Numbered from the stretch's first letter, positions 1 through 64,000 are shown. The stretch: 64,000 nucleotides of DNA from Anaerolineales bacterium (GCA_050012135.1 JBEKHT010000006.1:1798-65797), one strand, 5' to 3'. Notes: generated from the letters alone by a model not told the origin. Program-made: numbers and translations.

Positions 1-4
1 GATC

Positions 5-2431
5 GTGGCCAAGGACTTGGTGGAAACGGTCCTGGCGGACGAGCCGCATCGGGTGGTCGGGGACTATCTGGGAAAGGAACTGGAAGGGTGGCGATACCAA
101 CCTCTTTTCACCTTTCTGCCTCTGGAGAAGCCTGCCCATCGAGTCGTTCTGGGCAGCTTTGTGACAACAACCGAGGGGACCGGAGTGGTCCATCAAGCTC
201 CCGCCTTTGGGGCCGATGATATGCAGATGGCGCTCGAGCATGATCTGCCGGTGCTGATGACCGTAGATCCAAGCGGTCGATTTGTTCCCGAGGTGCGTCC
301 CTGGCAAGGTATGTTTGTCAAGGAGGCCGACCCTCTGATCACCAAGGATCTGGCGGAAAGGGGTCTCCTGTTCCGGGGGGGGAAGATCGTTCACACCTAC
401 CCGTTTTGCTGGCGGTGCGGTACCCCTCTGCTCTACTATGCGCGCTCGACCTGGTACATTCGCACCACCCAGTTCTTGGATCGACTCGTAGCTCTCAATG
501 AGACTATTCACTGGCATCCGGACCACATCCGGCGCGGGCGCTTTGGGAACTGGCTGGCCAACAACGTCGACTGGGCCCTGGGTCGCGAGCGGTACTGGGG
601 GACACCTCTCCCGATCTGGGAGTGCAACGGCTGTCATTATCAGGAATGCGTCGGATCGGTCGCCGATCTTTCGCAGCGCACAGGAAAGGACCTGTCTGAC
701 CTGGACCTGCATCGGCCCTATGTCGACCAGGTGACCTGGTCCTGCCCCAAGTGTCAGCAGGAAATGAAGCGGGTTCCTGAGCTGATTGATGTCTGGTTCG
801 ATTCGGGGGCCATGCCCGTCGCGCAATGGCACTACCCATTTGAGAACGCGGAAATCTTCCAGCATCAATTTCCAGCGGACTTCATATGCGAGGCCGTCGA
901 TCAAACTCGCGGATGGTTCTATTCCCTGCACGCGATCAGCACCCTCCTAAAGGACAGCGTCGCCTTCAAGAACGTGATTGTCCTCGGCCTGGTCCTGGAC
1001 GCGGCGGGCCAAAAGATGTCCAAGTCCCGAGGGAATGTGGTCGATCCTTGGGAGGTCCTGAATTCCCATGGGGCCGACGCCTTTCGCTGGTACCTCTATA
1101 CGGCCTCGCCCCCGGGGCAGGAGCGTCGGTTTTCCACGGACTTGGTGGGGGAAGTGATTCGCAGCTTCACCCTGACCTTGTGGAATGTGTTCTCGTTCTT
1201 CGTGACGTATGCTAACTTGGACGGCTGGGTCCCGGACGAGGCGCTCAACCGCCAGGCCTCCCTCGGCCATCCGGCTGGAGGGCGGGCCGGGCGCGCCTAC
1301 TCCGACCTGGACCGTTGGATTCTCTCCGAGCTCCATGTCCTCGTGCGTTCGGTCAGCACGGCGTTGGAGAACTACGATGCGCTGGGAGCAACCCGCCCGA
1401 TCGAGGCCTTTGTGGATCGCCTCTCGAATTGGTACCTGCGCAGAAGCCGCCGGCGCTTCTGGAAGTCCGGACAGGACGCGGAGAAGAATGCGGCCTACGC
1501 CACGTTGTATGAATGCCTGACGACCCTTGCCAAGCTCCTGGCCCCTTCGATGCCTTTTCTCGCCGAGGCCATCTACCGAAACCTCGTGTCTGCGCGGAAT
1601 GAGCGGGCCCCGGAGTCCGTGCACCTGGCCGACTGGCCCGAGTACGATCGGGCCATGGTGGATGAAATGCTGAACGCGGAGATGGGACGCGTGCTTCGCT
1701 GGGCTTCTCTGGGTCACGCGGCGCGCAGCCATGCCAACCTCAAGGTGCGCCAGCCCCTGGCGGAGATCGCCTTCAGCGTAGCCTCTCGGGAGGAGGCCGC
1801 CACGTTGGAAAAGTACAGAGATCTTCTGGCGGATGAGCTGAACGTGAAGCGCGCCAGAAAGCTGGACACGGCGGAGGACGTTCTTACCTACTCTCTTCAT
1901 CCTCGGCCCCAGTTGCTCGGTCCGAAACATGGGGCGCTGTTCCCGAGAATCCGCGCCGCCCTCTCGCAGAGGGATGCGGGTGCGGCCGCTGTGGAGTTTC
2001 TCCAGGGCCGGTCCCTTTCCATCGAGGTGGAAGGAGAGTCCATCCAGATCTTGCCCGAGGAAGTGGAAGTTCGCATGACCGCGCGCGAAGGATATTCGAT
2101 GGCGGAGGAGGGAGGGAACATCGCCGCCCTCAGCACGGGTCTCACGCCCGAATTGATTGGAGAAGGCCTGGCGCGGGAGTTTGTCCGTCGTGTCCAGGAT
2201 CTGCGCAAGAATGCCGGCCTGGAGATCGCGGACCGGATTCAGATCTTCTACAAAGCATCGCCGAAGTTAGCCCAGGCCGTCGAGCACCACCGCCAGTACA
2301 TCGCGGGAGAGACTCTGGCCCTGTCCCTGGAGTCGGGCGAGGCGCCCCCCGCGGCTTCTCGCGCGGAGCACGAGTTCGACGGCGAGTCCCTGCTGGTGGG
2401 CATCGTTCGCGCTGGCGCTCCTGAGACGTAG
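5..2431 (+). CDS. ileS: Isoleucyl-tRNA synthetase (type 2), 5'-partial
   Basis: GTGVVHQAPAFG editing motif, DWALGRERYWGTPLPIW, DQTRGWF and KMSKS; the ORF runs off the window start; followed by lspA as is typical. Confidence 0.97.
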   Translation: MAKDLVETVLADEPHRVVGDYLGKELEGWRYQPLFTFLPLEKPAHRVVLGSFVTTTEGTGVVHQAPAFGADDMQMALEHDLPVLMTVDPSGRFVPEVRPWQGMFVKEADPLITKDLAERGLLFRGGKIVHTYPFCWRCGTPLLYYARSTWYIRTTQFLDRLVALNETIHWHPDHIRRGRFGNWLANNVDWALGRERYWGTPLPIWECNGCHYQECVGSVADLSQRTGKDLSDLDLHRPYVDQVTWSCPKCQQEMKRVPELIDVWFDSGAMPVAQWHYPFENAEIFQHQFPADFICEAVDQTRGWFYSLHAISTLLKDSVAFKNVIVLGLVLDAAGQKMSKSRGNVVDPWEVLNSHGADAFRWYLYTASPPGQERRFSTDLVGEVIRSFTLTLWNVFSFFVTYANLDGWVPDEALNRQASLGHPAGGRAGRAYSDLDRWILSELHVLVRSVSTALENYDALGATRPIEAFVDRLSNWYLRRSRRRFWKSGQDAEKNAAYATLYECLTTLAKLLAPSMPFLAEAIYRNLVSARNERAPESVHLADWPEYDRAMVDEMLNAEMGRVLRWASLGHAARSHANLKVRQPLAEIAFSVASREEAATLEKYRDLLADELNVKRARKLDTAEDVLTYSLHPRPQLLGPKHGALFPRIRAALSQRDAGAAAVEFLQGRSLSIEVEGESIQILPEEVEVRMTAREGYSMAEEGGNIAALSTGLTPELIGEGLAREFVRRVQDLRKNAGLEIADRIQIFYKASPKLAQAVEHHRQYIAGETLALSLESGEAPPAASRAEHEFDGESLLVGIVRAGAPET

Positions 2432-2667
2432 AGCCGAGGGGCCAAGTCCCGGGCGGAGACTGTCCCCCTCTGGAGCGGAAAAACCCGGGCGCACATCTTT
2501 CCCGATCGATCCGCCTGTGAGCGGGCCACGCGCTGCCCCGAAGGCCCCCAAGGCGGGGGAAGCTCGATCCGACCGAACCGGTCCTGCAACTCCAGACGAT
2601 TCTCCGCGCCCGCTTCGGTGCGATACAATTCGACCACGAAGGGTCGGAGCAGGTGCGGGAGGGATCA

Positions 2668-3177
2668 GTGAGCCTTCGTTCCTACGGCATTCTGACTTTG
2701 CTGGCCGGTACGATCATGGGTCTCGACCAGCTCACCAAATGGCTCGTGCGCACGCGCTTGGCGCTGGGCCAAGCCTGGACTCCCTGGGAGCCGCTCTCCC
2801 CGTACATGCGGGTGGTGCACTGGACGAATACCGGGGCGGCCTTTGGCCTCTTCCAAAATGGCAACATGGTTTTCACGATCCTGGCCATCGTGGTCTCGGC
2901 AGCCATCATCTACTACTATCGCAACACCGAACGCGCCAGCTGGCTCGTCCGGCTGGCTCTGGCCATGCAGCTAGGGGGAGCCCTTGGGAATTTGATCGAT
3001 CGGCTAACTCAAGGTACGGTCACAGACTTTATCTCGATCGGGTCGTTTCCGGTGTTCAACCTGGCCGATGCGAGCATTTCCCTGGGTGTGGCGTTCCTGC
3101 TGATTGACATGCTGGTTGAACAAAGCCGCTCCGCAAGCCGCTCGGCCTCTGCAACCTCCGCCCCGGATCAAACGTGA
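2668..3177 (+). CDS. lspA: Lipoprotein signal peptidase II
   Basis: DQLTK, NTGAAFG, GALGNLIDR and FPVFNLAD motifs; GTG start after a GGAGG-like RBS. Confidence 0.96.
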   Translation: MSLRSYGILTLLAGTIMGLDQLTKWLVRTRLALGQAWTPWEPLSPYMRVVHWTNTGAAFGLFQNGNMVFTILAIVVSAAIIYYYRNTERASWLVRLALAMQLGGALGNLIDRLTQGTVTDFISIGSFPVFNLADASISLGVAFLLIDMLVEQSRSASRSASATSAPDQT

Positions 3178-4136
3178 GTGACACTTTTCATCGTTGGACG
3201 GTCGAGCGGGGCGGAATCCGGCTCGATCAATTCCTGAGCCGCGCCCTGCCAGAACAATCGCGTTCCTCCCTTCAACGCCTGGTCGAATTGGGGTATGTCC
3301 GATGCAATGACGAACCGGCATTGCGCAAGTCCCTGATCGTGCAGGCGGGAGACCGGGTCGAAGTCCGCGTGCCGACCCCGCCACCGAGTCGAGTTCAGCC
3401 TGAGCCGATACCGCTCGAGGTTCTATTCGAGAATGAGGATGTCCTGGTGATCAACAAGCCAGCCGGGCTCGTGGTGCATCCAGCCGTGGGCCACTTCACC
3501 GGGACCCTGGTGGCGGCCGTCTTGGCACATTCTCCGCAAATTGAGAGGGGGGGGGAGGTCCAGCGTCCAGGCATTGTCCACCGACTGGACAAAGACACTT
3601 CGGGGATCATCCTCGTCGCCAAAACCGAAGAGGCCCAAACCTCATTGCAAAAAGCATTCGAGCAGAGAGCGGTCCACAAGGTGTATCTGGCTCTTGTGGA
3701 TGGGGTACCGCCCACACCCGAGGGCCGAATTCAAGCAGCCGTTGGACGGGATCCTTCCCATCGCCAGCGGATGGCGATCGTCCCGACCAGCCGCGGCCGG
3801 CAGGCCGAAACGGTGTACCGCACTCTCGAACGGTTGGGGGAGCACACCCTGCTTGAGGTTGTGCCCCTGACGGGTCGCACCCACCAGATCCGGGTTCACT
3901 TGGCATTCTTGGGTTGCCCCATCGTGGGGGATCGTGTCTACGGTCGACGCACGCCGAGTCTGCCCGTCCAGCGGCAGCTCCTCCACGCGGCCCAACTGGA
4001 ACTCTGCTTGCCGAACGAACGCCAGCCGCGTCTCTTCATCGCTCCCATGCCGGCCGATTTCCAACAGGCGTTGGACGGGTTGCGAGGAGGATCACCCCGG
4101 AAGGCCCCGGCCCAGCGAGTCGCTGGTTCGCCCTGA
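3174..4136 (+). CDS. RluA/RluD-family RNA pseudouridine synthase
   Basis: N-terminal S4-like region, NKPAGLVVHP, HRLDKDTSG (catalytic Asp) and GRTHQIRVH. Confidence 0.95.
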   Translation: MSDTFHRWTVERGGIRLDQFLSRALPEQSRSSLQRLVELGYVRCNDEPALRKSLIVQAGDRVEVRVPTPPPSRVQPEPIPLEVLFENEDVLVINKPAGLVVHPAVGHFTGTLVAAVLAHSPQIERGGEVQRPGIVHRLDKDTSGIILVAKTEEAQTSLQKAFEQRAVHKVYLALVDGVPPTPEGRIQAAVGRDPSHRQRMAIVPTSRGRQAETVYRTLERLGEHTLLEVVPLTGRTHQIRVHLAFLGCPIVGDRVYGRRTPSLPVQRQLLHAAQLELCLPNERQPRLFIAPMPADFQQALDGLRGGSPRKAPAQRVAGSP

Positions 4137-4202
4137 ATCCACCCGGGTGAACCGCTGCCGTTGGGTCTGGTCTCACGAAGCGCTTCAGGCGCGGAGGTCA
4201 TC

Positions 4203-5249
4203 ATGGAGTCCATCGATCTGCGATCCGACACGGTGACTCAGCCCACCCCCGAGATGCGCAGGGCCATGTCCGCCGCTAAGGTCGGGGATGATGTTTTTGG
4301 AGAGGACCCCACCGTCAACCAACTGCAGGACATGGCGGCAGAGCGCATGGGCAAGGAGGCAGGGTTGTTTGTCACCTCCGGGACGATGGGGAACCTCGTG
4401 GCTGTGCTTACCCACTGCGGGCGCGGCGATGAAGCGATCTTGGGTGACCAGGCCCACACCTTCTTGTATGAAGCGGGTGGCATCGCCGCGCTCGGTGGGG
4501 TGCACCCGCACCCGGTTCGCAACCAAGCCGACGGCACCCTGCGACTGCAAGATCTTCAGGCGGCGATCCGGTCCGACGACGTTCACTTCCCGCGCTCCCG
4601 CTTGATCTGCCTCGAGAACACGCACAATCGCTGCGGGGGCGTCCCGCTGACAGCCGAGTACACCGGGCAAGTCGGCGAGTTGGCCCATGCGCGTGGCCTC
4701 GCCCTGCACCTGGATGGGGCCCGGATTTTCAATGCGGCGGCCGCCTTGAGGCGGCGGCCCCAAGACCTTGTGGCCCCAGCGGATTCGGTCAGTTTTTGTC
4801 TGTCCAAAGCGCTTTGCGCTCCGGTCGGCTCCGTGCTGTGTGGGTCGCGGGAATTCGTCGCGAAGGCTCGGCGAATTCGCAAGCAACTGGGCGGCGGCAT
4901 GCGCCAGGCCGGAATCCTGGCCGCTGCCGGAATCGTCGGGTTGCAGAAGATGGTCGATCGAGTGAGTCAGGACCATGAGAACGCGTGGGCCTTGGCCGCC
5001 GGCCTCGGGCAGATCGCGGGAATTCGCCTGGATCCGGGGACTCCCTACACCAACATGGTCTTTTTTGAGCTCGATCCAGGAATCCGGTTCGACGCGGAGG
5101 GCGTGGCGGCTCGGCTGGCTGAAAAGAAGGTCCGGGTTCAGGTGACCGGTCCCCGCCGCTTCCGCGCGGTCCTGCATTATTGGGTGGGCCCAGAGCAGGT
5201 TCAGCGCGTGGTACGGGCCTTCGAAGACACACTCAGCGAGCCGACCTAG
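4203..5249 (+). CDS. ltaE: Low-specificity L-threonine aldolase
   Basis: IDLRSDTVT, ENTHN, HLDGARIFNA, CLSK (PLP lysine) and GGGMRQAG. Confidence 0.93.
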   Translation: MESIDLRSDTVTQPTPEMRRAMSAAKVGDDVFGEDPTVNQLQDMAAERMGKEAGLFVTSGTMGNLVAVLTHCGRGDEAILGDQAHTFLYEAGGIAALGGVHPHPVRNQADGTLRLQDLQAAIRSDDVHFPRSRLICLENTHNRCGGVPLTAEYTGQVGELAHARGLALHLDGARIFNAAAALRRRPQDLVAPADSVSFCLSKALCAPVGSVLCGSREFVAKARRIRKQLGGGMRQAGILAAAGIVGLQKMVDRVSQDHENAWALAAGLGQIAGIRLDPGTPYTNMVFFELDPGIRFDAEGVAARLAEKKVRVQVTGPRRFRAVLHYWVGPEQVQRVVRAFEDTLSEPT

Positions 5250-5276
5250 GCGGGGCCGCGGGCCGGTCGCCGATCC

Positions 5277-6290
5277 TCAGGGCGTCCATCGATACTGGAG
5301 GGAAGGCTCCCAAAGGCGGTCGAGGCCCAGGGCCTGGGGGCTCAACGTATTCGCAATCGAGGAGATGTAACTCAAGAGCGATGGGCCTGGGCCGTAATGG
5401 ATCACGCGGGGCGTCCCGCTGATCTTACCGAGTTGCGCCGCCTTGGCGATTGCGTTCTCTTCGTACCCCAGGGCGTCGACGAGCCCAAGCTGCAAGGCCT
5501 GCTGGCCCGTGAAGACTCGTCCGTCCGCCAGTTGAAGGACCTCGTCTTTGGGCAGGTGGCGCCCGTTGGCAACCACGGAGACGAATCCAGCATACGCCTG
5601 GTCGACGATGCCCTGCATGATCGCCTTGTCGGCGTCGCTCATGGGCCGATAAGGGCTGCCCAGATCCTTTTCTGGGCCGGACTTTATCACCGTGAACTGC
5701 ACTCCGAGTTTGTCGAGCAACCCCTCTGCATTGGGGAACTCGCTGATCACCCCGATCGATCCCGTCAGAGAGTCTGGATTAGCGATGATGTAGTCGGCGG
5801 CCATGCTGACATAGTAGGCGCCCGAGGCCCCTTCGGCTCCCATGAGAACAACCAGCGGTTTCCCGCTGCTCTTCAGGGCATGGTAGATTTCGTCTGAGGC
5901 GACCACATCGCCCCCGGGGCTGTCCACCCGCAGGACGAGGGCTTTCACGTCGGGGTTGTTGGAGGCTGCCCGAACTTGGCTAATCAGATCCTCGGAGGCG
6001 GTTAGGCTGCCCGTTTGGAAGAGGCCGGCCGTCCCTCCGGTAATGACGCCGCGCAGCTCTAGTTCAGCGAGCGCGGGGCCCGTCGAAGGGCCGCTCGTCT
6101 GTTGCTCTTGGCTGGCAGCCATGGACGGGCTCAGGTTCCTGCCGAGCGCGTCTAGACCGAGGCTGGCCGCCAGCAGGGAGCCGAGGCAAAAGAACATTGG
6201 AAGTCCGAACCCAATCAGCACTCCGAACAGCGCCCAAATTGCCGAGCGATCTTTCCTCTCCTTCCTCCCGGATTCTTCAAGGCTTTCCAT
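5277..6290 (-). CDS. sppA: Signal peptide peptidase SppA (S49), 36K type
   Basis: N-terminal TM segment; LRVDSPGG, ASGAYY, TGSIGV and DGRVFTGQQA motifs. Confidence 0.93.
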   Translation of the reverse strand: MESLEESGRKERKDRSAIWALFGVLIGFGLPMFFCLGSLLAASLGLDALGRNLSPSMAASQEQQTSGPSTGPALAELELRGVITGGTAGLFQTGSLTASEDLISQVRAASNNPDVKALVLRVDSPGGDVVASDEIYHALKSSGKPLVVLMGAEGASGAYYVSMAADYIIANPDSLTGSIGVISEFPNAEGLLDKLGVQFTVIKSGPEKDLGSPYRPMSDADKAIMQGIVDQAYAGFVSVVANGRHLPKDEVLQLADGRVFTGQQALQLGLVDALGYEENAIAKAAQLGKISGTPRVIHYGPGPSLLSYISSIANTLSPQALGLDRLWEPSLQYRWTP

Positions 6291-6582
6291 TCTGCAGTAA
6301 CCTCCTTGGACCCCGCAGCTTAGCTAGTTGGAGCTCTCTTCATTATTATATAGGCCTCGGGTCGGTTGCGGGTCCCAAGAACCTCCGGACGAAGCTTCCT
6401 GGCGGGAGTCCTCCGCGCCTTGGACCGATCGGGAGGGTCCCCGTCGGGGACCCGCCATTCCCGCGGGGTGTGTACGCAGGGGTCAGAGTACTTTCCCGGA
6501 CGGAATCTGGATTCGCCAGGCTCCTCCAAATCCGGAGATTGCGACACGCCCAGTGGTGACATTTGTTATGGACGGTCCTGCT

Positions 6583-6611
6583 TTGACTCAATAGACTACC
6601 CGTGCTAGTAT
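6583..6611 (+). promoter_or_regulatory. Sigma70-type promoter for the nuo/atp membrane operon
   Basis: TTGACT-17 nt-TAGTAT with an extended -10 TG, about 100 nt upstream of nuoA. Confidence 0.6.
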
Positions 6612-6712
6612 GGCAGCGGTCGACCGCCGGGCTCCGCATCCCCTGCTGTTTCGGGGGGGCCGGCTGGGGGCCGAGGCTCCCTTGAACTCGACGATTGGAA
6701 GGAGTGGGCAGA

Positions 6713-7066
6713 TTGAACCCATGGATCTTCGTGGGTGTGTTCCTTCTCGTTGCTGGCGCGCTTCCCGCCTTCGCCTTGCTTTTCGCCAAGTACCTTGGCC
6801 CACGTAGGCCTGCACCGATCAAGTCAGAAACCTATGAGTGCGGCGTCGAAACCCACGGCCCCACTTGGGTCCAATTGAAAGCTCAGTACTACGTCTATGC
6901 ACTCGTCTTTGTTGTGTTTGACGTGGAACTGGTTTTCCTATTTCCTTGGGCCATCGTCTACGCAAGGTTGCCGCTTTACGTGGCCCTGGAGGGGGCGCTT
7001 TTCTTGCTAATCCTCGCCGGCGGGCTGGTCTACGTCTGGCGGAAGGGTGCGCTGGAATGGGCATGA
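6713..7066 (+). CDS. nuoA: NADH-quinone oxidoreductase subunit A
   Basis: KSETYECG loop, FVVFDVE and WRKGALEW; probable TTG start after AAGGAG. Confidence 0.95.
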   Translation: MNPWIFVGVFLLVAGALPAFALLFAKYLGPRRPAPIKSETYECGVETHGPTWVQLKAQYYVYALVFVVFDVELVFLFPWAIVYARLPLYVALEGALFLLILAGGLVYVWRKGALEWA

Positions 7067-7142
7067 GGATTTGTTGGAGGAAACCCACGCCTATCGTGAT
7101 GCGACACGATAGGCGCTTTTCTGTCTGCCGGAGGAGGCAGGC

Positions 7143-8390
7143 GTGATCCAGCCCGGCGATCTCATTGCCTCCCTGGGGTCATGGCTGCAAAGGTTTCTCC
7201 TTTCGCTTGGCCTCGCTCCCAGCCTGGTGTCTCTTGGGGTGGCGTTGCTGCCCGCTATTCTCCTGCCCGTCATCAGCCTGATGACGGCCATTCCCCTGAT
7301 TTGGCTCGAGCGCAAGTGGGTGGCCCGCCTCCAGGATCGGATCGGGCCGAATCGGGTCGGACCTTTTGGGGTATTCCAGGTCTTCGCTGACATGGTCAAG
7401 ATCTTCACCAAGGAAGACCTGATCCCGCAGGGCGCCGACAAGATCATCTTTAGCCTCGCCCCGGTCTTGGCCATGGCAGGGGTGATCGGGGTCTGGGCTG
7501 TGCTGCCGTTTGCGGCGGACGTCTACGGGGTTAATCTCAATGTGGGTGCCCTATATGTCATAGCGGTCGGCACTTTTGGCATGTTGGCGATTCTTCTCGC
7601 GGGCTGGTCCTCCAACAACAAGTATGCCCTTCTGGGTGCCTATCGCGCGGTGGCTCAGCTAATCAGCTACGAGGTCCCCATGGTGCTCACCCTGCTCGTC
7701 CCCGTGATGTTGGCGGGATCCATGGGACTCAATGACATAGTCCGGGCCCAAGGCAACGGATGGTTTGTGTTCCTTGCGCCGCTGGCGGCCATCATCTTCA
7801 TGATCGCCGCCCAGGCCGAGGTCGGTCGGGCACCCTTTGATCTGCTTGAAGCGGAATCCGAGCTGGTCGCAGGATTCAATATCGAGTACTCGGGGATGAA
7901 GTTCGGTTTCTTCTATGTGGCCGAATTCCTCCACTCCTTCACGTTTGGGGCCCTGGGGGCCACGTTCTTCCTCGGAGGTTGGTTGGGGCCCGGTTCCGAG
8001 ACCTTCCCGATGCTCGGGGTGGTTTATTTCCTGATCAAGAGTTTTGCCGTTTACTTCGTCTTCGTTTGGACTCGCGGGACGTTTCCTCGCATCCGTATCG
8101 ACCAGATGATTAACCTGAGTTGGAAACTCTTGACCCCCGCCTCTCTTGGTTTGGTCGCGCTGATTGCGGTGGTCCATCGGGCGACGCAGGCAACTCCCCC
8201 TCTGTTGCAAGCCGTGGTGCTGCTTGGCGCCAATCTGTTCGTTTTCTTCTGCGCTCTCTTGGTCATGCGTTCAATGGGCAGGATGGCGCGGGAGAGGTCA
8301 ACTGCTCCCCGCCCCGGATCCGGATCGGGAAAGACAACCGATCCGGGCCAAGGTGCGGTGGCGCGACCAGCCTCCGCCTCCGGCGACTAG
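7143..8390 (+). CDS. nuoH: NADH-quinone oxidoreductase subunit H
   Basis: ERK...QDRIGPNRVGPFG, ISYE, RAPFDLLEAESELVAGFNIEYSG and PRIRIDQ. Confidence 0.96.
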   Translation: MIQPGDLIASLGSWLQRFLLSLGLAPSLVSLGVALLPAILLPVISLMTAIPLIWLERKWVARLQDRIGPNRVGPFGVFQVFADMVKIFTKEDLIPQGADKIIFSLAPVLAMAGVIGVWAVLPFAADVYGVNLNVGALYVIAVGTFGMLAILLAGWSSNNKYALLGAYRAVAQLISYEVPMVLTLLVPVMLAGSMGLNDIVRAQGNGWFVFLAPLAAIIFMIAAQAEVGRAPFDLLEAESELVAGFNIEYSGMKFGFFYVAEFLHSFTFGALGATFFLGGWLGPGSETFPMLGVVYFLIKSFAVYFVFVWTRGTFPRIRIDQMINLSWKLLTPASLGLVALIAVVHRATQATPPLLQAVVLLGANLFVFFCALLVMRSMGRMARERSTAPRPGSGSGKTTDPGQGAVARPASASGD

Positions 8391-8404
8391 TCTTGGATGG
8401 GTTT

Positions 8405-8920
8405 ATGGCACTGGCGCAAATCCTGTTCCTGATCGTTGCGGCCCTGGGAGTGCTGGCGGGCCTGATGGTGGTCACCGTGCGAAATCTGCTCCATGCCGCC
8501 CTGTGGCTCATTGTCGCGCTGTTCGCTGTCGCCGTATTGTTTGCAATGCTTGACGCCGGCTTCTTGGCCGTGATCCAGGTCGTGATCTACATCGGTGCGA
8601 TCGCAATCTTGATTATCTTTGCCATCATGTTGACCCGTCGTGAGGCGCTGACGGCCGGGCCACAGGACAACCGGCTGTGGCCCGTGGCGGGCACCCTGTG
8701 CGCGCTTGTGTTCCTGGGATTGGCCTGGAGCGCATCGAATTTTGCCGGGGCGCAATCCGGCCCTGCAAAACTGCCCGCCAGCGACGCATTGGTCGCCCTG
8801 GGGACAGCCCTGGTTTCTCCCGATCAATATGTGGTTCCCTTCGAGGTGGCCTCGGTCCTTTTGCTGGCGGCTCTGATCGGGTCCGTCGCAATTGCGGGCG
8901 ATCGCAATCCATCCAAGTAG
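8405..8920 (+). CDS. nuoJ: NADH-quinone oxidoreductase subunit J
   Basis: RNLLHAALWL, QVVIYIGAIAIL and PFEVASVLLLAALIG; real start is the ATG at 8405 inside track ORF 8120..8920. Confidence 0.94.
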   Translation: MALAQILFLIVAALGVLAGLMVVTVRNLLHAALWLIVALFAVAVLFAMLDAGFLAVIQVVIYIGAIAILIIFAIMLTRREALTAGPQDNRLWPVAGTLCALVFLGLAWSASNFAGAQSGPAKLPASDALVALGTALVSPDQYVVPFEVASVLLLAALIGSVAIAGDRNPSK

Positions 8921-8976
8921 CGCGAGTAGCGTGCCGGAGGCGGCCGGCGGGGAGGTCCTGCGGCCGCAAGGAGAAG

Positions 8977-9285
8977 ATGGTCCCTCTCTCGTGGTATCTG
9001 GTTTTTTCTGCGGCCCTTTTCAGCCTGGGCCTATTCGGGGTTCTGGCGCGGCGCAATGCAGTCGCCATTCTGTTGGGCATAGAACTGATGCTCAACGCGG
9101 CGAATGTGAACTTAGTGGCCTTTTGGAGGTACATGGCCCCGGCCCGCATGGGGGGCCAGGTCTTTGTCGTGGTTGTGTTTGCGGTGGCGGCGGCGGAAGC
9201 CGCAGTCGGCTTGGCTCTCATCATCTCCTTCGCGCGCCTGAGGGGAAGTGTCGACGCGGACCAGGCGGATCTCCTCCGTGGTTAG
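8977..9285 (+). CDS. nuoK: NADH-quinone oxidoreductase subunit K
   Basis: RRNAVAILLGIELMLNAAN and VAAAEAAVGLA; ATG at 8977 inside track ORF 8677..9285. Confidence 0.95.
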   Translation: MVPLSWYLVFSAALFSLGLFGVLARRNAVAILLGIELMLNAANVNLVAFWRYMAPARMGGQVFVVVVFAVAAAEAAVGLALIISFARLRGSVDADQADLLRG

Positions 9286-9404
9286 AGCCGGCTCCTCGCC
9301 CGAGGAAAGGCCGCAGGCCAAGGCCCCTGGGAGGAGACTTGCGGGCGCATCCCATCGCGGATTCGCTCACGGCGGGGGCATGGTTCCGCGTTTGAGGCGG
9401 CACT

Positions 9405-11573
9405 ATGCACCCTGAACTTCTGACTTGGCTGATCCCTTTCCCGCCCCTCTTGGCCTTTTTCCTGATCCTGCTTCTAACCCGCCGCGATCGAGCCTTGAGT
9501 CACACGGTGGCCATCGCCCTCCTGGGCGTCTCGTGGGTCCTTTCGATGGTCGTTTTTGTCGTCGCGGTCACCACCCGGGACCTGGCCAGCCACCCAATTC
9601 AGGCGTCCCTGCCCTGGTTCCCCACCGGGGAGGGGGTCTTCTCGATCGGGATTCTCGTCGATCCTCTTTCGGCCATCACCTTGTTTTTCGTTGCCTGGAC
9701 ACTCTTGGCCATTTTTGTCTACAGTGTCGGATACCATAATTTCGGCCAGCCGCCCGGCGAGAAGGATGTCCCGGGGCTTCCCCCCCAGGGGGCCGTCGTC
9801 CAGGGAAGGGATGGGGGCGTGCATCGGGTTCCTTCGGTCGAGCCGCTCTATTCTCGCTTCTTTGCCTTTATCTCCCTTTTTGCGTTTGGAATGCTCTTGC
9901 TGGTGGTCTCTGACAATCTCCTGACCCTGTACATCGGGTGGGAGGTTATGGGCTTATGTTCCTATTTGCTGATCGGGTTCTGGTTTGGAAAGGACAGCGC
10001 CAAGCGAGCCGCGGTTAAGGCCTTCATGACCACGCGGATCGGGGACGTCTTCATGCTGCTGGGCTTGGCCTATTTGTACACGGAGGCCGGTTCCCTGTCC
10101 TTTGGAGTCCTCTTCTCGCCACCGACTCTTCAACGGCTGGCTCAGAGCCCTTCCTACATCCCCGGCCTTTCGGTCGCAGGATTGGCTGGTCTTTTTCTTT
10201 TCGCCGGGACGATCGGGAAGTCAGCGCAGTGGCCGTTGCACGTGTGGCTCCCCGATGCGATGGAAGGTCCCACGCCCGTGTCCGCCCTGATCCATGCGGC
10301 CACCATGGTTTCGGCAGGCGTCTATCTGATCCTGCGGGCTTTCCCTCTGCTTCGCCTGGGCTTGCAGAACGGCCCCTCGACTACCCTGACCGTCGTCGCC
10401 TTTGTGGGCGCGTTCAGTGCGCTGTTCGCGGCCACGATTGCACTTGCGCAGAATGACATAAAGCGCGTGCTGGCCTACTCGACGATCTCCCAGCTCGGCT
10501 ACATGGTGGCTGCCGTGGGAATGGGGGCCTACGTCGCGGCCGCGTTTCACCTGGTGATACATGCGTTTTTCAAAGCTCTGCTCTTCCTCGGATCGGGGGC
10601 CGTGATCCATGGCATGGAGCACGGGGCCCAACACACCGAGAATCACCGCCTGGATCTCCAGGACATGATGAATATGGGTGGGTTGCGCCGGAAGATGCCT
10701 CTCACATTCTGGACCTTTCTCTTGGGAGGCTTGGCGCTCTCTGGATTTCCGCTCCTGACAGCAGGATTCTGGTCAAAGGATGAGATCCTGGCGGAGGCCT
10801 TCGGGCGAGGGCAGCTGGCCGTTTTCCTGACATTGGCCGCCGCGGCTCTTCTCACCGCCTTTTACACCGCCCGTCAGATCACCTTGACCTTCCTCGGAAC
10901 CGCTCGCACCCAGGAGGCGGAGCACGCTCAGGAAGCCCCCTGGATGATGACGGCGCCTCTCATTCTCCTCTCGATATTCTCGGTGGCCGCCGGATGGGTG
11001 GGCATCCCAGAGCATTTTCCCGTTCTGGGTGGCTTGGTGCCAGACTGGTTTGGTGAGTTTGTGGGATCCGCCTTCGGCGAGAGCCCGTCATTTGCCTGGA
11101 CTCCGCTCCTGATTTCGGTGCTGGTCGCCGGCACGGGGCTGTTCCTGGGATGGTGGCTCTACCGGAAACAATCCCTTGCGGTCCCGGACCCTCTGGCCCG
11201 GGCCCTCGGCCCAGTCCATACGCTGCTGCGCAGGAAGTACTTCTTCGACGAACTCTACGATATCGTCCTGGTTCGCCCGGCAAGGTGGTTTGGGGAGGTC
11301 TTTACCTATCTCTGGCTCGATCGGGGCCTAATCGACGGCTGCCTGCATGCCATCGCTCGGGCCGCCCTTGGCCTAGGCAAGGCCTTTCGATACGGCTTTG
11401 ACTTGCCCATCGTCAACGGCTTCGGCGACTTGGTGGGCAAGACAACCAAGCAAGCCGGTCGCGTGCTGAAGGTTGTTCAGACGGGCCGGGTTCAGCAGTA
11501 TCTCCTCTTCGTGCTGATCAACGTTTTGGTCGCCAGCACGGTCCTGTATTGCCTACTGGTTTTCCGTCGCTAG
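9405..11573 (+). CDS. nuoL: NADH-quinone oxidoreductase subunit L (lengthened)
   Basis: WEVMGLCSYLLIGFW, GKSAQWPLHVWLPDAMEGPTPVSALIHAATMV and C-terminal QTGRVQQY. Confidence 0.96.
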   Translation: MHPELLTWLIPFPPLLAFFLILLLTRRDRALSHTVAIALLGVSWVLSMVVFVVAVTTRDLASHPIQASLPWFPTGEGVFSIGILVDPLSAITLFFVAWTLLAIFVYSVGYHNFGQPPGEKDVPGLPPQGAVVQGRDGGVHRVPSVEPLYSRFFAFISLFAFGMLLLVVSDNLLTLYIGWEVMGLCSYLLIGFWFGKDSAKRAAVKAFMTTRIGDVFMLLGLAYLYTEAGSLSFGVLFSPPTLQRLAQSPSYIPGLSVAGLAGLFLFAGTIGKSAQWPLHVWLPDAMEGPTPVSALIHAATMVSAGVYLILRAFPLLRLGLQNGPSTTLTVVAFVGAFSALFAATIALAQNDIKRVLAYSTISQLGYMVAAVGMGAYVAAAFHLVIHAFFKALLFLGSGAVIHGMEHGAQHTENHRLDLQDMMNMGGLRRKMPLTFWTFLLGGLALSGFPLLTAGFWSKDEILAEAFGRGQLAVFLTLAAAALLTAFYTARQITLTFLGTARTQEAEHAQEAPWMMTAPLILLSIFSVAAGWVGIPEHFPVLGGLVPDWFGEFVGSAFGESPSFAWTPLLISVLVAGTGLFLGWWLYRKQSLAVPDPLARALGPVHTLLRRKYFFDELYDIVLVRPARWFGEVFTYLWLDRGLIDGCLHAIARAALGLGKAFRYGFDLPIVNGFGDLVGKTTKQAGRVLKVVQTGRVQQYLLFVLINVLVASTVLYCLLVFRR

Positions 11574-11597
11574 GAGAGCAAAGGCCGGGTCTTGAGC

Positions 11598-13118
11598 ATG
11601 GATTTCCTGAATGCACACCTGCTTACCCTGATTCTCTTCACGCCCACCGTTGCAGCCTTGCTTGTGCTCCTGATCCCCGCCGGGCAGGTCAGGGTCATTC
11701 GCTGGGTGGCCTTCATCGGCAGCCTGGTCCCCTTGGGCCTTTCCGTGTTCCTTTGGTTTGGCTATCACCCGGCCCAGGCGGGCTTCCAGTTCCAGGAGTT
11801 CGTCCCCTGGTACCAGGCGATCGGAGCCAACTACCACCTGGGAGTGGACGGCATCTCCGTACCGATGGTCGTGCTCACGACCCTGCTGTCGCCCCTGGCG
11901 ATCCTCGTTTCCTTCAGCGTCCGCGAAAGAGTCCGCGGGTACATGGCCCTGTTCTTGCTCTTGGAAACAGGCTTGCTGGGTGTGTTCCTCTCGCTCGACC
12001 TCCTGCTTTTTTTCGTTTTCTGGGAGGCGGGGCTCGTGCCCATGTACTTCCTCATCAATCAGTGGGGAAGCGAGAACCGCAACTACGCCTCTCTCAAGTT
12101 CTTGATCTACACGATGGGAGGCTCCCTCGGCCTCTTGCTGGCAATCCAGATGATCCGCCTGGTGGTGGGCTCCTTTGACTTCCCGGTCTTGTATTCACAA
12201 TGGACCTCGCTGAGTGGCACCCTGTTCGGGATCCCGGTGGGGACGGTCAAAATCCTGGCGTTCTGGGCCTTCGTCATTGCTTTTGCCGTCAAGATCCCGA
12301 TCTGGCCCTTCCACACCTGGCTCCCGGATGCACATACCGAGGCTCCGACGGCCGCCTCGATCATTCTGGCTGGGGTGATGCTCAAGCTGGGGGCGTACGG
12401 GTTCCTGCGGCTTGTGCTGCCCCTCTACCCGCTCGAGGCTCACAACTTTGCAGGAGTGCTCGGGGCTCTGGCGGTCGCGGGGATCGTCTTGGGAGCGTTC
12501 GCCTCCTGGGGGCAAACAGACTTCAAACGGCTGGTCGCCTACTCTTCGGTCAACCACATGGGCTTCGTCGTCCTGGGGATCGCTGCCGCCGCGTGGGCCA
12601 GGGGCTCGGCCTCCAGCAGCGATGCGGTCCTGGCCCTGAACGGGGCCGTCCTGCAGATGTTCAACCACGGCTTGAGTGCGGCCGGCATGTTCCTGCTGGT
12701 GGGGGTGCTTTACGAGCGGACTCACACCCGCCAGCTTAACGACTACGGGGGACTGTTTCCGCTGGCCCCGCTGTACGGCGGGATTCTCATCTTCACCTCG
12801 ATGGGATCCCTCGGTCTCCCGGGTCTGGGTGGCTTCATCTCCGAATTCTTGGTGGTGCGAGGGAGTTGGCCGATTTTCACCCTGTATACCGCGATCGGGA
12901 TGATCGGGTTGCTGATCACTGGGGCGTACATCCTTAAAGCGGTTCAGAAGGTCCTGCACGGCCCCGTCAGCACTCGCTGGCAGGGGCACTCCTTGGAGAT
13001 GGGTGCGCGTGAAATAGTCGCGATTTCGCCCCTGATGATCCTGATGCTGGCCATTGGAATCTGGCCAGCCTGGATCCTGAACATGATCAATGCCGCGGTG
13101 ACCCGATTGATCGGTTAG
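11598..13118 (+). CDS. nuoM: NADH-quinone oxidoreductase subunit M (copy 1)
   Basis: LGVDGIS, FFVFWE, KIPIWPFHTWLPDAHTEAPT and AYSSVNHMG. Confidence 0.94.
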   Translation: MDFLNAHLLTLILFTPTVAALLVLLIPAGQVRVIRWVAFIGSLVPLGLSVFLWFGYHPAQAGFQFQEFVPWYQAIGANYHLGVDGISVPMVVLTTLLSPLAILVSFSVRERVRGYMALFLLLETGLLGVFLSLDLLLFFVFWEAGLVPMYFLINQWGSENRNYASLKFLIYTMGGSLGLLLAIQMIRLVVGSFDFPVLYSQWTSLSGTLFGIPVGTVKILAFWAFVIAFAVKIPIWPFHTWLPDAHTEAPTAASIILAGVMLKLGAYGFLRLVLPLYPLEAHNFAGVLGALAVAGIVLGAFASWGQTDFKRLVAYSSVNHMGFVVLGIAAAAWARGSASSSDAVLALNGAVLQMFNHGLSAAGMFLLVGVLYERTHTRQLNDYGGLFPLAPLYGGILIFTSMGSLGLPGLGGFISEFLVVRGSWPIFTLYTAIGMIGLLITGAYILKAVQKVLHGPVSTRWQGHSLEMGAREIVAISPLMILMLAIGIWPAWILNMINAAVTRLIG

Positions 13119-13220
13119 AGACGATCGGGAAAGTCGAGAGCGGTGGTTGAGGCGGTAGCCACACCCCTCCGAGGGACGGCCGAGCCGACCTGCACAGGGC
13201 CGAGTAGGTGAGGTAACCGG

Positions 13221-14690
13221 ATGTCGTTTCCGATTCTCAGTGTCATCGTTTTCACACCCATCGTCACCGCCCTCGTCATCCTGCTCCTTCCCGCCGAGAG
13301 GAAGCGGGCCATTCGCTGGACGGCCTTGGCCGGTGCCGTGCTGGCTCTGCTCCTTTCTGTGGTCACTTACTTCTCCTACGACATCCACGCCGGCGGGTAC
13401 CAGTTTGTCGAAAAAGTGCCCTGGGTGCCCGAATGGGGAATCTCGTATCACGTCGGGGTGAATGGGCTTAATCTGCCGCTCGTGTTGCTGACCGGGCTGG
13501 TCATGTTCACCGGTGTGCTCATTTCGTGGGGCATGGAAGAACGACCCCGCGAGTTCTTTGCCTTCCTTTTCATCTTGGCCACGGGGGTTTTTGGTGCGTT
13601 TGTATCGCTGGATATGTTCCAACTCTTCTTTTTCTATGAGATGGCGGTCTTCCCCATGTATTTGTTGATCTCCCTATGGGGCTGGCCCAAGATGCGCGAA
13701 TATGCCGCCATGAAGCTCACGTTGTATCTCTTCGTGGGTTCCATGCTGGCGCTGGTCGGTGCCCTGGCCATGTATTTCGCCTCGGGACTGCACACATTTG
13801 ACATGCTGGTTCTGGAGCATGCCGGGTTCACGGTTGCGTTCCAGCGGCTCTGGTTCCCGGTGGTCTTTTTGGGATTTGCCGTGCTGGGAGGCCTCTTTCC
13901 ATTCCACAACTGGAGCCCCGACGGCTATGCGGCGGCGCCTACCGCGGCTTCGATGTTCCACGCAGGGGTGCTGAAGAACCTGGGCGCATTTGCCGCCCTG
14001 CGGGTGGGGATCATGCTTCTGCCAGAGGGGGCGCGCTTTCACATGTCCTGGGTTATTCTCCTGGCCCTTATCAATGTGATCTATGCCTCGCTGATCGCAA
14101 TGGTACAGACCGACCTGAAATATGTCATTGGCTTTTCCTCGGTCTCGCACATGGGGCTCGTCATGCTTGGGCTGGCCTCCCTCTCCCCGCTTGGCTACCT
14201 GGGGGCCGGATTGCAGATGTTCTCCCACGGCGTGATGACGGCCCTTTTCTTTGCTGTGGTCGGCATGGTGTACGACCGTGCTCACACCCGCGAAATCCCC
14301 AAACTTGGCGGGTTTGCCAAAAAGATGCCGCTGGCAGCCATCGCCTTTATCCTGGGGGGCTTGGCCTCCATGGGCATGCCTGGACTCTCAGGATTCGTGG
14401 CAGAGTTCCCTCTTCTGCTGGGTGTCTGGCAAAGATACCCCCTAGTCGCCATCGTGGCCTGCGTCGGGGTTGTGGTCACCGCGGCCTACATCCTGCTCTT
14501 GATCCGCCGGGTGTTCTTCGGCACCATGCCGGCGGAATTGGAGCGGCAGGTCGGAGATATCACCGTGTTGGACAAGGTCGCGTTAGGGCTGCTGGCCTTC
14601 ATCCTGCTCGCGTTGGGGCTTTACCCGACCTGGATGGCCCCCCTCGTTCAGTCGGGCGTTGCCGGCGTAATGAGGCTTCTCGGTGCCTAA
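13221..14690 (+). CDS. nuoM: NADH-quinone oxidoreductase subunit M (copy 2)
   Basis: Second, divergent NuoM: FFFYE, PFHNWSPDGYAAAPT, SSVSHMG and GMPGLSGFVAE. Confidence 0.92.
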   Translation: MSFPILSVIVFTPIVTALVILLLPAERKRAIRWTALAGAVLALLLSVVTYFSYDIHAGGYQFVEKVPWVPEWGISYHVGVNGLNLPLVLLTGLVMFTGVLISWGMEERPREFFAFLFILATGVFGAFVSLDMFQLFFFYEMAVFPMYLLISLWGWPKMREYAAMKLTLYLFVGSMLALVGALAMYFASGLHTFDMLVLEHAGFTVAFQRLWFPVVFLGFAVLGGLFPFHNWSPDGYAAAPTAASMFHAGVLKNLGAFAALRVGIMLLPEGARFHMSWVILLALINVIYASLIAMVQTDLKYVIGFSSVSHMGLVMLGLASLSPLGYLGAGLQMFSHGVMTALFFAVVGMVYDRAHTREIPKLGGFAKKMPLAAIAFILGGLASMGMPGLSGFVAEFPLLLGVWQRYPLVAIVACVGVVVTAAYILLLIRRVFFGTMPAELERQVGDITVLDKVALGLLAFILLALGLYPTWMAPLVQSGVAGVMRLLGA

Positions 14691-14756
14691 GATGACCTTG
14701 GAAGAGTCTGCCTTTGGAGCGGGCCGCTTCGGATTGGCCCGAGGAAATGCGCGCTG

Positions 14757-16190
14757 ATGCCTGCACTGCTTGCGCTCATTCCTGAGATTGCGATCCTCGT
14801 TCTGGCCGTGTTGGTCATGGCCCTCGATCTCCTCTTGAGATCCCGTGGGGGCCGGCGGCTGGGACAGGTGACCGCGGCGGGGCTGGCGATCATTTTTGTC
14901 GTATCCCTGATCGCATCCCTGCGGCCCGGCCCAGCCCAGATCTTCGGCAGCATGCTCCGCTCCGACGCCCTGGCCCACGGATTTCGCCTCATCGTGTTGT
15001 TTGCCTCCATGATCACAGCCCTGATCTCGATGGATGTGCCTGGGGTTGGGGACCGGGGAGAGTACTACGGCTTGATGTTGGTCTCGACCCTAGGCATGGA
15101 TCTGATGGCCGCCTCGAGTGACCTGGTCATGCTTTACTTGGCGATCGAGACGACTTCCATTCCCTTGTATCTGCTTTCGGGCTATTTCCGGGGGGAGAGG
15201 CGATCGGTTGAGGCCGGCCTCAAGTACTTCCTGTTTGGGGCCGCGGCTTCGGCGGCCATGCTCTTCGGCTTCAGCTGGCTGTATGGGTTCTCGGGGGAAA
15301 CAAGCTTGGTCGGAATCGCGCAGGCGGCGGCCAGCGGTTCCTTGCCTCTGACTCTCTGGGTGGGCTCTGCGGTCCTGGTGCTGGTGGGTTTCGGTTTCAA
15401 GGTCTCGGCGGTCCCGTTTCATTTCTGGGCTCCGGATGTCTACGAAGGGGCGCCCACCCCGATCACCGCGTTCATCTCCACCGCCTCCAAAGCCGCGGGC
15501 TTCGCGGTGCTGGCGCGGGTCATGCTCAGCGTCTTCACCCCGGTGATTACCCCGTACTGGGGAGCGCTCATCGCCGCCATGGCGGTGGCCAGCATGACTC
15601 TAGGCAACATCCTGGCTTTGGCTCAGCAGAACCTGAAGCGGCTACTAGCCTACTCCTCCATTGCCCATGCGGGCTATGCCTTGGTGGGCCTTGCGGCTCT
15701 CTCCTCTATGGGCTTGGCGGGAACCATCTTCTATTTGGTGGCCTATGTCATCACGAACTTGGCCGCCTTTACCATTGTGATTGTGGTCTCCCGAACCGTG
15801 GGATCGGATGACGTCGCCCGCTTTGCCGGACTGAGCCGCCGGTCTCCAGGACTGGCTCTGGCCCTGCTCGTGTCCTTGCTCTCGCTGGCCGGGATCCCTC
15901 CCTTTGCCGGATTTGTGGGCAAGGTGTTTGTTTTCGCTGCGGCCGTGCAGTCGGGCTTGGTTTGGCTCGCCATCGTGGGGGTCCTCAACTCCATTGTCGG
16001 GCTGTACTACTACTTGATTGTCCTCAAGGTGGTCTACCTTAACCCGTCCGAAGACGAGGGCAAGCCAATGCCGATCCCGGTTCCCGCTCGCTGGGCTTTG
16101 GGCCTGACAATTGCTGGTATCCTTGGGGTCGGGCTGGTTTCGGGACCTTGGTTTGGCTGGGCCATGGGGGCCGCCCGCGTGCTCTTCTAG
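14757..16190 (+). CDS. nuoN: NADH-quinone oxidoreductase subunit N
   Basis: EAGLKYFLFG, FKVSAVPFHFWAPDVYEGAPTP, KRLLAYSSIAHAGY and GIPPFAGFVGK. Confidence 0.96.
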   Translation: MPALLALIPEIAILVLAVLVMALDLLLRSRGGRRLGQVTAAGLAIIFVVSLIASLRPGPAQIFGSMLRSDALAHGFRLIVLFASMITALISMDVPGVGDRGEYYGLMLVSTLGMDLMAASSDLVMLYLAIETTSIPLYLLSGYFRGERRSVEAGLKYFLFGAAASAAMLFGFSWLYGFSGETSLVGIAQAAASGSLPLTLWVGSAVLVLVGFGFKVSAVPFHFWAPDVYEGAPTPITAFISTASKAAGFAVLARVMLSVFTPVITPYWGALIAAMAVASMTLGNILALAQQNLKRLLAYSSIAHAGYALVGLAALSSMGLAGTIFYLVAYVITNLAAFTIVIVVSRTVGSDDVARFAGLSRRSPGLALALLVSLLSLAGIPPFAGFVGKVFVFAAAVQSGLVWLAIVGVLNSIVGLYYYLIVLKVVYLNPSEDEGKPMPIPVPARWALGLTIAGILGVGLVSGPWFGWAMGAARVLF

Positions 16191-16259
16191 CCTGCTCTGG
16201 TTGTGCCCGTTCGGAGAGTTCGCTCCTCCCGATTGACCGAGGGACGGCATTGTGTTCAA

Positions 16260-16586
16260 ATGAGCGACGTTGGACCGGAGGAGAATAGCGCCAGGCGCCG
16301 TCCGGATGGTTACGCGATCTGGGGTCGGATTGCCCAGGCGGTCGTCCGGGTAGCCCTGGCCACCTTTGCGGTTCTGGCGGTCGCCGTGGGCGGGGGATGG
16401 TGGCTGGACCTCCGCCTGGGTACGCGGCCGAGTTTCATGATCCTGTTTGTCCTGGTCAGCTTCCCGATCACGTTATTCCTTATCACTCGCATCGTCTATC
16501 GGACCGCGCGCCGATCGGACCCGGCTCGATCGGGGGGCCCCGACGGGGTGGGAGAGGATGACCGCCGCAACCTCAAGCAAACCTGA
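16260..16586 (+). CDS. AtpZ/AtpI-like small membrane protein (ATP synthase accessory)
   Basis: Two TM helices around GWWLDLRLGTRP (ATPase gene-1 type pattern); directly upstream of and overlapping atpB. Confidence 0.75.
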   Translation: MSDVGPEENSARRRPDGYAIWGRIAQAVVRVALATFAVLAVAVGGGWWLDLRLGTRPSFMILFVLVSFPITLFLITRIVYRTARRSDPARSGGPDGVGEDDRRNLKQT

Positions 16587-17553
16587 ATTGAAAAAACAGA
16601 GATGGGGAACGGCCATATGGCTCGTCCTCCTCTTCATCGTCTTAGGAACCGTAGGCGCGATCTTCTTTCCACCCATTCGGCCGAGCATTGAACTGGCCGG
16701 GGAGGAGCTCGGCCGGCCCCTGGTCACGCTGCCTGTGCTTGGGGCCATCGGCCTGACCAACACCTTGATCGCCACCCTCCTGATGGACCTGCTATTGCTC
16801 GGGTTGGTGGTCGCCTTCCAGCGAGCGGTCAAGGACGAGAACAGCATTCCGGGAGGCATCGTCGGTGCTCTGGAAGCGGCCCTGGAGTGGCTGTACCAGA
16901 TCGCCGAATCGACCGCGGGGAAGTGGGCGCGGGCCATCTTCCCGTTCATGGCGACGACGGTGCTGATGGTGTTGCTCGCGAACTGGATGGAGCTCATCCC
17001 GTTTGTAGATAGCTTCGGGCGCGTGGTGCCCGTCCAGTCAGGCCAAACCGGCTACCTCGTGCGTCCGTTGGGGCCGATCGAGGCTCTGGTGCAAACGCAA
17101 TCCGGGGCCGGTTCGGCCGAACGCTACGCGTTGATCCCCTACGTGCGGGTGGCTTCCACGGATTTGAACTTCACCATCGCGCTGGCGCTGGTGGTGATGA
17201 CCATGGTCCAGGTGATGGGCTTTCGCTCCCAGGGGTTTGGCTACCTGGGCAAATTCTTCCAATTCAGGAATCTGTTTCGCAAGCCATTCCTCGGCCTGAT
17301 CGACCTGTTCGTGGGTTTTCTGGAGCTGATCCAGGAGTTTTTCCGAGTGATCTCGCTCTCCTTCCGGTTGTTTGGGAATCTATTTGCGGGTTCGGTCTTG
17401 CTGATTGTCGTCGGAAGCCTGGTTCCCGTTGCCGCTCAGTCCGGCCTCCTGCTTTTTGAACTCCTGATCGGGCTCATCCAGGCCCTGGTGTTTGGAATGC
17501 TCACGCTGATCTTCATGTCTATGGCCACTGCGGGCCATGGATCGGAAGCCTGA
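16558..17553 (+). CDS. atpB: F0F1 ATP synthase subunit a
   Basis: STDLNFT, ISLSFRLFGNLFAG (conserved Arg) and IQALVFGMLT. Confidence 0.95.
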   Translation: MTAATSSKPELKKQRWGTAIWLVLLFIVLGTVGAIFFPPIRPSIELAGEELGRPLVTLPVLGAIGLTNTLIATLLMDLLLLGLVVAFQRAVKDENSIPGGIVGALEAALEWLYQIAESTAGKWARAIFPFMATTVLMVLLANWMELIPFVDSFGRVVPVQSGQTGYLVRPLGPIEALVQTQSGAGSAERYALIPYVRVASTDLNFTIALALVVMTMVQVMGFRSQGFGYLGKFFQFRNLFRKPFLGLIDLFVGFLELIQEFFRVISLSFRLFGNLFAGSVLLIVVGSLVPVAAQSGLLLFELLIGLIQALVFGMLTLIFMSMATAGHGSEA

Positions 17554-17622
17554 TTCCGCTGGGGAGGTCTCGGGCCCGGATGGGCCCTGCCAAGCCAACG
17601 AACCCATGGAGGACATGACACC

Positions 17623-17868
17623 ATGACGGCGGATGTCGCACTGATCTTGATCCGAGGGCTTAGGTTCCTGGGTGCCGCGGTGGCCATGACGGGTGCAATT
17701 GGAGCCGGACTCGGGGTGGGACTGATCGGCTATTCAGCTCTTCAAGGCATGGCGCGCAATCCGGAGGCGTCCGGCATGTTGCAGACCACCATGATCCTGG
17801 CCATTGCTTTGTGCGAGGCGATTGCCATCTACTGTCTCGTGGCGGCTCTGTTGATTCTGTTCGTGTGA
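17623..17868 (+). CDS. atpE: F0F1 ATP synthase subunit c
   Basis: GAGLGVG glycine motif, ARNPE loop and conserved Glu in ALCEAIAIY; no Na+-type Q/E-S/T signature, so probably H+-coupled. Confidence 0.95.
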   Translation: MTADVALILIRGLRFLGAAVAMTGAIGAGLGVGLIGYSALQGMARNPEASGMLQTTMILAIALCEAIAIYCLVAALLILFV

Positions 17869-17914
17869 AGGCTCTCGCCTGCCGTCCCGGCGGGATGCGG
17901 TGAGGAGCAGAGGC

Positions 17915-18655
17915 ATGCAAGCATTGGGTATCAATCTCGGCTACCTTCTGGTTCAGATCCTCAATTTCCTGATCATGCTGGTGATCCTGCGCAAGTGGGT
18001 CTACCCGCCCCTGCTTAAGATGCTGGAATCGCGGCGCCAGAAGATCGCTCAGAGCATGAGCGACGCTCGCGTGGTGGCCGAGGCCCGGGCGAATGCGGAG
18101 AAGGAGGCCGCGCGGGTTCTGGCCGAAGGCCAGCAGCAGGCGGCCCAGCGCCTGAAGGACACCACCGACCGCGCCGACGCGATCCTGCAGGAGATGCGCG
18201 CAGCCGTGCAGCGCGAACTCGAAGACGTGCGCAAAGCGGCCACCGCAGAAGCCGAGGCCGAACGCAACCGCATCCTGGCGGAACTGCGAGGAGAGATTGC
18301 AGGCTTGGCCATAGCGGCTGCCCAAAAACTCATTGGAGAGGTGCTGGACGAAGAACGCCAGCGGGAATTGATCAACAACTTCTTCAGCGGCGTCCGAAGT
18401 GGGAAAGTGGAAGTCCTTCAAGACATCTCCACCCTGCCGGGGGCCACGGCAGAAGTGGTTAGCGCTCTGCCTCTCACCGAGGCGGAAGAAGATGTGGTCC
18501 GCCGCGACATGGTGGCACGCATGGGGGGGAGCGCGACCCTCTCGTTCCGCGTCGACCCCACCATCCTGGGCGGCCTCAAGATCCGGATCGGAGACCGCGT
18601 TCTGGACGGATCCGTCGCTGGCCAACTGGGCAGCCTTCGCGAGTCTCTGCACTGA
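17915..18655 (+). CDS. atpF: ATP synthase subunit b fused to a delta (C-terminal) domain
   Basis: b-subunit N-terminus (QILNFLI..., coiled coil) followed by delta C-terminal motifs VVSALPL and VDPTILGGLKIRIGDRVLDGSV. Confidence 0.9.
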   Translation: MQALGINLGYLLVQILNFLIMLVILRKWVYPPLLKMLESRRQKIAQSMSDARVVAEARANAEKEAARVLAEGQQQAAQRLKDTTDRADAILQEMRAAVQRELEDVRKAATAEAEAERNRILAELRGEIAGLAIAAAQKLIGEVLDEERQRELINNFFSGVRSGKVEVLQDISTLPGATAEVVSALPLTEAEEDVVRRDMVARMGGSATLSFRVDPTILGGLKIRIGDRVLDGSVAGQLGSLRESLH

Positions 18656-18836
18656 GCCAGGAGGCCGTGAGTTTCCAGGATCTGGCGGATCATCCGGGCT
18701 GAGGACGGTCCCCGTAGGTTGAACGGCTCCGAGGCGAAGAAGGCCCGGAGCCTTTTCACTGTGCCTCCAGGACGGTTATACTCGGCTCGACCGGAAGAGC
18801 GGGCAACATCCTCCTGGGCCCTCGGAGTCGAGTGTA

Positions 18837-20390
18837 ATGGGAAGACAACTGCGAGATCTCTTATCCGGATTGGCGGGGGTGGCTGCGGGAAGCCTCCCGG
18901 ATTGCCTCGTGACGGGGGTGGTGGAAGACTCTCGGCGCGTTCTACCCGGATCGCTGTTCGTCGCCATCCCCGGGTCCGGAGTAGACGGCCACCGGTTCAT
19001 CCCGCAGGCCATCCAGGCCGGGGCTTGTGCGGTGGTCGGGCAGGAGCCCATCGGGGATCTCGGCATTCCCTACGTTCGGGTTGCCGATTCCCGCCGGGCG
19101 CTCAGCATTCTCGCGGCGGGTTGGTGGGGATTCCCGGCCCGCAAGATGGTGATGATCGGCGTAACCGGAACGGACGGGAAGACCACAACCTGCAGCCTGA
19201 TCTTCGAGATTCTCAAGCAGGGGGGCGTCTCGGCCGGGATGATCAGTACCGTTCATGCTCGGATTGGCCGAGAGGTCGTGGACACGGGTTTTCATGTGAC
19301 GACTCCCGGGGCTCCGGGGCTCCAGGCCCTTCTGGCCCGCATGGTTCAGGCCGGGATAACCCATTGCGTGCTGGAAGTGACTTCCCATGCCCTCGCCCAA
19401 CGTCGGGTGGAAGCCTGTGAGTTCGACATCGGCGCGGTCACGAACATCACCCGAGAGCACCTTGACTACCACGGTTCGTTCGAGGCCTACCGTGAGGCAA
19501 AATCGGGCCTGTTGGCCGATCTGGCCAACAGCTCTCCCAAGCCATACGCCTACAGGAAGCTGGCGGTGCTCAACCGCGAGGATCCCTCGTTTGAATTCCT
19601 CCAATCCAGATCGACGGCTGAGGTGCTCTCCTACGGCAGGTCGGGTCTCAGCCAGGTTCGCGGGACCGACATAAGCCTTGGCCCGGCCGGCTTGCAGATG
19701 CAAGTCCAGTTCTTGGACACAAGATTCGCCCTTCAAAGCCCCTTGCTGGGCGCGTACAACGCGTTCAATATCCTGGCGGCGGTCGGGGTGACCGCAGGCG
19801 CGTTGGGCCTGCCCGGGGAGACGGTCGCCGAGGGGGTGCATGCCCTCCGGTCTGTGCCCGGACGAATGGAGCTCATCGACCTGGGCCAAGACTTCACGGC
19901 CATCGTGGATTTTGCCCACACCCCCAATGCCCTGAAGGCCGCCTTGGAAGCTGCCCGGGGCCTGACCACCGGCCGAGTGATCGCGGTGTTTGGCTCGGCG
20001 GGGGTGCGCGACCGTGAAAAGCGCGGCTCGATGGCCGGGATCTCGATCGACCTTGCCGACTTCACCCTGCTCACCGCGGAGGACCCTCGCACGGAAGAGG
20101 TGAAGGAGATCCTGGCGGAGATGGCATCCGGCGCTCGGGGGAGAGGTGGGGTGGAAGGGAAAGACTTCTGGAAGGTTCCGGACCGCTCCCAGGCGATCTT
20201 GTCGGCGGTGCAACTCGCGCAGCCCGGGGATCTGGTCATCGTCTGCGGAAAGGGACACGAGCAGTCCATGTGCTTCGGCGAAGTGGAATATCCCTGGGAT
20301 GATCGCCTCGCGCTGCGGGCGGCCATTGCCGAGCGTCTCCACCTGGAGGGCTGGCCGATGCCGCGTCTGCCAACCTGGGGGACCGGCTAG
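18837..20390 (+). CDS. murE: UDP-N-acetylmuramoyl-tripeptide synthetase
   Basis: GVTGTDGKTTT P-loop, LEVTSH, EHLDYH, VDFAHTP and GKGHE. Confidence 0.93.
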   Translation: MGRQLRDLLSGLAGVAAGSLPDCLVTGVVEDSRRVLPGSLFVAIPGSGVDGHRFIPQAIQAGACAVVGQEPIGDLGIPYVRVADSRRALSILAAGWWGFPARKMVMIGVTGTDGKTTTCSLIFEILKQGGVSAGMISTVHARIGREVVDTGFHVTTPGAPGLQALLARMVQAGITHCVLEVTSHALAQRRVEACEFDIGAVTNITREHLDYHGSFEAYREAKSGLLADLANSSPKPYAYRKLAVLNREDPSFEFLQSRSTAEVLSYGRSGLSQVRGTDISLGPAGLQMQVQFLDTRFALQSPLLGAYNAFNILAAVGVTAGALGLPGETVAEGVHALRSVPGRMELIDLGQDFTAIVDFAHTPNALKAALEAARGLTTGRVIAVFGSAGVRDREKRGSMAGISIDLADFTLLTAEDPRTEEVKEILAEMASGARGRGGVEGKDFWKVPDRSQAILSAVQLAQPGDLVIVCGKGHEQSMCFGEVEYPWDDRLALRAAIAERLHLEGWPMPRLPTWGTG

Positions 20391-20497
20391 GTTCCAAGCG
20401 CGAGCGGGCCGCGTCTCTCTCCCCGCATGGACCACCTTCGCGGGTCCGCTGAGGTGACCCGGCCTCGAAGGGAGGCTGTCGCCGGAATCCGAGTAAA

Positions 20498-20527
20498 TTG
20501 ACAGGGACCTTTCAGGTGTGATAAACT
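20498..20527 (+). promoter_or_regulatory. Sigma70-type promoter upstream of the SAM riboswitch
   Basis: TTGACA-18 nt-TAAACT with an extended TG. Confidence 0.55.
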
Positions 20528-20552
20528 CGCTCCACAATTGAACACTGTACGG

Positions 20553-20670
20553 CCCCCTTATCCAGAGAGGCGGAGGGACCGGCCCTGTGATGCCTCGGCA
20601 GCCTGTCGTCAAACCCTGGGCGATAAGGTGCTAATTCCGGCAGGACGGAATGTTCTGGAAGATAAGAGGC
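20553..20670 (+). ncRNA. SAM-I (S-box) riboswitch aptamer
   Basis: CTTATCCAGAGAGGCGGAGGGACCGGCCC...GCAGCC...GGTGCTAATTCC...GAAGATAAG matches the S-box consensus, with P1 CTTATC/GATAAG; lies directly upstream of a SAM synthetase. Confidence 0.93.
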
Positions 20671-20687
20671 GGTGCTGTCGCATGAGA

Positions 20688-20726
20688 TCGCGCCCCTCTT
20701 ATGAATTGGGGCGCGAACCTTTTCTT
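20688..20726 (+). terminator. Riboswitch expression-platform intrinsic terminator
   Basis: Stem TCGCGCCCC/GGGGCGCGA followed by CTTTTCTT; its CCTCTTAT segment is complementary to ATAAGAGG of the P1 3' strand, forming the antiterminator. Confidence 0.8.
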
Positions 20727-20738
20727 CATGGAGGCGGC

Positions 20739-21926
20739 ATGGAAAGGAACATCGTGGTCACCGAGACCAACGGGCGGTTTATTGAGGATATTCCGGTAGA
20801 AATCGTCGAGCGCAAGGGCATTGGCCACCCGGACTCGCTCTGTGACGGAATCGCCGAGCGGATTTCCGTCGAATACACGCGCTGGTGCGAGGCGAATCTG
20901 GGACTTCCCCTGCACCACAACTTCGACAAGGTGCAGCTGGTGGCGGGTGATGTCCAAGTTGGTTTCGGCTATGGCGAGCTCCTGCGACCGATCCGGATTC
21001 AGATCGCCGGGCGTGGCACCCCTGAGTACAAAGGTCGCAAAATCCCGGTGGACGCCCTGGCCATCCAGGCGGCCAAGACTCATGTTCGCGAGACAATGCG
21101 CTACCTGGATCCGGAGAAACACATGGTCGTGGACTGCTATGCGGGACGAGGATCTGGCGAGCTGATGCACACCGTGGAGGAGGTGCGGGCAAATGATACT
21201 TCCTTCGGCTGTGCCCACTGGCCGCGATCCAATGTGGAAACCGCCGTGTTTGAGTCGGCGCAGTATTTGAACTATGAGCTGATCAACCAGTTCCCGATTG
21301 GCGAAGACGTGAAGGTGATGGGCATGCGCCGGGGCGACGACATCCTGCTGACCTGCGCCGTTCCATTCATCGGGCCCCAGGTGAAGGACCTGACCGAGTA
21401 CCTGGAAGCCAAGCGCAGCGTACAGGAATCGGTACAAGCCTTTGCCCAGAAGCTGACCCAGCGGCGGCGGATGAAGGTGGATGTCAACATGGCCGACAAT
21501 GATGAGACCGGCGAGGCCTACCTGACCCTCACCGGAACTTCGGCGGAGATGGGCGATGACGGATCGGTCGGTCGGGGGAATCGAGTCACCGGGCTCATCA
21601 CGCCGTTCCGCAGCGCCTCCCTGGAGGCGGCCGCGGGCAAGAATCCGATCTCTCATGTGGGCAAGATCTACAACGTTCTCTCTCTGCTGGCGGCCCAGGA
21701 GATTGTCGCGAAAGTGCCGAGTGCAAAGGAGGCGAGCGTCTACATCCTCTCCCAGATCGGGCACCCTCTGGATCAGCCTCTCATCTGCACCGCAAGCATT
21801 ACCTCGTCCAATGGCACCGTTTCCGAAGCGGACCGCAAGAAGGTCACCGAGATCCTGAATGAACGGCTGGTGAACGTGCATCAGGTGCGCGAACTGATCG
21901 CGAATCGCCAGGTGATGCTGTACTGA
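20739..21926 (+). CDS. mat: Methionine adenosyltransferase, archaeal type
   Basis: [41 protein letters not shown] and [14 protein letters not shown] are archaeal-class MAT motifs; ATG follows GGAGG. Confidence 0.93.
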
Positions 21927-23034
21927 TCCCTTGACCGGACGTCCTGCCCGCCGAGCCCCCCAGTCCGCCGCTCCAATGACCGGCCTCCTCCGCGGGGAAA
22001 TGCCCTCGGGTCAGCCCGTTCGCGGGAGCCGGGCATGTCCTCCCCGCCAGCTGGCCCACCGGGGTCGGTTGGACTTGGTTGGGACAACCCCGGCAGTTCT
22101 TGCTGAGGCTCGGCCGATTTCTGATCCCCGTCCTGAGTCCGGCGCGGAGGAACCCATCTTCCGGGAGTCAGCCCGAGCGGCGCCCTCGCCTCAGCGGGGC
22201 GGGTGGACGGGTTACCTCCTTCCTGGCCATCAGGGCGCAGGCAGGGGCTCGTGCGGGCGTGGGGCCACGGACGGCTTTTCCAACCCCCTCTGCCAGCAGA
22301 GCCAGGCCTGGATTTCGCCGCGCCTCTCCGAAGACGCTGGGATTTCGAAAAACTGCTGCGTCTTGGTGGCAGGCTCACTCAACTGGAGCGGGACCAGCGA
22401 GTCGTGATCCGAGTGCCATTTGCGGCCTCCGCCATCCTCGGCTAGCAGTAGCAGCCGGTGATTTGGTTGATGAGCTCTGCCCGCCTGAGATCGGGGCGCT
22501 GCACCAGACCGCCTTCCTGGCCGGTTTCGCGGTCCTGGCTTGGCTCCAAATACCCCTTCCGTTTCCAGATGAGGCGAAAGCCGAAGTATGCAAGGACCAG
22601 AACCCCCCTGGGAGGACGTTTCTCTTGGGTAGGGGTGATGGGCGTTGCGATCTGGGAGACGACAAGGTGTGTTCCTGGGATTTGCGCGGCCTGGAGCGCC
22701 TTCTCCCGCGCGAGCAGCACGGCTGACTCCAGTCAGAAGACTCGACGGGTCTCCACCGAGGCCGGGGCAACTCCGACTGTCAAACCGCGATCCGTGCGGG
22801 ATCGTGGAAGGCAATCGGCCCTTCCCGGGCCCGCAAGGGGGAAATGCCTTCTGTACAAACAGTGAGATCCGCCCAAGTGGGCGGATCTAGGCGAACAGGG
22901 TTGAGGCTGGGAACCTAGGAAGCCCCCCGCGTTCCGGCGAATCCACCGGGGCCGATCCCCCAGCCCGTCAAGCCGAATTGGCAAACTGGCAAGGTTCCGC
23001 CCCCGCGGCCAGCCCGTCGACAGGGCCCTGGCCT

Positions 23035-23223
23035 CTAGGCCTTGAGAATGCAGTCGACTGGGCAAACGGAGACGCAATGCGGGGAGTCGTAGTGGCCCTG
23101 GCACTCGACGCAGGTCTCAGCATTGATCAGGTAAACGGTGTCACCTTCCGAGATCGATTTTGTTGGGCACTCCGGCTCGCAAGCACCACACGAGATGCAT
23201 TCCTCGGTAATTCTCATGGCCAT
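23035..23223 (-). CDS. 2x[4Fe-4S] ferredoxin (YfhL-like)
   Basis: CISCGACEPECP and CVEC...CVSVCPVDC; 62 aa. Confidence 0.9.
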   Translation of the reverse strand: MAMRITEECISCGACEPECPTKSISEGDTVYLINAETCVECQGHYDSPHCVSVCPVDCILKA

Positions 23224-23525
23224 GGGGTCCGCCTCGTCCGCTGGAATTGGATATTTCCCACAAAGGCTAACCCCATTCAGATTTCGCCTCAATTGACGAA
23301 TCTAACCCCCTGGGGCTGCCAACCGGCAGGACCCGTGAGAGCTGCGGCTCGGCCAGTTTTCCGGGCCGCCCCCAGGGGCAGGCTCGGGGCCCGATTCGGT
23401 GGGTCCCGGGGCCATGGCCCGCGAAGGGATTCGACGGGGAAGAACGGGAAATCAAGAAAGCGCTTGGGGGTCCCTCCCAGTTCTTGAGACCTCCATGCGC
23501 CCTTGGTCGATGCGCCCTGTTCAGG

Positions 23526-23597
<72 letters not shown>

Positions 23598-23612
23598 TGG
23601 GGTCGTTCTCAG

Positions 23613-23684
23613 AGCGGGCGAGGGGATTCGAACCCCCGATCTTCTCCTTGGCAAGGAGACGTTCTGCCGCTGAACCACGCCCGC
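23613..23684 (-). tRNA. tRNA-Gly(GCC)
   Basis: GCGGGCGTGGTTCAGCGG...TTGCCAA...GGTTCGAATCC. Confidence 0.95.
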
Positions 23685-23707
23685 AGGGTGACACAGATCA
23701 GGCCCAG

Positions 23708-23780
23708 TGCCGAGACCCAGAATCGAACTGGGGACACCGCGATTTTCAGTCGCGTGCTCTACCAACTGAGCTATCTCGGC
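23708..23780 (-). tRNA. tRNA-Phe(GAA)
   Basis: GCCGAGATAGCTCAGTTGGTAGAGC...CTGAAAA...GTTCGATTC. Confidence 0.96.
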
Positions 23781-23818
23781 GTGGTTTTGCCTCGGGTCTC
23801 TTTCTGTTGGGCGCTGTG

Positions 23819-23848
23819 ATTGTACCCATCCCCGGCGTGGATTGTCAA
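23819..23848 (-). promoter_or_regulatory. Sigma70 promoter for the tRNA Phe-Gly-Cys cluster
   Basis: Minus strand TTGACA-18 nt-TACAAT about 40 nt upstream of tRNA-Phe. Confidence 0.65.
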
Positions 23849-24078
23849 GCGAAGAGGGGCCCGGTGGCGCCTGCTGCCCGTGTTGGACCCAGGGCCGGGG
23901 ACGGCGGCTTGTCCGATCGCGAGGGCTTGTGATATCATCCTACAAAGGCTGGGAGAAAAGATACTCCCAGTCCGCGTTTACGTCTGGACCCGCAGGTCCG
24001 TGAAGGGGCGGCGAGAGGAAGCCGTGCGACCGCCGCCTGCGAGTCTTGACGCACCCACCAAGGGGAGCCAGACGGCCT

Positions 24079-24546
24079 ATGAGTGATCAGCCCACATTCC
24101 TCACGCGTGAGGGCCTGAGGAAGCTTGAAGAAGAGCTGGAGCACCTGCGCACCGTGCGGCGCGCCGAGGTTGCGGAGCGCCTGCACGACGCGATGGAGGG
24201 AGGCGAGCTCATCGAGAACGCGGAGTACGAAAGCGCCAAGAACGAGCAGGCCTTCGTGGAGGGTCGCATCTTGACGTTGGAGGCCATCCTCAGCAACGCG
24301 GTCCTGATCGAGGAGGGGGGGCCAGAAGAGGTCGTGCATGTCGGCAGCACGGTGACCATCCAGGAGGAGAACCAGCCACAGGAAACCTACACCATCGTGG
24401 GCGCAGCCGAGGCCAATCCCAAGCAGGGCCGCATCTCGAACGAGTCTCCCTTGGGACAGGCCCTCCTGGGCCGCAAACCGGGGGACGAGGTGCGGGTCAA
24501 CGCGCCGGCGGGAGTCCTGAACTTCCACATTTTGAAGATCCAGTAG
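24079..24546 (+). CDS. greA: Transcription elongation factor GreA
   Basis: LTREGLRKLEEEL, ENAEY, EQAFVEGRI and ISNESPLGQALLG. Confidence 0.95.
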   Translation: MSDQPTFLTREGLRKLEEELEHLRTVRRAEVAERLHDAMEGGELIENAEYESAKNEQAFVEGRILTLEAILSNAVLIEEGGPEEVVHVGSTVTIQEENQPQETYTIVGAAEANPKQGRISNESPLGQALLGRKPGDEVRVNAPAGVLNFHILKIQ

Positions 24547-24636
24547 TCCTCGGACGAGAAAACCCAGCGCGGGGCAAGCCCTTTTGGTTCCATCGGCCGG
24601 GGCTTTCCTATCTACCTGCGCGCGGAGCCAGATGGC

Positions 24637-26142
24637 ATGCGTGAGCTTACTGAACTCGAGAGATCCAGGCTCGCCAAGCTGGAGCAGTTGCGCGCACTTG
24701 GAATTGAGCCCTACCCACGCAGTGCGCATCGAACGCATTCCACCAGCCAGGCGCGGCGCGCGTTCGCTGAGGCTCCCAAGGAGGCCAAGGTCGAAGCAAC
24801 CTTGGTGGGTCGGCTGCGGGCCGTGCGCGACATGGGCAAGACGATTTTCGCCCACCTCGAAGACGGCGAGGGGCGCCTTCAAATCTATCTGCGCAGGGAC
24901 GAACTCGGGACGGGCGCGCTCAAGAACTTCGTCGACCTCTATGATTTGGGGGACTTCATCGAGGCCCGCGGCTACCTGTTCGCCACCCGCACCGGCGAAA
25001 CCACGTTGCACGTGCAAGAAGTTCGTATGCTCGCCAAGTCGATCACGCCGCTCCCGGCCCAAAAAGAGGAAGTGGTCGAGGGCAGGCAAGTTGTGCATTC
25101 CGCTTTCGACAACCCGGAGGCACGCTATCGCCAGCGCTATGCGGACTTGGCGGTCAACGCCGGGGTCCGGGAGATCTTCCGCACCCGCGCCCGAATTGTC
25201 ACGGCCGTTCGCAATTTCCTTGATGATCACGGCTTCATCGAAGTCGAGACACCCATCCTGCAGCCGACCTACGGCGGGGCGGCAGCCAAGCCATTTCTCA
25301 CCCACCACAACCAGCTGCACCAGGATCTCTATCTACGGATCTCCTTCGAGCTCTACCTGAAGCGGCTTCTCGTCGGGGGCTATGAGCGCGTATACGAACT
25401 GGGGCGGGACTTCCGAAATGAGGGGGTCTCCTTCAAACACAACCCTGAATTCACCATGCTTGAATTCTACTGGGCCTACGCGGACTATCGGGACGTCATG
25501 GAACTGACCGAAGAGCTGGTCTCTCAGGTTGCCCGCAAGGTGCTCGGGCGCACTACCCTCAGCTACCAGGGGCAGGCCATCGACCTTGCCCCTCCGTGGA
25601 CCCGCCTCGAACTGCGCCAGGCCATCCGCGACGCCTCCGGGATCGATATCGAGGATTGCCCGACCGCCGCATCGCTCGCCGAGGAAATGCGGTCCCGGGG
25701 TCACCCCCCACAGGAAGGTGCGAGTCGCGGCAAGCTGATCGAAAGCTTGCTGGGCCACACGGTCGAGCCAAAACTGGTCCAGCCGACTTTCGTCTATGAC
25801 TATCCGCGCGACATTTCCCCCCTGGCCAAAAGCAAGCCCGGAGATCCGGCTACCGTGGAACGCTTCGAGGGCTTTGTGGGTGGAATGGAACTCTGCAACG
25901 CGTTCACCGAGCTGAATGATCCCATCGATCAGGAGCTGCGCTTCGCGGAAATGGGACGGACCTATGCCGCCGAGGATGAAGAGCGCAACCCGCTGGATGA
26001 GGACTATCTGGACGCGCTACGCTACGGGATGCCCCCCAGCGGCGGCTTCGGAATGGGAATCGACCGGCTGACCATGCTGCTGACGGATCAATCCACGATC
26101 CGCGAGGTGGTCCTCTTCCCCCACTTGCGAGCTCGCGACTAA
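24637..26142 (+). CDS. lysS: Lysyl-tRNA synthetase (class II)
   Basis: YRQRYADL, EVETPILQ, FRNEG, HNPEFTMLE and GMGIDRL. Confidence 0.97.
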   Translation: MRELTELERSRLAKLEQLRALGIEPYPRSAHRTHSTSQARRAFAEAPKEAKVEATLVGRLRAVRDMGKTIFAHLEDGEGRLQIYLRRDELGTGALKNFVDLYDLGDFIEARGYLFATRTGETTLHVQEVRMLAKSITPLPAQKEEVVEGRQVVHSAFDNPEARYRQRYADLAVNAGVREIFRTRARIVTAVRNFLDDHGFIEVETPILQPTYGGAAAKPFLTHHNQLHQDLYLRISFELYLKRLLVGGYERVYELGRDFRNEGVSFKHNPEFTMLEFYWAYADYRDVMELTEELVSQVARKVLGRTTLSYQGQAIDLAPPWTRLELRQAIRDASGIDIEDCPTAASLAEEMRSRGHPPQEGASRGKLIESLLGHTVEPKLVQPTFVYDYPRDISPLAKSKPGDPATVERFEGFVGGMELCNAFTELNDPIDQELRFAEMGRTYAAEDEERNPLDEDYLDALRYGMPPSGGFGMGIDRLTMLLTDQSTIREVVLFPHLRARD

Positions 26143-26388
26143 TTGCTCTTCCCCAGCCTGGCGGGAATCCGACACCCTCCTACGGCCAGCGGAGACGCAG
26201 ACCGCCATTTGCGGGCGAGCCCCCGATGTTTCCTGTGGTCCTGACGGATCCATCCCCTTCGGGCGCACGGCTGTGGGCATTGCCCCCGGCTGGAGGACGG
26301 GTTCGGCGAAGCGGTTCGTTTTGGTAGAATGCGCCTGGCCGGGTTCCAGCAACGCACAATTGGGACCCGGTCGCAAGGGCGGAGTGAC

Positions 26389-27333
26389 GTGGCTGAGCGA
26401 TGGCAGGTCTTGATCACCGATCGCCTGGAAGCATTGGCCGTCCAGATACTTGAGCCGTTTGCCCAGGTCGAATGGCGTCCTGGGATTGACGGGGCGCTGT
26501 TGCTTAAGGCGCTGGCCAAGGCCGACGGGCTCATTGTGAGGGGACGTATGCAGGTCACCGCAGACCGGATCGCGGCTGCGCCTCGCCTCAAGGTCATCGG
26601 GCGGGCCGGTGTCGGTCTTGACAATATTGACCTGCCTGCGGCGACCGAGCGCGGCATCATCGTCGTGAATTCTCCGGCCGCAACCACGGTGGCTGTTGCC
26701 GAACACACCCTCGGGCTGATGTTCGCCCTCGCCCGCCAGATTCCCCGAGCCGACGCGGGATTGCGTCGAGGAAGATGGCTCAAAGAGAAGATCCGCGGGA
26801 TTGAGCTGCAGGGCAAGTCTCTCGGCCTGGTTGGCCTGGGCCGCATCGGGTTGGCCGTGGCACAGCGAGCCAGCGCGCTGGGCATGCGCTGCCTTGGTTA
26901 CGATCCCCTCTACCCGAGCCTTTCGCCGCCTCCCGGTGAGGTGGAGCTGGTTGCCCTCGAGACGCTTCTGGGGCAGGCGGATTTCGTCAGCCTCCATGTT
27001 CCCCTTTCGGCCCAGACGCGCGGAATGCTCGACGCGGCCCGTCTCAAGCTGATGAAGCCGGAGGCATTTCTGATTTGCACCGCGCGGGGCGGCCTGATCG
27101 ATGAGCGCGCCTTGCTCACCGCCCTCAACTCGGGGAAGCTTGCGGGGGCGGGCCTCGACGTGTTCGCCGAAGAACCCCCGGGCCGGGATCCCCTTTTGTC
27201 GCATGAGCTTGTGGTAGCGACCCCCCATGTCGCCGGCCAGACGATCGAGTCTCAGGAGAGAGCGGCCCGAGATGTGGCCGAAGAGGTCCTGGCTGTCTTG
27301 CGAGGGCAGAACCCACGCTGGAGAGCCAATTGA
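26389..27333 (+). CDS. D-isomer-specific 2-hydroxyacid / phosphoglycerate dehydrogenase (short form, no ACT domain)
   Basis: RAGVGLDNID, GLGRIG, ARGGLIDE, LDVFAEEP and TPHVAG. Confidence 0.88.
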   Translation: MAERWQVLITDRLEALAVQILEPFAQVEWRPGIDGALLLKALAKADGLIVRGRMQVTADRIAAAPRLKVIGRAGVGLDNIDLPAATERGIIVVNSPAATTVAVAEHTLGLMFALARQIPRADAGLRRGRWLKEKIRGIELQGKSLGLVGLGRIGLAVAQRASALGMRCLGYDPLYPSLSPPPGEVELVALETLLGQADFVSLHVPLSAQTRGMLDAARLKLMKPEAFLICTARGGLIDERALLTALNSGKLAGAGLDVFAEEPPGRDPLLSHELVVATPHVAGQTIESQERAARDVAEEVLAVLRGQNPRWRAN

Positions 27334-27356
27334 ACATCCCCGCACAGGGAGGGAGA

Positions 27357-28859
27357 ATGGCAAGGGCATTGAATCAATTGCGAGAACAGATGGCCGAAGT
27401 GGCCGATCTGCAGGCGGCCTCCGCGCTGCTGGACTGGGATCACCAGACCTATATGCCGCCCGGGGCCGCGGAGGCCCGAGCTCAGCAGATGGCAACTATC
27501 GACCGGCTTGCTCACCAGCAGCTTACCTCCGACTCCATCGGAGAGCTCTTGCAGACGGCGCAATCCGAAGTGGAAGGACTGGACCTGGATTCGAACGAGG
27601 CCCGTCTGGTGAAGGTGACTCAACGCGACTTTGACCGGGAGAGGCGGATCCCCTCGCGCTGGGTTTCGGAATTCTCGCAAGCCACCGCTCTAGCGCATCA
27701 AATCTGGCAAGAGGCCCGGGGGACTTCCGACTTCAGCAAGTTTGAGCCCAGCCTGGAGAGGATTGTCGGGTTGCGCCAGGAGTACGCCAGCTTCTTCGAG
27801 CCGTACGAGTCGATTTACGACCCCCTGTTTGAGGCTTTTGAGCCGGGGATGAAAACCGCGCAGATCCGGGCCGTTTTCGCGGAGCTGCGGCCCGCCCTCG
27901 TAGACTTGGTGCAAAGAATTGCCGAACGAGCAGATCGGGTCGATGATTCATTCCTGCACGGCAAGTTCGAGGACGCCCCTCAGTGGGAATTCGGACTCGA
28001 GGTCTTGCAGCGCATGGGCTACGACTTTCAACGCGGACGCCAGGACCGGTCGGCTCATCCCTTCACCACCTCCTTCTCCAACGACGATGTGCGCATCACG
28101 ACCCGCGTGGAGGGGGAGCTCCTTACCTCAGCGCTGTTCAGCAGCATTCACGAAGGCGGGCATGCGCTCTACGAGCAAGGTGTCGATCCCCAGTTGCAGC
28201 GCTCCCCCCTAGCCGGCGGCGCCTCCCTGAGCCTTCATGAGTCGCAGTCTCGTCTTTGGGAGAACCTGGTGGGGCGTAGCCGGCCCTTCTGGAGGTTCTT
28301 CTTCCCCGAACTGAAGGAGCGCTTTGGGCAGCTGCGCAACGTCTCCCTGGAGGATTTCTACCGCGCCGTCAACCGGGTGAGGCCTTCGCTGATCCGAGTC
28401 GACGCGGATGAGGTTACCTACAATCTCCATATCATGGTGCGCTTCGAGCTGGAGCAGGAGCTGCTGGAGGGGAGGGTGCGGGTGAAGGACCTTCCGCCTG
28501 CCTGGAACCAAAAGATGAACGAGTATCTGGGGATTGTCCCCCCCAATGATGCCCAAGGAATCCTCCAGGATGTGCATTGGTCCGGAGGCGCGATTGGCTA
28601 CTTTCCCACCTACACCCTGGGGAACTTGATCTCCGTGGAGTTCTACCAAAGTGCCTTGCGGGATTGCCCTCAGATCTGGGCGGAGATGGAGCAGGGCAGG
28701 TTTGATTCATTGCTTGACTGGCTGCGCCAGCACGTGCACATCTTTGGCCGCAAGTTCGAGCCGCTAGAACTCCTCCGGCGCGCAACCGGCCAGGAATTGA
28801 GCCCCCAGCCCTATCTGAGTTACCTGCACGAGAAGTTCACCGAGATCTACCAACTTTAA
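27357..28859 (+). CDS. Carboxypeptidase, M32 (Taq) family
   Basis: HPFTT, DVRITTR, HEGGH (HExxH), HESQS, IRVDADE and QDVHW. Confidence 0.95.
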   Translation: MARALNQLREQMAEVADLQAASALLDWDHQTYMPPGAAEARAQQMATIDRLAHQQLTSDSIGELLQTAQSEVEGLDLDSNEARLVKVTQRDFDRERRIPSRWVSEFSQATALAHQIWQEARGTSDFSKFEPSLERIVGLRQEYASFFEPYESIYDPLFEAFEPGMKTAQIRAVFAELRPALVDLVQRIAERADRVDDSFLHGKFEDAPQWEFGLEVLQRMGYDFQRGRQDRSAHPFTTSFSNDDVRITTRVEGELLTSALFSSIHEGGHALYEQGVDPQLQRSPLAGGASLSLHESQSRLWENLVGRSRPFWRFFFPELKERFGQLRNVSLEDFYRAVNRVRPSLIRVDADEVTYNLHIMVRFELEQELLEGRVRVKDLPPAWNQKMNEYLGIVPPNDAQGILQDVHWSGGAIGYFPTYTLGNLISVEFYQSALRDCPQIWAEMEQGRFDSLLDWLRQHVHIFGRKFEPLELLRRATGQELSPQPYLSYLHEKFTEIYQL

Positions 28860-28938
28860 CTCTCGCCGGAGCCCGGGAACTGCCGAGCCGCCTCATGAGC
28901 CAGCCAATAGGACTCGGCCTCCCCAGGCGGAATCGACC

Positions 28939-30105
28939 TCAGCCGGACCTAATGATTCCTCTTGCCTCGAGTTCCTCCAACTCTTCAGGGCTGGATCCCA
29001 GCTGGCCGAGGAGCTCCCGCGTCTGAGCCCCCAGGGCAGGGGGATCTCCGAGCCGAGGCAAGCCCTCGAGATGCAGGGGAGAACCCAACGCCGCCCTGTT
29101 CTCCCGGGATGGCTCGCCCGGCGGGATCACCAGCCCGCGGGAGACCACCTGAGGATGCGCTGCCATCTGGGGAATTGAGAGGACCGGCTCGAGGCAGGCG
29201 TCCTGCTCGCCCAGGACGCGAAACCACTCCGTTTGCGAGCGGGTAGCGAACAGCTCCGCCACCAAGGGGATCGCCTCGTAGTCAAACTGGCGGCCCAGGA
29301 GCTCGGGGTGACCGCTCGCTTCGCAAAAGGCGGACCAGAAGGGCGGTTCGAGCGCCCCGAGCGCAAGATACCCTCCGTCGGAAGTGCGGTAGACGTTGTA
29401 GCAAGGCAGGCCTCCCGCCAGCGGCATTCGCCCTCGCTCCGGAGCGGGACCACCGCGCAGGTAGCCTGAGGTAGCCATGGGCATCGCCCATGAGACTACC
29501 GCATCCAGCAGGGCGACATCCAGGTACTCTCCTCGTCCCGTGCGCTCGCGCCGCAGGAGTGCGGCCAGAATCGCGATCGCCGCCAGCATTCCTCCAGCCA
29601 GGTCGGCGATTTGGGCGCTGGGTGGAATCGGCGGACCACCCGCCGAGCCGTTGAGCCCGAGCAAGCCTCCCGCGGCAATGTAGTTTAGGTCGTGTCCGGC
29701 GCGTTGCGAGTAGGGGCCCTGCTGCCCGTAGCCCGAAAGCGAGCAGTAGATCAACCGCGGGTTCGAAGACCGAAGGTCATCGTAGCCGATTTCCCAATGG
29801 CCCACCCGACCAGGACGAAAGCCTTCCAAGAACACGTCTGCCGTCTGCACCAGTTCGAGAAGAAGCTGACGCCCGCGCGGGTTGCGGTAGTTCAGGGCGA
29901 CACTCTTTTTCCCCCGATTGACCGAGGCAAAGAGCGCGTCCCCTCCAATCTCAGGAGGCAGGTAGCGCGAGTAATCGCCAATGCGGGGTGTCTCGACCTT
30001 GATTACCTCCGCGCCCAAGTGCGCGAGGAGCAAGCTGCAGTACGGCCCCGGCAGCAGCCGAGTGAGATCCAATACGCGGATGTCGCTGAGAGGCGTCTGG
30101 CTCAT
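28939..30105 (-). CDS. CaiB/BaiF family III CoA-transferase
   Basis: LDLTRLLPGP, GAEVIKVE, NRGKKS and GHDLNY. Confidence 0.93.
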   Translation of the reverse strand: MSQTPLSDIRVLDLTRLLPGPYCSLLLAHLGAEVIKVETPRIGDYSRYLPPEIGGDALFASVNRGKKSVALNYRNPRGRQLLLELVQTADVFLEGFRPGRVGHWEIGYDDLRSSNPRLIYCSLSGYGQQGPYSQRAGHDLNYIAAGGLLGLNGSAGGPPIPPSAQIADLAGGMLAAIAILAALLRRERTGRGEYLDVALLDAVVSWAMPMATSGYLRGGPAPERGRMPLAGGLPCYNVYRTSDGGYLALGALEPPFWSAFCEASGHPELLGRQFDYEAIPLVAELFATRSQTEWFRVLGEQDACLEPVLSIPQMAAHPQVVSRGLVIPPGEPSRENRAALGSPLHLEGLPRLGDPPALGAQTRELLGQLGSSPEELEELEARGIIRSG

Positions 30106-30874
30106 TGCTTCCTCCTCCACAATCCTGGCCTTCAGGAGGCATCCTATCACAGCCCCGGGAGGGCTTGCCCGCCGATCGTCTGTACGGGGAGGCTGGGCCC
30201 TCTCACCCTGCCGATGGGAAAATGGGGCCAACCGCGGAGGTCATCCTCAAGTCAACCGGGAGGGCCGCAACGGCGGCCCGGGCGGAACAGGCTGGCCGGC
30301 GGCGTTTTTCCTTGGAAGGCATGCCTTGGGCTCAAACGGGATGGCCTGCGCATGTCGGCCGCGCTCGGGGCGAACAACCGGTGAACCTTCCCCACCCCAA
30401 GCCCGAGGGGGCCTCTGCCCTGAGACGAGAGGCTCGGGATCCCACGCTCGGGGCCTACCTCGAGATCCGTGCCAGCGGGCCAGCCTTTCCGCGAGGGCTT
30501 GCTGCCGCGAAGGCCCGATTGAAGCCCACGTCAAGTTCCGCTGGCCTTGAGGGAATCCGGGTTGATCCAGTAGACTCCACGGTTGGTGCGAAGGGACAAT
30601 CCCCCGGCGGGCAACCCGCTCCCGCGGACAGCGGGGATTCCGGATCAGCCAAGCTCCCCCAGACCATCCCAGGGCAGTAGCCGGCCAGGACGAGGAGCAA
30701 CGGGTGGGGGCAGAGGGTTGGTCCCGATCTCCGGGGCATCCGGGATCTTGAGACGATAATTGCTCGGAATCCCATGGGCTGCCAGCCGTGCCGCCGCAGG
30801 AAAGATCCGAAGCGCGACGGTCACAAGGGCGGGGGATCCATTCTCGGGCCACAGGCGCCCTGCCTGGGAGGACC

Positions 30875-33856
30875 ATGGCTACGCTCCATCTTGTCTCTCA
30901 CACACATTGGGATCGAGAATGGTACCTGACCTTCCAGCAGTTTCGGCTCAAGTTGGTCCACCTTGTGGATGGGCTGCTGGATCTCTTTCAGAAGGACCCG
31001 GACTACCGCTATTTCATGCTGGATGGACAGACGATTACGCTTGAGGATTACCTGCAGGTTCGGCCGGAGCGCCGGGGCGAACTCACGGATCTCATTCGCA
31101 GCGGTCGCCTCTTGACCGGCCCATGGTATGTCCTGCCCGATGAGTTCTTGGTGAGCCCGGAGGCGATCGTCCGCAACCTGTTGGAGGGGGAGCGTACGGC
31201 TCGGGCCCTGGGGCCCAAGATGGAAGTTGGTTACCTGCCCGATACCTTTGGCCATATTGGTCAGATGCCTCAGATCCTGCTCGGATTCGGAGTCCGCACG
31301 GCCTGCGTGCAAAGGGGGCTGGCGGACGAACCCTGTGAACTCTGGTGGGAGGCAGCGGGAGGGGCCCGGGTCTTCACTGCCTACTTGCGGGACGGCTACG
31401 GGAATGGCGCCGCCTTGTCCCTGGATGACCCCGAGCGCTTTGAGGCGGAGGTCCACGACCTGCAGGATTCATTGCAGCCTCATTCCGCCGGGTCGCATCT
31501 CCTGCTCATGTTGGGAACCGACCACATGGAACCCCCCCCGCATACTTCGGAGGCCGTGGCCTCGTTTCGTTCAAGGCGGAGCGGGGAAGTCTTGGTTCAC
31601 TCCTGCTTGCCCAGTTACCTCGCCGCTATCCAGGGCGACCTCGCTCGTCGGGGAGTGCAAATCCCAATCGTGAGAGGCGAACTCCGCGAGTCAAAGCGCC
31701 ATCACCTGCTTCCCGGCGTCCTGTCGGCGCGGATATGGATCAAGCAACGAAACGAGACCTGCCAGATGCTGCTCGAGAAGTGGGCAGAACCCTGGAGCGC
31801 CTGCGCCCAATGGGCCGCGGCCTGCCTCCCTGCCCCGGGACCGGGGCTGGTCCGGCCCGCCCAGGTTCTGCACGAGGCCTGGCGCCTTCTGCTGGAGTGT
31901 CAGCCTCATGACTCCATCTGCGGCACTTCGATTGACCAGGTTCATCGAGAAATGAAACCCCGCTTCGATCAAGTGGAACAAATCGCTGAGGAGCTGGCAA
32001 GGCAGAGCCTGCAAGAGATTGCTGGGTGGGTCGACACGGCGAACCCCCCCAGGCTGGACCCCCGCGCCGCGAACCCGGCGAGCGCTGTCGTCGTCTTCAA
32101 CCCAACCTCCGGCTCGGGCACCGGGGAGATCCAAGTGGAGATCATCCGACCGGAGGGACTTGGGCCGTTCGACCTGGTCGACCCAGAGGGTCAGCCGGTC
32201 CCCTTTCAAGGGGCCGAGGGGTCGGATCGGGCACTCATTGCCATGACCCTGGACCGGGAGGGATTGCGCAATGCCCTCCGCATGATTCCCGATGGTCGGA
32301 TTGGTCCGATGGTGCTGCGCCGTGTCCGTTTCGAAGAGAGGGGGGCTGAGCTTCACGTCAAGGCGACTTTGGAGGAAACGGGGCAGCCCGACCTCACGGC
32401 TTGGCGCGAGGGTCAGCGCAGGCTCACTGAATATCTGCAGCGACAGGACCTCAGAACCTTTGTGGTCGAAGCTCGATCTGCCTCTGCCACCCGGGTGACC
32501 TTCCTGGCCGAGGGGGTTCCCGGATTTGGGTACAAGGCGTTTTGGGTGCAGCCGAAACAGGAAGATAGACCGCGGCCTCATTCCGGTCCCGCTCGTCCGC
32601 TAATCGGGATGGCCTTGCCTGCAATGCAACGGCTTCTTCGGATTCCTGGGGTCGGACGGATCCTCTCCGCCTCCCGCGGGCCGGTCCCTTCGAGAACCAG
32701 GTCGCAGAAGCCACCCTTCCGCGTGGAGAATGAATACCTGCGGGTCGAAGCCTCCACTCGAGACGGAACTTTCACCGTGACAGACAAGCGGATCGGGGTG
32801 GAGTACGGGGGCCTGAACCGTTTCGTGGATGGCGGCGACTGCGGCGATCTGTACGACTATTGCCCTCCGCCCCGTGACCTTCAGTGCGCCCGGAGCCGGT
32901 TCAAGTCCGCGTGGGTGGAGCGAGGAGCCGTAACCCAAACGGTCCACTTATCGCTGGATCTGTCCGTCCCGATCTCCCTGAGGGAAGACCGGAGCGGGCG
33001 CAGTCGCAAGATGACTTCCCTGGGAATCGAGGTGGAAGCGAAGTTGACCCGCGGTGTCCGCCGGGTGGATTTTCAGATCGAGGTGAACAATACCGCCTGC
33101 GATCATCGCCTCCGGGTCCACTTCCCTGCGCCTCTGAAGGCCCAGAGCGTGTTCTGCGACGGTCACTTCGAGGTCGTGGAACGCCCCCTGGAGCTGGTGC
33201 CCAGCGATGAGTCTTGGGTGGAGCCCCCCCGGCCCGAGAAGCCGCAACGAGCTTGGACGGACATCAGCAACGGTGGCTTTGGACTCCTGCTCGCCAATCG
33301 GGGTCTCCCGGAAATCGAAGCGCGGCCTGGCCGAGACGGCAATACGGAGCTCGCGCTGACCCTGCTTCGTTGTGTCGGCTGGATGTCGCGTGACGACTTG
33401 AGCACCCGCAAGGGGCAGGCGGGTCCGAGTCTCGCCGTCCCTGAGGCCCAGCTATTGGGTCCCCACGGATTCGAGTATTCGCTTATTCCCCATGAGGGAT
33501 CTTGGCAGGCAGCATTTCCGGAGGCCGGTGCCTTTGCGGCCGGCTTGCGGGCTACCTGCACTCCCATTCACCCCGGATCCCTGCCGTGCACGGCCAGCCT
33601 CATCCAGGTGGACGACCCTGCCTTCGTGGTGAGCGCCATCAAGCCCCCCGCGCAGGGCGAAGGCCTGGTGATCCGTGGATACAATATCGGCACGACGCCT
33701 CGCCTCGTTCGCCTCTCCTTGGGGTTCGCCTTCCACCACTGCTGGCGGAGCCGCTTGGACGAGAGCCGGGTTCAAGAGCTGGCGAAAGCCACGGATCGTT
33801 CGGTGGCTTTCGAAGCGGCCTCGCACGAGATTGTGACCTTGATCTTCAGCGACTAG
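30875..33856 (+). CDS. Glycoside hydrolase family 38 (alpha-mannosidase-like)
   Basis: HTHWDREWY, LDGQ, GPWY, PDTFGH and HDSICG motifs. Confidence 0.93.
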   Translation: MATLHLVSHTHWDREWYLTFQQFRLKLVHLVDGLLDLFQKDPDYRYFMLDGQTITLEDYLQVRPERRGELTDLIRSGRLLTGPWYVLPDEFLVSPEAIVRNLLEGERTARALGPKMEVGYLPDTFGHIGQMPQILLGFGVRTACVQRGLADEPCELWWEAAGGARVFTAYLRDGYGNGAALSLDDPERFEAEVHDLQDSLQPHSAGSHLLLMLGTDHMEPPPHTSEAVASFRSRRSGEVLVHSCLPSYLAAIQGDLARRGVQIPIVRGELRESKRHHLLPGVLSARIWIKQRNETCQMLLEKWAEPWSACAQWAAACLPAPGPGLVRPAQVLHEAWRLLLECQPHDSICGTSIDQVHREMKPRFDQVEQIAEELARQSLQEIAGWVDTANPPRLDPRAANPASAVVVFNPTSGSGTGEIQVEIIRPEGLGPFDLVDPEGQPVPFQGAEGSDRALIAMTLDREGLRNALRMIPDGRIGPMVLRRVRFEERGAELHVKATLEETGQPDLTAWREGQRRLTEYLQRQDLRTFVVEARSASATRVTFLAEGVPGFGYKAFWVQPKQEDRPRPHSGPARPLIGMALPAMQRLLRIPGVGRILSASRGPVPSRTRSQKPPFRVENEYLRVEASTRDGTFTVTDKRIGVEYGGLNRFVDGGDCGDLYDYCPPPRDLQCARSRFKSAWVERGAVTQTVHLSLDLSVPISLREDRSGRSRKMTSLGIEVEAKLTRGVRRVDFQIEVNNTACDHRLRVHFPAPLKAQSVFCDGHFEVVERPLELVPSDESWVEPPRPEKPQRAWTDISNGGFGLLLANRGLPEIEARPGRDGNTELALTLLRCVGWMSRDDLSTRKGQAGPSLAVPEAQLLGPHGFEYSLIPHEGSWQAAFPEAGAFAAGLRATCTPIHPGSLPCTASLIQVDDPAFVVSAIKPPAQGEGLVIRGYNIGTTPRLVRLSLGFAFHHCWRSRLDESRVQELAKATDRSVAFEAASHEIVTLIFSD

Positions 33857-33901
33857 CTCGTCCGCGGGACCCGTGCCCCAAAGCCCCCGCGGGGTTTCGA
33901 C

Positions 33902-35458
33902 CTACCCATTGAGGATACTGTCCGGGAGGAAAACGCGGATTGCGGCCTCTCCGTTGACGGGGCACTTGTATTCGCAAATTCCACAGCCGATGCAGCGGTC
34001 GCGCAGGACTTGGGGTCTCTGGATGACGGCGGTAGTCCCGTCGGCGCGGGTCACCTCCGCCGTCTCGAGCACCACGGCCTTGTCCGGAATGGGGCACATT
34101 TCCTGACAGACGATGCAGTCCATTCCGTCCGCCCAGGCGATGCATCGATTCTGGTCAATGTAGGCCGAGCCGATCACCGCGGCTCGCTTTTCGTCGAGCG
34201 AAAGGGCAGGGATCGCCTGGACGGGACAGGCCTGGCCACAAGCGTTGCAGGAGTAGTCGCAAAACCCCAGACGGGGGATGAGGACCGGGGTCCAGAATCC
34301 ATCCAGCCCGGCTTGGGCGAGGGCGGGGTGGATCGCGCCGGTCGGACAGGTGCGCGAGCAGATCGCGCAACGAATGCAGCGCTCGAGAAGGGTCGCTTCA
34401 TCCACGCCGGGAGGTCGGATGCGGTGAGCCGCAGGTGGCCTCGTCACGGACTCGGCATTCAGCAGGCTCACCCAGGCCACCGCTGCCCCCAGGCTGAGGA
34501 GCACCTCTCTTCGCTTTGGGTCGTACCCTTGCCATGGACTGATCGACAGGTCGGGTGTGAACTGGATTCCGGAACGAGGGCACGCGGCAAGGCATTCCAA
34601 GCACATGGTGCATTCGGAGGGATCGCTGCTAAAGTTGCGCTGGGGGTCGATCGTGCCCGTCGGGCAGACCCGGGCGCAAGCCGCGCACTGGTTGCACTCG
34701 CCGCTCACCGTGCGCCGCACCAGGGACACCTTTGCCAGAAGCCCGAGCAATCCGCCCAGCGGACAAAGGTAGCGGCACCAGAAGCGATGAGCGACGGTGT
34801 TGAGGCCGACAATGGCAGCGAACACTCCGGCGAAAAGAAGCACATCCGCCGCCGCTGTCGGTGTGACCGGAAGAATCACAGGCCGGACCAGGCTGTCCAA
34901 GGCCGAGAGGGGCGCTTGAAAGAAGGGCAGCGGATAGAGAGCGGCCTCCAGCCCCGTGACAAGGCGGTCCAGAGCGGGCCAGATCGCGGTCGAGATCGTT
35001 CGGATCAGAATCGTGAGCGGGTCCAGAAAGGCGAGGGTTAGATTCCCGAGCAGGGCCGCCAGCAGAAGGGCCACCAGGAGAAGGTACTTGACGAGCCGCC
35101 ACCGCTCCGCCGGCCCTTCACTGCGATGAGCCAGCGCGCGAAACGTGAAGAAATCGAGAACCGTTCCCATTGGGCAGAGCCACCCGCACCAGGCTCGTCC
35201 CACCAGCAAGGTCAGCAGCACTGTCGCAAGGCACAGCAAAAGGCCCGGCACCAAGAGCCGCCCGGCCAAGGAGGTCAGCAAAGAGGTGAGGGGATCCAGA
35301 CGAATGGGGAGGTTGGCGATTTCCGGAGAGAGCAGGCCGCGTTTGGCCCCTACGATCAGGACCAGGAAGGCGAGGAAGACCGCGGCCTGAACGGCCTGCC
35401 GGAGGAGGAGCCAGTGGCGCGGTTTCCAGCGGCCCGGAGCGACCCGGCTAGGCGCCAA
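33902..35458 (-). CDS. Membrane polyferredoxin (NapH/MauN-like fused to NapG/MauM-like)
   Basis: TM domain with GRAWCGWLCPMG and RFWCRYLCPLG, several CxxCxxCxxxCP motifs, and IRPPG at the start of the second domain. Confidence 0.85.
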   Translation of the reverse strand: MAPSRVAPGRWKPRHWLLLRQAVQAAVFLAFLVLIVGAKRGLLSPEIANLPIRLDPLTSLLTSLAGRLLVPGLLLCLATVLLTLLVGRAWCGWLCPMGTVLDFFTFRALAHRSEGPAERWRLVKYLLLVALLLAALLGNLTLAFLDPLTILIRTISTAIWPALDRLVTGLEAALYPLPFFQAPLSALDSLVRPVILPVTPTAAADVLLFAGVFAAIVGLNTVAHRFWCRYLCPLGGLLGLLAKVSLVRRTVSGECNQCAACARVCPTGTIDPQRNFSSDPSECTMCLECLAACPRSGIQFTPDLSISPWQGYDPKRREVLLSLGAAVAWVSLLNAESVTRPPAAHRIRPPGVDEATLLERCIRCAICSRTCPTGAIHPALAQAGLDGFWTPVLIPRLGFCDYSCNACGQACPVQAIPALSLDEKRAAVIGSAYIDQNRCIAWADGMDCIVCQEMCPIPDKAVVLETAEVTRADGTTAVIQRPQVLRDRCIGCGICEYKCPVNGEAAIRVFLPDSILNG

Positions 35459-36494
35459 CCGAGATCTCCTCGATCCTCAGGCTCGCCAGGTCGCTGCGAC
35501 CCAGCCCCATGGCTTCGGCGGCGTCAATCCCTTCGTAGGCCCGAACATGGGCCAAGGCCTCCGCGGGCAGACCAAACAGGTTCGCTGCGTAGGTGTCTGC
35601 CGCCACGATGTCGGCGCTCATGATTACGGTGTTCAATTCGCGCACATCCGCGAGGTCTCCCCCCGTCGGCCCGTGCTTGACCAGGATTCTCACCGCATCG
35701 ATCACGGTGAGCGAGGGGCGGAGATGGCTGGCAAGGTCGGCCAGCTTTTGGCCCAGGTTGAAATGCATCACGGGTCGATTCAATATGGCTCCCATCAGAT
35801 TCTTCATGCCCAAAGTCAGGCCGGCCAGGTCGTGCTCTTTGGCGATGGGTACATTGATCAGCACGTCGGCTTTCAGGATGTCGTCAAAGATCTGGCAGGA
35901 GTGCAGGTCTTTGGCGGCGGGCAGATCGACCTGGACGAACTTGTAGGCGGGCATGTATTCCATCTCGCCTCCGGCCGCCTTCACTTGGTCTAGGATTCCG
36001 CTCGTGGGATAGGCCGTTAAAGCGTCGCTGGCAAAGGGGAAGTCCATGACTCGAACCCGCGAAGCGCCTGCGGCAAGGCACTGTCGGACGAGCTCCCCGA
36101 CCACCCACGGGTTGGTGGTGGCGGCGTACTCGTAGGTATGTGCCACGCAAATGTTGGGCTTGATGATTACGTTCGCGCCGGGACGGACGAAGCGACCGAC
36201 CCCTCCGAGCGCGGAGAGCGCCCGCTGCACCATCGCCTCCGGCGTGCCGCCTCGGGCAACGACAAGGTCGGGCAGGGGAACGGAGGTGGCGGTCGCTGGA
36301 ACCGGAGAAGGGACTGGGGAGGGAGTGACGCCGGCCAGGCTGGCCAAGGAGGCGGTAGGTGCTGGGCCAACGGCCGTGGGTGAAGGCGAGGGGGTGACCG
36401 CCTCTAGGGCGCTGCCCATTCTCGAGCAGGCGGCGCTGCCGACCCCGAGTGCCAGGAGGCGCAGAAAAGTTCGACGTGGTATTGATGTGGGCAT
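35448..36494 (-). CDS. DUF362-domain protein with Tat/lipoprotein-like signal
   Basis: RRTFL twin-arginine signal ending GSAAC, Pro/Thr linker, IKPN, TNP, INVPIAKEH and LGMKNLMG. Confidence 0.85.
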   Translation of the reverse strand: MPTSIPRRTFLRLLALGVGSAACSRMGSALEAVTPSPSPTAVGPAPTASLASLAGVTPSPVPSPVPATATSVPLPDLVVARGGTPEAMVQRALSALGGVGRFVRPGANVIIKPNICVAHTYEYAATTNPWVVGELVRQCLAAGASRVRVMDFPFASDALTAYPTSGILDQVKAAGGEMEYMPAYKFVQVDLPAAKDLHSCQIFDDILKADVLINVPIAKEHDLAGLTLGMKNLMGAILNRPVMHFNLGQKLADLASHLRPSLTVIDAVRILVKHGPTGGDLADVRELNTVIMSADIVAADTYAANLFGLPAEALAHVRAYEGIDAAEAMGLGRSDLASLRIEEISVGA

Positions 36495-36922
36495 CCTTGC
36501 CTCCAATCTCTCGCCCGCCCAGGTCAGGCCTCGCCCAACGAGCCCGATGGGCTGATTATCCGGGGAAAGGTGCTGGCGAACAAGTTGCGAATCTCACCTT
36601 CGGATGAGGAGGATGCTCGGCCAGTGCCGCCCAGGGAAAGAGCTGCTGCTGAGTTTCGAGTCTCTCGAGGCGGGCAGGAGGATCCTGGCAGGGTCCCGTT
36701 TCCTTGTTTCTTGCGACTCCAGCGGGTTTCCTGGTGGGATTTCCTGGGGGCAAAAGATCTTGGCAAGGGGTATGCAAGGTGGTCTTCTCGCGGGGTGCGG
36801 AATCTTCGGAGGCCAATAATTGCAGTGGGAGTACTGTTTCCCTGCGTCCCTGCAAATTGTAATGACCCATGGGACCAGCATTGTATAATGCGGAGTGCCT
36901 GCTCTGGCAGGCAGGCTTTGCC

Positions 36923-37825
36923 ATGCCAAGCATCCTCCAGCGCCTTTTCCCCAGACGATCGCAGAAGAAGTCCGCGGATCCTGTGCGCCCGACGGCCGAG
37001 GCGGTGACCATCCGCATTCCCTCAGCCACCATCGCGTGGCCGGGCGTTTCCGGGCAGGCCAAGACCGCAGAGGGAATGCTGCGCGAGGAGACAGGGCCGG
37101 ATTCGTCTGCCTCCGACTCCCTCCGGGGGGAGGACCCCATGCCCATTTCCGCATCGTCCCAGATCCCGCTGGGCAAGTCTGGCGAACGCGCAGAGCCCAC
37201 GATCCTCTCCAGCCGGAGCGCAGCTCTCGCCGGAGCACGCGACTATCTGGAGAAGGTCCAGATCAAGATCAACAAGCTGGCGGAGGAATTCGCTTCGGGT
37301 TCCGTGAATCGATTGCAGTTTCAAGAACTCTACGCTCACTACCAGCAGGAGAAACAGGCCGTCGAAACCTGGATGGAGAATACAGCGGGTTCCGAGGACT
37401 GGCATGCGGCGGCCTTGGAAGGCAAGAGCATTCTCATCCGACGGCAGCATACCGCGCGTGTCTTGGGCTACGCCATCTACGAGAATGAGACGGGAATGCC
37501 CTTGCGAACCATCGGGAAATTCGAGATTGATCCAGAAATGGTTGTCCCCATGCTCTCTTCCTATCGCTCCGCCACGAAAGAAATATTCGGAGCGGGGATG
37601 CGTTCCACCCTCATTGAGGGCGGACAGTGGCTTTGCTTCGTGACCGGCGACTTCACCACGCTCATGGCCCTCTTCAGCAACGAACCTGCCGGGAAGCAGC
37701 TCCAGACACTCGAGGAGATCCATCGGCTGTTTGAGAGAGCCAATCGCTACCTTCTCCATCGACAGCCGGTGGATGCGGAAGCGCTCGTCCTTCCACACAT
37801 GTTCTACCTCGACGCGCCGCACTAG
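36923..37825 (+). CDS. Uncharacterised protein with a helical hairpin and a putative C-terminal longin-like domain; GTPase partner
   Basis: 300-aa ORF ending 20 nt before the GTPase gene; TATAAT upstream; the C-terminal ~120 aa read as beta-beta-alpha-beta-beta-beta-alpha-alpha (by eye). Confidence 0.75.
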   Translation: MPSILQRLFPRRSQKKSADPVRPTAEAVTIRIPSATIAWPGVSGQAKTAEGMLREETGPDSSASDSLRGEDPMPISASSQIPLGKSGERAEPTILSSRSAALAGARDYLEKVQIKINKLAEEFASGSVNRLQFQELYAHYQQEKQAVETWMENTAGSEDWHAAALEGKSILIRRQHTARVLGYAIYENETGMPLRTIGKFEIDPEMVVPMLSSYRSATKEIFGAGMRSTLIEGGQWLCFVTGDFTTLMALFSNEPAGKQLQTLEEIHRLFERANRYLLHRQPVDAEALVLPHMFYLDAPH

Positions 37826-37845
37826 GCCGGAATCCCGGGGCGCAG

Positions 37846-38391
37846 ATGACATCCCCTCGAGCCCTGAAGGTGGTGTTCGCAGGAGATGGCGAGGTTGGCA
37901 AGACCTCGCTCATTCGGCGATACTGCGATGGCAAATTCGAGATCTCGCGAATTGAAACCATCGGAGTAGATTTTCAAAGCAAGATGGTGATGCTCGCGAG
38001 CGGACCTGTGAAACTCTCCATTTGGGACATGGCAGGGCAAGAAAGGTTCCAAATCGTCCGGTCCGGACTCTATCGAGGCAGCCGCTGCACCGCGCTGGTC
38101 TTTGATGCGACCAAGCCGGAGACCCTGGCCAACCTGAGGCGTTGGAGGGATGAGATTCTTGCGGTTGTCCCCGGCCAGAGATTCGCGGTGGTTGCCAACA
38201 AGGTAGATCTTTTGCCCAGAAATGGACGTGGGCCGCAATCCTCCTGGGATGGCCCGCCAAAGATCCCGCAGGCCCTCGACTATGCGGAATCCATGGATGC
38301 CGACTACCTGGAGACCAGCGCGCTGACGGGTGAGGGAGTGCCGAAGCTTTTTGAGACCATGGCGCGTCTGGCTCGCGGGACTCTCGGCTGA
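37846..38391 (+). CDS. Rab-like small GTPase (Ras superfamily)
   Basis: G1 GDGEVGKTS, G2 TIGVDF, G3 WDMAGQE, G4 NKVD and G5 ETSAL; 181 aa, stand-alone. Confidence 0.93.
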   Translation: MTSPRALKVVFAGDGEVGKTSLIRRYCDGKFEISRIETIGVDFQSKMVMLASGPVKLSIWDMAGQERFQIVRSGLYRGSRCTALVFDATKPETLANLRRWRDEILAVVPGQRFAVVANKVDLLPRNGRGPQSSWDGPPKIPQALDYAESMDADYLETSALTGEGVPKLFETMARLARGTLG

Positions 38392-38832
38392 ACCCACAAG
38401 TGCTTGTCTCGTAACCCCAACCGGACCGCCCTGCCCAGAAGGCCCCGCCTCGCCAAGCCGCACGTCGGCCTGGGACCGGATGCTTCTCGAGCCGCGCCGC
38501 GGCAGGAGGTCATTCAGACGGCTTCGAGGTAGTCCGGCCGGAGCTGACCGGGCGCTTGCCGCGCTGAGGGGTCGCCGATTGACCGGGACCCACAGCCCTC
38601 CTATAATGTCGGGCGCCTCACACGAAATGTAATACCCTTCCTGAAGAAAAGGTCGGGCCGGGATCCTCTGGTCCCCCGGTTCTGCCAGGTTCGAGACGCG
38701 TGGGCACGATCCCGATGGATCCAACCCCTCAACAGTGCCGGGAGACCGGGCCGCGAGCGGGGGACCTGAGATCCTCTGGCCTGCTCGTAGGCTCAGCCCG
38801 GATGCTGCCGGGCTGAGCTGTGTCAGTGGTGG

Positions 38833-40122
38833 ATGACATTGCGGTTTCCAAATCTCTCCCTTGCCCCTGCCGAGGCCACGCCAAAGCAGAAACAAAACTT
38901 CCTCCTCGTCCAGTTTGATGCTGTGGGCGTTGGTTTGGCGAGCGCGGCGGCACCCTTCCTGCCTGTCTTCCTCGCCCGCCTGGGGGCCTCCAACTTGCAG
39001 GTGGGCCTGCTCACCTCGATGCCCGCAATCACCGGGCTCTTGCTTGGAATTGCGGCCGGGCACTTCCTTCAGCAGCAGCGGAATTCGACTCGCTGGTACG
39101 GCCTCACCCGCCTGCTATCCACGATGGGCTATGCCGCCACGGGGGTCTTGCCCTTTCTCGTGCCACGTGAGTACGTGGTCTTGGCCGTTCTCGGGGTCTG
39201 GGCGGTCGTGACCCTGCCTCAGACGGTGGTCAGCGTGGCATTCAACGTGGTCATGAATGCCGTCGCGGGTTCGCGCGGAAGATACGACTTGATGAGTCGG
39301 CGCTGGTCTATCCTCGGCCTGACCACGACCCTTGGAATTGCTGGCGTGGGAGGGCTGCTCGATCGGATCGGCTTCCCGTTCAACTACCAGCTGGCCTTCC
39401 TCTTGCTGTCGATTGGGGGTCTGGTCAGTTATTACTTCTCGGTCCGGATCGAGCTCGAGGAACCCCCCAGACAGCCTTCGCCCAGGGAGCGCACAGGCCT
39501 ACGAAGCCGCCTCCGCAATTTGTTCTCTTTGGTGAAAGGAGAACAGGCATTTGTTCAGTTCAACGTGCGGCGCTTCGTATACTTGTGTGGGACCGCCTTG
39601 GCCACCCCCCTTTTCCCCCTGTACTATGTTCGCACTGTACGGGCTAGCGACGCGTGGATCGGTGTGATCAACACGGCCCAGTCCGCCGTTCTGTTTGTGG
39701 CTTACTTGTATTGGGCTCGCCAGTCGCGCAGTAGGGGTACGCGCTTCGTGCTGCTGGTCACCTCTCTTGCTCTCGCGGTCTATCCGGCCTTGACGGCCTT
39801 GACGGTAAACGTGGCCCTCGTGGCGGCCTACGCCGGTCTCTCCGGGGTGTTTCAAGCCGGACAGGACCTGGTCTTTTTCGATGAATTGATGTCGACCGTT
39901 CCATTCGAACACGCCCCCACCTTCGTTGCCGTCGCGCAGACCCTGCAGTACGTGGCCACGTTCCTCGGCCCCATCGCCGGCACGGCCCTTTCCGAGTGGA
40001 TCGGCATTGGTGGAGGTTTGTGGGTGAGCTCGGGGCTGCGCCTGGTGGGGTTCGGCCTCCTGGCCCTGGGAAGCTGGCGCGTTCCGGTCCGCGCTGCGGC
40101 CCAAGCCAGCAAGAACGGATGA
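38833..40122 (+). CDS. MFS transporter
   Basis: About 12 hydrophobic segments in two halves with a central polar loop; FLARLGAS..VGLL N-terminal pattern. Confidence 0.82.
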   Translation: MTLRFPNLSLAPAEATPKQKQNFLLVQFDAVGVGLASAAAPFLPVFLARLGASNLQVGLLTSMPAITGLLLGIAAGHFLQQQRNSTRWYGLTRLLSTMGYAATGVLPFLVPREYVVLAVLGVWAVVTLPQTVVSVAFNVVMNAVAGSRGRYDLMSRRWSILGLTTTLGIAGVGGLLDRIGFPFNYQLAFLLLSIGGLVSYYFSVRIELEEPPRQPSPRERTGLRSRLRNLFSLVKGEQAFVQFNVRRFVYLCGTALATPLFPLYYVRTVRASDAWIGVINTAQSAVLFVAYLYWARQSRSRGTRFVLLVTSLALAVYPALTALTVNVALVAAYAGLSGVFQAGQDLVFFDELMSTVPFEHAPTFVAVAQTLQYVATFLGPIAGTALSEWIGIGGGLWVSSGLRLVGFGLLALGSWRVPVRAAAQASKNG

Positions 40123-40324
40123 CACCCACGGGGGCGGGATTCGACCCCCCAGGACCTGGGTCCTCTGGGGCAGGGAGGCGGCCCAACGGACAGACGCTGG
40201 ATTGGTAATCCATTGAGATCGCGCCACGTTGCGTTGGTCTGCTGCCCAGGGGGAGCGGCGTGGGAGGGAGCCGGCAACCATCGACACCGGCCGTGGACCT
40301 GCCGGTCGACGACGAGTTCCTGGA

Positions 40325-40882
40325 TCAGCAGGCGTCCTGAGGCTCAGAGCGGCCTGCGCCTGGCTGGCTCTCCCCTCCGGAATCTCCAGGCTCGCTTGAG
40401 GGACTCCTGGGCAATAGTTGTTGAAGCAGACTCTGCAGCAAGTCGATGGCCGCCTCGACCGGAGGGCTCAGGGAGGCGCCGACGGCGGTCGCCAGGGGCT
40501 GCACTCCCAGGAGAAAAACTTCCGCGTGGGTCTCGCTCTGGATGAAACGGGCAGAGAGGCTTAGGCTGGCACTGTGCGTGGACAGACCCGTCCCGCCGAG
40601 GTTGTCCGCTTCAACGATCGCCATATCCCCGGGCTGGAGGCCCAATTCCACCGCATCGACGATCATGACCACTTGGGGTTCGGCGGCCACGATCGTGCCC
40701 AGATAGTTCTCGGGGACCTCTTCCGCATTTATGACCGTCGCGCGCACATTGGCCTGCAACCGCCTCGCCAGGGAGGGTCCGAAGCCGTCGTCACCTCGCA
40801 ATGGGTTGCCGACACCCAAGATCACGGCCTTCCTGGCCTCGAGCCTGTTGCGCAGGGCTTCCAATATGCCGATGCCGGACAT
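40325..40882 (-). CDS. hycI: Hydrogenase maturation protease (HycI-like)
   Basis: GVGNPLRGDDGFG, VPEN, IVDA and STH motifs; last gene of the hydrogenase operon. Confidence 0.88.
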   Translation of the reverse strand: MSGIGILEALRNRLEARKAVILGVGNPLRGDDGFGPSLARRLQANVRATVINAEEVPENYLGTIVAAEPQVVMIVDAVELGLQPGDMAIVEADNLGGTGLSTHSASLSLSARFIQSETHAEVFLLGVQPLATAVGASLSPPVEAAIDLLQSLLQQLLPRSPSSEPGDSGGESQPGAGRSEPQDAC

Positions 40883-41072
40883 GCCTTTGTGGAAAGAAGC
40901 GAACAGGGAAGATCCGCGAATCTCAACGGCTACAACCCTCTCGATCGCATTGATCGACCGATCGAGGCGGACCCAAAGGGTGGCCTTTAGTTTCTCAACC
41001 TCCCCCGAACGTTTAACCGCCACTGCGGAGAGGCTCTGACGGGACCCACGGCTTGCGGGGATCGAGGGCCGG

Positions 41073-43472
41073 TCAGTCGCCCGTGTGCAAGAAGGATCTC
41101 AACGGCCGCAGGAAATACCCCAGGGTCAGAATGGCGGCGGCCGCAATCATCACGGAGTACCAGGGGCTGATCTGTTCGACCGCCACCCCGATCAGGTACT
41201 TGCTGAAGAAGCTGCCGAAGGGCGGAAGGCCGGACAACCACAAGGCCGCGATCAGGAACGCCAGAACTCGTCCTGGCATTTGCCCTGCCAGACCGTCAAG
41301 GGCGTCAATCTCGGAGGTCCTTCGCGAACGGCGGATGGACCCGCAGCACAGGAAGAGGGCTGCGAAGGCGACCCCGGCGCAGACGAAGTGGGCCAAAGCC
41401 GCTGTCCACGAGATGGTGGCCCCCAGCAAGACAAAGCCCAGTTGGCTGCTGACGGCCAAACCCAGGAAATTCCGGAGATCGGTTTCGACCAGCGCGAGGA
41501 GCCCCCAGCCGAACATGCCCACGCAGGCGAGGATCCGGGCCGCCGTCAGAGGGCCCGGCTGCCCGGGCATCCGCCAGGACACGAAGAATCCCACCGCATA
41601 GGCGACCCACAGCGCGTAGGAGAGCAGCATCCCGGTGTTTAACACCCGCAGGATCTGCCCGATCCGCCGAAACAACTCAGGCAATATCTCTCGGTAGAAA
41701 CGAGCCAGCCCTTGGTCGATGTACCTGTAGAGTCCCCGGGAGGCCCAAGTCAACCCTCTGACCATGTAGCCGTAAAGGTCGAAAGCGCCCTGTTCGCCTC
41801 TCGCGTAGAGGGGTTTCAACCCTCCCAGCCGCCGGATCGGACCGTAGAACTGAGTGCCGGGCACCCGGTAGATCTCTGGGTCCAGGACCTCGCCTCCAAG
41901 GAAGACCTCCGTTTCCCTGCCTCGGCCCACGGCATAGAAAAGAAGGCCGACCAGAAGGCTGACGATGAGCAAGAGGGCGGCCAGCCCAGACTGCCAGACC
42001 CCTGGGATCACCGCCAGTTGCCCCGCCTGCCCCAGGATCGGGCGAATCAGCACGTTCACGGGCCACGCGTAGAAGACGCCGAACGTCACGCAGAGGACCG
42101 CCAGGACGACCAGCGGGATGACCATCGAAGCGCTGGATTCTTTCACGTGTTCCAAGCCCTTGGGTCGGTCTCCCCAGAACAGGGAATAGAGCATCTTCAT
42201 GAAGGAAGCCAGCGTCAGGGCCGATCCGAACATGGCGGCAAGCAGGAAGAGCGGGAAAAGCGGCCCGCCGCGGTCCAGGATGCCTTGATAGATCAGCCAT
42301 TTCGACACGAACCCATTGAAAGGGGGGACGCCCGAAATCGACAGCGCCGCCACTAGGCAGGCGGCAAAGGTCCACGGCATAGCCCCGGCCAGCCCGCCGA
42401 GCTGCGAGAATTCCGTCCTTCCCGTCTGACGTTCCACCGATCCACCGCAGAGGAACAGGCAGCACTTGTAGAGCGCATTGTTGAGCAGGTGGAACAGCCC
42501 ACCAATCACGCCGATGGGAACCCCGGTACCAATGCCCAGCACCATGTAACCCACCTGGGACACGGCGTGGAACGCCAGCATCTTGCGGAAATCATGTTGG
42601 ATGAGGGCCATGAGCAGGGCGGCCACGATCGAGATGGAGCCAAGGCCCATCAGAATCAAGCCCATGACCGGGGTCATCACAAAAAGATTGAGCGAGATCC
42701 GGGCCAGAAGGTAGATTCCGAGCAGCTTGTCCAAGGCAGCTGGCAGGTAGGCCATGGTCGGTATCGGGGCCGTCGTGGAGATCGCCGGAAGCCAGGAGTG
42801 CAAAGGCATGGCTCCTGCCTTGGCAAACGCACCGGCCAGGATGAGCACATAAGCCGTCACGGCGAGCCATCCGCTGAGAGGCAGGGGGGTGGCCGTGAGA
42901 TCGCTCAGAGTCAACGTGCCCGATGCCTTCCAGAGAAACGCGATCCCCATCAGGAGCGCCAGGTCAGCTGCTCCAATGAGCAGAAATGACTTGTTCGCGC
43001 CCTCGATCGCCTTCTCTCCTCCCATGGATACCATCCCATAGAGCAGCACCACCAAGACGTCCCAGAAGAGCAGCAGCACGATCAGATTGTTCGCCAGCGC
43101 CGCACCGGCCGTCATCCCCAGCGCCAGCAGCAGGTAGGCGTAGTGCTCGGCCCGCCGGGGATGATCGGCCATGTATTTCAGCGAGTAAAGCGTGATGAGA
43201 AGGGCAAAAAGAGAGGCGGCCAGGAGGATGAAACTTCCGAATGCGCCCGCCAGCAAATCGAATTGAACGGTCAGGTTGGATCCTATCCTGAGCCAGGGCA
43301 GGATGAGGCGCAGATTCCCGACGGAGAGGATGTAGGCGGAGAGCGCCAGAGTGATGGCCGTGCTGGCCAGGGTCAAGAGCTCCCGGATCCATCTTGCACG
43401 CTTCGGGAGCGCCAGGCAGGCGAGGCCGGCCAGGGTAGGAAGCACGATCGGAACCAGAAGAAAGCGATTCAT
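41073..43472 (-). CDS. Proton/sodium-translocating antiporter-like subunit (HyfB/NuoL family) with a C-terminal extension
   Basis: KAGAMPLHSWLP, AFHAVSQVGY and GVPPFNGFVSKW, plus a second GLPPFGSFFSK near the C-terminus; ATG at 43472. Confidence 0.88.
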   Translation of the reverse strand: MNRFLLVPIVLPTLAGLACLALPKRARWIRELLTLASTAITLALSAYILSVGNLRLILPWLRIGSNLTVQFDLLAGAFGSFILLAASLFALLITLYSLKYMADHPRRAEHYAYLLLALGMTAGAALANNLIVLLLFWDVLVVLLYGMVSMGGEKAIEGANKSFLLIGAADLALLMGIAFLWKASGTLTLSDLTATPLPLSGWLAVTAYVLILAGAFAKAGAMPLHSWLPAISTTAPIPTMAYLPAALDKLLGIYLLARISLNLFVMTPVMGLILMGLGSISIVAALLMALIQHDFRKMLAFHAVSQVGYMVLGIGTGVPIGVIGGLFHLLNNALYKCCLFLCGGSVERQTGRTEFSQLGGLAGAMPWTFAACLVAALSISGVPPFNGFVSKWLIYQGILDRGGPLFPLFLLAAMFGSALTLASFMKMLYSLFWGDRPKGLEHVKESSASMVIPLVVLAVLCVTFGVFYAWPVNVLIRPILGQAGQLAVIPGVWQSGLAALLLIVSLLVGLLFYAVGRGRETEVFLGGEVLDPEIYRVPGTQFYGPIRRLGGLKPLYARGEQGAFDLYGYMVRGLTWASRGLYRYIDQGLARFYREILPELFRRIGQILRVLNTGMLLSYALWVAYAVGFFVSWRMPGQPGPLTAARILACVGMFGWGLLALVETDLRNFLGLAVSSQLGFVLLGATISWTAALAHFVCAGVAFAALFLCCGSIRRSRRTSEIDALDGLAGQMPGRVLAFLIAALWLSGLPPFGSFFSKYLIGVAVEQISPWYSVMIAAAAILTLGYFLRPLRSFLHTGD

Positions 43473-43477
43473 GTCCC

Positions 43478-44890
43478 TTACCTCAGCATCTGCGACACGA
43501 CCCCATTCACCACGTTGAGCAGCGGCGCAGCGGCCAGGCCCAGGACCAGGGAGAGCCCGGCCAAGGTGGCGACCACGGCCAGCATGATGGGGGTTCCCTC
43601 CGTGATCTCGGGCCAACGTTCCGGCCCCAGGAACAACCCGTTGAAGAGCCTCAGGGTGTACAGCAGGCTGATCAATGCTCCCACAAGCGCCAGGATTGCC
43701 CAGACCATCCCCCCGCTCTGCACGACGCCGAGGATGATCATGAACTTGCCGAAGAAACCGGCCGTCGGGGGAAGACCGACGATGGTCAGGGCGCAAAGGA
43801 TGAAGGCCACGGCCGTGACCGGCATGCGCCTGATCAGGCCCCCGAGCTCTCGGATATCTCGGGTGTGAGTCCGGTGTTCAATAATGCCCACGCAAAGGAA
43901 CAACCCGGCCTTGGTCAGGCTGTGTGCCAGTAGGAAGACCAGCGCTCCGGCGATGCCCAAAGACGTCATGCTGGCCAGACCCAAGAGGACATAGGCGAGC
44001 TGGGCAATGGTCGAGTAGGCCAGAATGCGCTTGGCGTCATACTCGACCAGCGCCGCTGCGCCCGTGACCAAGATGGTGAGGACGGCCACGGCCGAAGCCA
44101 CGAGTTGCCAAGTGGGGGGCAGGCCGAGGGTCCCCACCATGACCCGCGCGAAGGCGAATACTCCAATCACCACCAGCACCGCGGCGTGGAGCAGAGCGGT
44201 CACTGTGGAGGGGGCCACCCCGGCCCCTGGCAACCAGACCTGAAGAGGCACCTGTGCGGACTTGGCGAGGATGCCTGCGAAGAGGAAAGTCATGGCCAGG
44301 TCGTTTACGGGATGGCCGCGCAGCGCCGCTAGGTCCAGCGTCCCAGTCTGGTGCCAGATCATTTCCAGTCCGGCCAGCATGACGAAGGAACCCGACACGG
44401 TGATCAGCAACGCGATGTCCGCGTTGCGCAAGTGCTCTCGCTTGCGGTAAAACCCGATCAGTCGCCAGGAGCAAATGGCTGTGATCTCCCAGAAGATGTA
44501 GATCAGCAGGAGGTTGGCCGAAAGCACCAATCCCATCATGGCGCCCAGGAACAGGACCACCAGGAAATAGTATTCTCCCTGGTGCTCATATTCCTTCATA
44601 TACCCCAGTGAGTACAGGATGATGAGCAGACCGATGAACGACGACGCGACGGCCACATAGACTCCCAGGCCATCGACGACGAAATTCAGGTTCAGCCCCG
44701 GGAGCAGGAATAGGCCGAGCGTCAGCGGCCGGGCTTCCCCCGCCAGTGGGATCAGCGCCAGGGCGCAAGCGAAAGTGGCCAGCGCAAGGAGCACCGCCAG
44801 CCCATTGCGCACGAAGGCGGAGATCCGGTTCGCGGCCAGAGCCACGAAGGAGCCAACAATCGGGATACTGAAAGTCGCGAGAGCGAGCAT
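43478..44890 (-). CDS. Antiporter-like membrane subunit (NuoL/MrpA/HyfD family)
   Basis: FWEITAICSW, AKSAQVPLQVWLP, KRILAYST and GLPPTAGFFGK. Confidence 0.88.
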   Translation of the reverse strand: MLALATFSIPIVGSFVALAANRISAFVRNGLAVLLALATFACALALIPLAGEARPLTLGLFLLPGLNLNFVVDGLGVYVAVASSFIGLLIILYSLGYMKEYEHQGEYYFLVVLFLGAMMGLVLSANLLLIYIFWEITAICSWRLIGFYRKREHLRNADIALLITVSGSFVMLAGLEMIWHQTGTLDLAALRGHPVNDLAMTFLFAGILAKSAQVPLQVWLPGAGVAPSTVTALLHAAVLVVIGVFAFARVMVGTLGLPPTWQLVASAVAVLTILVTGAAALVEYDAKRILAYSTIAQLAYVLLGLASMTSLGIAGALVFLLAHSLTKAGLFLCVGIIEHRTHTRDIRELGGLIRRMPVTAVAFILCALTIVGLPPTAGFFGKFMIILGVVQSGGMVWAILALVGALISLLYTLRLFNGLFLGPERWPEITEGTPIMLAVVATLAGLSLVLGLAAAPLLNVVNGVVSQMLR

Positions 44891-44900
44891 GGTTTATCCT

Positions 44901-45842
44901 TCACCATCCGACCAGCGCCAGGACTACGCCGGCGATTGCGACCAGAAGCAGATATCCCCAGAAGAGCCGCAGGGCCTGGTCCAGTTTCAGTCGGGCGTGG
45001 GTGATCTTCACGACGATGATGATAACCAGGACAGCCAAGAGCTTGAGCAGGAATCCTGCGATCGAAAGCGCTGTGGGGGTGGTCGCACCCAGAAAGAGGA
45101 TGACCATCAAGACGGGCAGACAAAAGAACATCATCGCCCGGGATAGTTTGAACAGCGCCAGCCCGCTGCCGGAGTACTCGGCCAGTGGTCCGCCGATCAA
45201 CTCTGTGTCGGCCTCCGCGATGTCAAAGGGCAAATAGCCGAGTTTTGCTATCAGGCTGTACATGGCAACGACGAAGGCAATGAAGCCCGAGACGCTGCCG
45301 AGGATGGCCCCATGCGCGCCTTGGTAGGCGACGATGTCGCTCAGGCGCACGGAGTGGACCTTGATCAGCACGGTGAAGATGGACAGAAGGAAAGCCAGCT
45401 CGTAGCTTAGGATCATGCTCAGTTCGCGCCCGGCGCCGATCGCCCCGAAGGGGCTGCGCGAAGAGGCACCCCCGATGACCAGCGCGATGGAGGGCAGAAC
45501 CATGAGGTAAAGCAGCACAATCAGATCTCCGACGAAATCCGATCCGGGGTGAAGGAGCGCCAGGAGAATAATCGCCGTGGCCAGTGTCGAGCCGGCCACG
45601 GCCAGGAGCGGGGCGGCGAGAAAACCGATCGCCTGGCTTCCGCGGGGGATGAACATTTTCTTGGCCAGCAGTTTGCCAATATCGGCATAGGGCTGGAACC
45701 AGGGCGGGCCAACGCGGCTCTGGACGATGGCAGTGACCTTGCGGTCCACCCAGGTCAGGAACAGGCCGACCGTTGATGCAAAGAGAAACCCCGGAAAGAC
45801 GATCGTATAGAAGACGCCGGTCAGTAGCTGTGTCCACTCCAT
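44901..45842 (-). CDS. Hydrogenase membrane subunit (HycD/HyfC/EchB, NuoH family)
   Basis: DRKVTAIVQSRVGPP and PFDIAEADTELIGGPLAEYSG. Confidence 0.9.
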   Translation of the reverse strand: MEWTQLLTGVFYTIVFPGFLFASTVGLFLTWVDRKVTAIVQSRVGPPWFQPYADIGKLLAKKMFIPRGSQAIGFLAAPLLAVAGSTLATAIILLALLHPGSDFVGDLIVLLYLMVLPSIALVIGGASSRSPFGAIGAGRELSMILSYELAFLLSIFTVLIKVHSVRLSDIVAYQGAHGAILGSVSGFIAFVVAMYSLIAKLGYLPFDIAEADTELIGGPLAEYSGSGLALFKLSRAMMFFCLPVLMVILFLGATTPTALSIAGFLLKLLAVLVIIIVVKITHARLKLDQALRLFWGYLLLVAIAGVVLALVGW

Positions 45843-45920
45843 AGGTCTTCCTTCGTGGGAATGAGCGCCCGCGTTCGTGGCGAAGTCATGACCGGATCTG
45901 CCGGAAGCCAGCGAGACGTC

Positions 45921-46376
45921 TCAAGCCTCTACATACGTCTGCGCTTCGACCTGCGCGGGAACCAACCCCAGTGCCTCGGCGACCCCGTAGAGAATTGCCT
46001 CTGGGCGGGGCGGGCAGCCCGGGATGTAGATATTCACGGGCAGGACCTTGTCCAGACCTCCACAAGTGGCGTAGCTGTCGAACCAGATTCCGCCGCCCGA
46101 CGCGCAGGTGCCCACGGCGATGACGAGCTTGGGATCGGGCACAGCCTCGTAGAGCCGGAGAAGTCGCTCCCGCACCTGGCGGGTGACGGGACCGGTGACC
46201 AAAAGGGCATCGGCGTGGCGGGGCGTGTGGACCAGCTTGATGCCGAACCGCTCGCAATCATAGTAGGGCGTCAGGACGTCCAGAATCTCGATGTCACACC
46301 CATTGCACGAGCCGGCATTCGCGTGATAGACCCAGATTGATTTCTTGAAGCACCAATTGAGAAGCCGGTTGGTCAT
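45921..46376 (-). CDS. Group 4 [NiFe]-hydrogenase small subunit (HycG/EchC, NuoB family)
   Basis: GSCNGCDIE, PRHAD, GTCA and IPGCPPRP; ATG at 46376. Confidence 0.92.
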   Translation of the reverse strand: MTNRLLNWCFKKSIWVYHANAGSCNGCDIEILDVLTPYYDCERFGIKLVHTPRHADALLVTGPVTRQVRERLLRLYEAVPDPKLVIAVGTCASGGGIWFDSYATCGGLDKVLPVNIYIPGCPPRPEAILYGVAEALGLVPAQVEAQTYVEA

Positions 46377-46378
46377 GA

Positions 46379-46912
46379 TCAGACTTCCTTTGCCAGCACC
46401 GCCTCCGCCATGGCACGGGTGCGCTTGCAATCCAGGCAGAGGTCCAGCCAGCTTACTTCCTGAGGGGATAATCCGAGCGGCTCGGGGAGTTTGTCCAACA
46501 CTTTTCTCGCCATGCGTTGCGTCTCGATGACCGCGCCGCACTCCCGGCAAGAGACCAGCCTGAGCTGCAAGGTGATGCGCAGATCCCGGAGCGAGGGCGC
46601 CGCCGTCTCGAATTGCTGAGACATGGTCAAGGCTTGCTCGGGACAGACATCCCGGCAGCGGGCGCAGTTGGTGCATCGGGCCAAATCAAACTCGAGGGTG
46701 CGGTAGCCGTCCCGGTCGGAGAGGGTGATCAGGCGCGGAGCGCAAGCGTTGGCACAGGCACCGCAGCCGATGCACTTCTGCATGTCCAGACGAGGCACGC
46801 CGCGGAAGCCGGGTTCCGGCGGGTGCGGCTGGAACGGATAGCCCAGGGTGACCTGACCGGCCCGCAGGCAAAATACAACCTCTTTCAATTCGCTAATGAC
46901 ATTCTCGAACAT
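46379..46912 (-). CDS. 4Fe-4S subunit (HycF/NuoI family)
   Basis: TLGYPF, CIGCGACANAC, CTNCARCRDVCP and an extra C-terminal CxxC...CxxC. Confidence 0.9.
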   Translation of the reverse strand: MFENVISELKEVVFCLRAGQVTLGYPFQPHPPEPGFRGVPRLDMQKCIGCGACANACAPRLITLSDRDGYRTLEFDLARCTNCARCRDVCPEQALTMSQQFETAAPSLRDLRITLQLRLVSCRECGAVIETQRMARKVLDKLPEPLGLSPQEVSWLDLCLDCKRTRAMAEAVLAKEV

Positions 46913-46914
46913 TG

Positions 46915-48582
46915 CTAGCGGAACCTCCCTCGGTACTGCTCGAGCAACTCCTCCTGGCGGTAGACCCGGGTCAGCCCCGATTGCTGGTCGATCACGGCGA
47001 CCCGCTCCGTGCACGAAAAGCAGGGATCGAGGCTGCCGATGGTAATCGGCGCGTCGGCAATCGTCATGCCTTGAAGCATCGTGGGGATGGCCTGCAGGTT
47101 GGCGTAGCTCGGCGCGCGCAGGCGCCAGCGGTAGGCCTGTTGACCGGTGCCGGTCAGCACGTAGTGATGCACCTCGCCCCGCGGGGCTTCCACCGAAGTC
47201 AACCCTTCTCGCTTGGGAGGGATGTCTTTGACCTCGGCCAGGATCGGCCCCTTCGGCATCCTGGCCAACACTTGGCGGACGATCTGGATGGATTCCATCA
47301 GTTCGCGGATGCGGACCATCGTCCGGGCCCAGTTATCGCCGCCCTCTTCGACGCACACCTGGAAGTCGAGCTCTCCGTAGGCGGCGTACGGGTGATCCGC
47401 GCGTGCGTCAATGGCAACTCCCGAGCCGCGCGCGGTCGGTCCCACAACGCAAATCGCCTGGGCCTCCTCGCGCGACAGGACCCCCGAGCCTTGCAGACGC
47501 GCCCGCAGCGAGCCGTCCCCGAGGATGGCATCCACCGCGGCCGTGGCCTCCTTTTCAATCTTGTCGATGACCGTGAGGAGGCGGGCCTCCGATCCCTCCG
47601 GTAGATCTCGCGACACCCCGCCGATTAGGTTCATGCCGTAGGTCTTGCGGTTGCCGGTGATGAATTCCATCAGCCACATCAAGGGTTCGCGGATCCGCCA
47701 GGTCTGCATGAACAAGGTGTCGAACCCGATGAAATGACAGGCCAACCCAGTCCAAAGGAGGTGGCTGTGGATGCGTTCCGCCTCGAGAAGCAGGGAGCGC
47801 AGATAGCGGGCTCGCGCGGGGACTTGGATTTCGGCTGCCACTTCGACCGCTTGACAGTAGCCCGTGCTGTGGACGAAACCGCAGATCCCGCAGATTCGCT
47901 CCGCCAGGAACGGCACCTGATTGTAGGTCAGCGCCGCCTCGCCCATCTTCTCGACCCCGCGATGGTTGAAGAATCCGCGGTAGTCCATACCGACGATTTG
48001 TTCCCCATTCACGAAGAGGTTGATGAAAACCGGTTCCTCTAGGGTCGGGAAGAAAGGGCCAATGGGCAGGACCGAGCTGTCTTCGGGCGGACGCCTCAGA
48101 TTGGGTCTTGCCTCGGGAACGGGTTCTGGGCGGCGGTTGTACGGGAAGTCTTTGCGCAGCGGGTAGAGGTCCTGAGGCCAATCGTCCGGGAGGACCAGTC
48201 GGCGGGGGTCGGGATGGCCCACGGGCTCCACTCCGATCATGTCCCGCACTTCTCGCTCCGACCAATTGGCCCCCGGAATGAGGGAGGTGATCGAGTCAAT
48301 GCGCGGGTCCGTCGGTTCCACCTCCGTCCGCAGACGCAAGAAGGTCTTGTCGCGATCGAGGCCGAAGATGTCAGAGACCTCGTAGCAGCCCGAGAGTCCG
48401 CGCTTGTCGGTCCCAGCGGATATGATGAACCGGCCACCCAGCTGGTCTCGGATGTATTGCGTGGCCTCGACCAGGTTGTCGCGTGAGACCGCGGCGAAGA
48501 TGATGTCCTCGGTCACCTGCTCGATGGTGACCTTTCCGCCCACTTCCCGGGTTATTCTCTCTGCGATCGGGTGCGATGACAT
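46915..48582 (-). CDS. Group 4 [NiFe]-hydrogenase large subunit (HycE-like, fused NuoC-NuoD type)
   Basis: Ni-binding L1 RICGIC and L2 DPCFSCTER followed by a cleavable C-terminal tail; N-terminal NuoC-like domain (GHPDPRRL). Confidence 0.93.
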   Translation of the reverse strand: MSSHPIAERITREVGGKVTIEQVTEDIIFAAVSRDNLVEATQYIRDQLGGRFIISAGTDKRGLSGCYEVSDIFGLDRDKTFLRLRTEVEPTDPRIDSITSLIPGANWSEREVRDMIGVEPVGHPDPRRLVLPDDWPQDLYPLRKDFPYNRRPEPVPEARPNLRRPPEDSSVLPIGPFFPTLEEPVFINLFVNGEQIVGMDYRGFFNHRGVEKMGEAALTYNQVPFLAERICGICGFVHSTGYCQAVEVAAEIQVPARARYLRSLLLEAERIHSHLLWTGLACHFIGFDTLFMQTWRIREPLMWLMEFITGNRKTYGMNLIGGVSRDLPEGSEARLLTVIDKIEKEATAAVDAILGDGSLRARLQGSGVLSREEAQAICVVGPTARGSGVAIDARADHPYAAYGELDFQVCVEEGGDNWARTMVRIRELMESIQIVRQVLARMPKGPILAEVKDIPPKREGLTSVEAPRGEVHHYVLTGTGQQAYRWRLRAPSYANLQAIPTMLQGMTIADAPITIGSLDPCFSCTERVAVIDQQSGLTRVYRQEELLEQYRGRFR

Positions 48583-48599
48583 CCGTCGACGATCTCCTT

Positions 48600-49127
48600 T
48601 CACCTGTGGGCAGTGGTGCTATTCCAATTCGGTGATAGCGTGACCAGTGTGCCCACTTCTCCCGCCGCGCGGCTGACCACCGTTCGGCCGGTTTTTCGAC
48701 GCGCTTGGGCGACGAGGTCATCAAAATCACCGAAAGCCAACGCTCTGGCTGAACAACTGGCAACGCAAGCTGGCTCCAATCCTGCTTCGGTGCGATGGAA
48801 GCAAAGATCGCACTTCCGGGCCACCTTGTTGGCCCGGTCGAACCAAATGGCTCCAAATGGACAGGCCAGCGTGCACAGCTTGCAGCCAATGCACTTCATC
48901 GCATCGAGCGTCACCGCGTCCGGGGTCTCGCGATGGACCGCCTGGGTGGGACAGACAAGCGTGCATGGGCTGTTCTCGCAATGGCGGCAGTTCATCGGCA
49001 CGGCGAAGGTTTCGTCGATGAGTTGCACAAACATTTGCGAGTGACCGTCGTGCTCGCGTTCGCAGGCCACCTCGCAGGCGCGGCAGTAGATGCAGCGGCT
49101 GAGGTCCATGTAAAGGACTCTAGTCAT
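48600..49127 (-). CDS. 4Fe-4S electron-transfer subunit (HycB/HydN/FdhB-like)
   Basis: CIYCRACEVAC, CRHCENSPCTLVCP, CIGCKLCTLACPFG and KCDLC. Confidence 0.92.
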   Translation of the reverse strand: MTRVLYMDLSRCIYCRACEVACEREHDGHSQMFVQLIDETFAVPMNCRHCENSPCTLVCPTQAVHRETPDAVTLDAMKCIGCKLCTLACPFGAIWFDRANKVARKCDLCFHRTEAGLEPACVASCSARALAFGDFDDLVAQARRKTGRTVVSRAAGEVGTLVTLSPNWNSTTAHR

Positions 49128-51207
49128 CTTGGTTGGCCTTCTCAACCTGCGCTTTCAGAGGGGAAATCCTGCAGGCCGCCACTTTGTATTCGGGGATCTT
49201 CGCCTTCGGATCGAGGGCGTCGAGTGTCAGGACGTTCGTGCCCGGGAAGTGGAAAGGCATGAAGACCACGTCCTCGCCAATTTGTCGGCTGACTCTGGCT
49301 CGGGCCTGCGCTTCACCGCGCCGGGTGAAGACCTGCATCAGCTCGCCATCGGCGATGCCAAATCGCTGTGCCGTGGCCGGATGGAGTTGCAGGAAAAGCT
49401 CCGGTTCCCGCTCGCGCAGAGCTCGCGTTCTTCGCGTCATGGCTCCGGAGTTGTAGTGCATGACCACTCGCCCGGTCGTAAGCACCAGGGGATACTCGTC
49501 TGAGGTTTCCTCAAAGGGAGGCTGGTATTCGACCGGCGTAATCACACCGCGCCGATCCGGCTTTAGAAATCCGTCCGCATACAGAATGGGCGTCCCGGGG
49601 TGATCGGGGGTCGGGCAGGGCCAAGGAATTCCGCCCAGGGCCACCTGGACTCGCTGGGGGGTGATCCCGGCGTAGGATGGGGTGACCCGGTTGATCTCCG
49701 CCAGGATGTCCTCTTCAGCCCCGTATGGGAAGGCCGGCGCTAGTCCCAGGCGTTCCGCCAGATCGCACAGAATCTGCCAGTCGGGATGGGACTCGCCGAC
49801 CGGCTCGATCGCCTTTTCAAACCATTGCACCCGGCGGTCCGTGGTCGTCTTGGTTCCGCGCTTCTCCGCGAAGGAGGCGGCGGGCAAGACGACGTCAGCC
49901 AGCTCGGCCGTCTCGGACATGAACAACTCAACTACGGCCAGGAAGTCAAGGTGTTGGAGGCCCTCGCGAACATGCGTCGAGTTCGGATCGCCGACCACCG
50001 GATTCTCCCCCATGATCAACATGGTGTGGAGGTCGCCGCGTTGGGCCGCGTGGCTCATCTCGACCAGGGTCATCCCGACCTTGAGCGACAGGGCCTCCGG
50101 CAAGCAGCCCCAGGCGGAGGCGAACTTCGCCCGCACCTCGGGGCTTGTCACCGGCTGGTAAGCTGGAAAAACGTTGACCAGCGCGCCCATGTCGCAGGCG
50201 CCCTGCACATTGTCTTGACCACGCAAGGGATTAACGCCTGTACCGGGCCGCCCGATTTGGCCGCACAGCATGGCCAGGTCGCCGCAGGCAATCACGGTAT
50301 CGGTGCCGCAGGTATGTTGGGTCACACCCATGCAGTAGATGAGGGTTGCGGCACCTGCCTTGGCATAGGCCCGTGCTGCCTGGCGGATCCGCTCGGCCGG
50401 AACATGGGTCATCTTCTCCGCCCGTTCGGGAGGATAGTTCTGTACAACTTGGCGAAGAGTTTCCATGCCGGTCGTACGCTCGGCGACGAACGCCGCATCG
50501 AACAGCTTTTCCTCAATGATCACGTGCATTAGCGCGTTGAGCAGGGTGATATCGGTCCCCGGCAGGAGCTGGAGAAAGATATCCGAACTCCACGCGGTGG
50601 GAGTGACCCGCGGGTCCGCCACGATGACGGTGGCGCCATGCTCTTTGGCATCCATCACCCAGCGAGATACGATGGGATGGTTTTCGGCGAAATTGGAACC
50701 GATGACCAGCAGGCAGTCCGACTTGGCAAAGTCAGTAATTGGATTCGTCATCGCCCCGGAGCCGAACGTTGTGGCCAGACCGGCCACCGTAGGGCTGTGT
50801 CAGAGGCGGGCGCAGTGGTCTATGTTGTTTGTCCCCAGCAGCCGAGCCAGCTTCTGGAATAGGTAATTCTCTTCATTCGTGCATTTGGCCGAGGCCAGGA
50901 AGCCAAGGGCATCCGCCCCGTGTTCGTCTCGGGTGCGCGCAATGTTATCGGCGATCAGACCCAGGGCTTGGTTCCAGGAGGTCTTCTCGAAGTGACCGTC
51001 CACCCGCTTGAGAGGCGAGTGGAGCCGCTCGGGGTGGTAAACAAGATCCAGGGCGGCATTCCCCTTGGGACATAGGGCCCCTTCATTGGTCGGATGATCC
51101 TTCATATACTCCAGGCCGACGGCGGCCCCGTCTTGGACGGCGATGTAGAGTCCACAACCCACCCCGCAATACGGACAGATGCTGGGTACGAGCGAAGATC
51201 CCTTCAT
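49120..51207 (-). CDS. fdhF: Selenocysteine-containing formate dehydrogenase alpha subunit (FdhF-like), 695 aa
   Basis: Track ORFs 50800..51207 and 49120..50787 are in frame across TGA (50800-50802), giving NIDHCARL-U-HSPTVAGL; CPYCGVGC N-terminus; RGQDNVQGACDMG; SECIS present. Confidence 0.93.
50765..50799 (-). promoter_or_regulatory. Bacterial SECIS element
   Basis: UGA-CACAGCCCUACG-GUGGCC-GGUCU-GGCCAC hairpin, with the GGUCU apical sequence at the same distance from UGA as in the E. coli fdhF SECIS. Confidence 0.88.
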
Positions 51208-51426
51208 ACTTCATGCTCCCCGTGGCCGGTCTCTTGAAGCTGCCTTGCTGTGCGCAAGGCCCTCCTTGTGGGAAGACCTGGCGAATGATCTTCGAGTGCC
51301 CCCAAATTCAAGGCCCGCCCTTGCATCGATGATCTTCAAGGGCAGGGGAGGGCCATGGCTTTCTGTGCGCCGGGTGCTCGCCTGAATTCATATGGCGGAT
51401 TCCTCCGCTCGCGACGAGTCCCTCCC

Positions 51427-51948
51427 TCACGTTGTGTATCCCGGCTCTTGGCCCTTCGCTCGGGCCGGACGGAGTGCCTGGCTCGGAAAGAGCCTGACAA
51501 GCGAAAACGTATGACCGGCCCGGGCCTCAGCCAACCTTCGAACGGTCAGGCAGGGATCAATACCGCTCAGGAGACTCGGACACAGAACCTTGACACCGTG
51601 GTGGGCCAAATCCACCGGGTGGAGGCCGGTACTATCCGAGGCCTCCCGCGAAGGGAAACAGTCGAGCACATAGCACGAATCGAAACCGCTTTGCTAGCAC
51701 GTGATGGGAGCGCCCATCCGCTCGCTGAGTGACCCGTCCCAAATCTGGATCCCCTTGTCCGGATCGTCATGCAGGTGCAGGTTGCGCGGGCCCACTTCCG
51801 CGGAGAGCATGTCAGCACTGGCGATCATGTCGTTGAAAAGCGGCACGTCAGATGGGCCAGAGGCGTTCGCATTCACGCTGATGCCCTCATGATCCGGCCA
51901 GGTTTTCGGTCGAGGAGGCTCGATTGTGACATTCTTCTCAGGATTCAT
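51427..51948 (-). pseudogene. Possible degenerate ModE-like regulator fragment
   Basis: Two in-frame ORFs separated by TAG (51694-51696); PRPKTWPDHEG and ERMGAPIT..QSG loosely resemble the ModE N-terminal wHTH; lies upstream of a Mo/W enzyme operon. Confidence 0.25.
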
Positions 51949-52392
51949 TATACGCCCGCCACCGTGAGCAAAGAAGGCACAAAACCCACTGAGGCACTAG
52001 TGAGTTTTGTAGGGAAAGATGCTGAGCCGGTACGCTAACGAAGCGGCCTGACGCGCACTGTCCCCGGGTGCAAGTTGCGACCAACGGCCAGATCGGCTCG
52101 GGACAGCTCAACCCGCACGGAAAGGCTGGATCGCCTTCCTGCGCATGCCGAGCAGGCCACGGAATGCGAAGCCCGCTTGCTCATTAAATGAAATCTGCTC
52201 AACCCATGGGTCGAGCAGTTCGTGAGTCCCGCAAGGGTGTCGATGGAATGGAAGATGCCGGGATCACGCCCCCGCCAGGGGAGGGCGAGGCGAGTGGCCA
52301 GCCTACGTCAATCCTTCGCTGGCCCCAGGTCAAATCCTGGCCGACACACCGCCAAGTTCCGTGCGTCGGGAATGCGAGTGCCCAGGATCAAG

Positions 52393-52465
52393 TGCCCCCA
52401 TGGGGATTCGAACCCCAGTTTAGGCCTTGAAAGGGCCGCGTCCTGGTCCTCTAGACGATGGGGGC
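52393..52465 (-). tRNA. tRNA-Glu(TTC)
   Basis: GCCCCCATCGTCTAGAGG...CTTTCAA...GGTTCGAATCCCCATGGGGGCA; upstream TTGTAA-17-TACAAT promoter. Confidence 0.95.
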
Positions 52466-53067
52466 CCGACTGGATCGCGCGGCATTGTATCATGCGGGGA
52501 GGGCGCTTACAACATTCGCCCACCCTCTCGTCAGGCTGTGAGTTCTTCGCTAAGAAGACTCTGGATTGATGTTGCCCGCGGGGGCAGCGCGCAGCCAACG
52601 GGGGGTTCGCCCGTCCCTCTGTGACCGCCAAGGTCATGCCTCCCCGGCCTTCAACCGTGAGCGGGTAAATGAGGCCGTAAGAAGGTTTGACCTCTAGGAT
52701 GCTGACCCGGCACCTCCTCAGCCAACTGCAGAGCGCGTCGGCAGTTTCTGCGCAGGAAGACGCACTCGGTTCCCGCGAGATGGTCGCGGTTGAGAAGGAT
52801 CGCGCCTGGCAGGACCCGGCCGCTTGACATACCCCCGTCATCCTCTGACTCCGAACCGTACGATCAGGCCGGATTGCGTCGTTCGGTTTCCACAAAAGGG
52901 GGGACCTGGGAGGCATGGGCACGAAGATCCCCCATCTCCCTGGGGATCCAGCCATCCCCCGTGCCCGTAGCAAGCGGCACGGCCTTCCAGGAGCTCGCGT
53001 CTTCGAATCCGCACTTCGTCCTGCAAGCGCTCCGCCATACCGAATGGCGGGTCGAGCCGAAGGATGC

Positions 53068-56037
53068 CTATCGTGGTCCCGTCTTCCGCGCCCGAACCCT
53101 CGGCTGCCTCACGGGCGCGCTCGTCTGAGGAAAGAGAAGGTCCCGCAGATAGCGCCCCGTGTGGGAACTGGGCGAGGCGGCAACCTCCTCGGGTGTTCCT
53201 TGCGCAATCACTTCACCCCCGGCATCCCCTCCTTCAGGTCCGAGGTCAATGACGTGGTCTGCCACCTTGATCACGTCGAGGTTATGTTCAATAACTGTCA
53301 CCGTGTGTCCCTCGTCCACGAGCTTGTCCAATACGGAAATCAGGCGACGAACGTCGGCCGCATGCAGGCCGACAGTGGGTTCGTCGAGAATGTAGAGGGT
53401 GTGGCCGCTGGCCTTTCGAGAGAGCTCGCGGGCCAGCTTGACCCGTTGGGCCTCGCCCCCCGAGAGGGTCGGTGCGGGCTGCCCCAGACGTATGTATCCG
53501 AGCCCAACGTCAAAAAGCGTATTCAACTTGCGGACCATGCTGGGGAAGGCGTTGAACGTGTCTCGGGCCTCCTCCACGGTGGTTTCAAGAATATCGGCGA
53601 TGGTCATCCCCTTGAAAAGGACCTGGAGGGTTTCCCGGTTAAACCGGGCTCCGTTGCAGACCTCGCAAGGAACATAAACATCGGGGAGAAACTGCATCGA
53701 GACCTGGATCTGACCCTGGCCCTCGCAAGCCTCACAGCGGCCCCCTCGCACATTGAATGAGAACCGTCCCGGGCGATAACCCCGGACTTTGGAACCCGGG
53801 AGTGCGCCAAAGAGATCCCGAATTTCGCCATAGAGCCCGACGTAGGTCGCCGGATTGGACCGGGGTGTCCGCCCAATGGGAGACTGGTCAATGTTAATCA
53901 CCTTCTTGACCTCTTGCGCCCCTTCAATCCGGTCGCAGGCCGCTACCCCTGAGAGGCCGTCGGCCGGCGAGGCCAGGGAGCGGTAGAGCACGTCCAGGAG
54001 CAGGGTCGACTTGCCTGAACCCGACACCCCGGTTATGCAGACCAGCTTCGCGAGAGGAATCTGGACGGTTAGGTTCTTGAGGTTGTTGGCCCGCGCCCCA
54101 ACCACGGTGAGATACTTTCCGTTGCCCAAACGGCGCTGGCTGGGCACCTTGGTCTGTAGCCGACCGGCCAGGTAGCGTCCCGTCAGCGACCGAGGATTCT
54201 TGGCCAGTTTGTCAGGCGGACCCTCCGCCACAAGATGCCCCCCGGCGGGCCCGGCGCCAGGCCCCAGGTCAATCACCCAATCGGAAGAACGGATCATGGC
54301 CAAGTCATGCTCCACCACGAGCACCGTATTGCCCAGGTCACGCATTTGCCTCAGGCTGGCCAGCAGGCGCTCCGTATCGCGGGGATGAAGCCCCACCGAG
54401 GGCTCGTCGAGCACATAGAGAACCCCGCTCAGACGCGAGCCGATTTGGGTTGCCATGCGGATCCGCTGCGCCTCTCCTCCTGACAGGGTCGCGCTCGACC
54501 TCGAAAGGGTCAGGTAGTCCAGTCCCACTTGCTTGAGAAAATCCAAGCGAGCAACAATCTCGTGCAGAATTGGCGCGGCGATTATTCGAGTTCGCCGCCG
54601 AGCGAAAGGACCGCCGCCCGGCCAGGCCTCCAGTTCGCTCAGCCACGCGTGGAGGTGGGCCAGAGTCCAGTCGCTGACATCAACGATGTTGTGGTCCGCC
54701 AGCGTGACCGCCAGGGATTCCGGGCGCAGCCGTCGGCCGCCACAGGAATCACAGGTCCGTTCGCTCATCAGGGCTTCGATTCGCCCGCGCAGGCTGGCCG
54801 AGGAGGTCTCTTGGTAGCGGCGTTGCAGGGCTGGGATAACCCCCTCGAAGACCATTTCGAATGAACCGGCTCGGCCGTCCCTGCGCTCGAACGGCACGAC
54901 GATCTTTTCGTCTCCGGTCCCGAAAAGTATGCGCTCCAGAGTGGGAGCCTTTGTCTCGCTGACCGGCGCATCCAAGTCCAGGCCGAGATGTGCCGCCAAG
55001 GCCTCCAGCAAGGGCCAGTAGGACTCCCCTTCCCGTGGGGAGGCACTGTTCGGACGCCGCTCGAAGGCGAGATCCATGGCCGAGAAGGCCCCTTCACTCG
55101 GGGTCAGACCACGGTCCGGGACGACTTTGTCCGGGTCGATTTCCAGACGGGTGCCCAACCCCTGACAGGCTGGGCAGGCCCCCCGGGGGGAGTTGAAAGA
55201 AAAACTACTCGGCTCGATTTCGGGCAGGTTGGTCCCGTCGTAAGAGCAGGCCAGATGCTCAGAAAATGGCAGATCGTGTGGGGGGTCCTGGGAAAGGTCC
55301 TGTGCGATCAGGTGGCCGTCGCCTAGACGCAATGCCGTCTCCACGGAATCGGTCAGGCGGGTGAGGAAATCGGACCCCTCTTCGGCGGCCACGGAAGGAG
55401 CGGGGATCACCAGCCGATCCACCACCGCCTCGATCGTGTGAGGTCGATGGGGGTCAATTTCCAATTCGGCCTCCACGTTGTACATGGTCCCGTCCACCCG
55501 CATGCGCACGAAGCCGGAGTGCTGCATTTCCTGAATTGCCGCCTCGTGACCCCCCTTGCGCCCGCGCACGACCGGTGCCAGCAACACCAGACGCGTCCCG
55601 GAGGGTTTGTCAGCCAAGGCCGTGACAATCTCTTGGGCCGACTGACTTTGGACCTCACGGCCGCAGACCGGGCAGTGGGGGGTTCCTAGACGGGCAAACA
55701 AGAGGCGCAGATAGTCATAGATCTCGGTGACGGTTCCGACCGTGGAGCGTGGATTGGCCCACAGGGCGCGCTGGTCAATCGCCATGGCTGGCGAGAGGCC
55801 TTCGATCAGATCGACGTCCGGCTTTTTGAGCTGGCCAAGAAACTGGCGGGCGTAGATCGACAGCGACTCAACGTAGCGGCGCTGGCCCTCTGCGAAGAGC
55901 GTGTCGAAGGCCAAGGATGACTTTCCCGACCCGGAAAGCCCCGTGATGACCACCAGCTTCAAACGCGGGATGTCTACTGAAAGGTTCTTGAGATTGTGTT
56001 CCCGTGCTCCGACGACGCGAATGACGCTTTCAGACAT
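53068..56037 (-). CDS. uvrA: Excinuclease ABC subunit A
   Basis: GAREHNLKN, two Walker A motifs ([18 protein letters not shown]), two LSGGEAQR motifs and Zn fingers. Confidence 0.97.
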
Positions 56038-56636
56038 GCGCACCTTCCCGGCTGATAGGGACTCTATTATAAGGAGAAACCTCATCCAATGGCGAGGGCC
56101 CAGTGTTCACTCAGCTCGGATGCAACCCAAGGAGCCGGGTCCTCTCTGAGGGCAAGGTCAGCGAGGGAGAGGCAAGGAATCGCCTATTCGGCTGAGCTCG
56201 GCCGGCGCAGGCCAGAAGCAAGAGGGTTCGGTCCGGTTGGGTGAGGGGACGGGTAGCCCCCCGGCCGCGGGTGGCCCCAGGGACCGCCGAGAAATCGGTT
56301 CGGTCCCGGCACTGCGGGTGAGAAGCTTAGCGGGGCCACAGATGTGGCAGGCGATCTCCTTTTCGGCAACGGCCCGGGCCTGACCCACCTCTCTCGCTCG
56401 GGCTGGGTGCCCCCTCGCGCCCCTCCCCGGCTCCGCTCCTGGGGACGCGCCGACTGCGGCGCAATCTCCGCCCTTCGACAAAGGAGCCCACCTGCGCATG
56501 GGGCGGGAGGGGCATTCAACAGCGGGCCGGCCAGAAATCACCACCGGCTCTCAATCCGGGGAGAAGACAGGATCGCAAGAAGAATGCCGGCACGCCTGTC
56601 ATTTCGTCTCGCGCATGGGCTATAATCTCGCCCTGC

Positions 56637-58436
56637 ATGACCTCCACGATCTTGCTCCTGCTCCTCATCATTTCTTCTGTGTCGATCTTAATGATCGCCA
56701 CGCGTCTTCGTCCGGACTTGCTCGCCTTGCTTACGTTGGTGGCCCTTGGGTTGACTCGCTTGGTCACGCCGGAAGAGGACCTGGCAGGATTTAGCGGAAC
56801 GGCGGTCATCACCATCCTCGCCATTTTCATCATCTCGGAAGGCCTGCGGCAGACCGGCGTGACGATGGTCCTGGGCCGCTTCATGATGCGGCTGAGCGGG
56901 GGTGGGGAGGTGCAGAGCATCTTGGTCACCATGCTCACCGCCGCAACCCTTTCGCTCTTCATGAACAACATCGCCGCCGCAGGGGTCCTGCTGCCAGCGG
57001 TAATCAGCCTTTCGAGGCAGTCGCGCGTTTCTCCGTCGCGTCTGCTCATGCCCATGGCCTTTGGCACGGTCCTGGGCGGGATGGCGACCCTGCTCACTAC
57101 CGCCAACATTATTGTGAGTGGCAGTCTGAGGGAGCGGGGCTTGGCCCCGTTTGGATTGCTTGACTTTCTTCCAGTTGGCGTCCCGGTCGTGCTGGCGGGC
57201 ACAGCGTACATGGTGCTCGCGGGTCGACGGTTGCTTCCGGAGCGATATCCTCCCGGCCAGGAAGCGCGCGCCGTCCGGCTGCGCGCCGAGTTGGAGAGCC
57301 TTTACGGGATCAAGACCAGCCTTTGCGAGCTAAAGGTCAACCCGGGATCGGGCATGGCCGGGCTCAGTCTCCAGGAGGGACGTTGGGCATCGCGCCTGGG
57401 CCTTCATGTCGTGGGATTGGCCCGCCAGGGGCGATTGCAGGTCGCCCCGTCCCCGGAGGTCACCGTCCATGAGGGCGATGTTGTCCTGGCGCAAGGTCAG
57501 CCGTCGGTCGAACTCCTGAATCAGAATGGGCTGCAGCTTCTGACCGAACCGGCGATTCCGATGGCCGTGACCAATGAGGAAACCGTCCTGGGTGAGGTCG
57601 TGCTCTCCCCGCATGCCGGCATTTTTGGTAAGAGCCTGAGCCAGTTGCGATTTCGGGAGCGATTCGGGCTCAATGTGTTGGCGCTTTGGAGACAGGGAAG
57701 CCCCATCCGGTCCAACCTGTCTGAACTTCCCTTGCGAGCCGGAGACACCCTCTTGGTGCAGGGGACCGCCTCCAAGCTGAGTCTGTTGCGGGAGGGCCGT
57801 GACTTTATCCTGCTCGCGGAGGATCCCGATGCGGTGATGAGACCGGGGAAGGCGTACCTGGCTGCCGGCATCGGGTTGGTGACTCTCGGCATAGCCGCTC
57901 TGGGATGGATGCCCGTAGCCGTGACCACCCTGGCGGGAGCCTCCCTGATGCTGGTCACCGGCTGCTTGACCATGGACGAGGGCTACCGAGCCGTCGACTG
58001 GAAGTCTATGTTCCTGATCGCGGGCATGTGGCCGCTGGGCACCGCCATCAGCACGACGGGCCTGGCCACTCTGGTTGCCAACCGACTAGTCTCTTTCGCT
58101 TCCGGATCGGGCCCTCTGGTTATTGCCGGCCTCATGCTTTTGGGGGCGACAATCCTCAACCAGATTATCGCCGGGCAGGCGGCCGTGCCGATCATGCTGG
58201 CGCCGATCGGTTTGGCGATTGCTCAGGCCAGCGGAGTCGACCCTCGCGGGATGGCGATGGCGGTCGCCCTGGGTTGCTCGCTCGCTTTTCCGACACCCCT
58301 TGGCCATCCCGTGAACACGCTGGTCATGGGATCGGGGGGTTACTCCTATCGGGACTATCTCCGGGTGGGTGGGCCACTGACCCTCCTAACCGCAGGAGTC
58401 GTCCTGATTGGGCTGCACTTGTTCTGGCACCTATAG
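56637..58436 (+). CDS. SLC13/CitMHS-family permease with TrkA-C (RCK) domains
   Basis: SLFMNN, LGGMATL, two cytoplasmic RCK_C repeats and TPLGHPVN..VMG.GGY...DY.RVG. Confidence 0.9.
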   Translation: MTSTILLLLLIISSVSILMIATRLRPDLLALLTLVALGLTRLVTPEEDLAGFSGTAVITILAIFIISEGLRQTGVTMVLGRFMMRLSGGGEVQSILVTMLTAATLSLFMNNIAAAGVLLPAVISLSRQSRVSPSRLLMPMAFGTVLGGMATLLTTANIIVSGSLRERGLAPFGLLDFLPVGVPVVLAGTAYMVLAGRRLLPERYPPGQEARAVRLRAELESLYGIKTSLCELKVNPGSGMAGLSLQEGRWASRLGLHVVGLARQGRLQVAPSPEVTVHEGDVVLAQGQPSVELLNQNGLQLLTEPAIPMAVTNEETVLGEVVLSPHAGIFGKSLSQLRFRERFGLNVLALWRQGSPIRSNLSELPLRAGDTLLVQGTASKLSLLREGRDFILLAEDPDAVMRPGKAYLAAGIGLVTLGIAALGWMPVAVTTLAGASLMLVTGCLTMDEGYRAVDWKSMFLIAGMWPLGTAISTTGLATLVANRLVSFASGSGPLVIAGLMLLGATILNQIIAGQAAVPIMLAPIGLAIAQASGVDPRGMAMAVALGCSLAFPTPLGHPVNTLVMGSGGYSYRDYLRVGGPLTLLTAGVVLIGLHLFWHL

Positions 58437-58437
58437 G

Positions 58438-59565
58438 ATGGAACCCTTCGATTTCCAGGTGGTCGCCCAAGAGGGTCGCGCCAGGGCGGGCAGGTTGCGA
58501 ACCCCCCACGGTACACTGGAGACTCCGGTGTTCGCGCCTGTGGGCACGCAGGGGAGTGTCAAGGCTCTCACGCCTGCTCAGCTGGAGGAACTGGGCGCGA
58601 CTCTGATCCTGGCGAATACGTACCATCTCTTCCTGCGACCAGGCGACGAGATGGTCGCGCAGCTGGGGGGACTCCACGCCTTCATGCAATGGCCGAAGCC
58701 AATCTTGACCGACTCGGGGGGCTTCCAAGTCTTCTCCTTGAGCGCGATCCGAGAGGTGGATGAAGAGGGGATTAGCTTCCGATCGCACATTGACGGGTCA
58801 AGCCATCGCCTGACCCCGGAAATTGCGATCTCCGTTCAGGAGAACTTGGGGGGCGACATCATCATGGCCCTGGATGAGTGCCCGCCTCCGTACGACCGTC
58901 CGCACAACGAGTTGGCGCTGGCACGCACGCACGCCTGGGCAGAAAGATGCCTGCGGGCCCACCGGCGCGGCGATCAGGTCCTGTTCGGGATCGTGCAGGG
59001 TGGGGTCTTCCCTGATCTGCGGGAGCAATCGGCTCGATTTCTTACCTCGCTCGGATTCCCGGGATATGGGATCGGCGGTTTGTCGGTTGGAGAGAGCAAG
59101 CAGGAGACCTATGCCATGCTTGATCTTGTGAATCCTCTTCTTCCTGAAGAAAAGCCTCGCTATCTGATGGGGGTCGGGACGGCCCGGGATTTGATTGAGG
59201 GAGTGGTTCGCGGCATAGATATTTTTGACTGCGTCCTGCCCACTCGGCTGGCCCGTCATCACTCAGCTCTCACCCATGCGGGCCGACTGAATCTGGTCGG
59301 CTCCGCATACGCCCGCGATGCCCGTCCCATCGAATTGGGGTGTGGTTGCTACACGTGCCAGCATTTCAGTCGGGGCTACCTCCGCCATTTGATTCAGGCG
59401 CGAGAAATGCTGGCGGCCACATTGCTTTCCATCCACAATCTTTTCCTGCTGATTGAGCTGACCCGAGAGATGCGCGCGGCAATCCGGGAGGGGAGGTTTG
59501 AGCGAATGGTTGCAGATTGGGGCAGGGCGACGGGGCCCGGTATCGAGTCTCGCGCGATGGCATGA
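58438..59565 (+). CDS. tgt: tRNA-guanine transglycosylase
   Basis: TPVFAPVGT, NTYHL, TDSGGFQVFSL, GGLSVGE, DCVLPTR and CGCYTC Zn site. Confidence 0.96.
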   Translation: MEPFDFQVVAQEGRARAGRLRTPHGTLETPVFAPVGTQGSVKALTPAQLEELGATLILANTYHLFLRPGDEMVAQLGGLHAFMQWPKPILTDSGGFQVFSLSAIREVDEEGISFRSHIDGSSHRLTPEIAISVQENLGGDIIMALDECPPPYDRPHNELALARTHAWAERCLRAHRRGDQVLFGIVQGGVFPDLREQSARFLTSLGFPGYGIGGLSVGESKQETYAMLDLVNPLLPEEKPRYLMGVGTARDLIEGVVRGIDIFDCVLPTRLARHHSALTHAGRLNLVGSAYARDARPIELGCGCYTCQHFSRGYLRHLIQAREMLAATLLSIHNLFLLIELTREMRAAIREGRFERMVADWGRATGPGIESRAMA

Positions 59566-59719
59566 CGGAGCGCGGATGATCGCCTGCCGGTGGGATATCC
59601 CGGATCGAAGAGCCGCCGTACCCTGTGGGTGGAAGCGCCCGTGGGGGATCCTAGGATAGTTGCCCTCGGAGGTCCTTGGGCCAGTTCCACTTTCGATCCA
59701 TACCCGGAGGGAGCAGCAG

Positions 59720-60538
59720 ATGACCGTCGTGCAGGCCATGGTTCTCGGCGCTGTGCAGGGAATCGCCGAATTCCTGCCGATTTCCGGCTCGGCTCATCTC
59801 GTGCTGGTTCCCTGGCTGCTCGGCTGGCAGATCCAACCCAACCCCGCTTCGGCTCTCAATATTCTTGGGGAGATGGGAGCGCTAGTGGCCGTGGTCGGGT
59901 TCTTCTGGACGGACCTGCGAGGCTTGGTCCGCGCCGGCGTGCTGAGCCTTATTAACCGTTCGCTGGAAGATCCCCAGGCGCGACTCGCATGGCAGGTCGC
60001 ACTGGCAGCCCTCCCGGCCACCTTGGCAAGCCTAGTCCTCCAGCAGACTCTGCGCGAATCCTTGTCCAGTCCTCGGACCCTGGGTGGTTTCTTGCTTGCG
60101 ACCGGGGCTTTCCTCTTTCTGGCCGATCTCATCGGACGACCTTCCCGATCTTTGCTCCAGGCCGGTTGGCGGGACGCGATCTTCATGGGAGTCGCCCAGG
60201 CCATCGGCCTGTTGCCCGGGGTCTCGCGTTGCGGTGTGACCATGGCGACTGGCACGCTCACTGGCCTGAGCCGGCCCACCGCTGCCCGCTTTTCCATCTT
60301 GATGGCCGTGCCGATCCTGCTGGAGGCCGGGATCGTTGGAGCCAGGGGCCTGGCAAGTCTTCCGGATCTTGCCTCCGACCTCATGCTCGGTGCGGCAGGG
60401 TTCGTCGCCGCGGCGGTCGTTGGATTCTTCGTCATCGGCTGGTTGCTCCGCTACCTGACGACCCATTCCTTGCGGGTCTTCGCCCTCTATTGTGGCGTCT
60501 TGGGTTCAATAACGGTCCTGCTTTCCTTCGTGCGCTAA
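59720..60538 (+). CDS. uppP: Undecaprenyl-diphosphatase (BacA/UppP family), divergent active site
   Basis: QGIAEFLPISGSAH, PGVSRCG and AARFS motifs. Confidence 0.85.
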   Translation: MTVVQAMVLGAVQGIAEFLPISGSAHLVLVPWLLGWQIQPNPASALNILGEMGALVAVVGFFWTDLRGLVRAGVLSLINRSLEDPQARLAWQVALAALPATLASLVLQQTLRESLSSPRTLGGFLLATGAFLFLADLIGRPSRSLLQAGWRDAIFMGVAQAIGLLPGVSRCGVTMATGTLTGLSRPTAARFSILMAVPILLEAGIVGARGLASLPDLASDLMLGAAGFVAAAVVGFFVIGWLLRYLTTHSLRVFALYCGVLGSITVLLSFVR

Positions 60539-61365
60539 TGAAAGCCGGTCGGCCAATGCGTTCGCCTCTACCGGTCTGGAGTCTCTCTTTCCTGGGCCCT
60601 TTGATCCTCATCTCCTGTGGGACCGCACAGGCCCCTGCGGGGACGCCCATGCCCTTTCCAGTGGTTATTGCCGATCCCTCGGCACAGGCCATGGTTGCGC
60701 GGTTGCTTGCGATCAATGCAAGCGTGTGGCCCGCATCGACCTCCCGCGGACCGGGGGCCGTTCAAGCGATTCCGCAAAGTGCCCTCAGCGAGGAGCTCCA
60801 GTCCGGGGAGGCGCAGCTCGCCATTGAGCTGGGGTCCCCGCCGGAGGGGCTGTGGGCGGCCCAATTGGGCTGGGAAGGCATTGTGGTGATTGTTCGCCCA
60901 GACAACCCGATCCTCTCGATTGGCCTTGAGCAACTGGGAGAGGTCTTCTCGGGAAAGATCACGAGCTGGTCAGCGCTAGGATCTGGGGCCGGGGCCATTC
61001 ACTTGGTCGGCCGGGAAAAGGGATCGCCGGTTCGCCTCGCGTTTGACCACTCCGTCCTGGGAAGCGAGCCACTCAGCAGCGAGGCCTTGGTGGTACCGGC
61101 CTCTTGGGCTGTCGTGCAGGCCGTCCATGAAGACCCCTTGGCAATCGGCTACCTCCCTTGCATTGACCTGGCCTCGGGCTTGAGGGCTCTGCCGATCGAT
61201 GGAGTGGCGCCGAGGGGAGAGACGATCCAGATGGGGGAATACCCGCTCAGGATTCCAGTAGTGGCAATCGCTCGCCAGCAACCTCAGGGGACCTGGGCTT
61301 CGTTTGTCGCTTGGGCGCAAGGCCAACAGGGTCAGCAGGCGTTTCGATTGCTTTGCCAACCTTGA
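60538..61365 (+). CDS. PstS-like substrate-binding lipoprotein
   Basis: Lipobox LISC, IVVIVRPDNP, FSGKITSWSALG, GREKGS, AIGY and YPL; ATG overlaps the uppP stop. Confidence 0.8.
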   Translation: MKAGRPMRSPLPVWSLSFLGPLILISCGTAQAPAGTPMPFPVVIADPSAQAMVARLLAINASVWPASTSRGPGAVQAIPQSALSEELQSGEAQLAIELGSPPEGLWAAQLGWEGIVVIVRPDNPILSIGLEQLGEVFSGKITSWSALGSGAGAIHLVGREKGSPVRLAFDHSVLGSEPLSSEALVVPASWAVVQAVHEDPLAIGYLPCIDLASGLRALPIDGVAPRGETIQMGEYPLRIPVVAIARQQPQGTWASFVAWAQGQQGQQAFRLLCQP

Positions 61366-61434
61366 CCCCTGACCGCGGCCCCATCCCCGGAAAGGGCGCG
61401 AATCTGGAATCTGCGGGGGCTTGGCCGATCCAGG

Positions 61435-62085
61435 CTAAACGAGGAATGGGTTTCCAACCCGTTCTTGCCCGACAGTCGTGACCGGTCCATGGCCGGAGAA
61501 GATCAGCGTATCGTCGGGAAGGGAAAGAATTCCGGTTTGAATGCTCTGGAGGAGTTGAGGGTAACTTCCGCCGGGCAGGTCGGTCCGGCCGATGCTGCCG
61601 GAGAAGATCACATCTCCCGAGAAGAGCCAGCCTCGCTTTCGCTCAAGGAAACCCACATGTCCGGCCGTATGCCCCGGCAGGGAAAGAACTTCCAGGAGCA
61701 ACTGCCCACAGCGGATCCGATCTCCTGCCCCGAGGGGTTTGGGCGAGACAGGGGGGGAGGTGAACTGGACGCCAAAAAGGTCCGCCCCGCCTTTGGCAGT
61801 CCACAGAGGCAGATCTGCTTGGCCCAGATAGGTCGGGGCAGGGAACCGTGCGATCAGTTCGGCACATCCCCCGATGTGATCAAAATGGGCATGGGTAATC
61901 AAGATCGCGCACAGCTGCCATTCTCGGCGCTCTAGTTCCCCAGCGATGTGTTGCCCGTCCCAGGAAGGGTCAATGACAACGGCCTCGTGCTGCGCGAGGT
62001 CAGCGACCAAATAGCAGTTGGTCCCGACCGGACCCAAGGTCAGAGAAACCACCTCGGCGCTTTCGTTCGAGCCACTCGGTTTCAT
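61435..62085 (-). CDS. MBL-fold metallo-hydrolase (glyoxalase II-like)
   Basis: THAHFDHIGG, PGHT, SGD, GRTDLPGG and GHGP. Confidence 0.93.
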   Translation of the reverse strand: MKPSGSNESAEVVSLTLGPVGTNCYLVADLAQHEAVVIDPSWDGQHIAGELERREWQLCAILITHAHFDHIGGCAELIARFPAPTYLGQADLPLWTAKGGADLFGVQFTSPPVSPKPLGAGDRIRCGQLLLEVLSLPGHTAGHVGFLERKRGWLFSGDVIFSGSIGRTDLPGGSYPQLLQSIQTGILSLPDDTLIFSGHGPVTTVGQERVGNPFLV

Positions 62086-62717
62086 CGGCCAAACTTTCCG
62101 AGGATCCGGGGAAGCATCAGGACGAGGCTAACGATCAGCGCGGCAACTCCCAAGGCGAATTCGGCCGCCCGGGAGAGTCCCAGAGGGGCCAGTACCCGAG
62201 TCTGCAACGTCCGGGCCCAGACGGTTCGTTCCACCACCTCTCCTCCTCCTTCCGGCACCAGTTGCAGGCGCAGGAACATGGTTGCGCTAGCCGATCCTTG
62301 GGATGCGGTCGTGATCGTCCAGGCAAAAGTGGCCCGTCCCGCTGGCGAGAGCGGCTCAGCGATTTCTCCCTCTGGGTCGACAACAATTCCGTTGCCTCGC
62401 AATTCGGCGACCACCATGCGGTTGAATCCAGAGATCGGAGCCGGGATTTGACCCTTCACCGGCGCGAGAGTGAGCCGGGCTGTCGCAGTCTGCCCCAGGC
62501 GAAGGCCGGCGGGCCAGTGAAGGCTGAGCGCGAAGTCCACATTCGCATCCTGGCGGCTGGGGGCCTGGGCCGAGGTAAGCGCTTCGCCCACCAGGGGAAT
62601 GGACTCGCTCAAGATCGACGGGGGCCATAGGGCCATTCCCAAAAGGAGGACGGAGGAGACGGCCAGGGTTAGGCTGACCCAGCCGCTATAGGAATGACGC
62701 TCCGCTTTCCTGGACAC
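62082..62717 (-). CDS. Hypothetical membrane-anchored protein
   Basis: N- and C-terminal hydrophobic helices flanking a beta-rich domain; overlaps the MBL gene start by 4 nt. Confidence 0.6.
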   Translation of the reverse strand: MSRKAERHSYSGWVSLTLAVSSVLLLGMALWPPSILSESIPLVGEALTSAQAPSRQDANVDFALSLHWPAGLRLGQTATARLTLAPVKGQIPAPISGFNRMVVAELRGNGIVVDPEGEIAEPLSPAGRATFAWTITTASQGSASATMFLRLQLVPEGGGEVVERTVWARTLQTRVLAPLGLSRAAEFALGVAALIVSLVLMLPRILGKFGR

Positions 62718-62861
62718 GGCGCAATTATACCTATCCGGGATCGTCCGGTTTTCGTCGCACCGTGAACTTGGGCAGAGCACGGGTCTTCCCCTCAGACTGA
62801 GGGAACCCTGGGGGGCGATGTTCCATGCTACACTGCTCGCAAACCCTCCCGAGGAGGAGCA

Positions 62862-64000
62862 TTGTTCCCCTATCCGGCAGAGCCATTTCGAATCAAGATG
62901 GTTGAACCGCTGCGCCGTATCCATCGCGCTGAGCGTGAGTCCGCCTTGCGCGCCGCTGGGTACAACCTCTTTGCTCTCAAGGCGGAAGATGTTTACATCG
63001 ATCTGCTCACCGACTCAGGCACGGGGGCCATGAGTGATCATCAGTGGGGATCGCTCATGATGGGCGACGAGTCCTACGCGGGCGCCCGATCCTTCTATCA
63101 TCTCTCTGCGGTGATGAAAAAGATCTTCGGGTTCAGGCATTTTGTCCCCACCCATCAAGGGAGGGCTGCGGAAAACATCCTTTGTGCTGTCCTCCTCAAG
63201 CCAGGACAGCACGTCCCGAGCAATATGCATTTTGACACAACCCAGGCGAATATCCTGGCGCGCGAGGGCATCCCCGAGGACCTGGTGATCCCGGAAGGGC
63301 AGGACCCGCAGAGTCGCCATCCCTTCAAGGGGAACTTGGATATTGCTCGGTTGGAAGACTTCATCCGCCGCGTGGGCCCCGGACAGATTCCCTTCGGCAT
63401 GATCACCGTGACGAACAATGCCGGAGGCGGCCAGCCGGTATCCCTTGAGAACCTGCAACAGGTAAGCGCGGTCTACCGCCGTCACCATATCCCTTTCTTT
63501 ATCGACGCGTGCCGCTACGCAGAGAATGCCTACTTCATTCATGAGCGCGAGCCAGGCCAACAAGGCCGACCCTTGCCCGAGATTGCTCGAGAGATCTTTT
63601 CGCTTGCCGATGGCGCCACCATGTCGGCCAAGAAGGACGGCTTGGTGAACATTGGCGGATTCCTGGCCCTGAACGACGATGACCTGTACGAGCAGGTTTG
63701 CAACGAACTCATCCTGCGGGAGGGTTTCCCCACTTATGGAGGCCTGGCGGGACGCGACCTCGACGCGATGGCGGTGGGACTCGAAGAAGCTCTGGATGAG
63801 GAGTATTTGGCCTATCGGGTTGGCCAGATCCGCTATCTGGGCGAACGCATAACCGAAGCCGGGGTTCCGATTGTCCAACCCCCGGGCGGGCACGCCATTT
63901 ACCTGGACGCAGGCGCCTTCCTGCCTCATATTCCCCCCGCTGAATTCCCTGGGCAGGCTCTCGCGATCGAGCTTTATCTGCAAGGTGGAATCCGCGGCGT
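62862..64000 (+). CDS. Tryptophanase / tyrosine phenol-lyase (beta-eliminating lyase), 3'-partial
   Basis: Absent from the ORF track because it has no stop in the window. TTG after GAGGAGG gives YPAEPFRIKMVE, IDLLTDSGTGAMS, THQGRAAE, MSAKKD (PLP Lys) and GFPTYGGLAGRD. Confidence 0.93.
   Translation, partial: MFPYPAEPFRIKMVEPLRRIHRAERESALRAAGYNLFALKAEDVYIDLLTDSGTGAMSDHQWGSLMMGDESYAGARSFYHLSAVMKKIFGFRHFVPTHQGRAAENILCAVLLKPGQHVPSNMHFDTTQANILAREGIPEDLVIPEGQDPQSRHPFKGNLDIARLEDFIRRVGPGQIPFGMITVTNNAGGGQPVSLENLQQVSAVYRRHHIPFFIDACRYAENAYFIHEREPGQQGRPLPEIAREIFSLADGATMSAKKDGLVNIGGFLALNDDDLYEQVCNELILREGFPTYGGLAGRDLDAMAVGLEEALDEEYLAYRVGQIRYLGERITEAGVPIVQPPGGHAIYLDAGAFLPHIPPAEFPGQALAIELYLQGGIRG

Follow-up and report, generated by a model that had tools for sequence, protein, structure and literature searches.

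An Anaerolineales gene cluster for the membrane parts of a 2M-type complex I and an F-type ATP synthase, with the soluble subunits encoded at two other loci

Modular assembly is known both for complex I and for the F1Fo ATP synthase. On the complex I side, the available parts of two papers (PMC7117926, PMC8004040) describe a 2M complex I of Chloroflexi that shares with the locus studied here two nuoM genes between nuoL and nuoN, the absence of nuoEFG, separate nuoB, nuoCD and nuoI, the fusion of nuoC with nuoD, and a longer NuoL helix; these parts mention neither Fo genes at the 3' end of the cluster nor a leucine at the motif-Lys position of NuoM2. The Chloroflexi layout of Chadwick 2018, as cited in the available part of McGonigle 2020 (PMC7117926), has nuoBCDI apart and nuoCD fused. 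In Chloroflexus, nuoB, C and D stay inside the 2M cluster according to the accessible portion of Kawai 2021 (PMC8004040), whereas they lie apart here. The complex I part of the present locus is this already published Chloroflexi 2M arrangement.

Splits of the atp locus were surveyed by Koumandou & Kossida 2014 (PMC4154653), whose text, in the portion available, gives Chloroflexi as unsplit. In Rhodobacter and Rhodospirillum, atpIBEXF (Fo) is split from atpHAGDC (F1), and the two loci likewise serve one enzyme; in split atp loci of other phyla delta is whole and travels with F1, or the locus is split at another point, whereas here the delta C-terminal domain (delta-C) is carried on b within the Fo cluster and the N-terminal domain is gone. 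The Bacillus cereus group locus (Moparthi & Hagerhall 2011, PMC3144371, in its accessible part) consists of an atp operon, an 11-subunit nuo operon and then murA, and so likewise places a Mur gene next to clusters for an ATP synthase and for a complex I without NuoEFG; both of its operons are complete and atp comes first, whereas our locus has membrane genes only and nuo first. A literature search, in which Chadwick 2018 was represented by citing papers only, found no description of a nuo-atp cluster in Anaerolineae.

For the stator, two 2025 papers (PMC12002316, PMC12229609) link loss of the delta N-terminal part (delta-N) to ATP synthases with several stalks and several a subunits. Chloroflexus has a separate delta, the shortened delta-N of which (residues 1–85) dimerises and joins two stalks (PMC12002316). 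Ueno et al. 2025 (PMC12229609; PDB 9jc1) engineered a Bacillus PS3 enzyme, deltaDeltaN-alpha, that carries as many as three stalks and three a subunits; they also reported natural delta-alpha fusions in Acidaminococcus fermentans, for which a multi-stalk enzyme is predicted.

We analysed a stretch of 64,000 nucleotides (the window) from a peat-soil Anaerolineales bacterium, the genome of which is a 188-contig metagenome assembly (97% complete, 3% contamination). At 6695–18655 on the + strand the window carries nuoA-H-J-K-L-M-M-N, an atpI/Z-like gene, atpB, atpE and a b-delta fusion gene, followed by murE. The features of the region are as follows.

6583–6611, + strand: candidate sigma70-like promoter, TTGACT-17-TAGTAT with TG extension (consensus scan)
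6695–7066, + strand: nuoA (PF00507, E 3.6e-33)
7088–7125, + strand: 11-bp GC-rich hairpin and CUUUUCUGUC tract between nuoA and nuoH, resembling a terminator or attenuator
7123–7142, + strand: second small hairpin, covering GGAGGAGG 5' of nuoH
7143–8390, + strand: nuoH (PF00146, E 1.8e-111), 415-aa ORF
8405–8920, + strand: nuoJ (PF00499, E 6e-34), 14 nt past the nuoH stop
8980–9285, + strand: nuoK (PF00420, E 8.7e-24)
9405–11573, + strand: nuoL (PF00361), 722 aa, with lengthened lateral helix
11592–13118, + strand: nuoM1 (PF00361 and PF01059), canonical-like NuoM
13221–14690, + strand: nuoM2 (PF00361), extra NuoM of 2M type
14757–16190, + strand: nuoN (PF00361, E 1.1e-76)
16260–16586, + strand: atpI/atpZ-like gene of the ATPase_gene1 family (PF09527, E 3.9e-7), small membrane protein, 108 aa
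16588–17553, + strand: atpB, Fo subunit a (PF00119), 321 aa
17623–17868, + strand: atpE, c subunit (PF00137)
17915–18655, + strand: atpF/H, fusion of b with the delta C-terminal domain (PF00430 and part of PF00213), 246 aa
18724–18760, + strand: imperfect hairpin followed by UUUUCAC, 3' of the fusion gene (fold of 18640–18840)
18753–18782, + strand: promoter-like site for murE (promoter scan)
18837–20390: murE

An earlier note on this DNA had described a co-directional run of intact genes from which the soluble subunits were missing, and the gene content proved to be as it had stated. All 12 genes were present on the + strand with Pfam support, the ORFs were intact throughout the cluster, the nuoA/nuoH and nuoH/nuoJ gaps measured 76 and 14 nt, and murE followed atpF/H. 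The ORFs in the gaps did not match nuoB/C/D/I or F1, and no nuoB/C/D/I/E/F/G or F1 gene was found within 6695–18655. The start of nuoK was placed where relatives align to residue 1, and atpB has a TTG start, as read from the sequence, 1 nt past the stop of the atpI-like gene. NuoH has a C-terminal extension past the Pfam domain and is 51% identical to the canonical nuoH product encoded elsewhere in the genome (contig C39); NuoM1 is 42% identical to the NuoM of contig C10.

The soluble genes were found at two other loci. The first, contig C47, holds an iscX-like gene, nuoB, fused nuoCD, nuoI, a 113-aa ORF and a gene for an Mrp/NUBPL-like Fe-S ATPase, and the soluble complex I module sits here beside Fe-S assembly genes.

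C47 17146–17847: nuoB
C47 15407–17149: fused nuoCD
C47 14783–15385: gene for a NuoI-like 2x[4Fe-4S] protein

The second, contig C48, holds atpA-G-D-C, flanked by a ruvA-like gene and mreB. In a tblastn search of the genome, atpI, atpB, atpE and atpFH were found as the window copies only; a six-frame family search located the c subunit in one place, the OSCP profile had a single match covering only its C-terminal part, the gamma gene was found once, and alpha and beta were found on C48 only. The a, c and b genes of the window and the single alpha, gamma, beta and epsilon genes of C48 form an F-type set, and the genome has one rotary ATPase. A fourth PF00006 match was considered as a second ATPase and rejected, as it is Rho. 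With atpB, atpE, atpF and the F1 set each present once, the Fo genes of the cluster are the only ones.

The genome does hold a second nuo set of the 14-subunit type, with A, B, CD, E, F, G, H, I, J and K on C39, L and M on C10, and N on C136. The existence of two sets of complex I membrane genes agrees in part with the explanation that the earlier note had preferred, namely that the cluster is a second, interchangeable membrane set which docks onto shared heads and re-tunes stoichiometry or serves a distinct membrane domain. There is also a single NuoF, and a single NuoEFG set (the N module), so that sharing of the N module by the two complex I enzymes is conceivable. Against this explanation, the Fo genes and the F1 set are single, the two complex I arms have separate Q modules (C39 for one, C47 for the other), and one relative, G005, has lost the C47-type module along with the arm. 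The arm is not a spare one either, since the other complex I (C39, C10, C136) has its own membrane genes as well as its own Q module. We therefore consider an interchangeable set extremely unlikely. The other option of the earlier note, that membrane and soluble subunits are assigned to different operons in this genome, was upheld by nuoB, nuoCD and nuoI on C47 and atpA-G-D-C on C48.

Very probably, then, the cluster is a lineage-typical membrane operon for a NuoEFG-less 2M arm together with Fo and stator, which obtains its soluble partners from two other loci. NuoA, H, J, K, the long-helix NuoL, NuoM1, the extra NuoM2 and NuoN would form the membrane arm, and the AtpI/Z-like protein, a, c and b-deltaC encoded directly downstream would supply the membrane portion and stator of the one F-type ATP synthase in the cell. 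The soluble modules would be made from C47 (nuoB, nuoCD, nuoI) and C48 (atpA-G-D-C), and each enzyme would be assembled from its separately encoded soluble module and the membrane module of this cluster.

An error of assembly or binning, or a remnant in decay that had shed its soluble genes, could in principle give the same picture, and the source is a metagenome assembly in many contigs with some contamination. Single contigs from two runs, however, spanned 6000–20500 with 0–1 difference, and contigs of two further runs bridged every junction of the cluster (the four runs checked may include the source sample). The same gene order recurred in dozens of independent assemblies, and dN/dS was 0.04–0.13 for all structural genes (0.07 for nuoA, against G001) and 0.14 for murE, in support of the earlier suggestion of selection rather than decay. 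The atpI/Z-like gene was weakly constrained, with a dN/dS of 0.71 over the longer ORF from 16203. A truly decayed form looks different: in G005, nuoH-M are deleted and a frameshifted nuoA'-'nuoN chimera lies directly 5' of atpI-B-E-FH-murE. With the ORFs intact as well, we give artefact or decay almost no credence.

We observed orthologs of nuoN directly 5' of atpB in 25 of 30 relatives, from 13 families, and the same junction in 65 of the 67 public loci, isolates' relatives among them, for which 2.5 kb or more of upstream sequence was available. Neither atpA nor atpG followed the fusion gene in any of the 66 public loci that extend 2 kb or more beyond it. The earlier note had held the split to be only a rearrangement if close relatives routinely had it with a single copy of each subunit; relatives do have it routinely, and the layout is normal for the order Anaerolineales. 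Since the headless look is ordinary and the complex I part already published, the most exciting reading of that note has to be dropped. What stands is that throughout an order the membrane genes of the two enzymes share one fixed cluster and the soluble modules are encoded elsewhere, beside Fe-S assembly genes, which offers a clean natural case in which to ask how modular assembly and membrane insertion may shape operon structure. An AtpB tree (45 rows), which asked whether the split/fusion type arose once, was poorly resolved, with 21 of its 42 inner branches open; the type-A label needed five changes on it, and the starred branches forced only one.

On transcription, the earlier note had placed the whole run behind one promoter. 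The sigma70-like candidate lies about 84 nt 5' of nuoA, and its -35 and extended -10 boxes are kept in two genomes of the same genus, where the flanks are variable. The hairpin in the nuoA-nuoH gap had a z of -3.97, with an equally good fold in none of 200 shuffles; the same hairpin was present in G001, G002 and G004, and G023 and G021 had hairpins of other sequence at the same position, each with a T-run. Judged from its sequence, this hairpin with its U-rich tail may terminate or attenuate transcription. Thus, because a hairpin conserved in position lies between nuoA and nuoH, an uninterrupted transcript is not assured, nor is it certain that all 12 genes share one promoter; the atp genes would presumably be transcribed from the nuoA promoter. 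The hairpin at 18724–18760 may mark the end of the transcription unit, and the fold of the whole 18640–18840 was no better than shuffles (z -1.28).

The 2M assignment of the arm agrees with its gene content, as nuoEFG are absent from the cluster and nuoB, fused nuoCD and nuoI lie at a separate locus. The two nuoM paralogues, which lie side by side after nuoL and before nuoN, are 35% identical in their products, and both copies were present in 57 of the 59 public loci with enough room. NuoL has 28 extra residues in its C-terminal amphipathic helix region relative to the other NuoL of the genome, and approximately 27 relative to T. elongatus NdhF1; by its length, the extension would span one more antiporter-like subunit. 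We take the channel residues to have the roles assigned after E. coli NuoM. NuoM1 keeps all four motif residues, that of FAVK included, whereas in NuoM2 a leucine replaces the FAVK lysine kept by NuoM1, NuoN and canonical NuoM, as it does in 81 of 85 orthologs. NuoM2 retains the FWE-type and GEF-type glutamates, and its second lysine is shifted by one position, as in NuoN. Because the motif lysine is missing, it is uncertain whether NuoM2 is a full extra pump.

The 2M-type nuoN and the C47-type nuoCD were each found in 28 of 30 relatives, a co-occurrence among related genomes and hence not one of independent cases. G005, which is 99% complete, has neither, and in G021 the arm cluster and the C47-type cluster lie 4.5 kb apart on the same strand. 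In G020 (97% complete) the arm-atp cluster was present and a C47-type fused nuoCD was not found with the query used; the best nuoCD match there was 42% identical and contained an internal stop. This genome would suit an arm that works without the C47 Q module, either as a free-standing Mrp-like cation/proton antiporter or with another redox head, such as the formate hydrogenlyase encoded 22 kb downstream. In Mrp, antiporter-like subunits can function without a redox module, and the same window contains a group-4 hydrogenase cluster. That cluster, however, carries its own NuoH-like and antiporter-like subunits, and NuoA, H, J and K, which make up the interface of the quinone site and E-channel, are all kept under purifying selection. 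Together with the joint loss in G005 and the proximity in G021, this makes such other roles of the arm, taken jointly, very improbable, and we infer that the C47 Q module pairs with this membrane arm.

In the fusion protein of the stator, PF00213 was matched at positions 104–172 of 172 only. The AF2 model of the fusion showed a helix at residues 8–143, a disordered linker and, at 178–245, a domain of four strands and two helices, with no helical bundle. Its matches in the PDB were Chloroflexus b, over residues 1–148 of the fusion, and Chloroflexus delta residues 86–152; the Chloroflexus enzyme (PMC12002316; PDB 9itj) provides the nearest solved b and delta-C, and among solved structures AtpB is closest to the a subunit of Chloroflexus aurantiacus, with which it aligns end to end (E 2e-39). 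Unlike in Chloroflexus, delta-N is absent here and delta-C is covalently attached to b, and the aligned window sequence lacks the Cys pair found in the a-subunit loop of Chloroflexus. The fusion was matched by 80 of 80 public loci and was 234–253 aa long in 12 of 14 class-level loci, with ORF calls of 221 and 296 aa in the remaining two. All six frames of the 97% complete genome, searched with E values up to 1, gave no further OSCP match and with it no complete delta/OSCP, and tblastn found no second b-like gene in the genome. The gene 5' of atpA on C48 was considered as a delta-N gene and rejected, as it resembles RuvA by eye.

The PS3/A. fermentans type lacks the same delta-N, and the part retained here corresponds to residues 105–178 of those proteins and aligns to residues 6–73 of the engineered fusion (9jc1_I). 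In that type delta-C sits on the alpha N-terminus, whereas here it sits on the b C-terminus; alpha (554 aa) instead has an ordinary N-terminus (MSDLGKQI...), free of delta-C, and about 50 residues inserted internally. The top structural match of the fusion model was the mycobacterial b-delta protein (AtpH; PDB 7njk, 7jg5), in which b is likewise N-terminal to delta; that protein has approximately 445 aa, a complete delta and a separate b', whereas the present one has 246 aa and no delta-N. Our literature search found neither a b-deltaC fusion lacking the whole of delta-N in Anaerolineae nor a description of the fusion-linked alpha insertion. An AF2 model of alpha (5-row alignment), meant to place the insertion, had a mean pLDDT of 46.2, too low to place it, and the complex predicted for the 554-aa alpha, again from a 5-row alignment, and residues 60–246 of b-deltaC scored 0.03, which speaks neither for nor against contact.

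The stator thus lacks the domain that, according to the two 2025 studies, limits how many stalks and a subunits the enzyme has. It is possible, though we lean against it, that Anaerolineales possess a natural delta-N-less F-type ATP synthase with two to three stalks, as many a subunits and a raised H+/ATP. Each b chain would then end in its own head-binding delta-C domain, resembling the E subunit of V/A-ATPases, and the lineage-specific alpha insertion would perhaps assist multi-stalk assembly. Such an enzyme would be a natural counterpart of the one engineered in 2025, reached via another fusion (delta-C on b, not on alpha). With its membrane genes joined to those of a complex I that has an extra antiporter-like subunit, a single transcription unit would determine how many protons are pumped per electron pair and how many are spent per ATP, a joint setting that would suit a low proton-motive force in anoxic peat. 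In this form, the co-tuning of H+/e- and H+/ATP proposed in the earlier note survives as a speculation on other grounds, the 2M arm and the delta-N-less stator. Since the stator is without the limiter domain and cultured relatives exist, the existence of natural high-H+/ATP multi-stalk F-ATP synthases beyond Chloroflexus becomes directly testable. The cultured relatives are Anaerolinea thermophila and Thermanaerothrix.

The earlier note had described a cluster in the window that holds membrane subunits of complex I and of the ATP synthase Fo part without their soluble partners, and this observation was confirmed. The cluster consisted of 12 intact co-directional genes, every one supported by Pfam, as follows.

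6695–18655 (+): nuoA, nuoH, nuoJ, nuoK, nuoL (722 aa), two nuoM paralogues, nuoN, a PF09527 gene, atpB, atpE and a b–delta fusion gene, in this order
between nuoN and atpB (+): the PF09527 gene, atpI/Z-like, 108 aa
from 16588 (+): atpB, with a TTG start, taken from the sequence, 1 nt past the preceding stop
17915–18655 (+): atpF/H, b joined to part of delta, 246 aa, the last gene before murE

The gaps measured 76 nt between nuoA and nuoH and 14 nt between nuoH and nuoJ, as had been claimed, and neither contained nuoB, nuoC, nuoD or nuoI. The fusion gene was followed directly by murE, with no F1 genes at the position where atpAGDC normally lie. This stretch was recovered as unbroken single contigs from two sequencing runs, and all of its junctions were bridged in two others (the source sample is possibly among these runs).

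The window lies on contig C6 of the source genome (188 contigs, 97% complete), which was searched by tblastn and by six-frame Pfam searches, and both missing gene groups were located. Contig C48 carried yebC-ruvC-[RuvA-like ORF]-atpA-atpG-atpD-atpC-mreB, the RuvA-like ORF being identified by eye, and contig C47 carried the Q module of complex I (nuoB, nuoCD and nuoI). The results showed that alpha and beta were confined to C48 and that gamma and the c subunit were present in one copy each, while tblastn of this genome found no second atpI, atpB, atpE or atpF. The remaining PF00006 match, considered as a further ATPase, was rejected as Rho. Since there were no second Fo copies and only one F1 set, the Fo genes of the window are the only ones in the genome. 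Thus, of the two explanations that had been offered, sorting of membrane and soluble subunits into separate operons was supported, and a second, interchangeable set of membrane modules was rejected.

We then compared 30 relatives, of which 2 belong to the same genus, 16 to the same family and 12 to other families in the order. In 25 of them, nuoN preceded atpB by 0.2–1 kb on the same strand. The other five comprised two with the genes on separate contigs (atpB at most 355 nt and nuoN at most 153 nt from a contig start, respectively), a 72% complete genome in which nuoN closes a contig and atpB was not found, an 87% complete genome without either gene, and G005, which is described below. A scan of public sequences with the fusion-protein alignment, against one genome per species, returned 80 loci, almost all labelled Anaerolineales, Anaerolineae or Chloroflexota and including Thermanaerothrix, Bellilinea, Leptolinea, Longilinea and Anaerolinea. 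Within this set, nuoN adjoined atpB in 65 of the 67 loci that extended at least 2.5 kb upstream, and both nuoM genes were present in 57 of the 59 that extended at least 6.5 kb. Among the 66 loci with at least 2 kb downstream, murE was found within 1.5 kb in 55, and atpA or atpG followed the fusion gene in none.

Five of the 80 loci (L088, L123, L132, L127 and L083) stood out. Three relatives had paired matches approximately 29% identical to AtpD, 3–6 kb downstream of the fusion gene, which, at a guess, could be V/A-type A/B subunits, and in one, NuoE/F/G-like genes separated the fusion gene from murE. A further locus, with the full cluster, was filed under a Methanosarcinales MAG, probably by a binning error. 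In one complete 6.4-Mb relative (G030, locus L156, 13461–15133), about 1.7 kb was inserted between atpE and the fusion gene.

In a class-wide sample, atpB was matched (E ≤1e-25) in 64 of 111 genomes, that of the window included, and loci were fetched for 40 of the 63 others. The window-like arrangement (type A) was found in 12 of the 40, one of which had just one nuoM, and 2 further short loci carried the fusion. In two loci (type B) a complete atpB-E-F-H-A-G-D-C operon came immediately after a nuo arm. In 24 (type C) the atp operon was complete and no nuo membrane gene preceded it; 19 of these extended at least 2.5 kb upstream, and one type C locus had nuoB-CD-I of the C47 type 1.8 kb upstream of the atp operon.

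With the same-genus genome G001 as reference, every nuo and atp structural gene had a dN/dS of 0.04–0.13, against 0.14 in murE, in agreement with the proposal of selection rather than decay; the atpI-like ORF was the only loose one (0.71). The earlier note had also held that a split common among close relatives, with single copies of the subunits, would be only a rearrangement, and relatives commonly share this layout (the junction in 25 of 30) with a single Fo copy in the source genome. By that note's own yardstick, the arrangement is typical of the lineage and under selection, rather than a spare set or a decaying one.

The main lead from the cluster is the ATP synthase, which has an unusual stator. 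In the atpF/H protein, PF00430 was matched at residues 16–145, and the OSCP profile was matched only at positions 104–172 of 172; a six-frame search of the genome gave no other OSCP match at E ≤1. In the AF2 model, whose mean pLDDT was 80.9, a helix at 8–143 and a second, short one were followed by a disordered linker and then by a domain of four strands and two helices at 178–245; there was no helical bundle. Sequence matches among solved chains were the Chloroflexus aurantiacus b subunit (residues 1–148), residues 86–152 of Chloroflexus delta, and the engineered deltaDeltaN-alpha chain 9jc1_I; the whole model was also similar in fold to V-ATPase E subunits. Of 14 class-level loci, 12 encoded a fusion protein of 234–253 aa, and the ORFs called in the remaining two were of 221 and 296 aa. 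Types B and C had separate genes for b and delta. The a subunit (321 aa) aligned end to end with that of Chloroflexus, the long loop included.

In alpha, about 50 inserted residues (YVIVPK...VDGKVY.GPL...) separate the RLLERAA(K/R)L helix from the GGSLTALP strand. This insertion was present in 6 of 6 type A genomes, but in only 1 of 20 type B or C loci.

C48 10904–12568 (locus L021): alpha with the insertion, also seen in loci L148–L152 and L067

For the Chloroflexus enzyme, Zhang et al. 2025 (PMC12002316) give delta-N as residues 1–85 and describe two stalks and two a subunits, attributed to the shortened delta-N. Ueno et al. 2025 (PMC12229609) report that deletion of delta-N with fusion of delta-C to alpha yields up to three stalks, three a subunits and an H+/ATP ratio of 5.8, and mention natural delta–alpha fusions in Acidaminococcus. 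Unlike either of these, the Anaerolineales have a third solution, with delta-C on b. The stator is of interest because the state of delta-N is tied to the number of stalks and a subunits in the Chloroflexus and engineered enzymes, and the Anaerolineales protein has no delta-N. In the literature searched we found no published description of the fusion or of the nuo–atp cluster; within that scope, the fixed nuo–Fo junction counts as an undescribed variant, as does the stator that lacks delta-N. The Chloroflexi atp locus is listed as unsplit in an older survey (Koumandou & Kossida 2014, PMC4154653).

The complex I half of the cluster is already known. The window genes bear the marks of the '2M' type: the two nuoM genes are 35% identical to each other, nuoEFG are absent from the cluster, and the lateral-helix region at the NuoL C-terminus is longer by 28 residues than in the genome's other NuoL and by about 27 than in T. 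elongatus NdhF1. McGonigle et al. 2020 (PMC7117926), citing Chadwick et al. 2018, describe this layout in cultured Chloroflexi such as Anaerolinea thermophila, where nuoBCDI, with its nuoC and nuoD fused, is encoded away from nuoL-M-M-N. The lysine of the FAVK, or FA(V/I)K, motif, which we take to be the TM7 partner of the TM5 glutamate, was kept in the first NuoM, NuoN and the canonical NuoM, and was leucine in the second (13221–14690). Among orthologs of the latter, the position was Leu in 81 of 85, Thr in 2 and Lys in 2. In the second NuoM the next conserved lysine was displaced by one residue, as in NuoN. Because leucine replaces the motif lysine, the second NuoM might not pump as a normal NuoM does.

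C47 13332–18065 (locus L020): the Q-module cluster, comprising an IscX-like gene (PF04384), nuoB, fused nuoCD, a NuoI-like 2x[4Fe-4S] protein, a 113-aa ORF and an Mrp/NUBPL-like ATPase

NUBPL/Ind1 is a complex I assembly factor in mitochondria, and the C47 protein is an Mrp/NUBPL-like P-loop Fe-S carrier (PF10609). The conserved 113-aa ORF, between nuoI and this carrier, matched no Pfam family. In the relative G021 the six genes had identical order and were found 4.5 kb ahead of nuoA, in the same orientation. The C47 module is the probable head of the membrane arm in the window. Among the same 30 relatives, a 2M-type nuoN was present in 28 and a C47-type nuoCD in 28. Neither was found in G005 (99% complete), in which the syntenic place (locus L158) held an S49 peptidase (−), a nuoA/nuoN chimera, atpI-B-E-FH and murE. 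The chimera (9846–10241) joined the 5' part of nuoA to the 3' end of nuoN and was frameshifted. This is a natural deletion of nuoH through the second nuoM, in which the Q module was lost with the arm and the atp genes were kept behind the same upstream region. In G020 the arm was present and no C47-type nuoCD was found, which counts against the pairing of arm and module, as does the kinship of the genomes compared, which are not independent samples.

A separate 14-subunit-type set was seen as nuoA-B-CD-E-F-G-H-I-J-K on C39 (up to the contig end), nuoL-M on C10 and nuoN on C136. This set is seemingly scattered in the genus: nuoL-M stands alone on C10 between DUF3109 and pgi, nuoN begins C136, and on contig C9 of G001 the nuoCD–nuoN spacing is too short for nuoL-M. 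A third NuoB/CD/H-like group, in the window at 40.3–51.2 kb, was a formate hydrogenlyase.

40325–51207 (−): formate hydrogenlyase-type cluster, with a molybdopterin formate dehydrogenase, a 4Fe-4S protein, a fused NuoCD-like [NiFe] large subunit, a second 4Fe-4S protein, a NuoB-like small subunit, a NuoH-like subunit, two antiporter-like proteins (one of 907 aa) and the HycI protease

The formate dehydrogenase ORF was interrupted by an in-frame TGA (...IDHCARL-TGA-HSPTVAGL...), which probably encodes selenocysteine.

Gaps within the cluster were at most 119 nt, the atpI-like stop was adjacent to the atpB start codon, and the boxes of a sigma70-like, promoter-like site at 6583–6611 were conserved in two same-genus genomes. 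However, the nuoA–nuoH gap contained an 11-bp hairpin followed by CUUUUCUGUC (z −3.97; 0 of 200 shuffles folded as well), which speaks against a simple single transcript. The identical hairpin occurred in three relatives, and two further families had hairpins of different sequence with T-runs at the same position. Since there is no space for a new promoter before nuoH, it may be an attenuator or a processing or stability element. The interval between the fusion gene and murE contained an imperfect hairpin with UUUUCAC, together with a promoter-like site.
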